This document shows, one piece after another, positions 1 through 31,902 of a DNA stretch of 31,902 nt. The position numbers were made by a program, and so were the translations under genes. Under the pieces are notes generated by a model. It was not told the origin of the DNA, did not search any database, and saw only the letters and a program-made list of their open reading frames with translations. How positions within the stretch are numbered: the first letter of the stretch is position 1; each line of letters opens with the position of its first letter. This DNA is from an uncultured Anaerolineae bacterium (lineage in GTDB: Bacteria; Chloroflexota; Anaerolineae; VGOG01), in assembly GCA_964400825.1 (NCBI GenBank), contig CAYNWI010000001.1:1166-33067 (forward strand), in the 5' to 3' direction.

Positions 1-432
1 GCCATGCATCACCCCTTCACCTCAGCTCTGGACGAAGACCTGCCTTTCCTGGAGACCGAGCCGGGCAGGGTGCGGGCCAAAGCCTACGACATCGTCTGCA
101 ACGGTGTGGAGATCGGCGGCGGCAGCATCAGGATTCACCGCCGTGAGATGCAGGAGAGGATGTTCCGCGCCCTGGGGCTTTCCAAAGAGAATGTGCAAGC
201 CGAGTTCGGTCACCTGCTGGAGGCTTTCGAGTACGGGGCTCCGCCGCACGGGGGCATTGCTCCGGGCATAGATCGCCTGGTGATGCTCCTGGCGGGCGAG
301 CACAACATCCGCGAGGTGATGGCCTTCCCAAAGACACAGCAAGCGATGGACCTTACATTTGGGTCTCCGTCGTCCATATCCGAGCGGCAGTTGGCGGAGC
401 TGCATCTGCGATTGGCGGACAATAAACCTTAA
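1..432 (+). CDS. aspS: Aspartate--tRNA ligase, C-terminal part (5' end outside window)
   Basis: [25 protein letters not shown] and class II motif 3 [17 protein letters not shown]; typical AspRS C-terminus. Confidence 0.95.
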
Positions 433-468
433 AACTTTGGCAGACAGCTTCCAAGCGACCAACTGAAT

Positions 469-497
469 TTGCCTTTTTTAGTGTTTTGTGGTAAGAT
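469..497 (+). promoter_or_regulatory. Sigma70-type promoter of the putative 6S RNA
   Basis: TTGCCT (469-474), 17 nt, TAAGAT (492-497), with extended -10 TG at 489-490. Confidence 0.7.
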
Positions 498-514
498 ATT
501 GGTGGCATGGTAAA

Positions 515-688
515 TACCCTGCTGTGTTCGTGATGCGTAGCGAGAGTTTTGAGCCAACACTTTGAGTGAAGGGGATTGGAACTCTGGAGGGGATGCGTTA
601 ACCAGCATAGGTGAGGCAGAACCAATAGGTAGATTCCCACCTGCGAAAGCAGGTTCAAGACACTGGTACCACACGGCACGGCGGGGAG
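515..688 (+). ncRNA. ssrS: Probable 6S RNA
   Basis: About 175 nt non-coding unit with own promoter and terminator; 5' CCCTGCTGTGTTCGTG (517-532) pairs with 3' CACGGCACGGCGGGG (672-686); GGTTCAAG near the 3' side; location downstream of aspS matches Bacillus 6S-1. Confidence 0.75.
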
Positions 689-700
689 TTTTGAAAAAGA

Positions 701-731
701 GCCACCAGGCTTTACCCTGGTGGTGTTTTTT
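701..731 (+). terminator. Intrinsic terminator
   Basis: GCCACCAGG/CCTGGTGGT stem, 6-nt loop, then GTTTTTT. Confidence 0.8.
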
Positions 732-748
732 ATGAGGGGGTTGTGAGC

Positions 749-1117
749 ATGAAGACCATAGCTTTGGTCGCGCACGATGGCAAGAAGGCCGATCTGGTGG
801 CCTTTGCCACTTTCAATCGCGAAAAACTGGCAGGATACCACCTGGTAGCCACGGGTACCACCGGCAAAATGTTGCAGGAGAAAGTGGGCCTGGAGGTGGA
901 ATGCGTTCTATCAGGTCCGTACGGGGGTGACGCACAGATCGCTGCCCGCGTGGCTGAAGGGGCCGTAGATGGCGTTTTCTTCTTGGTAGATCCCCTGGAT
1001 AAACATCCCCACGATCCTGACATTCAGACCCTCCTGCGGGCTTGCAACGTGCATAACGTGCCTATCGCCACTAACGTTGCCACCGCCGACTTGATTATTT
1101 CTACCAATGCCTTGTAA
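749..1117 (+). CDS. mgsA: Methylglyoxal synthase
   Basis: IALVAHD, ATGTTG, SGPYGGDAQI, DPLDKHPHDPD, ATNVATA motifs; ATG 749 fits the GAGGGG RBS better than GTG 743. Confidence 0.95.
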   Translation: MKTIALVAHDGKKADLVAFATFNREKLAGYHLVATGTTGKMLQEKVGLEVECVLSGPYGGDAQIAARVAEGAVDGVFFLVDPLDKHPHDPDIQTLLRACNVHNVPIATNVATADLIISTNAL

Positions 1118-1128
1118 AGGAGGCGTAT

Positions 1129-1962
1129 ATGCTGAGAGAGAGAGTTGCCGACGACATCTACGTCTTCACCAGCGATCTCTATATCAAAGTAACGGCTGGG
1201 GTCATCTTTACCTCGCAAGGGGTAGTCGTTATTGATACTCTGCTCTTTCCCCAGGAAACGAGCGAGCTTGTGGACCTCGTGCGGCGAAAGGCCCAAACCG
1301 GGGTGCTCTATGTGATCAACACCCAGTCCCACTCCGATCACGTTTACGGCACTTATCTTTTCAACGGGGCCGAGGTGATAGCCCACGAGCTCTGCCGCCA
1401 GGCTCTACAAAAGCGTGGTGAGGAAGACTTGTATGAGGCCCAGGACCGAATCCCTGAGCTGGCGGAGGTGCAACTGCGTTTGCCCTCCATCACCTTCAAC
1501 AAGGAGTTGACCCTTCGACTGGGCGACAAGACCCTGCGGTTGATGCACACGCCAGGCACCACGCCCGATTCGATAGTGGTTTACGTGAGAGAGGACAAGG
1601 TGCTCTTTGCTGGCGACACTGTTATGCCTGTGCCCTACATAGTGGATGGTGATCGCTTGGAGTTGATGGAATCCTTGCGAGCCGTCAGCAAGTTGAGCCT
1701 GGATAACATCGTGCAGGGACACGGCGGAGTACTCCTGAGAGGCGAGATTAGGGCGACCCTGAAGAGCAGCATCGCTTATCTGGCTACTATCTACGAAAAA
1801 GTGCGGGAGAAGGTAGAGGCCAGAGCGCTGCGGGATGAGCTCAGGCAAATAGGTATCGAAAGTTGTGGCAAGTCCCGCATCCCTCTCGACGGCCTGGTGC
1901 AGGACTTGCACCAGGCTAACTTAGAGGTTCTCTACGATCAATTGGTCTCTGGGGAGAGATGA
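1129..1962 (+). CDS. MBL-fold metallo-hydrolase (glyoxalase II/cyclase-like)
   Basis: VIDTL, NTQSHSDH (variant of HxHxDH), HTPGTT, LFAGD, VQGHG; GGAGG RBS. Confidence 0.85.
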   Translation: MLRERVADDIYVFTSDLYIKVTAGVIFTSQGVVVIDTLLFPQETSELVDLVRRKAQTGVLYVINTQSHSDHVYGTYLFNGAEVIAHELCRQALQKRGEEDLYEAQDRIPELAEVQLRLPSITFNKELTLRLGDKTLRLMHTPGTTPDSIVVYVREDKVLFAGDTVMPVPYIVDGDRLELMESLRAVSKLSLDNIVQGHGGVLLRGEIRATLKSSIAYLATIYEKVREKVEARALRDELRQIGIESCGKSRIPLDGLVQDLHQANLEVLYDQLVSGER

Positions 1963-1969
1963 GAGGCTT

Positions 1970-2077
1970 GTCATTGCGAGGCGCGCTCCCGTTCGCTGTG
2001 CTCAGGGCATGGTTTGCGCCGAAGCAATCCCCAATTCGCGGGGTGGAGGGAGATTGCTTCGCTCCGCTCGCAATGAC
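1970..2077. repeat. REP/MITE-like nested palindrome
   Basis: Outer IR GTCATTGCGAG (1970-1980)/CTCGCAATGAC (2067-2077); inner IR CGAAGCAATC (2020-2029)/GATTGCTTCG (2052-2061). Confidence 0.8.
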
Positions 2078-2095
2078 AGTCCGGGGGGGCCAGCG

Positions 2096-2659
2096 ATGAA
2101 GGCCGTGGGTGAGATTTTGGCAGCTATTTCTGCTTTGAGCGAGGCAGAGAAGAGAGATCTCTTGGAAGAGCTTTCCGTCATGGACGAATTCACAGGTGGG
2201 TTGCCCGAAGCTCGCAAACCTGCGCTGGCCTTCGACGCTGGTCAGTTGGAGGGCCGGCCCGATTACGTTTTGGTCTTCGATGGGGGGAGCCTGGGCAACC
2301 CCGGCCCTGGCTATGGCAGTTACGCCTTGATCAGAGCCAGCGATGGCAAAGAGAAGGTGGTGCGACTCGATTTCGACGGGGAGATGACCAACAACGAGGC
2401 GGAGTATGACACGCTGATCGCTGGCCTGAGTGATCTAGTCCAGCGGCTGGTGGAGGAAGAACGGAATCCCTTAGAATTCTCCATCGAAGTGAGGGGTGAT
2501 AGCGGCCTGGTCATCAATCAGGTGAGCGGGGGCTGGAAGGCCAGGGACGAGCGCATGAGGGTTCGACGCAACCAGGCGCGAGAACTGCTGAGCCGGTTTG
2601 CTGCTTTCCGACTGGTGCTTCAGCCCCGCCAGGAGAGCGTGAGGATATTGGGGCATTAA
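2096..2659 (+). CDS. rnhA: Ribonuclease HI family protein
   Basis: FDGGSLGNPGPG, TNNEAEY, GDSGLVINQV, WKARD; the upstream ORF extension runs through the REP, so ATG 2096 chosen. Confidence 0.85.
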   Translation: MKAVGEILAAISALSEAEKRDLLEELSVMDEFTGGLPEARKPALAFDAGQLEGRPDYVLVFDGGSLGNPGPGYGSYALIRASDGKEKVVRLDFDGEMTNNEAEYDTLIAGLSDLVQRLVEEERNPLEFSIEVRGDSGLVINQVSGGWKARDERMRVRRNQARELLSRFAAFRLVLQPRQESVRILGH

Positions 2660-2660
2660 C

Positions 2661-2689
2661 TTGACAAATCGCTGTTTCTGTGTTATATT
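2661..2689 (+). promoter_or_regulatory. Sigma70-type promoter of the T-box leader
   Basis: TTGACA (2661-2666), 17 nt, TATATT (2684-2689), TG extension. Confidence 0.85.
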
Positions 2690-2700
2690 CTTTGCAAGAG

Positions 2701-2965
2701 TGATGATGGAGACGAGTAGGTGAGGGGTAACGTCCAGAGAGTCCGGGTCAGGTGGGAGCCGGATGCGGGAACCTCGCCGAAAATCCCTCCGGAGCTGCTA
2801 ACTGAACAGTTGATATATTTAACTCAGTAAACTTGGCCGGGCTTGTCCTCCGTTACACGGACGGGGGTATGAATACGTACCTCACAGAGTGGGCGGCAAC
2901 GCTAATTGGGGTGGTACCGCGGGAGTCCAGGCTCTCGTCCCTTGGGGATGAGAGTTTTTTGTTTT
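2701..2965 (+). promoter_or_regulatory. T-box riboswitch, Ile (ATC) specifier
   Basis: Stem I GA/AG motifs (GAGACGAGTA, AGAGAG, GGTGGGAGCC); specifier GAAA-ATC (2783-2785); T-box AATTGGGGTGGTACCGCG (2904-2921); terminator CTCTCGTCCC/GGGATGAGAG plus U-tract (2932-2965); ileS downstream. Confidence 0.92.
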
Positions 2966-2979
2966 ACGGGAGGTAGGTT

Positions 2980-3453
2980 ATGTCGCAGGTAGTCATCCGT
3001 CGGGCAACTCGGAAAGACGTAGGGGGAATCCTACCTCTCTGGAGTGAGATGATGGATCATCACGCTGAGCTGGATGCGCGGTTTCGGCCTGCGCCTGATG
3101 GGGAGGAGCACTGGGCAGAGATCCTCCGCGATTGGCTTAGAGACGATGGGGCTTGCGTCCTGGTCGCTGATGCCGAAGGGCAACTGGTGGGCTACATCAT
3201 CGGTCTGATGCGTGAGAATCCGCCTGTGCTCCTGCCGTCCACCTATGGCCTCGTCTCCGACATCTGCGTGCGCCCGGCCTGGCGCCGGCAGGGCATCGGC
3301 CGCCGCCTCTTCGAGGCCCTGAAGGATTGGTTCAGGGAGAAGGAGCTTTTTACTGTGCAGCTCAACGTGGCCCACTTCAACCCCGTCTCTCAGGCCTTCT
3401 GGCGGGCGGTAGGATGCCAGGATTTCATGGATCGTCTGTGGTTTGAGCTTTAG
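2980..3453 (+). CDS. GNAT family N-acetyltransferase
   Basis: Acetyl-CoA motif A VRPAWRRQGIGRRL; GGAGGT RBS; 157 aa. Confidence 0.9.
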   Translation: MSQVVIRRATRKDVGGILPLWSEMMDHHAELDARFRPAPDGEEHWAEILRDWLRDDGACVLVADAEGQLVGYIIGLMRENPPVLLPSTYGLVSDICVRPAWRRQGIGRRLFEALKDWFREKELFTVQLNVAHFNPVSQAFWRAVGCQDFMDRLWFEL

Positions 3454-3467
3454 AGGCTCTTTCGAAG

Positions 3468-3674
3468 GTGCTCCAAATCCCCGATCTCATCCGCACCAAG
3501 ATCAACCTGTTGCCGGAGAGCATCCGCGAGGTGGAGATCGAGGGCTTGGACATGCAGGCCGACGGCGGCACTCACGTGGCCAACACCCGCGAGGTGGGGA
3601 CGATCCACGTGGTGGGCCACGAGAGCAAAGGCCGCATCAACAAGCGGTTGCGGATTGCGTTGGAAGAGAGATAA
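3468..3674 (+). pseudogene. C-terminal fragment of an AlaX-type alanyl-tRNA editing protein
   Basis: IPDLIRTKINLLP...GLDMQADGGTHVANTREVG...SKGRINKRLRI matches the tRNA_SAD C-terminus; no N-terminal HxxxH half; in-frame TGA at 3444-3446; no clear RBS. Confidence 0.75.
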
Positions 3675-3690
3675 TTTGGGAGGCGAAATC

Positions 3691-6600
3691 ATGTTCAAAG
3701 AAGTAGCTAGCAAAGTCAACTTTCCCGAGATGGAGGAGGGTGTCCTCCGTTTCTGGAAAGAGAACAACGTTTTCGAGAAGAGCCTGGAGATTCGCCGGGA
3801 TGCCCCTCGCTACATTTTTTACGAAGGCCCTCCCACAGCCAATGGCCTGCCTGGCATTCACCACGTGCTGGCTCGGGTGTTCAAAGATCTCTTCCCCCGC
3901 TACAGGACGATGAAGGGCTACTACGTCCTGCGAAAGGGCGGCTGGGATACCCACGGCCTGCCGGTCGAACTGGAGATCGAGAAGGAGCTGAGCCTCAACA
4001 GCAAGCAGGCCATCGAGGAGTATGGCGTGGTTGAGTTCAACGCCCACTGCCGGGAGAGCGTCTTCCGCTACGTCAGGGAGTGGGAGGAACTGACCGACCG
4101 CATCGGCTTCTGGATTGACATGGATGACCCCTATATCACCCTGAAGAACGAATACATCGAATCGGTGTGGTGGATCCTCAAGCAGTTGTGGGATAAAGAC
4201 CTCATCTACCAGGGCTATAAAGTTGTACCTTATTGCCCTCGCTGTGGCACGCCCCTCTCCTCGCACGAGCAACACTATCCCGGGGCGATGCATGAGACTG
4301 ATGACCCTTCTATCTACGTCAAGTTCCCCGTGTGGGATGAGCCTGGGACCTACTTTCTGGTTTGGACCACTACTCCCTGGACGCTGCCTGGCAACGTGGC
4401 CCTGGCCGTCCATCCCCAGATCGAGTACGTCATGGTGGAGCAGGAAAGGGAGGGCGAGAAGGAGCGGCTGATCCTGGCCCAAGAGCTGCTGGACGAGGTA
4501 CTGGATGGTCCCTACGAGGTTGTGCGAAGCGTACCAGGTAAGGAACTGCTGAAGATGCACTATCAGCCCCTGTTCACTTTTCTGCCGGTGGAGAAGGACT
4601 ATTGCTACGTGGTTCCTGGCGACTTCGTGAACACCAAGGAGGGCACGGGCGTGGTGCACATCGCACCCGCCTTCGGCGCAGAGGACCTGGAGGTGGGCCA
4701 GGAGTACGATCTGCCCGTGCTGCATACCGTTGACCTGCGCGGCGCTTTCATTGACGATGTTACCCCCTGGCGGGGACTGTTCGTCAAAGATGCTGATCCC
4801 CTGATCGTCGAGGATTTGCAGGGGCGCGGGCTGATGTACAAAGTGGGGACCTATCGCCACGTCTACCCCTTCTGCTGGCGCTGTAAGACCCCTCTTTTAT
4901 ACTACGCCAAGGCTACCTGGTACATCGAGACTACCCGCTACCGGGACGAGTTGGTGAATCTCAATCGCCAGATCAATTGGTACCCGGAGCACATCCGCGA
5001 TGGCCGCTTTGGCAACTGGCTGGAAAACAACGTGGACTGGGCCCTGGGCCGCGAGCGCTACTGGGGAACGCCTTTGCCCGTCTGGGTTTGCGAGGAATGT
5101 GGGCGGCAGGAGTGTATCGGAAGTGTCGAGGAACTGCAATCCAAGGTTTCAGGTTTCAGGTTTCAGGTTCCAGGTTCTGGTGAAAACCTGCAACCTGCAA
5201 CCTACAACCTCGAACAATTGGATCTTCACCGTCCTTACATTGACGCTGTCACCTACCGCTGCCCGGACTGCGATGGCACCATGCGGCGCGTACCTGAGGT
5301 GATAGATACCTGGTTCGACTCAGGCTCTATGCCTGTGGCTCAGTGGCACTACCCCTTCGCCAACCGGGAGATGTTCGAGGAGCAGTTCCCGGCCGATTTT
5401 ATCTGCGAGGCGGTGGACCAGACCAGAGGGTGGTTCTATAGCCTGCACGCTATCTCTACCTTGCTGTTCAACGAGCCTTGTTTCAGGAATTGCGTGTGCC
5501 TGGGTCTGATCCTGGACGCCGAGGGCGAGAAGATGTCCAAGACCAGAGGCAACGTGGTGGATCCCTGGACGGTGCTAAACGCCCACGGCGCCGATGCCCT
5601 GCGCTGGTATCTATACACCGCCACCCCGCCGGGCAACGACCGCCGCTTCTCCGTCGAGCTGGTAGGTGAGGTGATCCGCACCTTCATGCTGACCCTGTGG
5701 AACGTGTATTCCTTCTTTGTGACCTATGCCAACATTGACGGCTGGCAACCGACGCGTAGATTCGTAACCCGTGAATCCGTAGATTTGGGTATTGACGAGC
5801 CTACGAATCCCGAGGTCACGAGTCTGCCCGACCTTGACCGCTGGATCCTGTCCGAACTGCACCTGCTCGTCCAGCGCGTCACCGATGCCCTGGAAAACTA
5901 CGACGTGACCGGTGCCGCGCGGCCCTTCCAGCGCTTCGTGGATGACCTCTCCAACTGGTACGTGCGCCTCAGCCGCCGCCGCTTCTGGAAGAGCGAGGAG
6001 GACGAGGACAAGGCAGCCGCCTACTACACTCTCTACGAGTGCCTGACTACCCTGTCCAAACTGCTGGCTCCGTTCATGCCCTTCATCGCCGAGGAGATGT
6101 ACCAGAATCTGTCGAGGAGCGTTGACGCGACAGCGCCGGAAAGCGTCCATCTCTGCGGCTACCCCCAGGCCGATGTAGCTCTCATAGATGAGCAGTTGGT
6201 GGAGGATACGCGGCTGGTCATGCGTCTGGTGAGCCTGGGGCACGGAGCCCGCAACCGCGCCGGCCTCAAACTGCGGCAGCCTCTGGCCCAGGCCCTGTTC
6301 AAAGTGCGGAGCGAAAGCGAGGTCGAGTCCCTGCGCCGCCTGGCCGATCAGGTGCTGGATGAGCTTAACGTGAAAGAGTTGGTCTTCTTGGAGGACGCTG
6401 GTCAGGTGGTTGATTACCATGTAATCCCTCTGCCGCGTCTCTTGGGCAAGAAGTATGGCGCCCTGTTCCCCAAGGTTCGGGCGGCCCTGGCCGAGTTGGA
6501 CCAGGCTGAGCTGGCCCGGCGCGTGCAGGCTGGTGAGACCGTCGCGCTGGACATCGTCGGGCAGACCGTGAATCTTCTGCCGGAGGAGTTAGAGGTGCGA

Positions 6601-6948
6601 ACCGAGGCCAGAGAGGGCTACGCCGTGGCTGAGGAGGCCGGTTACCTGGCGGCCGTCAGCACTGCCCTCGATGAGCACCTGATCCGGGAGGGTCTGGCGC
6701 GGGAGCTGGTGCGCCGCATCCAGACCATGCGGAAAGAGGCCGGCTTCTGCGTCGAAGATCGCGTCGCTACCTACTACCGGCCCGGCCCGGCCCTGCGGGA
6801 GGTGTTGGAAACCCTCGGCGACTACATCCAGGGCGAGACCCTCTCCGCAGAGTTGGTCGAAGGCGCACTGCCAGATGGAGCTTATGCCCAGACCTTCGAA
6901 ATCGAGGGTGAGGAGATCACTCTGGGTCTGGTAAAGTTTGAGCTTTGA
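3691..6948 (+). CDS. ileS: Isoleucine--tRNA ligase, type 2
   Basis: FYEGPPTANGLPGIHH, GWDTHGLP, WTTTPWTLP, FICEAVDQTRGWF, KMSKT; ATG 3691 follows GGAGG; upstream Ile T-box. Confidence 0.97.
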   Translation: MFKEVASKVNFPEMEEGVLRFWKENNVFEKSLEIRRDAPRYIFYEGPPTANGLPGIHHVLARVFKDLFPRYRTMKGYYVLRKGGWDTHGLPVELEIEKELSLNSKQAIEEYGVVEFNAHCRESVFRYVREWEELTDRIGFWIDMDDPYITLKNEYIESVWWILKQLWDKDLIYQGYKVVPYCPRCGTPLSSHEQHYPGAMHETDDPSIYVKFPVWDEPGTYFLVWTTTPWTLPGNVALAVHPQIEYVMVEQEREGEKERLILAQELLDEVLDGPYEVVRSVPGKELLKMHYQPLFTFLPVEKDYCYVVPGDFVNTKEGTGVVHIAPAFGAEDLEVGQEYDLPVLHTVDLRGAFIDDVTPWRGLFVKDADPLIVEDLQGRGLMYKVGTYRHVYPFCWRCKTPLLYYAKATWYIETTRYRDELVNLNRQINWYPEHIRDGRFGNWLENNVDWALGRERYWGTPLPVWVCEECGRQECIGSVEELQSKVSGFRFQVPGSGENLQPATYNLEQLDLHRPYIDAVTYRCPDCDGTMRRVPEVIDTWFDSGSMPVAQWHYPFANREMFEEQFPADFICEAVDQTRGWFYSLHAISTLLFNEPCFRNCVCLGLILDAEGEKMSKTRGNVVDPWTVLNAHGADALRWYLYTATPPGNDRRFSVELVGEVIRTFMLTLWNVYSFFVTYANIDGWQPTRRFVTRESVDLGIDEPTNPEVTSLPDLDRWILSELHLLVQRVTDALENYDVTGAARPFQRFVDDLSNWYVRLSRRRFWKSEEDEDKAAAYYTLYECLTTLSKLLAPFMPFIAEEMYQNLSRSVDATAPESVHLCGYPQADVALIDEQLVEDTRLVMRLVSLGHGARNRAGLKLRQPLAQALFKVRSESEVESLRRLADQVLDELNVKELVFLEDAGQVVDYHVIPLPRLLGKKYGALFPKVRAALAELDQAELARRVQAGETVALDIVGQTVNLLPEELEVRTEAREGYAVAEEAGYLAAVSTALDEHLIREGLARELVRRIQTMRKEAGFCVEDRVATYYRPGPALREVLETLGDYIQGETLSAELVEGALPDGAYAQTFEIEGEEITLGLVKFEL
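5144..5215. repeat. In-frame heptamer palindrome inside ileS
   Basis: 5x AGGTT(TC/CC/CT) (5144-5178), then 4x AACCT(GC/AC/CG) (5185-5212); the arms are complementary. Confidence 0.85.
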
Positions 6949-6964
6949 GGTTTGAAGTTCAGAT
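6937..6964 (+). repeat. Heptamer tandem repeat (TTTGAGC type) containing the ileS stop
   Basis: TTTGAGC TTTGAGG TTTGAAG TTCAGAT; TGA at 6946-6948. Confidence 0.7.
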
Positions 6965-6968
6965 TGAT

Positions 6969-6997
6969 TTGCTTTTTTAGTGACAATCGAGTAAAAT
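6969..6997 (+). promoter_or_regulatory. Sigma70-type promoter
   Basis: TTGCTT (6969-6974), 17 nt, TAAAAT (6992-6997). Confidence 0.65.
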
Positions 6998-7039
6998 AGG
7001 TTCCGAGTCAGCCTGATAGTGAAATGGGAGGAGGTTGTG

Positions 7040-7417
7040 ATGGGTAGGGCTGATGAATCGTTCAGAAAACGGCTCGAAGAGGAGCGCGAACACCTCGAAG
7101 CAGATCTGGAGCGGTTAGGGGTGACGGAGCAGGACAACCCTGGCTACAGCACCCACATAGCCGACGATGCTACTGAGGTCTTGGAGAACGCCCAGAACCA
7201 CGCCTTGCGTCGTAATCTGCAGCGACTCCTGGACCAGGTGAACGATGCCCTGGCGAAATTTGATAAAGGCACCTATGGACTGTGCGAGGACTGTGGCGGT
7301 AAGATAGATCGTGCTCGTTTGAAGGCTCTTCCTTACGCTACCTTGTGCATCCAGTGTCAGAAGCAACGCGAGAGATCCGCGAGAAATCACAAGGGGAGTT
7401 TGCCTTTTGCTTCGTGA
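7040..7417 (+). CDS. TraR/DksA C4-type zinc finger protein
   Basis: Coiled coil with HIADDATE, GTYGLCEDCG...LCIQC; GGAGGAGG RBS before ATG 7040. Confidence 0.9.
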   Translation: MGRADESFRKRLEEEREHLEADLERLGVTEQDNPGYSTHIADDATEVLENAQNHALRRNLQRLLDQVNDALAKFDKGTYGLCEDCGGKIDRARLKALPYATLCIQCQKQRERSARNHKGSLPFAS

Positions 7418-7901
7418 GAATAAGTGGAGAGGGTTCCTCTTGCCAGTGGTTGCCGTCCTCACCCTGGTGCTTGACCAGATCAGCAAGCGCTTGGTGATGA
7501 CTAACTTTAGCCCGGGCGAGTCCTGGAATCCCGTGGCCGCTCTGGAGCGCTGGGTTAGCCTGACCTACGTGACGAACACGGGAGCGGTCTTTGGACTGTT
7601 TCCTGATTACGGGGGCATATTCATGGTCATCGCCGTGGTGGTGGTAGTGGTCATCGTCGTCTACTACCGCTACTTGCCGGGCAACCAGTGGTTAGTTCAG
7701 GCCAGCCTGGGCTTGCAGTTGGGCGGGGCGCTGGGCAACTTGCTGGATCGTCTGAGCCACGGTTACGTCATAGATTTCATTGACTTCAAGGTCTGGCCCG
7801 TCTTCAACGTGGCCGACAGTTCCGTCTTCGTAGGGGTGGTGATTCTGGCCTATTATCTCTTGCGTCATGGCGAGGATTGGGGATTAGAGATTAGAGATTA
7901 G
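7407..7901 (+). CDS. lspA: Signal peptidase II
   Basis: LDQISK, NTGAVFG, GALGNLLDR, VIDFI, FNVAD; transmembrane stretches. Confidence 0.95.
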   Translation: MLRENKWRGFLLPVVAVLTLVLDQISKRLVMTNFSPGESWNPVAALERWVSLTYVTNTGAVFGLFPDYGGIFMVIAVVVVVVIVVYYRYLPGNQWLVQASLGLQLGGALGNLLDRLSHGYVIDFIDFKVWPVFNVADSSVFVGVVILAYYLLRHGEDWGLEIRD

Positions 7902-7909
7902 AGACTAGA
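7875..7909 (+). repeat. Heptamer tandem repeat (GATTAGA) containing the lspA stop
   Basis: GATTGGG GATTAGA GATTAGA GATTAGA GACTAGA; TAG at 7899-7901. Confidence 0.85.
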
Positions 7910-7918
7910 GGAAGTGGG

Positions 7919-8140
7919 ATGATAAACTATGAAGTCGTCTTAATTCCAGCGGAAGAAGGTGGATACACAGTGGTGGCCCCTGCCCTTCCAGGATGCATAT
8001 CGGAGGGTGATACGGAGGAGGAGGCCTTGGAGAACATCAAGGATGCTATTCAAGGCTGGCTGCTTGTTGCGAAGAAGCATAGCCTTTACGTCCCCGACCT
8101 TGGTGAAGTCAAGATCGCCATGGTGGGAGTGCCGGCGTGA
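7919..8140 (+). CDS. hicB: HicB family antitoxin (short form)
   Basis: EEGGYTVVAPALPGCISEGDTEEEALENIKDAI. Confidence 0.9.
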   Translation: MINYEVVLIPAEEGGYTVVAPALPGCISEGDTEEEALENIKDAIQGWLLVAKKHSLYVPDLGEVKIAMVGVPA

Positions 8141-8364
8141 GCCCTAGGTTACCAGCGCTACGACCACGCAAGGTGCTGAAGGCTCTCAAGGAGGCAGGCT
8201 TTTATGAGGATCACCAAACTGGCAGCCACGTAATCTTGTATAAAGATGGGCACCCCAACCCTGTATCTGTTCCCAGGCACAACAAGGCTTTGAAGCGAGG
8301 GACACTATCTAGGATTATCAAAGATGCAGGACTAACTCCTGGGGAGTTCCTGCAATTGCTTTGA
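8137..8364 (+). CDS. hicA: HicA family mRNA interferase toxin
   Basis: KVLKALKEAGF, GSHVIL, VSVPRH, LKRGTLSRII; GTGA overlap with hicB. Confidence 0.9.
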   Translation: MSPRLPALRPRKVLKALKEAGFYEDHQTGSHVILYKDGHPNPVSVPRHNKALKRGTLSRIIKDAGLTPGEFLQLL

Positions 8365-8388
8365 GAGGATACAAAGAATGCAGTATTT

Positions 8389-8426
8389 AACGCACCGAGA
8401 GCCTATGGCCTCGGTCGTTGTTTTTT
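8389..8426 (+). terminator. Intrinsic terminator after hicBA
   Basis: AACG-ACCGAG-GCC/GGC-CTCGGT-CGTT bulged stem, then GTTTTTT. Confidence 0.6.
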
Positions 8427-8437
8427 AGGGGATTCGA

Positions 8438-9466
8438 GTGGAAAGGATCATCGAGCTGCATGTGGCCGAGACCGGCCAAAGGATAGATAAATACATCGCT
8501 GACGAGATACCTGAGCTCTCCCGTTCCGTGGTGCAAAGGCTCATCAAGCAGGGGCGGGTGACGGTGGGCGGTGAGGCTAGCAAGTCCAGCTACCGGGTGG
8601 AGATGGGTGACGAAATCGTGGTGCGCATCCCACCGCTGGAGCCTATGGAGGTCAAGCCACAGGCTATTCCCCTGGACATTGTCTACGAGGACGAGGGCAT
8701 CATCGTGGTGAACAAACCGGCGGGAATGGTGGTGCACCCTGCCTACGGCCACTGCACCGGGACTCTGGTCAACGCCGTCCTGGCTCATTGCCCAGGCCTG
8801 GCGGGTGCGGAGGGCGACCCACGGCCAGGCATCGTCCACCGCTTGGACAAAGACACCTCCGGCCTGATCATCGTGGCCAAGAACGATGCGGCCCGCCGGC
8901 ACCTCCAGCGCCAGTTCAAGCGTCGAGAGGTGAAGAAGGTGTACCTGGCTTTGCTGGAGGGACGCCTGGAGCCAGCGCAGGGTGTAATCGAGGCTCCCAT
9001 CGGGCGGGACAAGAAGCGCCGCAAGCGCATGGCCGTGGTGGAGGGGGGACGGGAGGCCCGCACCGAGTACCAGGTCGTGGAGTACTTTGATGCTAAGGCA
9101 GGCAAGGCGTCCCGCTCCTACACTTTAGTAGAAGCCGAACCCAAGACAGGCCGCACCCATCAGGTGCGCGTCCACTTCGCCTCCATCGGCCATCCCCTGG
9201 CCGGGGATCCCGTTTACGGCTTCCGCAAGCAGCGCCTGAGCGGCTTGCATCGCCAATTCCTCCACGCTCAAACCCTCGGCTTTCGCCTGCCTGTCAGCGA
9301 CCAGTACATCAAGCTCACGGCGGAGTTGCCGGATGATCTCAGGGTGGTGTTGGAGGAGTTGAGGCGGGGGAATTCAGAGGAACTCAGGGGAACTGAGGGG
9401 AACTCGTGGGAACTTGCAAGATCATATCGAGAGCGGAATGGCTGCCCTTTCTCGCTCCCTCGTTGA
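8438..9466 (+). CDS. rluD: RluA-family pseudouridine synthase (RluD-like, S4 domain)
   Basis: RIDKYI S4 start, NKPAGMVVHP, HRLDKDTSG, TGRTHQVRVH, GDPVYG; last ~30 aa are repeat-derived. Confidence 0.9.
   Translation: MERIIELHVAETGQRIDKYIADEIPELSRSVVQRLIKQGRVTVGGEASKSSYRVEMGDEIVVRIPPLEPMEVKPQAIPLDIVYEDEGIIVVNKPAGMVVHPAYGHCTGTLVNAVLAHCPGLAGAEGDPRPGIVHRLDKDTSGLIIVAKNDAARRHLQRQFKRREVKKVYLALLEGRLEPAQGVIEAPIGRDKKRRKRMAVVEGGREARTEYQVVEYFDAKAGKASRSYTLVEAEPKTGRTHQVRVHFASIGHPLAGDPVYGFRKQRLSGLHRQFLHAQTLGFRLPVSDQYIKLTAELPDDLRVVLEELRRGNSEELRGTEGNSWELARSYRERNGCPFSLPR
9370..9419 (+). repeat. 10-mer tandem repeat (GAACTCAGGG type) x5
   Basis: GAATTCAGAG GAACTCAGGG GAACTGAGGG GAACTCGTGG GAACTTGCAA. Confidence 0.8.
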
Positions 9467-9521
9467 CTGGTTACTCGTTGACATGTCACTCGTTACCTTA
9501 TCACTCGTTGCCTCGTTACTC
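9459..9521 (+). repeat. 15-mer/7-mer tandem repeat with CTCGTT core
   Basis: CTCGTTGACTGGTTA CTCGTTGACATGTCA CTCGTTACCTTATCA CTCGTTGC CTCGTTA; contains the rluD stop. Confidence 0.75.
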
Positions 9522-9532
9522 GGAGCACCAAG

Positions 9533-10582
9533 ATGCACCAAGTATTCTTCAGGGAAGCCGTGCTTCAGGAAGAGCTCAACGGCAAGGCACGCTGCCTGAC
9601 CTGCGAGCGGCGGTGCGAGGTAGCGGAGGGCGGCCTGGGCTGGTGCCGCACGCGGCAAAACGAGGGCGGCACGCTTTATACTCTCATCTACGGCAACGTA
9701 TCGTCCCTCTCCGCCAACCCCATCGAGAAGAAGCCCCTCTATCATTTCTACCCCGGCAGCGTGGCCCTGACGGCCGGCAGTTGGAGCTGCAACTTCAACT
9801 GTCCCTGGTGCCAGAACTGGGACATCTCCAAATCGCCCCCTCGCCCTGGACGCTACGTGTCCCCGGAGGATTTCGTCGCTGAGACGGTGCGCCGTGGCTG
9901 TCAGGGCACCTCCATCAGCTTCAACGAGCCTACCCTCTCCCTGGAATGGTCCCTCGACGTGTTCAGGCTCGCCCGACAGCGGGGCCTCTACAACACCTAC
10001 GTGACCAACGGCTACATGACCCCTGAGGCGCTGGAGTTGCTGATCGAAGCGGGTCTGGATGCCATGAACGTGGACATCAAAGGGGATGCGGCAGCGGTGA
10101 AAAAGCATTGCGGCACCGATGTGGAGAAGGTCTGGCGCAACTGCCAGGAGGCCAAGAAAGCGGGGGTGCACATTGAGGTCACCACCTTGGTGATACCGAC
10201 CATCAACGACGACGAAGGGATTTTGCGGGGCATCGCCCGGCGCATCCGCCAGGAGCTGGGCGCCGACACCCCCTGGCACTGCAGCGGCTACTATCCCGCC
10301 TACAAATTCACTGCCCCGCCCACGCCGTTGCGGACCCTGGAGCGGGCCCACGACATCGGCAGGGGGGAGGGGCTGGACTTCGTCTACCTGGGCAACGTAC
10401 TGGGCCATCGGTACGAGAACACCTATTGTCCGGAGTGTGGGGAGTTGCTGATCCGGCGGCGGGGGTTGGATGTGGCCGAGTACAGGTTGCAGGACAACAG
10501 GTGCTCGCATTGCGGGCGGGCCGTCCCGGTGGTGACGGGCGTTGATGAGTTGAGCTTTGACTTGTCTGCTGCTTTGTGTTAA
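9533..10582 (+). CDS. amrS: AmmeMemoRadiSam system radical SAM enzyme
   Basis: N-terminal CLTCERRC...GWCRTR, ANPIEKKPLYHFYPG, CNFNCPWC, FNEP, TNGY, C-terminal CPEC/CSHC. Confidence 0.9.
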   Translation: MHQVFFREAVLQEELNGKARCLTCERRCEVAEGGLGWCRTRQNEGGTLYTLIYGNVSSLSANPIEKKPLYHFYPGSVALTAGSWSCNFNCPWCQNWDISKSPPRPGRYVSPEDFVAETVRRGCQGTSISFNEPTLSLEWSLDVFRLARQRGLYNTYVTNGYMTPEALELLIEAGLDAMNVDIKGDAAAVKKHCGTDVEKVWRNCQEAKKAGVHIEVTTLVIPTINDDEGILRGIARRIRQELGADTPWHCSGYYPAYKFTAPPTPLRTLERAHDIGRGEGLDFVYLGNVLGHRYENTYCPECGELLIRRRGLDVAEYRLQDNRCSHCGRAVPVVTGVDELSFDLSAALC

Positions 10583-10585
10583 AAT
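10557..10585 (+). promoter_or_regulatory. Sigma70-type promoter (copy 1 of a duplicated promoter)
   Basis: TTGACT, 17 nt, TAAAAT, with TG extension; overlaps the amrS stop. Confidence 0.8.
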
Positions 10586-10629
10586 GGACATCAAGGGAAG
10601 GCTAGCTGGAGTGGGTAGAAAGGAGAGGT

Positions 10630-10929
10630 ATGGAAAGAATTGCACTGAGAACTCAATTCTCCACCGGAGTTAATTGGGATGAAGTCCGCAAGGTTCTGAG
10701 CAGCGCGCTGCGTAACGAGACTGAGCTGGCCGACGCGCGACGCACTTACTTTGAACGCGCTTGCCATGCTTTTGAACAGCGGTACCAGATATCTTCTGAA
10801 GAGTTTATGCAGCAATTTGAATCCGGCGCGCTGGGTGACGATGCTGACTATTTTGATTGGTATGCGGCCAAACGTGGCTTCGACCTGTGGGAGCGACGCT
10901 TTCGCATCTTGTCAGGAGTCCAGGTTTGA
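10630..10929 (+). CDS. Small antitoxin-like hypothetical protein
   Basis: 99 aa, AAGGAGAGG RBS; FEQRYQISSEEFMQQFESGALGDDADYFDW resembles partners of DUF6516/TumE toxins; coupled to a toxin remnant. Confidence 0.7.
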   Translation: MERIALRTQFSTGVNWDEVRKVLSSALRNETELADARRTYFERACHAFEQRYQISSEEFMQQFESGALGDDADYFDWYAAKRGFDLWERRFRILSGVQV

Positions 10930-11061
10930 ACTTACGCGATTACTACCCATCCCGCCGTTTCCACCTTCCCCGACCATCGTCACGACGATCAGGGTGGAGT
11001 GCATCCGGCATCTTCAATGAGTGCCCCCGATGTCTTGGATGCTGTATTGCAGTTCATCTGA
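10926..11061 (+). pseudogene. Internally deleted DUF6516/TumE-like toxin remnant
   Basis: TTG start overlapping the upstream TGA gives MNLRDYY; a shifted frame reads HPAVSTFPDHRHDDQGGVHPASSMSAPDVLDAVLQFI-stop, like the family C-terminus. Confidence 0.6.
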
Positions 11062-11109
11062 CATTTGGCCGCCGAAATGCTGGAGGGGGCTCTTGATTTG
11101 AATCGAGCA

Positions 11110-11138
11110 TTGACTTGTCTCTTGGTTTGTGCTAAAAT
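11110..11138 (+). promoter_or_regulatory. Sigma70-type promoter (copy 2 of a duplicated promoter)
   Basis: TTGACT, 17 nt, TAAAAT, with TG extension. Confidence 0.8.
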
Positions 11139-11221
11139 GGGTGGCACACATCAGGAACGGCCTGACTATGATCTCTGTCGCCACCTGTCAGGTCTAAAAG
11201 ATAGCGAAGGGAGTCAAGCAA

Positions 11222-11782
11222 ATGTCAACTAAAGTTCCAATCTATCAGATCAAGGTCACGCTAGATGACAGCAAGCCGCCTATCTGGCGGCGCATCCTGG
11301 TGCCCAGCGACATCACCCTGGCAAAACTACACCGCATCCTCCAGGTCGTGATGGGATGGTCGGATTACCACCTTCACCAGTTCATCGTCGGAGGGGCCTA
11401 CATTGGTGAGCCTCACCCCGACTATGACGATTACCTGGACATGCACGACGAACGGGACGTGACGCTACGCCAGATCGTGTCCGGCGAGAGGTTCAAGTTC
11501 CGCTACGAGTACGACTTTGGGGATAGTTGGCTGCACCAGGTGCTGGTGGAGAAGGTGTTGCCGCCGCAGCCAGGCCAGCAGTACCCGCTGTGCATCAAGG
11601 GCAAGCGCGCCTGCCCACCGGAGGACGTGGGCGGGGTATGGGGCTACGGCGACTTCTTGGAGGCCATCCAGAACCCCGACCACCCTGAGCACGAGGAGTA
11701 CCTGGAGTGGGTAGGCGGCGAATTCGACCCCGAGGAGTTTGACCTGGACGGGGTCAACGAGGTGTTACGCACGTTGCGATGA
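11222..11782 (+). CDS. Plasmid pRiA4b ORF-3 family protein
   Basis: YQIKVTL...PPIWRRILVP, LHRILQVVMGWSDYHLHQF, YEYDFGDSW, GKRACPPEDVGG. Confidence 0.92.
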   Translation: MSTKVPIYQIKVTLDDSKPPIWRRILVPSDITLAKLHRILQVVMGWSDYHLHQFIVGGAYIGEPHPDYDDYLDMHDERDVTLRQIVSGERFKFRYEYDFGDSWLHQVLVEKVLPPQPGQQYPLCIKGKRACPPEDVGGVWGYGDFLEAIQNPDHPEHEEYLEWVGGEFDPEEFDLDGVNEVLRTLR

Positions 11783-11786
11783 ACAA

Positions 11787-11819
11787 AGACCTGACAGGTT
11801 TGCCAAACCTGTCAGGTCT
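11787..11819. repeat. REP-like perfect palindrome
   Basis: AGACCTGACAGGTTT-GCC-AAACCTGTCAGGTCT (15-bp arms); decayed copy at 11159-11195. Confidence 0.9.
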
Positions 11820-11849
11820 GCAGAAATCTGGGGTTACGGGAGAGGAGCG

Positions 11850-13262
11850 GTGGAGCAGGAAACTTACGGCCACGACACCTTTCTTTCGCCCTTCACCTGG
11901 CGTTACGGCAGCCGGGAGATGCGAGGGGTGTGGTCGGAGGTGCACAAGCGGCGGCTGTGGCGGCGGGTCTGGGTGGCCCTGGCGGAGGCCGAGCACGAAG
12001 CGGGGCTGGTTAGTGAGGCGGAGCTGGATGACCTGAGAGCCCACCAGGACGAGGTGGACATCGCCCGATCCCTCGAGATCGAGGCGGAGATCGGCCACGA
12101 CAAGATGGCCGAGATTAGAGCCTACGCTGAGCAGTGCCCGATTGGCGGGGGCAAAATCCACCTGGGGGCTACCAGCGCGGACGTGGAAGATAACGCTGAC
12201 ATCCTGCGCATCAAGGAGTCCCTACATCTGATCCGCAAGCGCCTGCTGGGTCTTCTCGAAGCTTTCGCCACCCAGATCGAACGCTGTCAAGACCTGCCTG
12301 CTATGGGTTACACTCACCTCCAGCCCGCTGAGCCCACTACCCTGGGCTACCGCCTCTGTCAGTACGCCCAGGACTTGCTCATTGACCTCCAGGGTTTGGA
12401 TCACTTGGTGAAAAACCTCAAGGCCAAGGGGCTGAAGGGGGCGGTGGGAACTTCGACCTCCTACGCTCAGTTGCTCCAGGGCAGCGGGATGGCGCCGGCC
12501 GAGCTGGAACAATTGGTCATGGAAAAGCTGGGGCTGGAGGCCGTGCCCGTATCCACTCAGGTTTACCCCCGCAAGCAGGATTTCCTCGTCCTGACCACTC
12601 TGGCCTCGATAGCTCAATCCCTGCACCGATTCGCCTTCGACCTGCGAGTGTTGCACGCCGCACCCTTCGGGGAGTTGAGCGAGCCCTTTGGAGCCAGTCA
12701 GGTGGGCTCCTCCGCCATGCCCTTCAAGCGCAACCCGGTTACTGCTGAGAAGGTCTGCTCGCTGGCTCGTTATCTCAGTACCTTGCCCAAGGTGGCCTGG
12801 GACAACGCGGCCGTCTCTCTCCTGGAACGCACCCTGGACGACTCGGCCAACCGCAGGGTGATCCTTCCTGAGACATTCCTGGCCCTGGACGAAATGCTCA
12901 TCTGCGCCAGGCGCGTTGTCACGGACCTGGTTGTTCACGAGGGGACTATCGAGCGTAATCTGTCCACCTACGGCGTCTTCGCGGCCACCGAGGTGCTGCT
13001 TATGGAGCTGGTCAAGGCCGGCGCCGACCGCCAGGAGATGCACGAGCGCATCCGCCAGCACACCATGGCTGCCTGGGATGCCATTCAGAGGGGCGAGGAG
13101 AACCCCCTGATAGAGCGGCTGAGCAGCGACAGCGACCTCCTCGCTTTCCTGCCCGTCGGGAGGGTGAGGGAACTCCTAGATGTCGTCAACATCGTTGGCG
13201 ATGCCCCCGCCAGGTGCGCGGAGTTTCTGCGTCTTCTGCGAACGCACCTGGCTGAAACCTAG
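11850..13262 (+). CDS. purB: Adenylosuccinate lyase
   Basis: SPFTWRYGS, IHLGATS, MGYTHLQPA, SSAMPFKRNP; start placed at GTG 11850 (the longer ORF runs through the REP). Confidence 0.93.
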   Translation: MEQETYGHDTFLSPFTWRYGSREMRGVWSEVHKRRLWRRVWVALAEAEHEAGLVSEAELDDLRAHQDEVDIARSLEIEAEIGHDKMAEIRAYAEQCPIGGGKIHLGATSADVEDNADILRIKESLHLIRKRLLGLLEAFATQIERCQDLPAMGYTHLQPAEPTTLGYRLCQYAQDLLIDLQGLDHLVKNLKAKGLKGAVGTSTSYAQLLQGSGMAPAELEQLVMEKLGLEAVPVSTQVYPRKQDFLVLTTLASIAQSLHRFAFDLRVLHAAPFGELSEPFGASQVGSSAMPFKRNPVTAEKVCSLARYLSTLPKVAWDNAAVSLLERTLDDSANRRVILPETFLALDEMLICARRVVTDLVVHEGTIERNLSTYGVFAATEVLLMELVKAGADRQEMHERIRQHTMAAWDAIQRGEENPLIERLSSDSDLLAFLPVGRVRELLDVVNIVGDAPARCAEFLRLLRTHLAET

Positions 13263-13277
13263 CGAGGTATAGTGCCC

Positions 13278-13961
13278 ATGAGAATCCTGGTGATTGACGA
13301 GGACGAAGAATTCTCCAAAAGCCTCCGCTATTCTCTGCAGCGGGAAGGGCATCCCGTCTTCGTTGCCCTCGATAGCTCTTCCATCCCAACCCTGGTCTGG
13401 AAACACAAGCCTGACTTGATCATCCTCGACAAAGACCTGCTGGAGATTGACGGTCTTCGCCCTTTCGCTTCCTTGCAGGAGGACGTTGACATGCCGCTCA
13501 TACTTCTCGTTGCTCACGTTAAGGAGGAGGGGCGAAGAGAAGAGGAGTTGTCAGGGGAGCGTATCAGAGCCTTCGGGCTAAAGCATCTTCGTCGTGCGGA
13601 GGCGATCCTGCGACGGTTGCGTAGGCTCTTCGAGGAAGAGAGGACTATCCTGGAGATAGGCCAGTTGACTATTGACTTTGAGAAGAAACGAGTCACTTTC
13701 TACGATAAGCCCTTGTCTTTAACCCCCATCCAATTCCATCTACTGAGCTCTTTGGCCCTCGATGCCGGCCGAGTGATGGGCTATCGGGAACTCCTGGAGA
13801 ACGTGTGGGGTTACAAAGGGGAGGACAGCGAGGCGCGGGAACTGCTCAAGGTCCACATCAACCGCATGAGGCAGAAGATGAAAGCGATAGCCGGGGGGGG
13901 AGAGAGTTATATCCAATCGGTGCGGGGCTTTGGCTATAGGTTGTCTCCCCCAGACGAATAA
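13278..13961 (+). CDS. OmpR/PhoB-family response regulator, atypical receiver
   Basis: MRILVIDED...PDLIILD receiver start; wHTH with LTPIQFHLL, LLENVWG, VHINRMRQK, IQSVRGFGYRL. Confidence 0.88.
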   Translation: MRILVIDEDEEFSKSLRYSLQREGHPVFVALDSSSIPTLVWKHKPDLIILDKDLLEIDGLRPFASLQEDVDMPLILLVAHVKEEGRREEELSGERIRAFGLKHLRRAEAILRRLRRLFEEERTILEIGQLTIDFEKKRVTFYDKPLSLTPIQFHLLSSLALDAGRVMGYRELLENVWGYKGEDSEARELLKVHINRMRQKMKAIAGGGESYIQSVRGFGYRLSPPDE

Positions 13962-13981
13962 AGGCAACAAGTTTTTGACCC

Positions 13982-14030
13982 AACAGGGAATCTCTCGGGC
14001 AATGAGAGATCCCCTGTTTGCGTTCTTTTA
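13982..14030 (+). terminator. Probable terminator hairpin after the regulator
   Basis: AACAGGGAATCTCTC/GAGAGATCCCCTGTT (14/15 paired), then a T-rich tract. Confidence 0.6.
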
Positions 14031-14114
14031 CCGATCCTTAACCAAAGTGTAACCGTTTTCTCACCAAAGATTAACTGACTTGTTACTGACATCCTGGCGA
14101 ATTTAGGTTATAAT
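14027..14114 (+). promoter_or_regulatory. Promoter with six 11-bp-phased direct repeats (OmpR/PhoB-type operator array)
   Basis: TTTACC 14027, TTAACC 14038, GTAACC 14049, CTCACC 14060, TTAACT 14071, GTTACT 14082; CTGACA (14086-14091), 17 nt, TATAAT (14109-14114). Confidence 0.75.
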
Positions 14115-14149
14115 TGATGACAATCATGTTTGAGGAAGGAGGTATTAAA

Positions 14150-14335
14150 ATGGCCAAGTGCCCTGAATGCGGAAACCCAATCGAGGTGGGCAAAAGTGTG
14201 AAGCTGGGAGCGAACATCGAATGCCCAGAATGTGGCACGGTGCTGGAAGTCATCAGCCTAAGCCCCCCCGATCTGGACTACGCTCTTGGAGACGAGGACT
14301 GGGAAGATTGGGAGGAAGAAGAAGAAGAGGCATAA
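14150..14335 (+). CDS. LysW-like zinc-ribbon small protein with acidic tail
   Basis: CPECG...CPECG...LEVISLSPPDLD as in LysW; AAGGAGG RBS; ends DEDWEDWEEEEEEA rather than EDWGE. Confidence 0.85.
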   Translation: MAKCPECGNPIEVGKSVKLGANIECPECGTVLEVISLSPPDLDYALGDEDWEDWEEEEEEA

Positions 14336-14383
14336 CTTCCTCCGCCAGCAGGACATCCCATTCCAAAAGCACACGCGAAACAG

Positions 14384-14412
14384 AGCCCTAACCTGCTGGA
14401 CAGGTTAGGGCT
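14384..14412. repeat. 12-bp perfect inverted repeat
   Basis: AGCCCTAACCTG-CTGGA-CAGGTTAGGGCT. Confidence 0.8.
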
Positions 14413-14478
14413 TACCTCTCCCTACCCATCACAAGACCGTCAGGTCAGGCGAGAGGCGATTTAAGATCACCAGGACCG

Positions 14479-14627
14479 TTGTCAACGGCTTTTTGCCCGA
14501 AATACGTCGCCAGAATTGTCTTGGACGACCAGAACAAGAAGAAGTTGTAAAAATCACCAGCCTCCCCCTCGGTCTGGACTATACTGCCGAGAGCTGGAGT
14601 GAGGACTGGGAGAAAGAGGAGTACTGA
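14479..14627 (+). pseudogene. Decayed second LysW-like copy
   Basis: TTG 14479 frame: MSTAFCPKYVARIVLDD; other frame ending TGA 14625-14627: EEVVKITSLPLGLDYTAESWSEDWEKEEY, which parallels EVISLSPPDLDYALGDEDWEDWEEEEE. Confidence 0.6.
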
Positions 14628-14629
14628 AA

Positions 14630-15976
14630 ATGGATTCTGAAGAACCTCTTGGAGATAAGCCTCCCCCCCGTAGCCCAAATCGTCCTCCGATTTGGAAAAG
14701 CGTGGGCGAGGCGCAGTGGAATGATTGGCGGTGGCAGCTTACCCATCGCCTCAGCACAGCCGAAGCATTGGCCCAGGTTATCCACCTCACACCCGAAGAA
14801 GAGGCGGCGCTAGCTGCCCCAGGCCACTTTCGGGTTGATATCACCCCCTATTTTGCCAGCCTGATGGACCCCACCGACCCAACCTGCCCCATCCGTCGTC
14901 AGGTCGTCCCGACGGCCCATGAACTGGAACCCTTCGACCCAGCCACGGCCGACTCGTTGAACGAAGACCGCCACTCCCCCGTGCCAGGGCTGGTCCACCG
15001 CTATCCCGATCGGGTGCTGATGCTGGTCACCACCCAGTGCGCCAGCTACTGCCGCTTCTGTACCCGCAGCCGGGTGGTGGGCGACCCCACGGTCCAGTTC
15101 AGCCGCACCGATTACGATCAGCAGCTCGACTACATCGCCCGCACGCCGCAGGTGCGGGACGTGCTCCTCTCAGGGGGCGATCCTCTGACGCTGCCCCCCA
15201 GGGTACTGGAGGGTTTGCTCAGTAGCCTGCGGGCCATCCCACACGTGGAGGTCATTCGTATCGGTACCCGCGTGCCTGTCTTTCTGCCCATGCGGATTAA
15301 CGAAGAACTGACGGCCATGTTGCGGCAGTTCCACCCCCTGTGGATGAACATCCACTTCAATCACCCTAAGGAAATCACACCAGAGGTGCGCCAGGCCTGC
15401 GAGATGCTGGCCGACGCCGGCATCCCCTTGGGGTCGCAGACGGTGCTCCTGGCCGGGATCAACGACTGTCCCAACGTCATCAAGGCCCTGGTGCACGAGC
15501 TGGTCAAGATCCGCGTCCGACCCTACTATCTCTACCAGTGCGACCCGGTGCACGGCACCAGCCACCTCCGCACCCCGGTAGCCAAGGGGATCGAGATCAT
15601 CGAAGCCCTGCGGGGCCACACCAGCGGCTTCTGCATCCCCACCTACGTCATCGACGCGCCAGGTGGTGGGGGCAAAGTGCCTATCATGCCCCAGTACCTC
15701 ATCAGCCAATCGGACACACGGGTGGCGGTGCGCAACTTCGAGGGCTTCGTCAGCACCTACCCCCAGCCCACGGACTACCAGCCCCACAACCCGGCCCTTT
15801 GCGCCTATTGTCAAACGGCGCGGCCAGAGCCGGGTCAGGAAGGAGTGGAGGGGCTGCTGGCTGGTCAGGCCACGACCATCGCCCCTGAGGGCTTCGATAG
15901 GGTGCACCAGCGCCAGACCCGCATCGCCTGGCAGTCAGTCTGGCAAGTGCCGACAGTAGTCAAGGAAGTGGTCTGA
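14630..15976 (+). CDS. kamA: KamA-family radical SAM aminomutase (lysine 2,3-aminomutase-like)
   Basis: WNDWRWQL, LVHRYPDRVL, CASYCRFC, LLSGGDPL, HFNHPKE, YLYQCD, YVIDAPGGGGK (PLP lysine). Confidence 0.95.
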   Translation: MDSEEPLGDKPPPRSPNRPPIWKSVGEAQWNDWRWQLTHRLSTAEALAQVIHLTPEEEAALAAPGHFRVDITPYFASLMDPTDPTCPIRRQVVPTAHELEPFDPATADSLNEDRHSPVPGLVHRYPDRVLMLVTTQCASYCRFCTRSRVVGDPTVQFSRTDYDQQLDYIARTPQVRDVLLSGGDPLTLPPRVLEGLLSSLRAIPHVEVIRIGTRVPVFLPMRINEELTAMLRQFHPLWMNIHFNHPKEITPEVRQACEMLADAGIPLGSQTVLLAGINDCPNVIKALVHELVKIRVRPYYLYQCDPVHGTSHLRTPVAKGIEIIEALRGHTSGFCIPTYVIDAPGGGGKVPIMPQYLISQSDTRVAVRNFEGFVSTYPQPTDYQPHNPALCAYCQTARPEPGQEGVEGLLAGQATTIAPEGFDRVHQRQTRIAWQSVWQVPTVVKEVV

Positions 15977-17091
15977 TGCCCAGTTTCAGAGTTGCTCTGC
16001 TGTATAACCTGAAGCACAACGCCCCCCAGGAGCCCGGTGCTCCGCCCGACGCCCTGGCCGAGTATGACTCCATAGAGACTGTCCAGGCCCTTGAGGATGC
16101 TCTGCGGGCCGGTGGTCACCAGGTGATCCCTTTGGAAGGGGACAAGACGCTGTTGGACACCATTCGCCAAGCCGATCCCGACATCGCCTTCAACATCTGC
16201 GAGGGGCATCGGGGTGATGCCCGGGAATCTCAGGTGCCGGCCCTGTTGGAGATGCTGGACATCCCCTACACGGGTTCCAAAATCCTGGCTCAGGCTATCT
16301 CTCTGGACAAGGCCATAGCCAAGCGGGTGTGGCGGGACTGCGGCCTGCCCACTGCTCCTTTCCAGGTCTTCTACCACGAGCACCAGCCACTGGATGAGCA
16401 ACTGGCCTTTCCCCTGTTTGTCAAGCCGGCGCGTGAGGGCTCAGGGATGGGGATCAACGGCCACTCCGTCGTCCACGATGAGGCCGATCTGCGAGAGCAA
16501 GTGCGTTGGGTGCTCCAAACCTACCGCCAGCCGGCCCTGGTGGAAGCGCATCTACCAGGGCGGGAGTTCACTGTGGGCCTCATTGGCAACGTCATGGCAC
16601 CGGGGGAGCGGCCGTGGAAGGGCACCCTGACCGACCGAGAGTGCCGGCTGTACGACGAACGGGGCTTCCATCTTTTTCCGGTGTTGGAGATCGACTCCCA
16701 GGCGAGTGTCGGTCAGGGACTGTACAACGCAGAAGCCAAGTCCTACCACCCTGGTGAGGAAGGGGCGCCCCTCTACCTTTGCCCGGCGGACATTCCCTCG
16801 GACCTGGAGGCCGAACTGAAGCGTTTGGCCGTAGCCGCCTTTGAAGTCATTGGGGCCCTGGACGTGGCCCGGGTGGACTTCCGGCTGGGTGCTGGCGGGC
16901 AACCTTACCTCATAGAAATCAACACCCTGCCAGGCCTGAACCCGACGGTGAGCGACCTGTGCATCGTGGCCCGCGCCGAGGGGATGCATTACCCAGACCT
17001 GATCAACGAGATCCTGAACCTGGCGATAGATCGCTACGGATTGGGGTGGGATATGGGCTTCTCTTCCCGCTTCCGCCGGCCATTCCTATAG
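15976..17091 (+). CDS. Ddl-like ATP-grasp ligase 1
   Basis: FNICEG, PYTGS, LDKAIAK, FVKPAREGSGMGI, GREFTVG, ARVDFR, EINTLPGL; TGATG coupling to kamA. Confidence 0.9.
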   Translation: MPSFRVALLYNLKHNAPQEPGAPPDALAEYDSIETVQALEDALRAGGHQVIPLEGDKTLLDTIRQADPDIAFNICEGHRGDARESQVPALLEMLDIPYTGSKILAQAISLDKAIAKRVWRDCGLPTAPFQVFYHEHQPLDEQLAFPLFVKPAREGSGMGINGHSVVHDEADLREQVRWVLQTYRQPALVEAHLPGREFTVGLIGNVMAPGERPWKGTLTDRECRLYDERGFHLFPVLEIDSQASVGQGLYNAEAKSYHPGEEGAPLYLCPADIPSDLEAELKRLAVAAFEVIGALDVARVDFRLGAGGQPYLIEINTLPGLNPTVSDLCIVARAEGMHYPDLINEILNLAIDRYGLGWDMGFSSRFRRPFL

Positions 17092-17129
17092 ATAAATGGC
17101 CGAGGACGGAGAAGCCGAAGGAGGTGACG

Positions 17130-18314
17130 ATGCATTCAGACGAAAAGCCTCCTGGGGTGGTTGTGTTGTACAACCACAGCCAAGGGCTGGTGAAGGGCGA
17201 GCCTCGCGACCTGCTGGCGGAACAGGGGGTCATCGCCTGCGCCCATGCCATAGCGGAAGCGCTCCACATGGCCGGTCGGCGGGTGGAGTTGGTGCCCATC
17301 TACAGCGATGTAGAGTTGGCGCTGGCATCGTATCCTCCTCTGGACTGGGTGGTTTTCAACCTGGGGGAAGGGCTGGCGGGGCGACTCTTCGAGGAAGTAC
17401 GCATTGCCTGGGCTTTGGAGGCCATGGGCTACGCCTTTACCGGCTCGGGAGGGGATGCCATCCTCCGCTCGACCCATAAGGAACAGGCAAAGACGCTGCT
17501 GGCCGAGGCGGGCGTGCCAACTCCACCCGGGCGGATCTTTTACGACCCGGGGGAAGTGGAGGAGCACAGTGTCGCTACGCTCCCCTTCCCTCTCATAGTC
17601 AAGCCGGTAGCTGAGGACGCCAGTCTCGGAGTCAGCACAGACGCTGTGGTACACACCCCAGCAGCCTTGCAAGCGCGAGTGGCCTACGTGGTAGAGCGTT
17701 ACCGGCAGGGAGCGCTGGCGGAGCAGTTCATTGGCGGACGGGAGTTCAACATCTCCTTATGGGGCCATCTGCCACAAGTTCTGCCCCTGGCGGAGATAGA
17801 CTTCAGCGCCTTTGACGATCCTTTCCAGCGCATCGTTTCCTTTGCTGCGAAGTGGGAAGAGGACTCTTTTGCCTACAACCATACCCCTGTGGTCTGCCCG
17901 GCTAACGTGGCGTCGGTTCTCCGTGACCGCATTATTGCCACTGCCCAGCGGGCCTGGAGAGCCATCGGCTGCCGGGGCTACGCACGGGTCGACATGCGTG
18001 TGGCCGCCGATGACACGCCCTGCGTCGTGGAGGTTAACTGCAATCCCGACATCTCGCCGGATGCCGGCTTCTTCCGCGCCGCTCGTGCCGCCGGGTACAA
18101 CTACGTGGGGATGGTCACTCATATTCTGAACCTTGCCTTAAGACGGCGCAACACCTGTGATTACGAAAGCGAAAGAGCAAGATGGCTCACAAGTTCTGCA
18201 TCTAACCGCCGCCGCTGGCGTTTTCAAGCCAGACGAAGTGGCCTGCGTCCAGGAGTTATGGGACGCTTACCTGCGACAGGGCGAAGCCAGTGGCTACGTT
18301 TTTTTGGTTTATAA
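17130..18314 (+). CDS. Ddl-like ATP-grasp ligase 2 (homology ends near 18150)
   Basis: FNLGEG, FTGSG, VKPVAEDASLGV, GREFNIS, GYARVDMR, EVNCNPD; AAGGAGGTGA RBS before ATG 17130. Confidence 0.88.
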   Translation: MHSDEKPPGVVVLYNHSQGLVKGEPRDLLAEQGVIACAHAIAEALHMAGRRVELVPIYSDVELALASYPPLDWVVFNLGEGLAGRLFEEVRIAWALEAMGYAFTGSGGDAILRSTHKEQAKTLLAEAGVPTPPGRIFYDPGEVEEHSVATLPFPLIVKPVAEDASLGVSTDAVVHTPAALQARVAYVVERYRQGALAEQFIGGREFNISLWGHLPQVLPLAEIDFSAFDDPFQRIVSFAAKWEEDSFAYNHTPVVCPANVASVLRDRIIATAQRAWRAIGCRGYARVDMRVAADDTPCVVEVNCNPDISPDAGFFRAARAAGYNYVGMVTHILNLALRRRNTCDYESERARWLTSSASNRRRWRFQARRSGLRPGVMGRLPATGRSQWLRFFGL

Positions 18315-18747
18315 GAACGGGGACCGCCTCCTGGGCTACGCCTGCTTCGGGCCTCACACGCTGACCGAGGGGACCTTCGACCTGTACTGGATTGCCGTAG
18401 ACCCGGAGGCGCAGGGGCAGGGCATCGGCCACGCCCTGCTGGCGCGGGTGGAAGAGGAGGTGCAGGCCCGAGGAGGCCGGCTGCTGCTGGTAGAGACATC
18501 AGGCACCGCGGCGTATGCCCCAGCTTGTCGCTTGTATGAATCCTGTGGCTACCATTACGAAGCGGCAGTCCACGATTTTTATGCTCCTGGCGATGACCTG
18601 ATCCTCTACACCAAACCCCTCACGCCCACACCGATGATGAAAACGCCATGTTATCCCTTGATGACGCCCAACGGCACGACCCTGGCCACCTTGCGAGCGA
18701 CTCCCGTCGAGTGTACTACGTTGACCACTCGGTCTACATCCTTGTAG
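18157..18747 (+). CDS. GNAT family N-acetyltransferase (homology ends near 18620)
   Basis: GYACFGP, DLYWIAVDPEAQGQGIGHALL, VETSG...Y, DFYAPGDD. Confidence 0.88.
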   Translation: MITKAKEQDGSQVLHLTAAAGVFKPDEVACVQELWDAYLRQGEASGYVFLVYKNGDRLLGYACFGPHTLTEGTFDLYWIAVDPEAQGQGIGHALLARVEEEVQARGGRLLLVETSGTAAYAPACRLYESCGYHYEAAVHDFYAPGDDLILYTKPLTPTPMMKTPCYPLMTPNGTTLATLRATPVECTTLTTRSTSL

Positions 18748-20102
18748 GCATCAGGAGCCTCCTCGGCCAGACCAGACATGCTGCCGCCCCGCACGATGAT
18801 GCCACTTTCCGCCAACTCCCGTTGTAACTCCTGTCCCCGGATCTTCTTCCTGGCTGCGCTCCGGCTCATGACCCGCCCCGCCCCGTGGCAGGAGGTGCCA
18901 AAGGTCTTCTCCATAGCCTCAGTGGTACCCACCAGGACGTAGGAGGCCGTGCCCATGTCGCCGGGGATCAAGACTGGCTGACCCACCTCTCGATAGTCGG
19001 CAGGCACATCCTTCATCCCCGGCCCGAAGGCCCGCGTGGCCCCTTTGCGGTGGATGATCAGTTTGGTGGGTTTTCCGTCAATGGGGTACTCCTCTACCTT
19101 GGCGATGTTGTGAGCCACGTCGTAGACCAGAGTCAGCTCGCGGTCTTTGACCACGCCAGCCAGCACGTCGTCCACGACTTGGCGCACGCGGTGGGCCAGA
19201 ACCTGGCGGTTGGCCCAGGCGTAGTTGGCGGCGCAGGCCATGGCGGCGAAATAGTCGCGTCCTTCGGGCGAATCGAAGGGAGCGCAGACCAGCTCTCGGT
19301 CGGGCAATTTGATGCCGTATTTGGTCACTGCCTGCTGCAGGTCGCGCACGTAGTCGGTGCACACCTGATGGCCCAGGCCCCGCGAGCCGGTGTGGATCCA
19401 AACCACCAATTGGCCCTCGAACAGGCCGAAGGCATCCGCTATCTCCCGGTCGTAGACCTCCTCCACCTCGCCCACCTCGACGAAGTGGTTGCCTGAGCCC
19501 AGGGTTCCTAATTGATCAGCGCCTCGCTTCTTGGCCCTTGGGCTCACCACCCTTGCTTCAGCCCCAGCCAAAGCCCCCTGCTCCTCGGTGTGCTCCAGGT
19601 CGTCTTTCGTGCCGTAGCCCTGGCTCACCGCCCAGGCCGATCCCTTCTCCAAAACGTCGTCCATATCCCGGTGAGAGAGCCTGATGTCCCCGCTGCGGCC
19701 CACGCCGCTGGGCACGCCTTGGAAGAGGGCGTTGACGATCTCATCCATGATGGGCTTGACTTCTTCGGCCATGATATTGGACCTGAGAAGCCTGACGCCG
19801 CAGTTGATATCGTAACCCACAGCCCCAGGCGAGATGACCCCGTCGGAGGTTCTCAGGGGAATCACCCCACCGATGGGCGGGCCATAGCCCTGATGGATGT
19901 CGGGCATGGCCAGGGTGTACTTGACCACGCCGGGCAGCGTCGCGGTGTTGATCAACTGCTCTACGGAGCGATCCTTCAACGCTGCCTCTAAAAGCTCCTC
20001 GTCGGCGTATAGCCGAGCCGGCACCCGCATGTCGGGCCGAAAACTCTTTGGAATCTCGTAAACGTATTCCTCTACTCGCTTCATGTCCTTCTTGTCAACC
20101 AT
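18651..20102 (-). CDS. rtcB: RtcB family RNA ligase
   Basis: MPDIHQGYG, GYDINCGVR, GTLGSGNHF, HTGSRG, HNIAK, HRKGA, SCHGAGR. Confidence 0.96.
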   Translation of the reverse strand: MVDKKDMKRVEEYVYEIPKSFRPDMRVPARLYADEELLEAALKDRSVEQLINTATLPGVVKYTLAMPDIHQGYGPPIGGVIPLRTSDGVISPGAVGYDINCGVRLLRSNIMAEEVKPIMDEIVNALFQGVPSGVGRSGDIRLSHRDMDDVLEKGSAWAVSQGYGTKDDLEHTEEQGALAGAEARVVSPRAKKRGADQLGTLGSGNHFVEVGEVEEVYDREIADAFGLFEGQLVVWIHTGSRGLGHQVCTDYVRDLQQAVTKYGIKLPDRELVCAPFDSPEGRDYFAAMACAANYAWANRQVLAHRVRQVVDDVLAGVVKDRELTLVYDVAHNIAKVEEYPIDGKPTKLIIHRKGATRAFGPGMKDVPADYREVGQPVLIPGDMGTASYVLVGTTEAMEKTFGTSCHGAGRVMSRSAARKKIRGQELQRELAESGIIVRGGSMSGLAEEAPDAYKDVDRVVNVVHSTGVARKVARVVPLGVIKG

Positions 20103-20138
20103 TTGTTCCTCCTTCCGCGTTCTGCTTATCGCTTGTGA

Positions 20139-20543
20139 CTACACGTCGAACACGATGGTGGCCACGAGACCGCTCGGTGTTTCCTCAATAGCCAGATCGT
20201 GAAAAGTGGCCGCTTTGATGGCTTTGGTCTTGTGCTTGGTTGGGCCGCCGATCACGTGGGCCTTGAGCTTCGTGGGCAAGAGGGTCTCGATGGCGAACTG
20301 GGAGTAGGTCTCCCCTTCCACCTCGTGCAGATAGATGAGCTCGTTCAGCCAATCAACCAGCAGGCCCTCGTAGTCGGTCGCCTCCAGCGTCACCTCGCGC
20401 TCGCAGGTCGTTTCTTTAGATGGCTCAGCCATCAGGGCGAACATGCCACAGGCGGCGTTGGCGAAAAGCTCCTTCATGTCCCGCCCGTAGACCCTTATGG
20501 CCAGATCAGCCGTGTGCTCGATCTCCTCAAACCCTTCACTCAT
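20139..20543 (-). CDS. Archease
   Basis: FEEIEHTADL, LLVDWLNELIY, IKAATFHDL, FDV C-terminus; adjacent to rtcB. Confidence 0.93.
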   Translation of the reverse strand: MSEGFEEIEHTADLAIRVYGRDMKELFANAACGMFALMAEPSKETTCEREVTLEATDYEGLLVDWLNELIYLHEVEGETYSQFAIETLLPTKLKAHVIGGPTKHKTKAIKAATFHDLAIEETPSGLVATIVFDV

Positions 20544-20573
20544 CCCTCATCCCTCGTTACTCATTACTCGTTT
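20539..20573 (-). repeat. Heptamer tandem repeat x5 at the ribF/archease junction
   Basis: Plus strand CTCATCC CTCATCC CTCGTTA CTCATTA CTCGTTT. Confidence 0.8.
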
Positions 20574-21497
20574 CTCTTCAACCAGAATGCGGCGAGCTTT
20601 GGCGATGTCCCGCTCTATCTGACTCTTTAGCTCCTCGACGTCGGCGAAGCGTCGTTCATCGCGCAGGCGCTCTACGAACTCCACCACCAGGTCGCAGCCG
20701 TAGATCACTTCTTCGAAGTCCAGGATGTGCACCTCCACGATGCGCTGGCCGCTGGCCTCGAAGCTGGGCCGCACGCCGACGTTGGCCACGCCCTGATGAC
20801 GTTCCTCTCCCAGCCCGGCGTAGATGGCGTAGATGCCGTCGGCGGGGACGACCCGCTCCTTTCGCACTTCCAGGTTGGCGGTTGGAAAGCCCAGGCAGTG
20901 CCCCCGCTGACTTCCCCGTACCACTTCGCCGGCCAGGCTGGGATACCGGCCCAGCAGTTGAGCGGCCTGGCGCACTTTCCCTTTCAGTATCAGGGAGCGG
21001 ATACGGGTGCTGGATATGATCTGCCCCTGCCAGGTCAGTGGCTCGATGACTCGTACAGTGAAGCCCAGCTCCTGCCCCATGGCTCGCAGAGCCTCTACGT
21101 CCCCTTCGCGCCCGCGTCCTAGCGCGAAATCCGCCCCCACCCAGAGTTCCGCTATATGCAGGTGGCGGCGGACCTGGGCTATGAAATCCTGGGCGGAGGT
21201 CTGCGCCATCTCCTGATCGAAGGGCAGGATAGCCAGGATGTCCAGGCCCAGCCTCTCCAGCAGGGCGGCCTTTTCGCCGGGTGTGCTCAGGTAGCGGGTT
21301 GGGTTGTAGGGCGAAAGCACCGCGCCGGGATGGGGATGGAAGGTGATCAAGCCAGCCAGACGCTTTGTTTGTCTGGCCTCCTCGACCATTTGCTGGATCA
21401 GGTGCTGGTGCCCCCGATGGACGCCGTCAAAAGCCCCGACGGTGAGAATGGTATCGCTATTTAGATTGGCGGACGACAGGGCATCAATTATTTCCAT
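20547..21497 (-). CDS. ribF: Bifunctional riboflavin kinase/FAD synthetase
   Basis: VGAFDGVHRGHQ, TFHPHP, VGADFALG, ISSTRIR, GFPTANL, EVHILDF, LRDERRF. Confidence 0.96.
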   Translation of the reverse strand: MEIIDALSSANLNSDTILTVGAFDGVHRGHQHLIQQMVEEARQTKRLAGLITFHPHPGAVLSPYNPTRYLSTPGEKAALLERLGLDILAILPFDQEMAQTSAQDFIAQVRRHLHIAELWVGADFALGRGREGDVEALRAMGQELGFTVRVIEPLTWQGQIISSTRIRSLILKGKVRQAAQLLGRYPSLAGEVVRGSQRGHCLGFPTANLEVRKERVVPADGIYAIYAGLGEERHQGVANVGVRPSFEASGQRIVEVHILDFEEVIYGCDLVVEFVERLRDERRFADVEELKSQIERDIAKARRILVEEKRVMSNEG

Positions 21498-21500
21498 TCA

Positions 21501-21534
21501 ACGAGTCAGCGAATCAGCGAGTCAGTACTCGCTG
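21501..21534. repeat. 8-mer tandem repeat with a short IR
   Basis: ACGAGTCA GCGAATCA GCGAGTCA; CAGCGAGT/ACTCGCTG. Confidence 0.55.
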
Positions 21535-21555
21535 TGATGCTACGCCGCCAGGACG

Positions 21556-22461
21556 CTAGGACGCCGTAAATACTTTATGCGGTTGCCAGAGACCCGTCTG
21601 GGGGTCGTGTCTCAGGATGGCGATCAATTCCCCTTTTTGGGAGTAGGCGCGGCGGAGTTCATGTCTCCATTCCCCCCCTGCAATCGGGGGGGGCAAGGGG
21701 GGGGCTTCAACCTGCTGACCGTGGCGGATGCGCTGCTCCGCCTGGGCGTCAACCACTACGGGTTCGAAATCCAGCAAGGCTTCGTCCAGAGGATGTATGA
21801 ACTCTCGCCAATTTCCCTGAGCGAGGGCCTCCAGGCTGACCGCCTTTTCCAGGGTGAAGTGGCCGCTGGCCAGGCGGGTCAGGCTGTGCAGATGGGCCCC
21901 GCAGCCCAGCTTTTGGCCCAGGTCGCGGGCCAGGGCGCGGACGTAGGTGCCTGGCGAGCATTCCACTCGAATGATAAGTAGCGGCGGCGTCCAGGCGAGC
22001 AGCTCGATGTCGTGGATCTCAACCGGGCGCGGCTCTCGCTCTACGGTGATGCCCCGGCGAGCCAGCTTGTACAGGGGTGTGCCCTCGCGTTTCAAAGCCG
22101 AATACATGGGCGGCACCTGCTGGATGGGGCCGACGAAAGAGGCCAGGGCTTCTCGTACCTCTTCCTCGCGCACATCCACCTCGGCTGTGGCGGTCACTTC
22201 GCCCTCGGCGTCGTGGGTGTCGGTGCTCACCCCCAGGCACATCTGGGCCAGATAGACCTTGTCGGCCATGAGGTACTCGGCCACGCGAGTGGCCTGCCCC
22301 AGGCAGACGACCAGCACTCCTGTGGCCGAGGGGTCGAGGGTGCCGGCGTGGCCCACCCGTCGCTGGCCGGTCATCTGCCGTACCCGATCCACGACGTCGT
22401 GGGAGGTCATCCCCGCGGGTTTATCAACGTTGAGGATGCCGGAAATCTGCTGGCCCCTCAC
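21556..22461 (-). CDS. truB: tRNA pseudouridine(55) synthase
   Basis: DKPAGMTSHDVV, GHAGTLDP, QVPPMYSALK, CSPGTYVRAL. Confidence 0.96.
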   Translation of the reverse strand: MRGQQISGILNVDKPAGMTSHDVVDRVRQMTGQRRVGHAGTLDPSATGVLVVCLGQATRVAEYLMADKVYLAQMCLGVSTDTHDAEGEVTATAEVDVREEEVREALASFVGPIQQVPPMYSALKREGTPLYKLARRGITVEREPRPVEIHDIELLAWTPPLLIIRVECSPGTYVRALARDLGQKLGCGAHLHSLTRLASGHFTLEKAVSLEALAQGNWREFIHPLDEALLDFEPVVVDAQAEQRIRHGQQVEAPPLPPPIAGGEWRHELRRAYSQKGELIAILRHDPQTGLWQPHKVFTAS

Positions 22462-31052: not shown

Positions 31053-31902
31053 ATGCCGGATTCTCTGCCTGTGGGCAAGCTGGAGATGGATTACCTGAGG
31101 CAGCTCTTGGCCAGGTATACTCAGGTCAACGGGCGAGTAGTGGTAGGCGCTGAGGTGGGCGAGGACGCCACGGTGATAGATTTCGGCGACCGTTACCTGG
31201 TGGCCAAAACCGATCCCATCACCTTCGCCACCGAGGAGATAGGCTGGTACGCGGTCAACGTCAACGCCAACGACGTGGCCGCCACCGGCGCCGTCCCCAG
31301 GTGGTTTCTGGCCACCCTGCTTTTGCCCGCCGGTAGCACCGATAGGGCCCTGGTGGAGAGGATATTCTCTCAACTCTCCGATGCCTCCCGCCAGTTAGGG
31401 GTCTCCTTTTGTGGCGGCCACACCGAGATCACCCACGGCCTGGATCGGCCCATCGTGGTGGGGCAGATGCTGGGCGAGGTAGAACGAGACAGGCTAGTGA
31501 CCACCGCCGGGGCTCAGGTGGGAGACGACATCATCCTCACCAAGGGCCTCGCCATCGAGGCCACCTCCATCATCGCCCGGGAGAAGGCGGGGGAGCTGGC
31601 TGGCAAGTACCCGGTGGATTTCATTGACCGCTGCCAGGGTTTCCTCCATCAGCCGGGCATCAGCGTGGTGCGCGAGGCCCGGATCGCCACTGCCCAGGCG
31701 CGGGTTCACGCCATGCACGATCCCACCGAGGGCGGGCTGGCCATGGGCCTGTGGGAGCTGGCCCAGGCGGCCGGGGTGGGCCTGGTGGTGCATCGGGAGC
31801 GGATCGAGGTGCTGCCGGAGACGACCCTCCTCTGTAGCGATTACAGTCTCGATCCCCTGGGAATCATCGCCTCCGGCTCGCTGCTCATCGTCCTGTCGCC
31901 GC
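31053..31902 (+). CDS. AIR synthase (PurM/HypE/ThiL-like) family protein, runs off the window end
   Basis: Translated by hand, absent from the ORF track: MPDSLPVGKL...VGEDATVIDFGDRYLVAKTDPIT...NANDVAATGA...GGHTE...HAMHDPTEGGL; GAGGT RBS. Confidence 0.88.
   Translation, partial: MPDSLPVGKLEMDYLRQLLARYTQVNGRVVVGAEVGEDATVIDFGDRYLVAKTDPITFATEEIGWYAVNVNANDVAATGAVPRWFLATLLLPAGSTDRALVERIFSQLSDASRQLGVSFCGGHTEITHGLDRPIVVGQMLGEVERDRLVTTAGAQVGDDIILTKGLAIEATSIIAREKAGELAGKYPVDFIDRCQGFLHQPGISVVREARIATAQARVHAMHDPTEGGLAMGLWELAQAAGVGLVVHRERIEVLPETTLLCSDYSLDPLGIIASGSLLIVLSP

What the first reader, a model, noticed from the sequence alone, without database searches (positions are those of the whole stretch)
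14027..18747. Candidate orphan beta-amino-acid pathway: LysW-like carrier(s), KamA, two ATP-grasp ligases and a GNAT under a phased operator array
Seen: a same-strand, partly coupled run of a LysW-like acidic-tailed protein, a decayed second copy, KamA, two Ddl-fold ligases and a GNAT, behind one strong promoter. Established: KamA converts L-lysine to beta-lysine, and the YLYQCD and YVIDAPGGGGK aspartates recalled as lysine-type determinants are kept. ATP-grasp enzymes form amide bonds, LysW/AmCP carriers accept amino acids via ATP-grasp ligases, and KamA plus a GNAT makes N-acetyl-beta-lysine. Inference: an uncharacterised route making an acylated beta-lysine peptide, or adding beta-lysine to the Glu-rich tail of the small protein. 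I know of no assigned product for this arrangement.
Basis: partly seen in the sequence, partly recalled or inferred. Interest (0 to 1): 0.88.

Follow-up and report, generated by a model that had tools for sequence, protein, structure and literature searches.

The report
Regulated LysW-like / beta-lysine ligase operon
A conserved, uncharacterised gene module of Chloroflexota pairs small LysW-like zinc-ribbon proteins with a beta-lysine-forming enzyme, two D-Ala-D-Ala-ligase-like amide ligases and an acetyltransferase under one response-regulator-controlled promoter; what it makes is unknown.

Summary
The window encodes, on one strand:
- an OmpR/PhoB-type response regulator;
- six 11-bp phased repeats that run into a near-consensus promoter;
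- a LysW-like zinc-ribbon protein with an acidic tail;
- a conserved RNA stem-loop;
- a decayed second LysW-like copy;
- an AblA-type lysine 2,3-aminomutase (KamA);
- two Ddl-fold ATP-grasp ligases (AG1, AG2);
- a RimI-like GNAT.

The arrangement recurs in many Chloroflexota (Anaerolineae) genomes and metagenome contigs. In 80 AG1-anchored genome loci, all 22 LysW-like genes lie within 2 kb of the AG1/KamA block (p = 3e-10). Canonical LysW loci carry RimK-type LysX instead.

It is not canonical LysW lysine synthesis, not AblAB and not D-Ala-D-Ala synthesis. A defining feature of each family was tested and failed.

The recurrent core is regulator + LysW-like + AG1. KamA is frequent. AG2 and GNAT are accessory, and other loci replace or join them with an HDAC-like hydrolase or a SET domain fused to AG2.

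Two facts weaken an obligatory link. Close relatives often carry regulator + LysW-like arrays with no enzymes nearby. AG1 also keeps the residues that Ddl uses to bind free amino acids.

Best model (about 0.4): beta-lysine is ligated to the LysW-like tail, extended and N-acetylated. Main rival (about 0.3): a free acetylated beta-lysine peptide. I found no published description in the held library.

The parts
13272..13961 (+). OmpR/PhoB-family response regulator (receiver + winged helix); no histidine kinase adjacent
   Evidence: Pfam Trans_reg_C E = 9e-18 and Response_reg E = 3e-10. Below every NCBIfam equivalog cutoff. Orthologs 73-100% identical sit directly upstream of LysW-like genes in L086-L114. 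More distant OmpR-type regulators (27-34% identity) lie beside the module in L010, L012, L013, L036 and L038.
13982..14018 (+). Inverted repeat followed by a T-rich stretch after the regulator gene (terminator-like)
   Evidence: 15-nt arms, 93% complementary (I1). Followed by TTTGCGTTCTTTT.
14027..14092 (+). Six direct repeats with an 11-bp period (TTTACC, TTAACC, GTAACC, CTCACC, TTAACT, GTTACT). The last one overlaps the -35 hexamer. Presumed binding sites for the regulator.
   Evidence: Period-11 score 0.53 against about 0.23 for other periods; 0 of 5000 shuffles reach it. Only occurrence of the motif in the window; 0.15 expected by chance. The same array is present in L001 and L006, and analogous 11-bp arrays in L007, L010, L017 and L039.
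14086..14114 (+). Sigma-70-type promoter CTGACA-17 nt-TATAAT
   Evidence: 11 of 12 matches; the only promoter-like site found in 13800-14800.
14150..14335 (+). LysW-like zinc-ribbon protein, 61 aa, tail DEDWEDWEEEEEEA, preceded by the GGAAGGAGG ribosome-binding site
   Evidence: PF21344 E = 7e-13. TIGR01206 scores 41 bits, below the 53.2 cutoff. Profile hit to LysW 3wwl E = 5e-14 and 5k2m E = 3e-13, with the EDW motif aligned.
14384..14412 (+). Conserved stem-loop (AGCCCUAACCUG / CAGGUUAGGGCU) with no U-run. Probably an RNA stabiliser or attenuator separating the LysW-like gene from the enzyme genes.
   Evidence: 12-bp perfect stem. Fold z-score -3.8. Conserved about 40 nt after LysW-like stop codons in more than 10 loci. 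Changes are one-sided and compatible with G-U pairs; there are no double compensatory changes.
14493..14627 (+). Remnant of a second LysW-like gene: the zinc-ribbon cysteines are lost, the tail LDYTAESWSEDWEKEEY is kept. Its 3' end supplies the KamA ribosome-binding site (GAGGAG).
   Evidence: The copy is intact in L001 (934-1116).
14630..15976 (+). Lysine 2,3-aminomutase (KamA/AblA type), radical SAM + PLP
   Evidence: TIGR03820 scores 539.2 bits, above the 525.4 cutoff. The Glu and Arg aminomutase models score below their cutoffs. PF04055 and PF12544 both hit.
15976..17091 (+). AG1: Ddl-fold ATP-grasp ligase, core member of a Chloroflexota-wide paralogue family
   Evidence: PF07478 E = 1e-32. 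Best Ddl model scores 189 bits, below the 243 cutoff. Catalytic residues are kept; V18D, H63E, L282D and Y216S are family-wide. At least 586 GTDB species genomes carry a relative.
17130..18314 (+). AG2: second, more diverged Ddl-fold ATP-grasp ligase. Its last 54 aa are an Arg-rich read-through over the GNAT start.
   Evidence: PF07478 E = 8e-26. Alignment to DdlB. Family of more than 2000 proteins, all named only 'D-Ala-D-Ala ligase'. Tail analysis.
18157..18747 (+). GNAT N-acetyltransferase, RimI-like and not AblB-like. Its 3' end overlaps the convergent rtcB gene.
   Evidence: PF00583 E = 3e-15. rimI model 48.7 bits against a cutoff of 86. AblB model 21.4 bits against a cutoff of 205. The conserved N-terminus fixes the start at 18157.

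Best explanation
This is a response-regulator-controlled operon that makes beta-lysine and joins it by ATP-dependent amide bonds to an acceptor. I take the acceptor to be the LysW-like protein itself.

Proposed sequence of events:
1. The OmpR/PhoB-type regulator binds the six 11-bp repeats that replace a normal -35 region and activates the promoter at 14086-14114. The binding is inferred from the site architecture.
2. The LysW-like protein is made in excess. The stem-loop after its gene stabilises that part of the transcript or attenuates read-through into the enzyme genes. This is inferred.
3. KamA converts L-lysine to beta-lysine. This rests on family assignment and is the best-supported step.
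4. AG1 uses ATP to ligate beta-lysine, through one of its amino groups, to a carboxylate of the acidic EDW-containing tail of the LysW-like protein. This follows the logic of LysX acting on LysW but uses a Ddl-type enzyme. It is inferred.
5. AG2 adds a second residue, and the GNAT acetylates the remaining free amine. This is inferred.
6. In other genomes an HDAC-like amidohydrolase or a SET methyltransferase domain takes the tailoring role.

The product would be a beta-lysylated, N-capped small protein, either as an end product or as a carrier-bound intermediate.
For: Gene identities.

LysW homology extends over the whole protein, including the EDW motif. LysW's only known role is as substrate and carrier of an ATP-grasp ligase.

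Co-localisation:
- All 22 LysW-like genes in 80 AG1-anchored genome loci lie within 2 kb of AG1/KamA, with none in 724 kb of farther flank (p = 3e-10).
- The link holds in two deep AG1 clades and in a further AG1 group, about 49% identical, that lacks KamA (L141, L151-153).
- The full cluster recurs in L001, L002, L006, L007, L010, L012/13, L016, L017, L113, L116, L164, L170 and L173.

Control: canonical EDWGE-ended LysW loci never carry AG1 or KamA, and the two loci scanned (L124, L131) have RimK/LysX directly downstream, with LysY (semialdehyde dehydrogenase) following it in L124.

The LysW-like genes are multicopy, decaying and followed by hairpins, as expected of a stoichiometric substrate.

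The accessory enzymes are of protein-amine-modifying types: a RimI-like GNAT, an HDAC-family protein and a SET domain fused to AG2.

Both ligases keep the ATP, Mg and catalytic residues.

The family-wide L282D change in the second-substrate pocket would fit a diamino acid nucleophile. The role assigned to that position is recalled from the DdlB literature, not tested here.
Against: - AG1 and AG2 are Ddl-type, not RimK/LysX-type.
- AG1 keeps the residues Ddl uses for two free amino acids (an E15-like Glu, R255, S281). It adds acidic residues (D31, E76) on the acyl-donor side and is acidic overall (pI about 5). This fits a polyanionic tail poorly.
- The acidic tail and the C-terminal residue are not conserved across the LysW-like family. 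Only the four Cys, L32, P39, D43 and an acidic-aromatic motif are.
- About 12 distinct close-relative loci have regulator + LysW-like arrays with no enzymes in cis.
- About 10 KamA+AG1 loci and about 50 stand-alone AG1 loci show no LysW-like gene within 10 kb.
- The window has no release hydrolase.
- Co-localisation could reflect shared regulation only.
Confidence: 0.4

Rival explanations
1. Free small-molecule pathway. KamA makes beta-lysine. AG1 and AG2 act as amino-acid ligases, like the L-amino-acid ligases or the ATP-grasp part of Ngg in N-acetylglutaminylglutamine-amide synthesis. They build a beta-lysine di- or tripeptide, or a short oligo-beta-lysine, which the GNAT N-acetylates to give a stress solute or metabolite. 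The LysW-like proteins belong to the same regulon, or bind the cationic product, but are not covalent substrates.
For: - AG1 retains the full Ddl catalytic set and the free-substrate anchors, plus three extra acidic pocket residues that would suit cationic diamino acids.
- AG1 is acidic overall.
- The enzymes occur without a LysW-like gene nearby (L011, L018, L019, L021, L022, L027, L028, L030). LysW-like arrays occur without the enzymes.
- HDAC-family enzymes include acetylpolyamine amidohydrolases (my own knowledge).
- MscS, CorA, TreT, amino-acid permease and H+-PPase genes recur nearby, hinting at osmotic or ionic stress.
Against: - It does not explain why LysW-like genes sit immediately upstream of AG1/KamA in several deep AG1 clades, or why LysW + AG1 occurs without KamA.
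- SET domains and RimI-like GNATs usually act on protein amines.
- No exporter or uptake gene is consistently linked.
Confidence: 0.3
2. An ordinary AblA/AblB-type pathway for the compatible solute N-epsilon-acetyl-beta-lysine. The two Ddl-like genes would be cell-wall D-Ala-D-Ala ligases and the LysW-like gene an unrelated neighbour.
For: KamA passes the AblA equivalog cutoff, and a GNAT is present in the operon.
Against: - The GNAT scores 21 bits against the AblB cutoff of 205.
- Many KamA+AG1 loci have no GNAT.
- The AG1 start overlaps the KamA stop, and AG1 is always adjacent to KamA in its clade.
- AG1 and AG2 fall below every Ddl cutoff and lack Tyr216. PMC7691350 reports that Ser150 and Tyr216 are conserved in ligases that make only D-Ala-D-Ala.
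Confidence: 0.05
3. A canonical LysW (amino-group carrier protein) route for lysine or arginine biosynthesis, or a microviridin-type graspetide in which the two ATP-grasp enzymes cyclise the small protein internally.
For: - The LysW fold and EDW motif are present.
- The architecture of two ATP-grasp genes + GNAT + small precursor resembles mdnA-D (my own knowledge).
Against: - No LysX, LysZ, LysY, LysJ or LysK genes are present. Canonical LysW loci do have LysX and LysY.
- The tail does not end in Glu.
- The tails lack Lys, Ser or Thr nucleophiles for internal lactam or lactone formation.
- The ligases are Ddl-type.
Confidence: 0.04

Closest known systems
LysW/LysX amino-group carrier protein system (Thermus, Sulfolobus, Thermococcus; AmCP pathways of Streptomyces)
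   Same: A small zinc-ribbon protein homologous to LysW along its whole length, including the acidic EDW motif, encoded next to an ATP-grasp ligase. The acidic tail is the likely handle.
   Different: - The tail is extended by 8-40 or more acidic residues and does not end in the attachment Glu.
- The partner ligase is Ddl-type, not RimK/LysX-type.
- There are no LysZ, LysY, LysJ or LysK genes.
- The partner enzyme is a lysine 2,3-aminomutase.
- The genes are multicopy, decay readily, and are driven by a dedicated response regulator.
AblA/AblB pathway for N-epsilon-acetyl-beta-lysine (methanogens, Chlorobi, some Bacillus)
   Same: An AblA-type lysine 2,3-aminomutase followed by a GNAT on the same strand.
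   Different: - The GNAT is not AblB-like.
- Two ATP-grasp ligases lie between the two genes.
- The GNAT is dispensable, or replaced by HDAC-like or SET functions, in related loci.
D-alanine--D-alanine ligase (DdlB, VanA) and the L-amino-acid ligases (BacD, TabS, RizA)
   Same: The fold, the ATP/Mg residues and the K215, R255, D257, E270, N272 and S281 equivalents. The chemistry is presumably via an acyl-phosphate.
   Different: - Scores fall below all Ddl model cutoffs.
- Y216 is S/T/G in AG1 and W in AG2.
- V18D, H63E and L282D are invariant across the AG1 family.
- AG1 has a 25-40-aa insertion before the omega loop.
- The genes are not in a cell-wall context.
Microviridin (graspetide) clusters mdnA-E, and NAGGN synthesis (Ngg: GNAT + ATP-grasp)
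   Same: The gene-content logic: small precursor(s), two ATP-grasp ligases and a GNAT for microviridin; an acetyltransferase plus an ATP-grasp making an N-acetylated peptide osmolyte for Ngg.
   Different: - No internal nucleophiles in the tails.
- A different ATP-grasp subfamily.
- A radical-SAM aminomutase supplies a non-proteinogenic amine.
- These comparisons are recalled from knowledge and were not tested here.
EF-P beta-lysylation (EpmB/EpmA)
   Same: A KamA-family enzyme supplies beta-lysine for attachment to a protein.
   Different: - The KamA here is the long AblA type. The EpmB model scores 241 bits against a cutoff of 369.
- The ligase is an ATP-grasp enzyme, not a LysRS paralogue.
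- The candidate acceptor is a LysW-like protein.

Membership tests
LysW / amino-group carrier protein | Four-Cys zinc-ribbon globular domain homologous to LysW | tested here: met
   PF21344 E = 7e-13. Family profile against 3wwl E = 5e-14 and 5k2m E = 3e-13.
LysW / amino-group carrier protein | C-terminal EDWGE motif ending in the Glu that carries the substrate | tested here: not met
   The window tail is DEDWEDWEEEEEEA. Last residues across the family are A, V, F, E, D, W, Y, I and L. Canonical loci end EDWGE or EDWGQ.
LysW / amino-group carrier protein | Reaches the curated LysW model cutoff | tested here: not met
   TIGR01206 scores 41 bits against 53.2. NF041070 scores 36 bits against 75.
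LysW / amino-group carrier protein | Encoded with RimK-type LysX and LysZ/Y/J/K | tested here: not met
   None of these is in the window. Control loci L124 and L131 have RimK/LysX_preATP_grasp directly downstream of LysW; L124 also has the semialdehyde dehydrogenase.
AblA/AblB N-acetyl-beta-lysine pathway | AblA-type lysine 2,3-aminomutase | tested here: met
   TIGR03820 scores 539.2 bits against a cutoff of 525.4.
AblA/AblB N-acetyl-beta-lysine pathway | AblB-type beta-lysine N-acetyltransferase | tested here: not met
   TIGR03827 scores 21.4 bits against a cutoff of 205.1. The best hit is the rimI model, itself below its cutoff.
D-alanine--D-alanine ligase | Reaches curated Ddl model cutoffs | tested here: not met
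   AG1 scores 189 bits and AG2 126 bits against NF002378's cutoff of 243. Five other AG1-family members score 173-185 bits.
D-alanine--D-alanine ligase | Ser150 and Tyr216 (E. coli DdlB numbering), conserved in ligases that make only D-Ala-D-Ala (PMC7691350) | tested here: not met
   AG1 has S/T at position 150 but S/T/G at 216. AG2 has A at 150 and W at 216.
D-alanine--D-alanine ligase | ATP-grasp catalytic and Mg residues (K144, E180, K215, R255, D257, E270, N272) | tested here: met
   All are conserved in AG1 and AG2, and invariant across 82 AG1-family sequences except N272, which is a gap in one.
Graspetide / microviridin RiPP | Core peptide with Ser/Thr/Lys nucleophiles and Asp/Glu acceptors for internal macrocycles | tested here: not met
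   The tails consist of D, E, W, G and a hydrophobic end residue, with no Lys, Ser or Thr in the window tail.
OmpR/PhoB-type activated promoter | Winged-helix response regulator gene adjacent, and tandem direct repeats of about 11 bp abutting or replacing the -35 region | tested here: met
   Regulator. Repeats. Actual binding was not tested.

The most novel reading that the evidence does not exclude
A new kind of protein modification system. A Ddl-type ATP-grasp ligase grafts free beta-lysine, made on site by KamA, onto carboxylates of the lysine-free acidic tail of LysW-like proteins. This creates artificial amine side chains. Those amines are then extended (AG2), acetylated (GNAT), methylated (SET fusion) or deacetylated (HDAC-like). 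The result would be a writer/eraser code on a small bacterial protein, switched on by a dedicated response regulator.
Probability: 0.25. Interest if true: 0.85.

Novelty: new variant of a known kind. Interest (0 to 1): 0.66.

Why it matters
- LysW is the founding amino-group carrier protein. So far it is known only with RimK-type ligases, in lysine and arginine synthesis and in a few Streptomyces pathways.
- This module would extend the carrier idea to a different ligase class and to beta-amino-acid chemistry. If the rival model is right, it would instead reveal a new beta-lysine-derived metabolite.
- The AG1 family occurs in at least 586 species-level Chloroflexota genomes. AG1 and AG2 relatives are nearly all unnamed or labelled 'D-alanine--D-alanine ligase'. 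That label fails the curated tests here, so this is also an annotation correction.
- The system is compact: five genes, one regulator and one promoter. It can be tested directly by heterologous expression and mass spectrometry.
- The non-canonical LysW-like family is large. The representative search gave 1595 representatives at E <= 1e-3 (this count includes canonical LysW) and 124 at E <= 1e-10. It includes tandem multi-domain forms, and no function is assigned to the non-canonical members.

Tried and rejected
- Rfam scan of 13800-14800: no riboswitch, in particular no lysine riboswitch; only a chance lncRNA hit at E = 1.
- Literature searches for LysW + aminomutase + ATP-grasp, for amino-group carrier protein + beta-lysine, and for acetyl-beta-lysine + Chloroflexi found no description of this cluster. 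One search failed on syntax.
- Search for a LysW-AG1 fusion among long AG1 homologues: none. P0109 looks like a KamA C-terminus read through into AG1; P0113, P0094 and P0082 only carry N-terminal extensions or insertions.
- Global charge test: AG1 is acidic (pI about 5), so there is no simple electrostatic argument for binding an acidic tail.
- The Arg-rich AG2 tail looked at first like a docking arm for the acidic tail. It lies out of frame over the conserved GNAT N-terminus and is absent in L001, so it is more likely a read-through.
- Covariation test of the hairpin: no double compensatory changes, so the structure is supported only by conservation and G-U-compatible changes.
- The stand-alone AG1 relatives next to the atp operon could have been the true Ddl of Anaerolineales. 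They also fall below the Ddl cutoffs and share the acidic substitutions. Whole genomes could not be scanned to see whether another Ddl exists.
- The 344-aa protein after AG1 in L141 and the 103-aa acidic orphan in the LysW-only arrays have no Pfam, NCBIfam or PDB match.
It was repeated with closer sequences.

Full report
**1. What is in the window**

The stretch 13272-18747 carries the following, all on the + strand:
- An OmpR/PhoB-family response regulator at 13272-13961 (Trans_reg_C E = 9e-18).
- A terminator-like inverted repeat at 13982-14018.
- Six direct repeats with an exact 11-bp period at 14027-14092. The last repeat overlaps the -35 hexamer of a near-consensus promoter, CTGACA-17-TATAAT, at 14086-14114 (11 of 12 matches).
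- A 61-aa zinc-ribbon protein at 14150-14335 that ends DEDWEDWEEEEEEA.
- A perfect 12-bp stem-loop at 14384-14412 (fold z-score -3.8).
- A 44-codon remnant of a second copy at 14493-14627.
- KamA at 14630-15976.
- Two Ddl-fold ATP-grasp genes: AG1 at 15976-17091 and AG2 at 17130-18314.
- A GNAT at 18157-18747.

The period-11 signal of the repeats is reached by 0 of 5000 shuffles. The phased motif occurs nowhere else in the 31.9-kb window; 0.15 matches are expected by chance.

The surrounding genes are housekeeping. Upstream lie ileS, lspA, rluD-like and purB. Downstream lie rtcB, archease, ribF, truB, infB, nusA and proS. The cluster is therefore chromosomal, with no sign of a mobile element.

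**2. Gene identities**

- KamA reaches the AblA equivalog cutoff (539.2 bits against 525.4). It fails the glutamate- and arginine-2,3-aminomutase and EpmB models. It has the CxxxCxxC cluster motif and the YLYQCD and YVIDAPGGGGK segments.
- The small protein passes Pfam's Zn_ribbon_LysW model but not the curated LysW equivalog (41 bits against 53.2).
- A profile of 30 family members aligns end to end with crystallised LysW from Thermus (3wwl, E = 5e-14) and Thermococcus (5k2m). The family's acidic-acidic-Trp motif falls on the EDW of LysW's terminal EDWGE. The protein is thus a LysW homologue whose tail continues past the point where LysW ends.
- AG1 and AG2 match only Ddl structures and models and stay below every Ddl cutoff.
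- Against E. coli DdlB, both keep K144, E180, K215, R255, D257, E270 and N272.
- In AG1, Y216 is S/T/G, and V18, H63 and L282 are replaced by Asp, Glu and Asp. These three changes are invariant in 82 family members from all clades.
- AG2 has Ala at position 150, Trp at 216, Ala at 281 and Gly at 282.
- Ser150 and Tyr216 are reported as conserved in ligases that make only D-Ala-D-Ala (PMC7691350).
- The GNAT is RimI-like, below that model's cutoff, and clearly not AblB (21 bits against 205).

**3. Conservation**

Contigs that encode close homologues of the small protein carry the same cluster: L001, and L002 and its relatives.

A scan of one genome per GTDB species with an AG1 alignment found at least 586 relatives. 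All 80 loci fetched came from Chloroflexota, mostly Anaerolineae and including Caldilinea aerophila. Annotating them by tblastn and by an HMM of the small protein, and placing them on a neighbour-joining tree, gives four groups:
- Clade A, which contains the window. KamA is directly upstream of AG1 in nearly every locus with sequence on that side; two members, L014 and L033, show no KamA.
  - Many loci carry the full set LysW-like + KamA + AG1 + AG2 + GNAT.
  - A sub-group carries histidine kinase + regulator + LysW-like (divergent strand) + receiver + KamA + AG1 + an HDAC-family protein (PF00850 E = 1.5e-72).
- A second deep clade ordered regulator, LysW-like, AG1, KamA.
- Two stand-alone clades. 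In one, AG1 sits beside the atp operon with no partner within 10 kb.

In the 80 genome loci, all 22 LysW-like genes lie within 2 kb of the AG1/KamA block. None lies in the 724 kb of farther flank (binomial p = 3e-10).

Further contexts came from AG2 homologues:
- Regulator, LysW-like, KamA, AG1, a SET domain fused to AG2, GNAT and H+-PPase (L170).
- LysW-like, KamA, AG1, AG2, a GNAT remnant and an HDAC-like gene, with an MscS channel nearby (L173/L174).

**4. The view from the LysW side**

A metagenome scan with the small-protein alignment gave 80 loci. They fall into four sets:
- 24 loci carry canonical LysW ending EDWGE or EDWGQ. None has AG1 or KamA. The two loci checked have RimK/LysX directly downstream, and one of them also the LysY semialdehyde dehydrogenase. 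This is a clean negative control.
- Among close relatives of the window's protein, about five distinct loci carry the enzyme block.
- About twelve distinct loci have only the orthologous regulator, one to five tandem LysW-like copies, often a 103-aa acidic orphan ending EEWD or EEWE, and then the convergent rtcB. This is the same chromosomal site as in the window, minus KamA through GNAT.
- One more group (L141, L151-153) has MscS x2, CorA, a transporter, a regulator, two LysW-like genes, an AG1 relative and an unknown 344-aa protein, without KamA.

So the tightest recurring unit is regulator + LysW-like. AG1 joins it in at least three separate lineages. KamA is frequent. AG2 and the amine-tailoring enzymes are accessory.

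The family is large. The representative search gave 1595 representatives at E <= 1e-3 (this includes canonical LysW) and 124 at E <= 1e-10. It includes proteins with two or three tandem LysW-like domains, and some with basic tails.

**5. Regulatory anatomy**

- The repeat array and promoter are conserved nearly base for base in L001 and upstream of one L006 copy.
- Unrelated loci have their own 11-bp arrays (cores such as TGCACA, TGATAC, TTCACC) ending at a TATAAT box. This is the architecture expected for OmpR/PhoB-type activators. Binding itself was not tested.
- The stem-loop GAGCCCUAACCUG...CAGGUUAGGGCUC lies about 40 nt after LysW-like stop codons in more than ten loci, including the enzyme-free arrays.
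- Sequence changes in the stem are one-sided and keep G-U pairs on the + strand. There is no double compensatory change, so it is conserved but not proven by covariation.
- Across 157 LysW-like genes, the downstream 110 nt fold more strongly than control segments (p = 3e-8). Some of these hairpins are true terminators with U-runs.
- In the window there is no U-run and no second promoter before KamA. The enzymes therefore probably depend on read-through.

**6. Interpretation**

Steps I regard as well supported:
- The operon is regulator-controlled.
- KamA makes beta-lysine.
- AG1 and AG2 are active amide-forming ligases that are not D-Ala-D-Ala ligases.
- The last step modifies a free amine.

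The identity of the acceptor is inferred, not shown.

In favour of the LysW-like protein as acceptor or carrier:
- Its homology to a protein whose only known role is as an ATP-grasp substrate.
- The repeated, lineage-independent adjacency to AG1.
- Its multicopy, decaying, hairpin-followed genes.
- Accessory enzymes of protein-amine-modifying types (RimI-like GNAT, SET, HDAC).

Against it:
- AG1 keeps the Ddl anchors for two free amino acids, adds acidic residues in both pockets and is acidic overall. This suits cationic free substrates such as (beta-)lysine better than a polyanionic tail.
- The tail is not conserved.
- Each partner is often found without the other in cis.

I put the carrier or protein-substrate model at about 0.4 and the free acetylated beta-lysine-peptide model at about 0.3. 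Plain AblAB plus Ddl, canonical LysW biosynthesis and a graspetide are each at 0.05 or below, because a defining feature was tested and failed.

**7. Novelty**

I found no paper in the held library that combines these elements. Public annotations call AG1 and AG2 'D-alanine--D-alanine ligase' and the small protein 'LysW'. Both labels fail the curated tests here.

I classify the finding as a new variant of a known kind: a LysW-type small protein working with an ATP-grasp ligase, but with a different ligase class, a beta-amino-acid supplier, a different tail and dedicated regulation. The most novel reading not excluded is a beta-lysylation and acetylation code on a small acidic protein.

Noticed in passing
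window 18157-18314: AG2 runs 158 nt past the GNAT start codon in another frame. This gives it a 54-aa Arg-rich tail (pI 12). Most AG2 homologues are 380-394 aa and have such a tail. L001's AG2 stops at the GNAT start. It is probably a tolerated read-through (overprinting), but a real basic C-terminal arm is not excluded.
   Followed up: partly
window 18651-18747: The GNAT 3' end overlaps the 3' end of the convergent rtcB gene by 97 nt. The last ~45 residues of the GNAT are not conserved in L002 or L006.
   Followed up: partly
L170 9001-10704 (also L171): A SET (lysine methyltransferase) domain is fused to the N-terminus of AG2 (P0210, 567 aa) inside an otherwise typical regulator, LysW-like, KamA, AG1, AG2, GNAT cluster that is followed by an H+-pyrophosphatase gene.
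   Followed up: partly
L015, L020, L022, L023, L080, L173, L174: An HDAC-family (PF00850) amidohydrolase follows AG1 or AG2 in place of, or next to a remnant of, the GNAT. Some of these loci also carry a GAF-HisKA_3 kinase and an extra receiver protein.
   Followed up: partly
L086 9191-9502; L087 5070-5381; L089 1760-2071: A 103-aa acidic orphan protein ending EEWD or EEWE, with no Pfam or NCBIfam match, closes the enzyme-free regulator + LysW-like arrays.
   Followed up: partly
P0253, P0254, P0264 and others; P0343: Many database proteins carry two or three LysW-like zinc-ribbon domains in tandem. Some have basic rather than acidic tails. One 620-aa protein shows seven matching zinc-ribbon stretches.
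   Followed up: no
L002 199-3416; L151 1385-5302; L173 8106-8936; L170 11172-13358: Genes for osmotic or ionic homeostasis recur next to the module in unrelated loci: TreT-like trehalose synthase, amino-acid permease, MscS channels, CorA and H+-PPase. This is a weak hint at the inducing stress.
   Followed up: no
L040-L085 (for example L058 10001-11038): Stand-alone AG1 relatives (about 50% identity) sit divergently next to the atp operon and mreB in many Anaerolineales. They share the acidic pocket substitutions and also fail the Ddl cutoffs. Their partners, if any, must be elsewhere in the genome.
   Followed up: partly
L141 4002-5036: A 344-aa protein with no Pfam, NCBIfam or PDB match follows AG1 in the KamA-less regulator + LysW-like + AG1 loci.
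   Followed up: partly
window 11222-11782 and 2009-2659: A PRiA4_ORF3-like protein (E = 5e-75) lies just upstream of purB. An RVT_3 (RNase H-like) domain protein lies near the start of the window. Both appear unrelated to the finding.
   Followed up: no

Follow-up and report, generated by a model that had tools for sequence, protein, structure and literature searches.

The window analyzed here, the whole stretch of 31,902 nucleotides from an uncultured Anaerolineae bacterium, contains an atypical orphan regulator of the OmpR/PhoB family and, downstream of it, the gene for a small LysW-like zinc-ribbon protein (Table 1). The 188-bp intergenic region between the two genes is occupied by a terminator-like hairpin, an array of six direct repeats and a core promoter. 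Further downstream are the genes for a lysine 2,3-aminomutase (KamA), two Ddl-type ATP-grasp ligases and a GNAT acetyltransferase.

Table 1. Features of the regulator–LysW–KamA region, with positions in the window.
Feature	Position	Strand	Basis
Orphan regulator of the OmpR/PhoB family, atypical; 227 aa, with winged-helix domain and degenerate receiver	13278..13961	+	Pfam, alignment
Terminator-like hairpin (13982-14018) and U-rich tail, closing the regulator's transcription unit	13982..14031	+	Fold -23.7 kcal/mol, z = -2.5
Six 11-bp direct-repeat half-sites, P6-P1	14027..14092	+	Sequence reading and script, phasing statistics
-35-like hexamer CTGACA, inside the proximal half-site P1	14086..14091	+	Promoter scan; ACTGACA retained by P1 in clade A and in several further lineages
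-10 hexamer TATAAT	14109..14114	+	Promoter scan
LysW-like zinc-ribbon protein, 61 aa, acidic Trp-containing tail (...DEDWEDWEEEEEEA)	14150..14335	+	Pfam Zn_ribbon_LysW (PF21344), E=7e-13
Perfect 13-bp hairpin 3' of the LysW-like gene, no U tract	14383..14413	+	Fold z = -3.8
Lysine 2,3-aminomutase, AblA type (KamA)	14630-15976	+	Pfam; AblA equivalog 539 bits, cut-off 525
Two Ddl-type ATP-grasp ligases	15976-17091 and about 16959-18314	+	Pfam
GNAT acetyltransferase	18157-18747	+	Pfam

The regulator gene begins 16 nt downstream of purB, with which it is probably co-transcribed. The distal half-site of the array falls within the U-rich tail of the regulator terminator (first hexamer at 14027-14032). 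Most relatives in the closest group (clade A) also have a terminator hairpin here; two members of the group (L005 and L007) have no hairpin yet keep the array. The core promoter, CTGACA-17 nt-TATAAT, matches at 11 of 12 positions and is the best sigma-70-type match within 13100-14800. Transcription is predicted to start near 14121, and a Shine-Dalgarno sequence, AGGAGG (14138-14143), is located before the LysW-like gene.

Contigs from lake metatranscriptomes, in which the LysW-like mRNA is present, match positions 14143-14378 exactly; one RNA contig ends at 14378, which hints weakly at a transcript end. Both the LysW-like and the KamA genes are transcribed, as seen in RNA contigs that are short and sparse. 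The stretch of about 300 nt between these genes contains two hairpins. The hairpin directly 3' of the LysW-like gene, conserved in two related loci (L122 and L126), is possibly a transcript end or a stabilizer that divides LysW from KamA. An Rfam search of the intergenic regions between regulator, LysW and KamA, in the window and in three related loci (L122, L126 and L069), gives no match, including none to the lysine riboswitch.

Six half-sites in exact phase

The half-sites, from the distal P6 to the proximal P1, are TTTACCGATCC, TTAACCAAAGT, GTAACCGTTTT, CTCACCAAAGA, TTAACTGACTT and GTTACTGACAT. Their hexamers, TTTACC (starting at 14027), TTAACC (14038), GTAACC (14049), CTCACC (14060), TTAACT (14071) and GTTACT (14082), fit NTNAC(C/T), and the spacing is exactly 11 bp throughout, by reading of the sequence and by script. 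All six starts agree with the original prediction, as does the overlap of the last hexamer with CTGACA-17-TATAAT (14086-14114). The array, which can be written as a DNA pattern such as TTCACCAAACTNNNACCG, can be read as three 22-bp units; counted from the predicted start, they reach from about -94 to -29.

The phasing was assessed with a test that avoids a post-hoc pattern, in which six stacked units were compared over the 188-bp intergenic region at periods 8-14 and all offsets. The stacked information at period 11 is 11.9 bits. In comparison, the maximum over all periods for shuffled sequence is 8.1 +/- 0.7 bits, and none of 2000 dinucleotide-preserving shuffles reaches 11.9 bits. A search of both strands of the window for NTNACY at periods 6-14 finds no second chain of at least three units besides the array; one other chain of at least three, with a period of 15, is present in the window.

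With a 22-bp matrix for two half-sites, the array gives five overlapping hits with scores of 21.7-25.1, and the next best hit in the window scores 15.0; the maxima in shuffled sequence have a mean of 11.8 +/- 2.3 and a top value of 19.4. The scan finds no further site in the 32-kb window beyond the array, and no array-like site upstream of KamA, and therefore gives no evidence for autoregulation of the regulator or for a separate KamA operator. A single half-site, ATCACCAGCCT (14553-14563), is located upstream of KamA, 16 nt before TATACT (14580-14585), with the same geometry as P1. Four single matches of the ATCACCAGCCT-TATACT type are found in the window and roughly nine are expected, so that this half-site is treated as chance.

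Conservation of the array and its pairing with the regulator

Related promoters were found on Anaerolineae and Chloroflexota contigs. There are 43 distinct ones, each with 4-6 half-sites (four or six in nearly all) at exact 11-bp spacing, and the half-site consensus is kTmACCrA..T. They belong to four clades, for which the identity of the regulator is 73-100%, 40-47%, 47-52% (C-terminal domain only) and ~31%. The order of the genes varies: the regulator may precede LysW, the two may be divergent, or the regulator may lie between two arrays. In nearly all 43 promoters of the four clades, the last 11-mer is 15-17 nt from a -10 hexamer of the form TATAAT, TATACT or TACAAT; one promoter (L008) has no -10. 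In clades B-D, the -35 at the position of P1 is poor, and the -10 is of the TGn extended type.

The period is specific. In 890 kb of related loci together with the window, 58 chains of at least four phased half-sites occur at period 11, as compared to 0-6 at periods 8-10 and 12-14. All 58 adjoin the regulator gene, an association measured mainly in one direction since all but nine of the loci were gathered via the regulator. In the close clade, the array has an identity to relatives of 0.88, as compared to 0.70 for four-fold degenerate sites and 0.33 for the 18 nt after the -10. A weight matrix built from 209 half-sites, in which positions 4-6 are fixed by the selection rule and only the other positions are independent, is informative at positions 2-8 (T, not-G, A, C, C/T, R, A) and carries almost no information at positions 9-10. 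The conserved positions are the ACC cores, not the A/T tracts. Two flavors of half-site, ACCG... and ACCAAAG..., alternate along the array, and in clade B they form a literal 22-bp duplication, TTCACCAAACT-CnCACCGTTTn, in two or three copies.

The array is a conserved cis-element, real and non-random, and is conserved in sequence, phase and distance. The original prediction had named loss of the phasing in orthologous promoters as the finding that would speak against it; the exact 11-bp phase is kept in the 43 distinct promoters.

The array and the regulator also stay together when their surroundings change. The array is found beside the regulator even where LysW is absent or replaced (L008 and L045), and the promoters of lysine-rich peptides at four loci (L026, L032, L104 and L107) carry it beside the regulator as well. 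The LysW-like gene and the regulator are paired in four different arrangements. A reverse test that starts from LysW homologues recovers five loci with both regulator and array (L122-L125 and L130); it is a thin test, with no more than 12 proteins found through LysW and a single regulator-less lineage. Array and regulator are both missing in that lineage (L126-L129), the only one that has LysW-KamA-Ddl-Ddl-GNAT and no regulator.

The array is very likely the operator of the adjacent regulator (13278-13961), judging from these sequence comparisons. The two would make up a gene switch of a solid but fairly ordinary type, and their pairing is conserved in many uncultured Anaerolineae. The array has the features of OmpR/PhoB operators, namely direct repeats of ~10-11 bp with a 6-8 nt core and an A/T-rich linker, ~22-bp pairs, and a position at the -35. 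The tandem repeats of OmpR/PhoB type that had been proposed are borne out in the same way, as 11-bp direct repeats that overlap the -35 and consist of a conserved core and a looser linker.

The regulator and other candidate readers of the array

The OmpR-family gene that had been placed immediately upstream of the array, ending at 13961, has both domains of the family: Trans_reg_C (E=9e-18) and Response_reg (E=3e-10), the latter over profile positions 1-83 of 111 only. In a sequence-only search of the Protein Data Bank, its best solved relatives over the full length are MtrA, PrrA, RpaA and KdpE. It reaches no NCBIfam equivalog cut-off.

The receiver domain is degenerate. In 29 of 29 family members, Val (or Ile/Ala) takes the place of the switch Thr, and Ala (once Thr) that of the Lys; the window protein has V78 and A98 at these positions. 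D7 is variable among family members. The phospho-acceptor D51 is kept in 26 of 29 members of clade A. In the clade with 37-47% identity, this position is Glu in 22, Ala in 7 and Asp in only 2 of 33 members. The gene has purB and the LysW-like gene as its neighbors, with no adjacent kinase, and the same neighbors recur in clade-A relatives; no histidine kinase is found among the scanned open reading frames of the window. Given the degenerate receiver, the protein is probably an orphan response regulator of the phosphorylation-independent type and not controlled by Asp phosphorylation. The recognition helix, EARELLKVHI, and the ACC core are invariant while the overall identity of the regulator drops to about 40%, an apparent invariance of the helix that is inflated, as the helix peptide served as a search pattern in the collection of the loci.

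The original prediction offered a PhoB-like phosphate-starvation regulator as the alternative to the adjacent gene. In that case the array would be a Pho box, read by a PhoB, SphR or PhoP-like regulator encoded elsewhere, and the cluster would be induced under phosphate limitation. The B. subtilis-type Pho repeat has the consensus TT(A/T/C)ACA, to which the half-sites show similarity. The architecture fits as well, with 11-bp direct repeats over the -35, and TTAACC, found in two half-sites of the window, resembles the cyanobacterial CTTAACCT (PMC1906773). Pho boxes in general (PhoB of E. coli, SphR of Synechocystis, PhoP of B. subtilis and Streptomyces) are 11-nt tandem direct repeats with a 7-8 nt core and a 3-4 nt A/T-rich linker, of which at least two units are needed, and they overlap or replace the -35 and bind protomers head-to-tail (PMC1906773, PMC4415409). 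However, the family consensus is kT(C/A/T)ACC; in its cross-clade form, kTCACC/GTnACC, it is neither CTTAACCT, to which the resemblance is partial, nor CTGTCAT, and TTAACC is a local variant of it. The end of the array is 16 nt from the -10, as compared to 10 nt at the Pho boxes of E. coli (PMC1906773). With the PhoB equivalog models, for which the cut-offs are 296, 270 and 471 bits, the local regulator reaches 103, 77 and 70 bits, and a PhoR-type partner is absent near it. The array accompanies this non-PhoB regulator in every arrangement and is gone where the gene is gone. The genes downstream of array promoters encode LysW-like proteins, lysine-rich peptides, AblA, ATP-grasp ligases and GNAT, and neither the genes identified in the window nor those listed for L122-L130 include a pst or pho gene. 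The phosphate reading is highly improbable, and of the two candidates in the original prediction it is the adjacent gene that comparative genomics strongly favors.

Many OmpR-family proteins read repeats of the GTnAC or TTnAC type, so that the sequence of the array alone does not identify its reader, and in Streptomyces the same sites are contested by GlnR and PhoP (PMC5826061). A different, non-adjacent OmpR-family or global regulator (for example, of nitrogen or osmotic responses) might thus read the array, the neighboring gene being linked to it by synteny only. We regard this as improbable. Array and regulator remain neighbors where the locus is inverted, where the array is doubled so as to flank the regulator, and where another gene has taken the downstream place; both have been lost in the regulator-less lineage; and a second site is not found in the 32-kb window. 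The most remote of the readings is that the repeats are no protein operator at all and represent a chance pattern, a curved UP-like element of phased A/T tracts, or replication/partition iterons. A3 and T4 tracts do recur every 11 bp, and the 22-bp units are superficially like plasmid iterons, which are read by winged-helix Rep proteins. The shuffles, the conservation of the ACC cores instead of the A/T tracts, the fixed distance to the -10 and to a small open reading frame in all clades, and the chromosomal housekeeping context (IleRS, purB, RtcB, IF-2, NusA, ProRS) led us to reject the iteron or replication-origin and curved-DNA readings.

Mode of regulation and target genes

If the adjacent regulator reads the array, its winged-helix domains would bind head-to-tail on one face of the helix, with one domain per 11-bp unit. 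Recognition of the kTmACC core would be by the recognition helix, placed in the major groove, and contacts to the A/T-rich linker would come from the wing. The alternating flavors of the half-sites suggest that each 22-bp unit accepts one dimer, and up to three dimers (six protomers) could be accommodated between about -94 and -29. The proximal protomer would occupy the -35, with a constant spacing to the -10. This position favors class-II-type activation via sigma region 4, as for PhoB and GlnR. We infer the binding to the array, its stoichiometry and, above all, the sign of the regulation. The explanation as a whole, binding of the adjacent regulator to the array with class-II-type activation of the LysW-like promoter, seems likely to us from the sequence comparisons.

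Given binding, activation is somewhat favored over repression. The fixed orientation of the array to transcription, the fixed distance to the -10 and the poor -35 in clades B-D speak for it, and this geometry is also the one from which PhoB and GlnR act as activators (PMC10235972, PMC4415409). On the other hand, the core promoter in the clade of the window is near consensus (11/12) and a TGn extended -10 is found in the remaining clades, so that RNA polymerase might need no help, and a protomer on the -35 could equally repress. The regulator might therefore oligomerize over the array, with the proximal protomer occluding CTGACA of a strong promoter until some signal releases it. The match of 11/12 unaided, the -35 contained in P1 in clade A and the ability of a TGn extended -10 to work without a -35 in clades B-D are all consistent with this, and the clade-A regulator, apparently expressed constitutively with purB, would suit a repressor that is off by default. 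We nevertheless consider repression rather unlikely. The strict orientation of the repeats and their helical phase to the -10 in four clades are more typical of stereospecific activation, six sites out to -94 exceed the needs of occlusion, and PhoB, GlnR and PhoP at such a position are usually activators (PMC10235972, PMC4415409).

The closest analogue of the regulator and its array is actinobacterial GlnR with its 22-bp a/b boxes. At the promoter of amtB in S. coelicolor, there are three 22-bp GlnR boxes, a3-b3, a1-b1 and a2-b2 (PMC5826061, PMC10235972). Like the window regulator, for which this last property is predicted from its receiver, GlnR is an orphan member of the OmpR/PhoB family with no cognate kinase and is independent of Asp phosphorylation. 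The two operators are also alike in having 22-bp units with two unlike half-sites 11 bp apart, in two to three boxes that accommodate four to six protomers (putative for the array) head-to-tail around the -35. The a-site core gTnAc of GlnR is close to GTnAC(C) of the array. In contrast, the second half-site is ACCAAAG in the array and GaAAc in the GlnR box. GlnR is a global nitrogen regulator of actinobacteria, whereas the window regulator is apparently a local, single-promoter one of Chloroflexota. GlnR-like chains match the window protein in the DNA-binding domain only, at about E=1e-8, more weakly than the full-length matches of MtrA, PrrA and RpaA, and orthology to GlnR was rejected.

In E. 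coli, OmpR binds three contiguous sites at both ompF (F1-F2-F3) and ompC (C1-C2-C3), with two protomers each. The six protomers are placed head-to-tail from roughly -100 to -40, and occupancy is hierarchical and cooperative. OmpR half-sites repeat every ~10 bp and end upstream of the -35, and OmpR is phosphorylated by EnvZ. The array shares the three contiguous two-protomer units (with putative protomers); its repeat is 11 bp and reaches to -29.

The conserved target of the array is predicted to be the LysW-like gene, joined in relatives by a lysine-rich peptide. The LysW-like protein scores 41 bits with the NCBIfam lysW model, below the cut-off of 53. It has an N-terminal CPxC...CPxC zinc ribbon and an acidic C-terminal tail with Trp, as do the LysW/ArgW carriers. 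Those carriers end in EDWGE, the terminal Glu being the attachment site. In comparison, the family of the window protein has (D/E)W(D/E) tails of variable length, ending in E, D, V, A or I. The window protein itself ends in ...EEEEEEA, and the last residue among 49 relatives includes E (14), D (10), V (7), A (5) and I (5). Other differences are that its genes often occur as tandem multiples, and that a LysX/RimK-type ligase, the partner of LysW/ArgW, is not found nearby. The enzymes that do occur in some loci are AblA, Ddl-type ATP-grasp ligases and a GNAT, and the ligases adjacent to the window gene are likewise of the Ddl type.

The original prediction took the whole LysW-like/KamA cluster as the target. 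As a conserved target, this would hold for the LysW-like gene and not for KamA, which is missing in most close relatives; there, regulator, array and LysW are followed by a convergent RtcB gene. The KamA cluster lies behind regulator, array and LysW only in the window, in three related loci (L042, L043 and L122) and in clade B, and the KamA cluster of the regulator-less lineage has no array. KamA-Ddl-Ddl-GNAT (14630..18747) may possibly be read-through members of the unit and not conserved targets, and the cluster is best regarded as an occasional passenger.

To our knowledge, almost no transcription factors of the Chloroflexota have been characterized. The locus provides a clean and directly testable candidate regulator–operator pair from an uncultured member of this phylum, with consensus, number of units, phase and distance to the -10 all defined. 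The regulators form an OmpR-type family with a degenerate receiver, in which the Asp is changed to Glu or Ala in whole clades, and which keeps one recognition helix and operator grammar at about 40% identity. The output of the proposed switch would be a small acidic LysW-like protein, often with a poly-lysine micro-peptide, and not necessarily the KamA cluster.

The pairing of the LysW-like protein with the poly-lysine micro-peptide is the part that a specialist might pursue. A broader reading, which we find doubtful, is that these genes constitute an undescribed module widespread in Anaerolineae. It would comprise the phosphorylation-independent pseudo-receiver regulator, one to five poly-acidic LysW-like proteins and a roughly 50%-lysine micro-peptide on a shared promoter, to which some lineages add the aminomutase, two Ddl ligases and GNAT. 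As parts of the same doubtful reading, the module could work by feedback, with the acidic tail acting as a DNA mimic on the basic DNA-binding domain of the regulator or being titrated by the poly-Lys peptide, and/or the LysW-like protein could be a carrier of β-lysine-derived chemistry, possibly for an osmolyte. By way of context for the osmolyte idea, one array-less copy of the cluster adjoins a gene for a TreT-like glycosyltransferase, and a salt-marsh metagenome is the source of the window.

A phased 11-bp array in the intergenic region

The six hexamers of the original prediction are all found at their positions, each 11 bp from the next, and the last of them overlaps CTGACA, with TATAAT after a spacer of 17 nt (see the table). 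This promoter is the top match of a consensus scan of positions 13100-14800, agreeing at 11 of 12 positions. Transcription is expected to start near 14121, from the position of the -10 element, which would place the array at about -94 to -29. Apart from the array, no NTNACY chain of at least three units with a period of 6-14 is found on either strand of the 31.9-kb window, and the sole other chain has a period of 15. As the NTNACY pattern was chosen after seeing the data, a pattern-free test was run, in which six units were stacked at every offset and at periods 8-14 in the 188-bp intergenic region and the column information was summed. Stacking at period 11 gives 11.9 bits, as compared to 8.1 ± 0.7 bits for the best of any period in shuffled sequences, and none of 2000 dinucleotide-preserving shuffles attains 11.9 bits. 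The phased array is confirmed and is not a chance arrangement.

Features of the array region and its neighbors in the window
Feature	Position	Remarks
6S RNA gene	513-691	70.8 bits
T-box leader	2694-2945	102.5 bits; upstream of a GNAT gene and a class I tRNA synthetase gene read as IleRS
purB (adenylosuccinate lyase equivalog)		upstream of regulator gene; gap 16 nt
OmpR-family regulator gene	13278-13961	227 aa
Hairpin ending regulator gene	13982-14018	U-rich tail overlaps distal half-site
Array	14027-14092	six half-sites in 11-bp steps
Half-site P6, TTTACC	14027	start; distal
Half-site P5, TTAACC	14038	start
Half-site P4, GTAACC	14049	start
Half-site P3, CTCACC	14060	start
Half-site P2, TTAACT	14071	start
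Half-site P1, GTTACT	14082	start; proximal
-35-like CTGACA	14086-14091	spacer 17 nt
-10 TATAAT	14109-14114
Shine-Dalgarno	14138-14143	precedes LysW-like gene
LysW-like zinc-ribbon protein, acidic tail	14150-14335	61 aa
Perfect 13-bp hairpin, no U tract	14383-14413	between LysW-like gene and KamA
Second, weak terminator-like site	14476-14488	after LysW-like gene
Lysine 2,3-aminomutase (AblA equivalog), two Ddl-type ATP-grasp ligases, GNAT		downstream of 14476-14488
GNAT gene	18157-18747 (+)	3′ end overlaps RtcB 3′ end by ~97 nt
RtcB gene	18651-20102 (-)	convergent, after GNAT gene

The rest of the window contains chromosomal housekeeping functions (T-box, IleRS, LspA, RluD, RibF, TruB, IF-2, NusA and ProRS), and no histidine kinase, pst or pho gene is present among the ORFs scanned in it. 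The scores of the T-box and the 6S RNA both exceed the Rfam gathering scores. The window sequence is also found in DNA runs labeled as salt-marsh metagenome.

Conservation of the array and its half-sites

The regulator belongs to a tight family with 66-100% identity, and the next homologs have 47% or less. An alignment of this family, used to scan genome and metagenome collections, gives 121 loci (one of them, L042, is the window's own 64-kb contig), and those with organism names are all from Anaerolineae or other Chloroflexota MAGs. In a tblastn map of these loci, a LysW-like gene accompanies the regulator, in four different arrangements. In clade A, which contains the window (regulator 73-100% identical), the order is purB, regulator and LysW, usually followed directly by the convergent RtcB gene; among the 121 loci, the KamA cluster is found within this clade only in the window, L042 and L043. 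In clade B (40-47%), regulator and LysW are followed by KamA, Ddl and/or GNAT genes. LysW and the regulator are divergent in clade C (47-52%, for the C-terminal domain only) and in clade D (~31%). In relatives lacking the GNAT gene, the tblastn match to it is the antisense of conserved RtcB sequence.

A phased array is located upstream of the LysW-like gene, on the same strand, in essentially all loci of the four clades. Clade A arrays have six units, those of clades B and C four (L068 is an exception with six), and those of clade D four or five. Over 890 kb, chains of at least four NNNAC(C/T) units number 58 at period 11 as compared to 0-6 at the other tested periods, and all 58 adjoin the regulator gene. 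Removal of duplicates leaves 43 distinct promoters, in nearly all of which the proximal 11-mer is followed, after 15-17 nt, by TATAAT, TATACT or TACAAT. Two loci (L011 and L063) are under the chain threshold and yet have GTCACC units 11 bp apart and an ACTGACA-type P1. With the window as the reference for each clade A relative, the array has an identity of 0.88, and the spacer and the -10 element have 0.81 each. The corresponding values are 0.70 for four-fold degenerate sites in the regulator gene and 0.33 for the 18 nt that follow the -10 element. The flanks in this clade have indels, such as loss of the hairpin (L005 and L007) and insertion of extra ORFs beyond the -10 element, while the array block has none except for a 1-bp slip in L122.

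The consensus of 209 half-sites is (G/T/C, never A) T (C/A/T, never G) A C C/T R A n n T, where positions 4-6 are fixed by the selection rule and only the other positions are independent evidence. Two flavors of half-site alternate, ACCG… and ACCAAAG/C…. Clade B has a near-perfect 22-bp tandem duplication, TTCACCAAACT-CnCACCGTTTn. Units P5-P2 of clade A (TTAACCAAAGT GTAACCGTTTT GTCACCAAAGA TTAACCGACTT) are recognizably P4-P1 of clade B, and the extra units of clade A are a distal one and a proximal one, GTTACTGACAT, which bears the -35-like TGACA. Operators of the OmpR/PhoB family are built of paired 11-nt direct repeats, in each of which a conserved core is joined to a loose A/T-rich linker (PMC4415409, PMC1906773). 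Judged from its sequence, the array follows this grammar.

The regulator and its possible mode of action

The array follows the neighboring regulator rather than the downstream gene. It remains beside the regulator where the LysW gene is absent (L008 and L045, the latter with a membrane protein downstream), and it is kept in L041 and L062, which encode a rubredoxin-like acidic zinc-ribbon protein. In four loci (L026, L032, L104 and L107) there is a second array across the regulator gene from the first, and a lysine-rich peptide is all that it drives. Retrieval through LysW homologs gives five further loci with regulator and array (L122-L125 and L130), as well as one lineage (L126-L129) with the order LysW-x-LysW-KamA-Ddl-Ddl-GNAT, in which regulator and array are both absent. 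The remaining protein falls to ~40% identity without any change in the recognition helix, (S/D)EARELLKVHI, although this peptide also served as a search pattern in collecting the loci; the invariant helix matches the invariant ACC core.

Between the two controllers originally proposed, these observations support the adjacent OmpR-family regulator, and the reading of the array as an OmpR-family operator stands. The suggested link to phosphate starvation does not, by the criteria of regulator identity, consensus and spacing. The 11-nt grammar is common to Pho boxes and the array, but the consensus and the spacing to the -10 element do not agree with a Pho box, and the regulator is not PhoB, with scores of 103, 77 and 70 bits against PhoB equivalog models with cut-offs of 296, 270 and 471. 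It does not reach the cut-off of any other equivalog model.

The phospho-acceptor position of the regulator is Asp51, from an alignment to MtrA. The conserved Thr and Lys are replaced by Val78 and Ala98, and these positions are hydrophobic or small in all 29 family members, among which the acidic pocket is variable. By these residues the receiver is degenerate. There is no kinase gene nearby, and the regulator is an orphan that probably acts without phosphorylation. In the 37-47% clade (homologs P0087-P0111), only 2 of 33 proteins have Asp at the phospho-acceptor position, as compared to 22 with Glu and 7 with Ala. The DNA-recognition helix is unchanged there, and the clade as a whole consists of pseudo-receiver OmpR-type regulators.

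The closest system in behavior is actinobacterial GlnR, an orphan OmpR-family regulator that works without Asp phosphorylation. It recognizes 22-bp boxes, each made of two different half-sites, a (gTnAc) and b (GaAAc), 11 bp apart, usually two boxes but three at amtB, and activates from around the -35 element (PMC5826061, PMC10235972). The present regulator is not orthologous to GlnR. The F1-F3 and C1-C3 sites of OmpR have a six-protomer layout, as proposed for the array.

In the proposed mechanism, the winged-helix domains would bind head-to-tail, one per 11-bp unit and as dimers on the 22-bp units, with up to six protomers between -94 and -29. The proximal protomer would be positioned on the -35 element, and the promoter would be activated in a class-II-type manner. 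Such activation is favored because the orientation of the repeats, their helical phase and their distance to the -10 element are fixed in the four clades, because clades B-D have a poor -35 element there, and because PhoB and GlnR activate from such a geometry. In the case of GlnR, four DNA-binding domains are arranged head-to-tail around the -35 element and contact sigma region 4 and the beta flap (PMC10235972). Repression by the regulator at the array is a serious alternative, as a near-consensus core promoter is already present in the window, and a TGn extended -10 element in the other clades. Judged from sequence, activation is only the preferred reading of the two.

In full-text literature on LysW/aminomutase/ATP-grasp/beta-lysine or on GlnR boxes, no description of this regulator-operator pair is found. 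The GlnR-box papers concern actinobacterial GlnR only, and the one paper retrieved for LysW, aminomutase, ATP-grasp and beta-lysine is, by title and abstract, apparently unrelated. What is less usual here is the module to which the array belongs, a conserved combination of pseudo-receiver regulator, acidic LysW-like protein and poly-lysine peptide.

Genes downstream of the array

In the loci compared, the LysW-like protein is the conserved output of the array promoter. The proposed target, a LysW-like/KamA cluster, is thus imprecise: the LysW-like gene is retained, while only certain lineages (the window, L122 and clade B) have KamA-Ddl-Ddl-GNAT genes joined to the module. Two hairpins separate them from LysW in the window, and no array-like site is found before them there. 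Any control of KamA by the array would need read-through. The hairpin at 14383-14413 might mark the end of a transcript or a processing site, or act as a stabilizer, and would decide whether KamA is read from the array promoter; it is kept in L126 (4309-4339) and L122 (533-563), with changes that are mostly G-U-compatible. Segments 14143-14378 and 14623-14773 are matched exactly by lake metatranscriptome contigs, and the LysW-like and KamA genes are therefore expressed in nature. These contigs show neither the start site nor LysW-KamA read-through, and none covers the regulator gene.

A lone half-site-like sequence, ATCACCAGCCT, is located 16 nt upstream of a TATACT before KamA, the two together spanning 14553-14585, in the geometry of P1. 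It is statistically indistinguishable from chance, with 4 such matches in the window and ~9 expected. A conserved element of ~50 nt (…GGGTGCAATTGCAAAGGCGTAAGTACGGGCGACGGATACC…) is present upstream of KamA in L122 (800-900) and L126 (4440-4500); the window lacks it, and Rfam gives no match. The L126 cluster (25-8261) lies directly behind a TreT-like glycosyltransferase and an amino-acid permease, as do those of L127-L129, and these neighbors hint that the aminomutase cluster belongs to compatible-solute (osmolyte) metabolism.

The canonical LysW tail ends in EDWGE. The tails here are (D/E)W(D/E) runs of variable length, ending in E, D, V, A or I, and the proteins score under the NCBIfam LysW cut-offs; for both reasons they are named LysW-like. 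In some relatives up to five tandem copies are located behind a single array promoter (L060:699-2215, L123:4001-5286, L049, L048 and L003).

In many relatives the first ORF after the promoter encodes a peptide of 23-34 residues, about half of them lysine (for example MAKKKPKKPGGKPKPKKTPAKPKKKKGE); this ORF is absent from the window. Examples such as MAKKKPKKPGGKPKPKKTPAKPKPKKGE are found in L002 (6855-6941), L006, L044, L046-L049, L056, L059, L060, L123-L125 and L130, and in some divergent loci (L026, L104 and L107) the peptide is the only product of the second array. It might act as a partner, as a substrate or as a translational sensor. The peptide is in every case either encoded beside the poly-acidic LysW-like protein or co-expressed with it.

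Follow-up and report, generated by a model that had tools for sequence, protein, structure and literature searches.

A LysW-like protein encoded beside a lysine 2,3-aminomutase and ATP-grasp ligase cassette in an uncultured Anaerolineae bacterium, a possible carrier or acceptor of beta-lysine

Identification of a LysW-like gene and its regulatory elements

The window analysed in this study, a stretch of 31,902 nucleotides from an uncultured Anaerolineae bacterium, carries on its forward strand an OmpR/PhoB-type response regulator gene, a LysW-like zinc-ribbon gene, a decayed second copy of the latter and, from 295 nt downstream of the intact LysW-like gene, a cassette encoding a lysine 2,3-aminomutase (KamA/AblA), two ATP-grasp ligases (AG1 and AG2) and a GNAT N-acetyltransferase.

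The LysW-like gene (14150-14335, forward strand, stop codon included) encodes a protein of 61 amino acids, MAKCPECGNPIEVGKSVKLGANIECPECGTVLEVISLSPPDLDYALGDEDWEDWEEEEEEA, with two CxxC pairs, a LEVISLSP core and an acidic tail, EDWEDWEEEEEEA, in which six Glu precede a final Ala. Its computed pI is 4.05 and its computed net charge is -15.5. A Shine-Dalgarno sequence (AGGAGG) is located 7 nt 5' of the ORF start, and a longer ORF starting with TTG at 14114 was rejected as the conserved protein, its MFEEGGIK extension being the translated Shine-Dalgarno region. Against Pfam PF21344 (Zn_ribbon_LysW) the protein scored 48.4 bits (gathering score 27, E 7e-13), as expected of a LysW-type ribbon with two CxxC pairs, and its PDB matches were LysW chains, with Thermococcus LysW (5k2m_E, E 3.5e-9) as the best and Thermus LysW (3wwl, E 8.5e-6) also matching. 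A sequence search gave twelve close homologues. In contrast, the LysW equivalog cut-offs were both missed (TIGR01206, 41.0 against 53.2; NF041070, 36.4 against 75), and the EDWGE-type end was absent, whereas the proteins of the canonical control loci all end in EEDWGE or EEDWGQ. The initial annotation had described the product as a LysW-like two-CxxC protein with a LEVISLSP core that is not a canonical LysW, and had proposed an HMM search as a check; the PF21344 and TIGR01206 scores bear out both descriptions.

The gene is under purifying selection (dN/dS of 0.25-0.42 against orthologues) and is transcribed, since RNA contigs 100% identical to positions 14143-14378 were present in all four metatranscriptomes; an RNA contig of a LysW-like paralogue reached a depth of 85. 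The gene is a genuine, expressed branch of the lineage of LysW, the carrier of the lysine pathway, and has lost the end by which LysW is defined. In this LysW-like branch, 1,595 cluster representatives matched the profile, and among the best 150 of these, 77 were single-domain proteins with acidic non-canonical tails.

The response regulator encoded upstream (13272-13961, forward strand) consists of a receiver and a winged-helix domain (Trans_reg_C, 64.6 bits; Response_reg, 40.6 bits over model positions 1-83 of 111 only), and no kinase gene lies beside it. In close relatives (73-89% identity) the regulator gene is found directly 5' of the LysW-like gene or of the cassette. It is also found upstream in distant loci at 25-36% identity (L066, L067, L069, L070, L087, L120, L136 and L145) and is divergently oriented in L074 and L079. 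The interval between the regulator and the LysW-like gene contains, on the forward strand, six direct repeats of the form [T/G/C]T[T/A/C]AC[C/T][G/A]A (14027-14089) with an exact spacing of 11 bp (starts at 14027, 14038, 14049, 14060, 14071 and 14082), and the block is kept in L001, L010-L014, L017 and L062. An 11-bp periodicity is typical of OmpR/PhoB-family sites, by analogy with which the repeats are a putative operator array for this regulator. A sigma-70-type promoter with -35 CTGACA, a 17-nt spacer and -10 TATAAT (14086-14114, forward strand; 11 of 12 consensus positions) is conserved in relatives and compatible with the RNA contig 5' end at 14143, and gives the LysW-like gene a strong promoter of its own. 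A perfect 13-bp stem-loop follows the ORF on the same strand (14383-14413; region fold z-score -3.8) and recurs after almost every LysW-like copy in relatives. RNA contigs stop at 14371-14378, just 5' of the hairpin, which is likely an attenuator or an mRNA 3'-end element. An Rfam search gave no match within 13900-14700.

Genes of the downstream cassette

The decayed LysW-like copy (14409-14627, forward strand) is the KamA-proximal one; its CPEC has become CPKY, it contains an in-frame stop and a frameshift, and its surviving frame reads ...ITSLPLGLDYTAESWSEDWEKEEY. An intact copy occupies the same position in two related loci, L062 (6291-6644) and L001 (934-1116). A 44-aa ORF at 14493-14627 was considered as a second, zinc-less carrier and rejected as an out-of-frame remnant of the decayed copy.

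The four cassette genes lie on the same strand as the LysW-like gene. KamA (14630-15976) was identified as the beta-lysine-forming enzyme, which uses radical SAM and PLP, by its TIGR03820 score (539.2 against 525.4) and its match to 2A5H (E 1.2e-153), with which it shares the residues for lysine binding (Asp293 and Asp330) and for PLP (Lys337). AG1 (15976-17091; PF07478, 113 bits) is a Ddl-type ATP-grasp ligase, and AG2 (17130-18314, the start being inferred from homologues; PF07478, 91 bits; ATP-grasp_3, 31 bits) is a second such protein, resembling Ddl and L-amino-acid ligases, with 31% identity to AG1 and PDB matches to Ddl down to E 1e-20 and to 3vot at E 4e-6. Both missed the NCBIfam Ddl cut-off of 243 (best model PRK01372; AG1 188.9, AG2 126.3). 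Compared with DdlB, AG1 keeps the ATP, Mg and catalytic residues, with Lys144, Ser150, Lys215, Arg255, Asp257, Glu270, Asn272 and Ser281 all retained, and has Ser for Tyr216 and Asp for Leu282, in an alignment that did not extend to the N-terminal region expected to hold DdlB Glu15. The Asp at the Leu282 position, in the second-substrate site, is invariant and would suit a cationic nucleophile. AG1 is unlikely to be the true Ddl of the cell, given its scores below the cut-offs and its presence or absence among close relatives, which is not housekeeping behaviour. A separate branch of AG1 relatives (about 51% identity) lies close to ATP synthase genes, in a housekeeping context that includes no LysW-like gene. 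The last gene (18157-18747) encodes a GNAT N-acetyltransferase (Acetyltransf_1, 57 bits) which is not AblB (TIGR03827, 21.4 against a cut-off of 205.1), the nearest named model being RimI (48.7 against 86.4). A search against the PADLOC-DB defence models returned zero families for all six proteins tested.

The initial annotation had stated that no lysX, lysZ, lysY, lysJ or lysK gene is nearby, which is literally true for the whole window: a RimK-type ATP-grasp, an amino-acid kinase, a semialdehyde dehydrogenase, a class-III aminotransferase and an M20 peptidase are all absent from it, and the RimK-family domain (PF08443) was detected in none of the window proteins scanned. The isolation from any ligase that this seemed to imply is mistaken, because two Ddl-type ATP-grasp ligases, KamA and the GNAT follow on the same strand.

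Distribution and gene order in relatives

LysW-like genes flank KamA-AG1 modules, in several gene orders, in about 20 diverged metagenomic or MAG loci. At most 1.5 kb separates a LysW-like gene from KamA and/or AG1 in the window and in L001, L005, L010, L046, L062, L064, L066-L070, L072, L078, L087, L116, L120, L124, L137 and L146-L152, and the adjacency spans AG1 identities of 50-100%. The LysW-like gene precedes KamA in most loci, follows AG2 in L066 and follows AG1 in L027. The pairing of AG1 with a LysW-like gene persists without KamA in L027, L120 and L137, in the last two of which the LysW-like gene directly precedes AG1 with gaps of 18-60 nt.

The LysW-like gene and the cassette were found together at three distinct genomic sites: between the response regulator gene and RtcB (the window), after TreT and an amino-acid permease (L005; L146 has the same type of site, after a PRK-family kinase gene and a permease) and after Nramp, permease, Usp and TrkA genes (L147). 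The unit therefore moves together, which counts in favour of a carrier. Pointing the same way, L074 and L079 have no LysW-like gene but a rubredoxin-type ribbon (PF21349) with an EDW-acidic tail, EDWDDEEFEDEDFDEYDEEEE, directly after AG1; this would be an analogous replacement by an unrelated ribbon. The minimal conserved pair is KamA plus AG1. One gene call, P0109 from a 1,961-bp contig, fuses the KamA C-terminal domain to AG1, and one degenerate protein joining a KamA N-terminus to AG1 was also seen among the best 120 AG1 homologues. No LysW-AG1 fusion was found among these 120, which counts against a carrier.

Two observations had been named in advance as contrary to the initial annotation, namely that homologues with such tails sit beside lysX/argX or that they occur in random contexts. 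Neither was made: the proteins beside lysX/argX are the canonical EEDWGE ones (e.g. control locus L033), and the homologues studied here recur by the OmpR-type regulator and the KamA and ATP-grasp cassette. The DNA derives from salt-marsh metagenomes, and related cassettes adjoin trehalose synthase, Trk and Usp genes. The searchable full-text literature contains no description of a LysW-like/KamA/ATP-grasp module, nor of ablA/ablB with ATP-grasp.

Proposed function and comparison with known systems

The LysW-like protein would have been recruited as the protein partner of a beta-lysine module, its likeliest role being that of covalent acceptor or carrier. To our knowledge, proteins of the LysW fold serve only as covalent carriers that an ATP-grasp ligase loads. 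The best explanation of the locus, to which we give somewhat less than an even chance, is that the protein is a non-canonical carrier or acceptor to which an ATP-grasp enzyme ligates beta-lysine, probably as part of the adaptation to osmotic stress. The initial annotation had already suggested a distinct carrier or modification substrate; the gene context favours this suggestion while falling short of proof. Known carrier proteins have a pI similar to the 4.05 of the LysW-like protein (PMC11726168).

The proposed sequence of events is as follows. The neighbouring OmpR-type regulator would turn on the strong promoter, probably under osmotic or ionic stress, and the hairpin would let only some transcripts through, which is shown in part, so that the small protein would be made in excess over the enzymes. 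L-lysine would be converted to beta-lysine by KamA, whose identity follows from its sequence. AG1, standing in for the RimK-type LysX of canonical systems, would activate a carboxylate in the C-terminal region of the small protein as acyl phosphate and form an amide between it and beta-lysine. AG2 may then form a second amide bond, and the GNAT may acetylate a remaining amino group. The pathway would end either in the decorated protein or in the release of an N-acetylated solute containing beta-lysine.

This system shares several features with LysW/ArgW and LysX/ArgX of Thermus, Sulfolobus and Thermococcus (3wwl, 5k2m), including a two-CxxC ribbon followed by a LEVISL strand, a pI of about 4, a C-terminal extension with an EDW motif and an adjoining ATP-grasp ligase gene. 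It differs from them in the absence of an EDWGE terminus and of a conserved terminal Glu, in scores below the equivalog cut-offs, in ligases of the Ddl type (PF07478) rather than the RimK type with a LysX pre-ATP-grasp domain, in the absence of LysZ, LysY, LysJ and LysK, in a lysine 2,3-aminomutase as the pathway enzyme, and in multi-copy arrays under an OmpR-type regulator. In the Anaerolineae control locus L033, LysW is followed by genes with RimK+LysX_preATP_grasp, Semialdhyde_dh, AA_kinase, Aminotran_3 and Peptidase_M20 domains. LysW homologues also serve as scaffolds for non-proteinogenic amino acids outside primary lysine synthesis, in the carrier-dependent secondary-metabolite clusters for vazabitide A, ficellomycin, azinomycin B and s56-p1 and in a Serratia cluster (PMC11726168). 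Those clusters keep a LysX/Z/Y/J-type set and attach the substrate at the carrier C-terminus (PMC11726168), whereas here the set is absent and the C-terminus is not conserved.

With the AblA/AblB system the cassette has in common an AblA-class lysine 2,3-aminomutase by a GNAT, a saline habitat and osmotic-stress neighbours in related loci. AblA and AblB produce N-epsilon-acetyl-beta-lysine, which serves methanogens and some bacteria as a compatible solute. The GNAT of the cassette is, however, not AblB (21 bits against 205), and the two added ATP-grasp ligases and the LysW-like protein imply amide-bond steps foreign to the AblAB pathway. Another osmolyte, NAGGN, is reportedly made by Ngg (GNAT plus ATP-grasp) and AsnO (Sagot et al. 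2010). The likeness lies in an ATP-grasp peptide ligase and an N-acetylation that together yield a small amide-linked osmolyte under osmotic control, but the enzyme families are different, the NAGGN substrate is glutamine instead of beta-lysine and no protein scaffold is involved. RimK, which modifies ribosomal protein S6, and the tubulin ligases TTL/TTLL are ATP-grasp enzymes that add amino acids to the carboxylates of Glu-rich C-terminal tails. The tails found here resemble those substrates (...EEEE, ...EEY) by analogy only, and the amino acid added here would be beta-lysine.

Alternative explanations

Several features of the loci and of the tails count against a carrier. The cassette is absent from L002-L004, L009 and L011-L017, in which 1-4 intact LysW-like genes remain under purifying selection, and L011 keeps a 31-aa GNAT scar, so that the cassette must have been deleted there and the small gene retained. 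Acid-tailed LysW-like proteins without AG1 or KamA within 10 kb occur in Acidobacteriota and other groups, and a ribbon protein is lacking from at least five KamA-AG1 loci whose flanks are sufficiently covered (L077, L127, L129, L135 and L136). No conserved release hydrolase was found: an M20 gene lies near the cassette in one sub-lineage only (L005, L010, L062 and L064) and is absent near it in the window and in distant loci. Carrier-protein enzymes have been reported to possess basic docking patches (PMC11726168). AG1, unlike these, is acidic as a whole protein (pI 4.9, net charge -19.5), and an AlphaFold model built from 46 homologues (mean pLDDT 50.5, pTM 0.46) was too poor for a reading of its surface charge.

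The tails add to this. The last residue in close homologues is A, V, I, F, Y, D or E. Glu is terminal in only 3 of 34 distinct cassette-linked tails; 22 of the 34 are net acidic and some are neutral or basic, including a recurrent neutral subtype (VYDxxLFKxDFGVRA...). No tail carboxylate is conserved at a fixed position among these 34. What recurs in cassette-linked homologues is the ribbon and the LEV(I/V)xLxPxELD(Y/W) strand, with [D/E]W motifs in about half of the tails. Because the tails are hypervariable and so rarely end in Glu, the six Glu and terminal Ala are a decoration of this lineage; in the scheme proposed above the acceptor site would not be the terminal residue, the EEEEEEA end being a lineage-specific ornament. 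The weight that the initial annotation placed on this end, including a possible removal of the terminal Ala, is accordingly misplaced, no terminal chemistry being conserved.

The main rival, which we regard as unlikely, is that of a stand-alone small acidic protein under the control of the regulator (e.g. a stress hydrophilin, a polyanion or counter-ion, or a connector acting on the two-component system) which takes part in no covalent chemistry, the cassette merely sharing its stress regulon and insertion site. The cassette-less arrays and the deletion scar of L011 suit this explanation, as do hypervariable, low-complexity, aromatic-acidic tails and a small gene with its own promoter, operator-like repeats and 3' hairpin. 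The response regulator gene is, moreover, a more constant neighbour than the cassette; other acid-tailed members adjoin a histidine kinase or response regulator without AG1, and the cassette-less arrays hold other charged genes, such as a Lys/Pro-rich micro-ORF and one for a 103-aa acidic protein ending EEWD. It leaves unexplained, however, the joint movement of LysW-like genes and cassette to unrelated genomic sites, the position of these genes directly beside AG1 even in lineages at 48-52% AG1 identity and their replacement in L074 and L079 by an unrelated ribbon whose tail is of the same kind, and it sets aside the only function known to us for the LysW fold, that of a ligase-loaded carrier.

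Alternatively, and with still lower probability, the protein could be a non-covalent accessory subunit or specificity factor which stabilises, activates or regulates KamA or AG1, its tail docking in the manner of the SSB acidic tip. An acidic run with a terminal hydrophobic residue is typical of docking tips, and many of the tails end in an acidic run and one hydrophobic residue (V, I, A, F or Y); such a role would also account for the tight linkage, in several gene orders, with KamA and AG1 and for the absence of a conserved acceptor residue. The existence of several cassette loci without any such gene and the persistence of copies with no enzymes nearby speak against a subunit, and the multi-copy arrays and high transcript levels would rather suggest a stoichiometric substrate.

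The arrangement of tandem small genes with hypervariable C-termini 5' of two ATP-grasp ligases and a GNAT recalls the microviridin-type graspetide clusters, in which two ATP-grasp ligases and a GNAT accompany precursor-like genes of this kind. By this comparison the ribbon would be the leader or recognition domain of a RiPP-type precursor, and the tail its core, cross-linked or extended by the two ligases, N-acetylated and released; a hairpin after the precursor gene, as found here after the small gene, is common in precursor-peptide operons. We consider such a precursor highly improbable, as the window tail, GDEDWEDWEEEEEEA, lacks any Ser, Thr or Lys that could act as nucleophile in forming omega-ester or omega-amide rings, the cassette has no conserved protease or exporter, the ligases are of the Ddl type and the radical SAM aminomutase KamA would have no explanation.

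Least probable of all, and already opposed by the present data, is an ordinary LysW/ArgW with its lysine or arginine enzymes encoded elsewhere, or a decaying, functionless paralogue: the LysW fold is genuine, canonical LysW operons exist in Anaerolineae (L033 and L048) and the second copy in the window has already decayed to a pseudogene, but both equivalog cut-offs were missed, the EDWGE end kept in every canonical control locus is lacking, and the gene is expressed under purifying selection with a conserved promoter and a consistent non-lys context.

Conclusions

The locus defines a large, so far uncharacterised LysW-like branch whose terminus varies freely. We know of LysW-type carriers only together with RimK-type LysX ligases and attachment at the terminal Glu of EDWGE, whether for the synthesis of lysine and arginine or in a small number of clusters from actinobacteria and Serratia; a module in which, in many Chloroflexota, a LysW-like gene stands before KamA and two Ddl-like ligases (currently annotated as 'D-alanine-D-alanine ligase') has so far gone undescribed. 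It is conceivable, although we hold it doubtful, that protein-templated chemistry has arisen here a second time and independently, with Ddl-type rather than RimK-type ligases beta-lysylating internal carboxylates in the C-terminal region of LysW-like zinc-ribbon proteins before extension or acetylation; the outcome would be either a carrier-borne route to a beta-lysine osmolyte or a new modification, a ribosomally templated, cyanophycin-like poly-Glu/beta-Lys tail, widespread in saline-sediment Chloroflexota. If the LysW-like protein is loaded, carrier-protein or protein-tail chemistry would extend to a second ligase family, thousands of mis-annotated Chloroflexota 'Ddl' genes would be explained, and a new beta-lysine-based stress metabolite or protein modification would be indicated in uncultured bacteria that abound in sediments. 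Without loading, the family would still represent a new class of regulator-controlled poly-acidic small proteins.

Identity of the LysW-like gene

The ORF at 14150-14335 (+) is preceded 7 nt upstream by an AGGAGG ribosome-binding site and encodes MAKCPECGNPIEVGKSVKLGANIECPECGTVLEVISLSPPDLDYALGDEDWEDWEEEEEEA, exactly the product described in the initial annotation. A longer TTG-initiated ORF from 14114 was rejected as the ribosome-binding site read as protein, since the same 'EKGGVKM' string stands ahead of every homologue. The Pfam LysW ribbon model PF21344 was passed (48.4 bits versus a gathering score of 27) and the top matches among solved structures were LysW chains, 5k2m_E (E 3.5e-9) and 3wwl, whereas the LysW equivalog cut-offs of TIGR01206 (41.0 versus 53.2) and NF041070 (36.4 versus 75) were not reached. 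The HMM searches thus upheld the initial view of a LysW-like protein distinct from canonical LysW; of four testable LysW traits three are lacking, and the protein is a LysW-fold homologue, not LysW.

The gene is real, as judged from a dN/dS of 0.25-0.42 against seven orthologues, twelve close homologues, and RNA contigs 100% identical to 14143-14378 in all four lake-water metatranscriptomes. The close relatives were all Anaerolineae/Chloroflexota MAGs, and DNA runs matching the window were mostly salt-marsh metagenomes. A paralogue contig from metatranscriptome run X26 (582 nt, depth 85) aligned to 14228-14304 with 6 differences and continued past the alignment into a GAGGAAGAGGAAGAGGAC tail, so that the LysW-like gene of a related organism appears to be highly expressed.

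Downstream enzyme cassette and remaining genes

Domain and family scans of the window bore out the literal statement that no lysX/Z/Y/J/K genes are nearby, but the gene is not isolated: a response regulator (RR) gene lies upstream and four same-strand enzyme genes lie downstream. The first of these (14630-15976, +) encodes the lysine 2,3-aminomutase KamA (TIGR03820 AblA, 539 versus 525). Compared with 2A5H (E 1e-153), Asp293 and Asp330, which bind lysine, are conserved, as is the PLP Lys337; by sequence, KamA is a lysine-specific 2,3-aminomutase and hence produces beta-lysine. Two Ddl-type ATP-grasp ligases follow, AG1 (15976-17091, +) and AG2 (17130-18314, +), which share 31% identity, miss every Ddl cut-off and retain the ATP-grasp catalytic set. 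Relative to DdlB, Tyr216 is replaced by Ser in AG1 and Leu282 of the second-substrate site by an invariant Asp. The last gene (18157-18747, +) encodes a GNAT that is not AblB, and the overlap in enzymes between the cassette and the AblA/AblB pathway is AblA only. The AG2 frame overlaps the GNAT gene by 158 nt (18157-18314) and is thereby extended by 50 residues that are very basic; comparison loci L005 and L010 show the same overlap, and L001 one of only 4 nt.

The remaining window is ordinary chromosome, with genes for IleRS, IF-2, NusA, ProRS, TruB, RibF and PurB. It also contains a 6S RNA (513-691; RF00013, 70.8 bits), a T-box leader (2694-2945; RF00230, 102.5 bits) located 35 nt 5' of a 157-aa ORF (2980-3453) and about 700 nt 5' of the IleRS gene, a 99-aa protein that weakly matches the TumA antitoxin (10630-10929) and a PRiA4_ORF3 (PF07929) protein (11222-11782). 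An AmmeMemoRadiSam-system radical SAM enzyme (9533-10582) was discarded as a ribbon protein, being a false regex match to its C-terminal CxxC...CxxC.

Regulatory elements and decayed second copy

The upstream gene (13272-13961) encodes an OmpR/PhoB-type RR. In its receiver domain, the Pfam match (40.6 bits) is confined to model positions 1-83 of 111; no histidine kinase gene adjoins the RR gene, and the RR is possibly an orphan regulator of an atypical kind. Just 3' of the RR gene, a 14-pair hairpin that has one mismatch and leads into a T-rich run (13983-14017; kept in L001, L017 and L062) is likely the RR terminator, insulating the RR gene from the LysW-like promoter. Spaced by exactly 11 bp, six TTAACCGA/TTACTGA-type direct repeats (14027-14089) lead into a promoter, CTGACA (-35), 17 nt, TATAAT (-10), that matches 11 of 12 consensus positions. 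The whole block (14027-14114) is conserved among relatives, and the repeats look like an operator array of the OmpR/PhoB type serving the neighbouring RR.

Downstream of the ORF is a perfect 13-bp hairpin, GAGCCCTAACCTG-loop-CAGGTTAGGGCTC (14383-14413; fold z-score -3.8), which recurs 3' of almost every LysW-like copy in relatives (L001, L002, L005, L009-L014, L016, L017 and L062); its covariation is scant because the sequence itself is conserved. The RNA contigs end just 5' of this hairpin, whose probable role is attenuation or, as a 3' end, stabilisation of the mRNA.

A second, KamA-proximal LysW-like copy (14409-14627) is a pseudogene with CPEC changed to CPKY, an in-frame stop and a frameshift, and has an intact counterpart in L062 and L001. 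A 44-aa ORF ending 2 nt before KamA was rejected as a second carrier, being the wreck of this pseudogene. The pseudogene begins with a 'KITRTVV' remnant of a 103-aa acidic gene of relatives (L009 1760-2071; L002 9191-9502; L014; frameshifted in L062), whose product has no Pfam family. That gene fills the slot 3' of the LysW-like array at cassette-less loci, and its product ends in ...EEVEEWD or ...EEVEEWE, a LysW-like 'EEW' end on an unrelated protein. In several relatives (L002 about 7560-7640; L009; L015; L016; L046 6440-6478), a micro-ORF that has a Shine-Dalgarno site of its own and is absent from the window separates the first LysW-like gene from the conserved promoter; its Lys/Pro-rich product, MAKKKPKKPGGKPKPKKSPTKPKKTS, is a polycation encoded beside polyanionic tails.

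Synteny and distribution

The gene order in the window lineage is RR, one to four LysW-like genes, the cassette or nothing, and RtcB on the opposite strand. The cassette is present at this site in the window and in L001 (the latter without RtcB), while the same module is found at other genomic sites in L005, L010, L062 and L064, with the RR reduced to a fragment in L005 and L062. It is absent from L002-L004, L009, L011-L013 and L017, from L015 and L016, where array and RtcB are several kb apart, and from L014, where the contig ends before the RtcB position. A 31-aa GNAT remnant (87% identity) in L011 indicates that the cassette was deleted there.

An AG1-alignment scan of metagenome contigs yielded 80 listed loci of more than 535 relatives. 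A LysW-like gene lies directly 5' of KamA-AG1(-AG2-GNAT) in L062, L064, L067-L070, L072, L078 and L124, 3' of AG2 in L066, and next to AG1, with KamA absent, in L087, L120, L137 and the Chloroflexia MAG L027; L116 has two copies followed by AG1-KamA. Directly 3' of AG1 in L074 (9113-9298) and L079 (9103-9285) is a rubredoxin-type zinc ribbon (PF21349) with the tail EDWDDEEFEDEDFDEYDEEEE, non-homologous to LysW and apparently analogous to the LysW-like partner. The association has its limits. No ribbon gene was found near KamA-AG1 in L077, L127, L129, L135 and L136, all with adequate flanks. A large AG1 branch (about 51% identity) stands alone near ATP synthase genes, and acid-tailed LysW-like proteins without AG1 occur in Acidobacteriota and elsewhere, sometimes adjoining a histidine kinase or RR.

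As a unit, the LysW-like gene and cassette also occur at two further sites, 3' of TreT and an amino-acid permease (L005; in L146 this type of permease accompanies a PRK-family kinase gene), and 3' of Nramp, a permease, Usp and two TrkA-domain genes (L147). Both have an osmotic-stress flavour.

C-terminal tails and wider family

The core EVISLxPLDLDYA is common to the close homologues, whose tails are acidic, contain Trp and terminate in A, V, I, F, Y, D or E. Genes within 1.5 kb of the cassette encode 34 distinct tails; net acidity is seen in 22 of them, a [D/E]W motif in 18 and a terminal Glu in only 3, and one cassette-linked subtype has the neutral tail VYDxxLFKxDFGVRA... When 1.84 billion cluster representatives were searched with the profile (E<=1e-3), 1,595 matched. 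The best 150 included no canonical protein; 77 were single-domain proteins with acidic non-canonical tails, and about 58 had ribbons in tandem, two or three per protein, and tails that are often basic. Lys/Arg-rich linkers are frequent in the tandem-ribbon polypeptides (P0134, P0137 and P0139-P0141 among them), and P0133 has three ribbons with an acidic tail on each.

Proposed mechanism and alternatives

AG1 would couple beta-lysine to the LysW-like protein through one of the protein's carboxylates, filling the canonical LysX role. Further modification by AG2 and the GNAT would supply a second amide plus an acetyl group, and the product would be a freed beta-lysine-derived solute or a decorated protein that is retained. 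LysW with LysX is the system that the window protein works most like. We put this mechanism forward tentatively, as quite possible overall.

It is weakened by the persistence of the small gene without the cassette. By sequence, the gene has a strong promoter and 3' hairpin of its own. The main rival, rather unlikely in our estimate, is a regulator-controlled small acidic protein sharing only a regulon with the cassette. The mechanism is further weakened by the lack of any conserved acceptor residue and by AG1 itself, which is acidic overall (pI 4.9), unlike the basic docking patches of enzymes using known carrier proteins (PMC11726168). A conserved release hydrolase is also absent, which counts against the mechanism. 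That the LysW-like protein is instead a non-covalent subunit seems doubtful. The pairing of GNAT and ATP-grasp ligases recalls microviridin clusters and Ngg of the NAGGN osmolyte pathway, analogies to which family membership gives no support. A RiPP-type precursor is very unlikely, and a canonical or dying LysW is highly improbable. In Anaerolineae locus L033, the positive control, genes for LysX (RimK plus the LysX pre-ATP-grasp domain), LysY, LysZ, LysJ and LysK come after that for a canonical LysW with an EEDWGE end, so canonical and non-canonical forms coexist in the phylum, cleanly split by tail and context.

No paper tying LysW or a carrier protein to an aminomutase or to beta-lysine came up in full-text literature searches. 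The module is widespread, expressed and consistently organised, and its chemistry is what we infer; the regulator and genomic contexts suggest a response to osmotic or ionic stress.

Follow-up and report, generated by a model that had tools for sequence, protein, structure and literature searches.

Gene content of the locus

The window (the whole stretch of 31,902 nt that was analysed) carries an OmpR-type response regulator gene followed by an intact gene for a small LysW-like zinc-ribbon protein (copy 1), by kamA, by two genes for D-Ala-D-Ala-ligase-like ATP-grasp proteins, and by a GNAT acetyltransferase gene (Table 1). Copy 1 and kamA are separated by 294 nt that would otherwise be empty. 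This gap is explained by a 149-nt relic at 14479-14627, directly 5' of kamA, which is a broken second LysW-like zinc-ribbon gene (copy 2). Among the enzymes encoded downstream, ATP-grasp ligase 1 scores below every curated Ddl cut-off, and the GNAT protein reaches 21 bits with the AblB model, the cut-off of which is 205. The GNAT gene shares 97 nt at its 3' end (18651-18747) with a convergent RtcB gene (18651-20102, minus strand). Elsewhere the window encodes an RVT_3/RNase-H-like protein (2009-2659) and a PRiA4_ORF3-family protein (11222-11782; E = 5e-75), both with housekeeping genes as neighbours (IleRS, LspA, ADSL, RibF, TruB, IF-2, NusA, and ProRS). Given such surroundings, the cluster is chromosomal and not on an obvious mobile element.

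Table 1. Coordinates of the cluster genes, of the regulatory features and of the parts of the copy-2 relic in the window
Feature	Position	Strand	Basis and remarks
OmpR-type response regulator	13272-13961	+	Pfam Response_reg, Trans_reg_C; its place 5' of the LysW-like gene(s) is conserved
Promoter-like site CTGACA-17-TATAAT	14086-14114	+	11 of 12 matches; sole sigma-70-like match in 13900-14800
Copy 1, intact LysW-like zinc-ribbon gene	14150-14335	+	61 aa; CPEC...CPEC; tail DEDWEDWEEEEEEA
Stem-loop of 13 bp, 3' of copy 1	14383-14413	+	Fold, and consensus structure common to L171, L172 and L175
Relic, first ORF	14479-14550	+	TTG start, 23 codons; reads MSTAFCPKYVARIVLDDQNKKKL
Relic, N-terminal piece (former codons 1-19, MSTAFCPKYVARIVLDDQN)	14479-14535	+	Aligned to the intact copy-2 proteins P0016, P0014 and L171
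Relic, second ORF	14493-14627	+	TTG 14493, -1 frame, 44 aa; ends ...EEVVKITSLPLGLDYTAESWSEDWEKEEY
Relic, deletion junction	14530-14550	+	Alignment A1 (37-nt gap after 14541) and L181 pairwise alignment
Relic, C-terminal piece (-1 frame, EEVVKITSLPLGLDYTAESWSEDWEKEEY and stop)	14538-14627	+	Copy-2 HMM, L181 alignment
kamA Shine-Dalgarno GAGGAG	14616-14621	+	8 nt before ATG, inside the last codons of the relic; read from the sequence
kamA/ablA, lysine 2,3-aminomutase	14630-15976	+	448 aa; TIGR03820 539 bits (cut-off 525); Pfam Radical_SAM, LAM_C
ATP-grasp ligase 1, D-Ala-D-Ala-ligase-like	15976-17091	+	Pfam Dala_Dala_lig_C; best structures Ddl
ATP-grasp ligase 2, D-Ala-D-Ala-ligase-like	17130-18314	+	Pfam Dala_Dala_lig_C; best solved-structure matches Ddl
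GNAT acetyltransferase, last cluster gene	18304-18747	+	Pfam Acetyltransf_1

The copy 1 protein (MAKCPECGNPIEVGKSVKLGANIECPECGTVLEVISLSPPDLDYALGDEDWEDWEEEEEEA) matches the Pfam family Zn_ribbon_LysW (PF21344) at 48.4 bits (cut-off 27) and the lysW model TIGR01206 at 41 bits, which is under the cut-off of 53.2. Its best match among solved structures is LysW (5k2m_E; 3.5e-9), and it aligns from end to end with 5k2m_E and 3wwl_A; the zinc-binding cysteines of the LysW/ArgW globular domain, of which there are four (or three), are present as CPEC...CPEC. Copy 1, with its own promoter-like site, a strong Shine-Dalgarno sequence, and detectable mRNA, remains the working LysW-like gene. Parts of 14143-14378 are represented by RNA contigs from five metatranscriptomes that match the window exactly, and none of these contigs runs from copy 1 past 14378; a low-depth RNA contig at the start of kamA (14623-14773) came from one run only. 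The stem-loop 3' of copy 1 is likely a terminator, an attenuator, or an RNA-stabilising hairpin; taken with the copy-1 RNA contigs that end by 14378, it suggests a terminator or processing site giving a high ratio of copy-1 to enzyme mRNA. A promoter scan found no sigma-70-like promoter between this hairpin and kamA, and an Rfam scan of 13800-14800 returned one meaningless lncRNA match (E = 1); neither a lysine riboswitch nor another known RNA is present in the interval from copy 1 to kamA. At window position 14314, the X19 DNA contig and the X28 RNA contig carry a GAA insertion that adds one Glu to the poly-Glu stretch of copy 1; this looks like a slippage-type length polymorphism of the acidic tail.

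A second LysW-like gene upstream of kamA

The original prediction placed a hidden second LysW-like copy, read in two different frames, immediately before kamA, and direct reading confirms its coordinates, both frames, and the spacing of 2 nt between the stop (TGA, 14625-14627) and the kamA ATG (14630). The tail frame is open over 62 codons up to that stop; an example of a peptide encoded by the relic (14479-14550 or 14493-14627) is ITSLPLGLDYTAESWSEDWEK. Its N-terminus, MSTAFCPKYVARIVL, fits the pattern M[AS]T[AV]FCPECGA[KR][IV]VL of a copy-2 subfamily with intact members in related genomes (see below), and equals one of these, P0016, at 13 of 17 residues. The tail, PLGLDYTAESWSEDWEKEEY, fits the subfamily pattern P-L-x-LDYA-x-ESW...EEE-x; it keeps ESW..DWE..EEY, and ends in ...SEDWEKEEY.

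That the two segments are related is borne out by DNA alignment, by HMMs, and by shuffled controls. The local DNA alignment of the copy-1 and relic regions scores 34.5, compared with 12.9 +/- 2.1 for shuffles. A family HMM, built from eleven LysW-like proteins of related loci with the window's own copy excluded, matches the relic with its positions 2-18 in an N-terminal and 35-62 in a C-terminal piece; the two pieces lie in different frames and are collinear. The bit scores of these pieces are low (3.8 and 1.3), and their significance comes from shuffling only: three of 2000 dinucleotide-preserving shuffles reached the best single piece and none reached the collinear pair. Owing to the low scores this model was superseded by a copy-2-specific HMM, made from four intact copy-2 proteins (L171, P0014, P0015, and P0016) and run against all six reading frames of the window. 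Copy 1 ranks first with it, and the two pieces of the relic rank second and third: the N-terminal one with 17.8 bits (E = 1.4e-4; model positions 1-19) and the C-terminal one with 15.0 bits (E = 1e-3; positions 36-54). Again the matches are collinear, and exactly the second zinc knuckle is absent between them. A chance or compositional match of acidic, tryptophan-rich, low-complexity sequence would agree with the low scores of the first model and with the biased composition of the tail. It does not account for the agreement of the N-terminal piece, which is not acidic, with P0016 (TAFCP and ARIVLD included), nor for a run of 17 identical nt (CGCCAGAATTGTCTTGG) common to the relic and L171, nor for collinear pieces at the orthologous position that no shuffle bettered. 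Chance similarity is refuted by the shuffles, the nucleotide alignments, and the copy-2 HMM, and we give it practically no weight.

The frame break is genuine, since all 483 bases of 14150-14632 are identical across nine independently assembled contigs from different samples, and the DNA contigs of further runs are likewise free of indels in the relic; a tenth assembly differs by a single base, within copy 1. Homopolymer-rich stretches near the junction (AAGAAGAAG, AAAAA) could have raised the suspicion that copy 2 is intact, the frameshift being due to faulty sequencing or assembly or to a minority variant. Apart from the agreement of assemblies and contigs, by which error as the cause of the frame break is effectively refuted, repairing the gene needs 37 nt restored, Tyr turned back to Cys, and the start returned to ATG, for which one indel is insufficient. 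The probability of an intact copy 2 is consequently close to nil.

Lesions of copy 2

In nucleotide alignments the intact copy-2 genes of two relatives, L171 and L181, start with ATG where the relic has TTG, and the GGGAG Shine-Dalgarno sequence upstream of both is absent from the window. In the first knuckle TGC is replaced by TAC, which changes the second Cys of CPxC into Tyr, so that the knuckle reads CPKY. The intact genes measure 186 nt (L181) and 183 nt (L171), and the net loss in the relic is 37 nt and 34 nt, respectively; because both numbers leave a remainder of 1 on division by three, the frame is shifted by one. The lost segment encoded ...LGQxIDCPECGT, i.e., the second zinc knuckle, and its loss is the inactivating lesion. 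From PL to the stop the relic has the length of the L181 copy 2 (PLDLDYASESWGGGWEEEEY); the last 63 nt of the two are 82.5% identical as DNA, and the final 18 nt (junction GAGGAGTACTGAAAATGG) are identical in L181. The alignments therefore agree with the original description of a first CxxC that is broken, a second that is gone, and frames that differ. Lacking one zinc-binding cysteine in the first knuckle (CPKY) and the whole of the second, the relic cannot make a zinc ribbon.

Programmed -1 frameshifting, or transcriptional slippage, might be imagined to join the two frames into one protein of 49 aa, the shift needed being indeed -1 and A-rich runs being present at 14536-14554. The zero frame, however, has no slippery heptamer of the form X XXY YYZ; the product would be without five of the eight residues of the two CPxC knuckles, so that zinc binding would be impossible; and the arrangement is not kept in relatives. 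In view of the missing heptamer and the non-viable product, programmed frameshifting was rejected, and we regard a joined protein as extremely improbable.

Copy 2 in related genomes

Scans with KamA gave 160 loci, nearly all from Chloroflexota, and closer relatives were found later by a search with copy 1. Two metagenomic relatives have an intact copy 2 of 60-61 aa with a Pfam Zn_ribbon_LysW match. In L171 it occupies 934-1116 (MATVFCPECGARIVLGAEEVELGQCIDCPECGTPLEVISIHPLDLDYAIESWEWEDEEEE) and stops 7 nt before kamA, the order being copy-1 orthologue, the same hairpin, a 446-nt spacer, intact copy 2, and kamA. In L181 it occupies 1172-1357 (MATAFCPECGAKIVLDAKKLKLGQRIDCPECGTPLEVISLHPLDLDYASESWGGGWEEEEY; protein P0014) and stops 2 nt before kamA, as in the window; this protein ends in EEEEY and shares the EEY ending with the relic. 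Relatives with a LysW-like gene just before kamA, the absence of which would have spoken against the original prediction, therefore do exist. A search with the L171 copy-2 protein found P0014 and also P0016, which begins MSTAFCPECGARIVLD. The gene for P0015 (in L183) is not adjacent to kamA, and kamA adjacency is thus not universal in the copy-2 subfamily. In more distant clusters a LysW-like gene lies 22-31 nt (L014, L104, and L111) or 73-108 nt (L022, L025, L096, and L099) upstream of kamA. Typing the single-copy LysW-like genes of distant clusters as copy 1 or copy 2 was abandoned as the scores were too close, and for these genes we claim positional equivalence to copy 2, not orthology. Three-frame translations of 15 further loci that contain ATP-grasp genes and have no LysW-like gene revealed no recognisable relic upstream of kamA.

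Judged by KamA, the nearest relatives of the window are L172 and L175 (83-85% identity), while L171 and L181 reach only 65-67%. Both of the near relatives have copies that are more degraded than the relic of the window: in L175 nothing but part of the tail survives (CTTGAGCTGGGTTACGCCAGCGGAGAGCTGAGAGTAGGAGGA), its frame interrupted by stops, and all that is left of copy 2 in L172 is ...GAAGAGGAGTACTGAGAATG, which corresponds to the kamA Shine-Dalgarno sequence and spacer. Each relic is closer to intact copy 2 than the relics are to one another. From the sequences we infer that copy 2 was probably lost separately, and fairly recently, in the lineages of the window, L172, and L175, whereas copy 1 persists, and that copy 2 is dispensable when copy 1 is present. 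Such repeated loss also means that the paralogues are at least partly redundant. The DNA identity to L181 amounts to 77-82% for the relic (compared with intact copy 2), 80-83% for copy 1, and 67-70% for kamA. The relic being nearly as similar to L181 as functional copy 1 is, either its inactivation is recent or some constraint persists; a recent inactivation, in evolutionary terms, is what we infer.

Third-codon-position identity to L171/L181 is 64-69% in copy 1 and only 48.6% in kamA, the LysW-like module being far less diverged between the clade of the window and L171/L181 than the adjacent kamA. Lateral exchange, gene conversion, or a strong codon or RNA constraint are possible reasons for the low divergence of these small genes. 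In addition, L171 (~740-900), L181 (~975-1100), and L172 (~4570-4700) have a non-coding element, some 125 nt long, which precedes intact copy 2 or kamA. Its core, GGGTGCA[AG]TTGCAAAGGC[AG]TAAGTA, is found at 789-813, 1018-1042, and 4615-4639 of these loci, respectively. Conservation of the element greatly exceeds that of the coding DNA on either side, also between clades whose KamA proteins share only about 65% identity. The element has no match in Rfam, and the window lacks it; a leader RNA of a new type, a riboswitch, or a regulator-binding region are possible interpretations.

Probable decay into a pseudogene

The region 14479-14627 is very probably a pseudogene, derived by decay from a second LysW-like zinc-ribbon gene. 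That the relic is homologous to LysW-like genes, that it carries lesions, that relatives have intact orthologues, and that decay occurred repeatedly and independently are the established points on which this reading builds. An intact homologue exists elsewhere, the frame is disrupted, and essential residues and initiation signals are lost, as is the rule in pseudogenes. In the ancestor, the response regulator and kamA would have been separated by two LysW-like genes, the second of which, copy 2, ended a few nt before the kamA start. In the course of decay, the ATG-type start would have given way to the present TTG, with loss of copy 2's own ribosome-binding site; a change of TGC to TAC would have substituted Tyr for a zinc-ligand Cys; and the deletion of a net 37 nt would have removed the second CPxC knuckle and shifted the frame. 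Only the last 20 nt or so would have stayed in use, as Shine-Dalgarno sequence and spacer of kamA.

Such a course resembles the ordinary decay of a tandem paralogue into a unitary pseudogene, the 3' end of which is kept as the initiation region of its neighbour. The relic has all the usual marks: a changed start codon, a lost Shine-Dalgarno sequence, a lost structural residue, and an out-of-frame internal deletion. The intact orthologues elsewhere and the different, independent lesions in sister lineages also match this pattern. Compared with ordinary paralogue decay there is nothing unusual save a small excess divergence, which suggests recent loss. For annotation purposes the relic is a detail, better labelled as a pseudogene than as a small ORF.

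Present use of the relic

The 3' end of the relic supplies the ribosome-binding site of kamA, GAGGAG, as had been predicted and as is confirmed from the sequence; the relic thereby shows the origin of that site. This region is the part of copy 2 that persists in the window, L172, and L181, and together with the spacer it appears to be the only part in current use.

Neither of the possible start codons is convincing. TTG 14479 is preceded only by an AGGA at 3 nt and lies within a small hairpin. TTG 14493 has no Shine-Dalgarno sequence within 15 nt, the nearest AGGA being 17 nt upstream; it is out of frame with the ancestral gene and is therefore a start codon by accident only. A protein search with the 44-aa tail ORF found no homologue among 5.8 billion proteins, and its frame is lost or disrupted in the nearest relatives, L172 and L175. 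A clean RNA contig over the relic was found in none of the five metatranscriptomes, in which low-depth contigs show presence, not absence. The relic might nonetheless still be translated as a short upstream ORF (44 aa from TTG 14493 or 23 aa from TTG 14479), be it for re-initiation at the kamA ATG, by coupling or leader-peptide control, or to furnish its acidic tail as a mini-carrier. Such a role would fit a frame that is open over 14493-14627 and stops 2 nt before the kamA ATG, a tail that keeps the ESW..DWE..EEY pattern and exactly the length of the L181 copy-2 tail, and a divergence below that expected of neutral DNA. Against it stand the want of a usable Shine-Dalgarno sequence at either TTG, the non-ancestral frame of TTG 14493, the lack of conservation of the ORF in L172 and L175, the lack of database homologues and of a clean RNA contig, and the fact that kamA has a Shine-Dalgarno sequence of its own. 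Moreover, canonical LysW requires its globular domain for recognition by the enzymes. Continued translation is thus quite unlikely. The credible start and the conservation in close relatives that characterise leader peptides are both missing from the relic; the 2-nt spacing is compatible with coupling. On balance the relic is presumably not translated.

Two functional suggestions of the original prediction have to be revised accordingly. Translational coupling of the LysW-like gene to kamA is plausible for the intact ancestral gene, with which the spacing of 2 nt between stop and ATG is compatible, but it probably does not operate in the present relic, given the TTG start, the loss of the upstream Shine-Dalgarno sequence, and the good one that kamA possesses. 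A tail-only peptide starting at TTG 14493 is unlikely on the grounds just given (initiation, RNA, conservation, and homologues).

Relation to known carrier systems

Canonical LysW and ArgW combine zinc-binding cysteines with an EDWGE motif, which is recognised by the GSWGR motif of LysX/ArgX, and the C-terminal Glu carries the substrate (PMC10433800). Like these carriers of Thermus, Sulfolobus, and Thermococcus, copy 1 is small and acidic, with an N-terminal CxxC...CxxC ribbon and an acidic ...EDW... tail, and the LysW-like gene is encoded beside an ATP-grasp ligase. The differences are considerable. The EDWGE ending is absent: copy 1 ends in EEEEEEA, the relic in EEY, and the LysW-like tails of relatives in V, F, I, W, L, D, K, Q, or E. 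Copy 1 stays below the TIGR01206 cut-off. The neighbouring ligases are of the Ddl type, not of the LysX/RimK type, and a GSWGR-like motif occurs in neither. The gene neighbours are KamA and GNAT instead of LysZ, LysY, LysJ, and LysK, none of which is found among the annotated ORFs of the 31.9-kb window. The carrier role that the original prediction saw supported is consequently not borne out, as neither copy has EDWGE-COOH and the ATP-grasp proteins are Ddl-like without GSWGR; on their sequence features the proteins of the window are LysW-like zinc-ribbon proteins, for which a carrier role is unproven.

The second system to be compared is AblA/AblB, which makes N-epsilon-acetyl-beta-lysine by means of lysine 2,3-aminomutase and a GNAT enzyme. 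KamA scores above the AblA equivalog cut-off, a GNAT gene is in the same operon, and the salt-marsh habitat of the source would fit an osmolyte role. Unlike in AblA/AblB, two Ddl-like ATP-grasp genes and the LysW-like gene(s) are inserted, and the GNAT protein, by its score, is not an AblB orthologue.

As a tentative and rather doubtful proposal, the LysW-like proteins of this Chloroflexota clade would form a new branch of amino-group-carrier or scaffold proteins, with Ddl-type ligases loading the tail and the GNAT protein acetylating. These proteins come in one to four copies and have poly-Glu tails with a hydrophobic or aromatic end; some relatives additionally encode a 103-aa protein, the tail of which is of the EEWE/D type. 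Both Ddl-type ligases may attach KamA-derived beta-lysine (or lysine) to the tail carboxylates, and the system may run parallel to LysW/LysX with other enzymes. Were this true, the relic would testify to a former carrier, copy 2, that was coupled to kamA and served together with copy 1; and if the LysW-like proteins are carriers or substrates of the ligases, beta-lysine metabolism would come within the reach of carrier-protein chemistry.

Recurrence of the cluster

The wider value of the relic is as a pointer to a recurrent Chloroflexota cluster, which is more interesting than the relic and deserves study. In this cluster lysine 2,3-aminomutase, two Ddl-like ATP-grasp proteins, and a GNAT protein are encoded along with a response regulator and one to four LysW-like proteins. 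Literature searches gave nothing relevant that connects LysW with an aminomutase or with beta-lysine, or ATP-grasp enzymes with a carrier protein, and they turned up no description of the cluster. The order of response regulator and LysW-like gene recurs in L014, L025, L096, L099, L111, L148, L165, L166, L176, and L177-L180. Among the distant loci, L014, L022, L025, L030, L094, L096, L099, L104, L111, L148, L165, and L166 have a LysW-like gene that is either flanked by response regulator and kamA or placed beside the first ATP-grasp gene. Of the 41 loci in which kamA adjoins a Ddl-like ATP-grasp gene, 12 have a LysW-like gene, compared with none of the 119 other kamA loci (Fisher p = 2e-8, for loci that are not phylogenetically independent).

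The arrangement varies among relatives. In L177 (4001-5716), L178 (3666-5381), L179 (597-2315), and L180 (647-2071), the regulator is followed by three to four tandem LysW-like genes of the copy-1 type and then by a gene for a 103-aa protein that has no Pfam hit and an acidic EEVEEWE/D tail; kamA is absent. A convergent RtcB gene comes after the array in L180, just as it comes after the cluster in the window, so that one syntenic site occurs both with and without the kamA-ligase-GNAT block. In L181 the order is copy 1, 103-aa gene, copy 2, and kamA. L172 (3658-4114), as well as L173 and L174, has an extra LysW-like gene (MTTAFCPECEHSL..., with a non-acidic end) 5' of copy 1; this gene is followed by a C-terminal fragment of the response-regulator gene, a full regulator gene lies 3' of GNAT, and the locus is rearranged.
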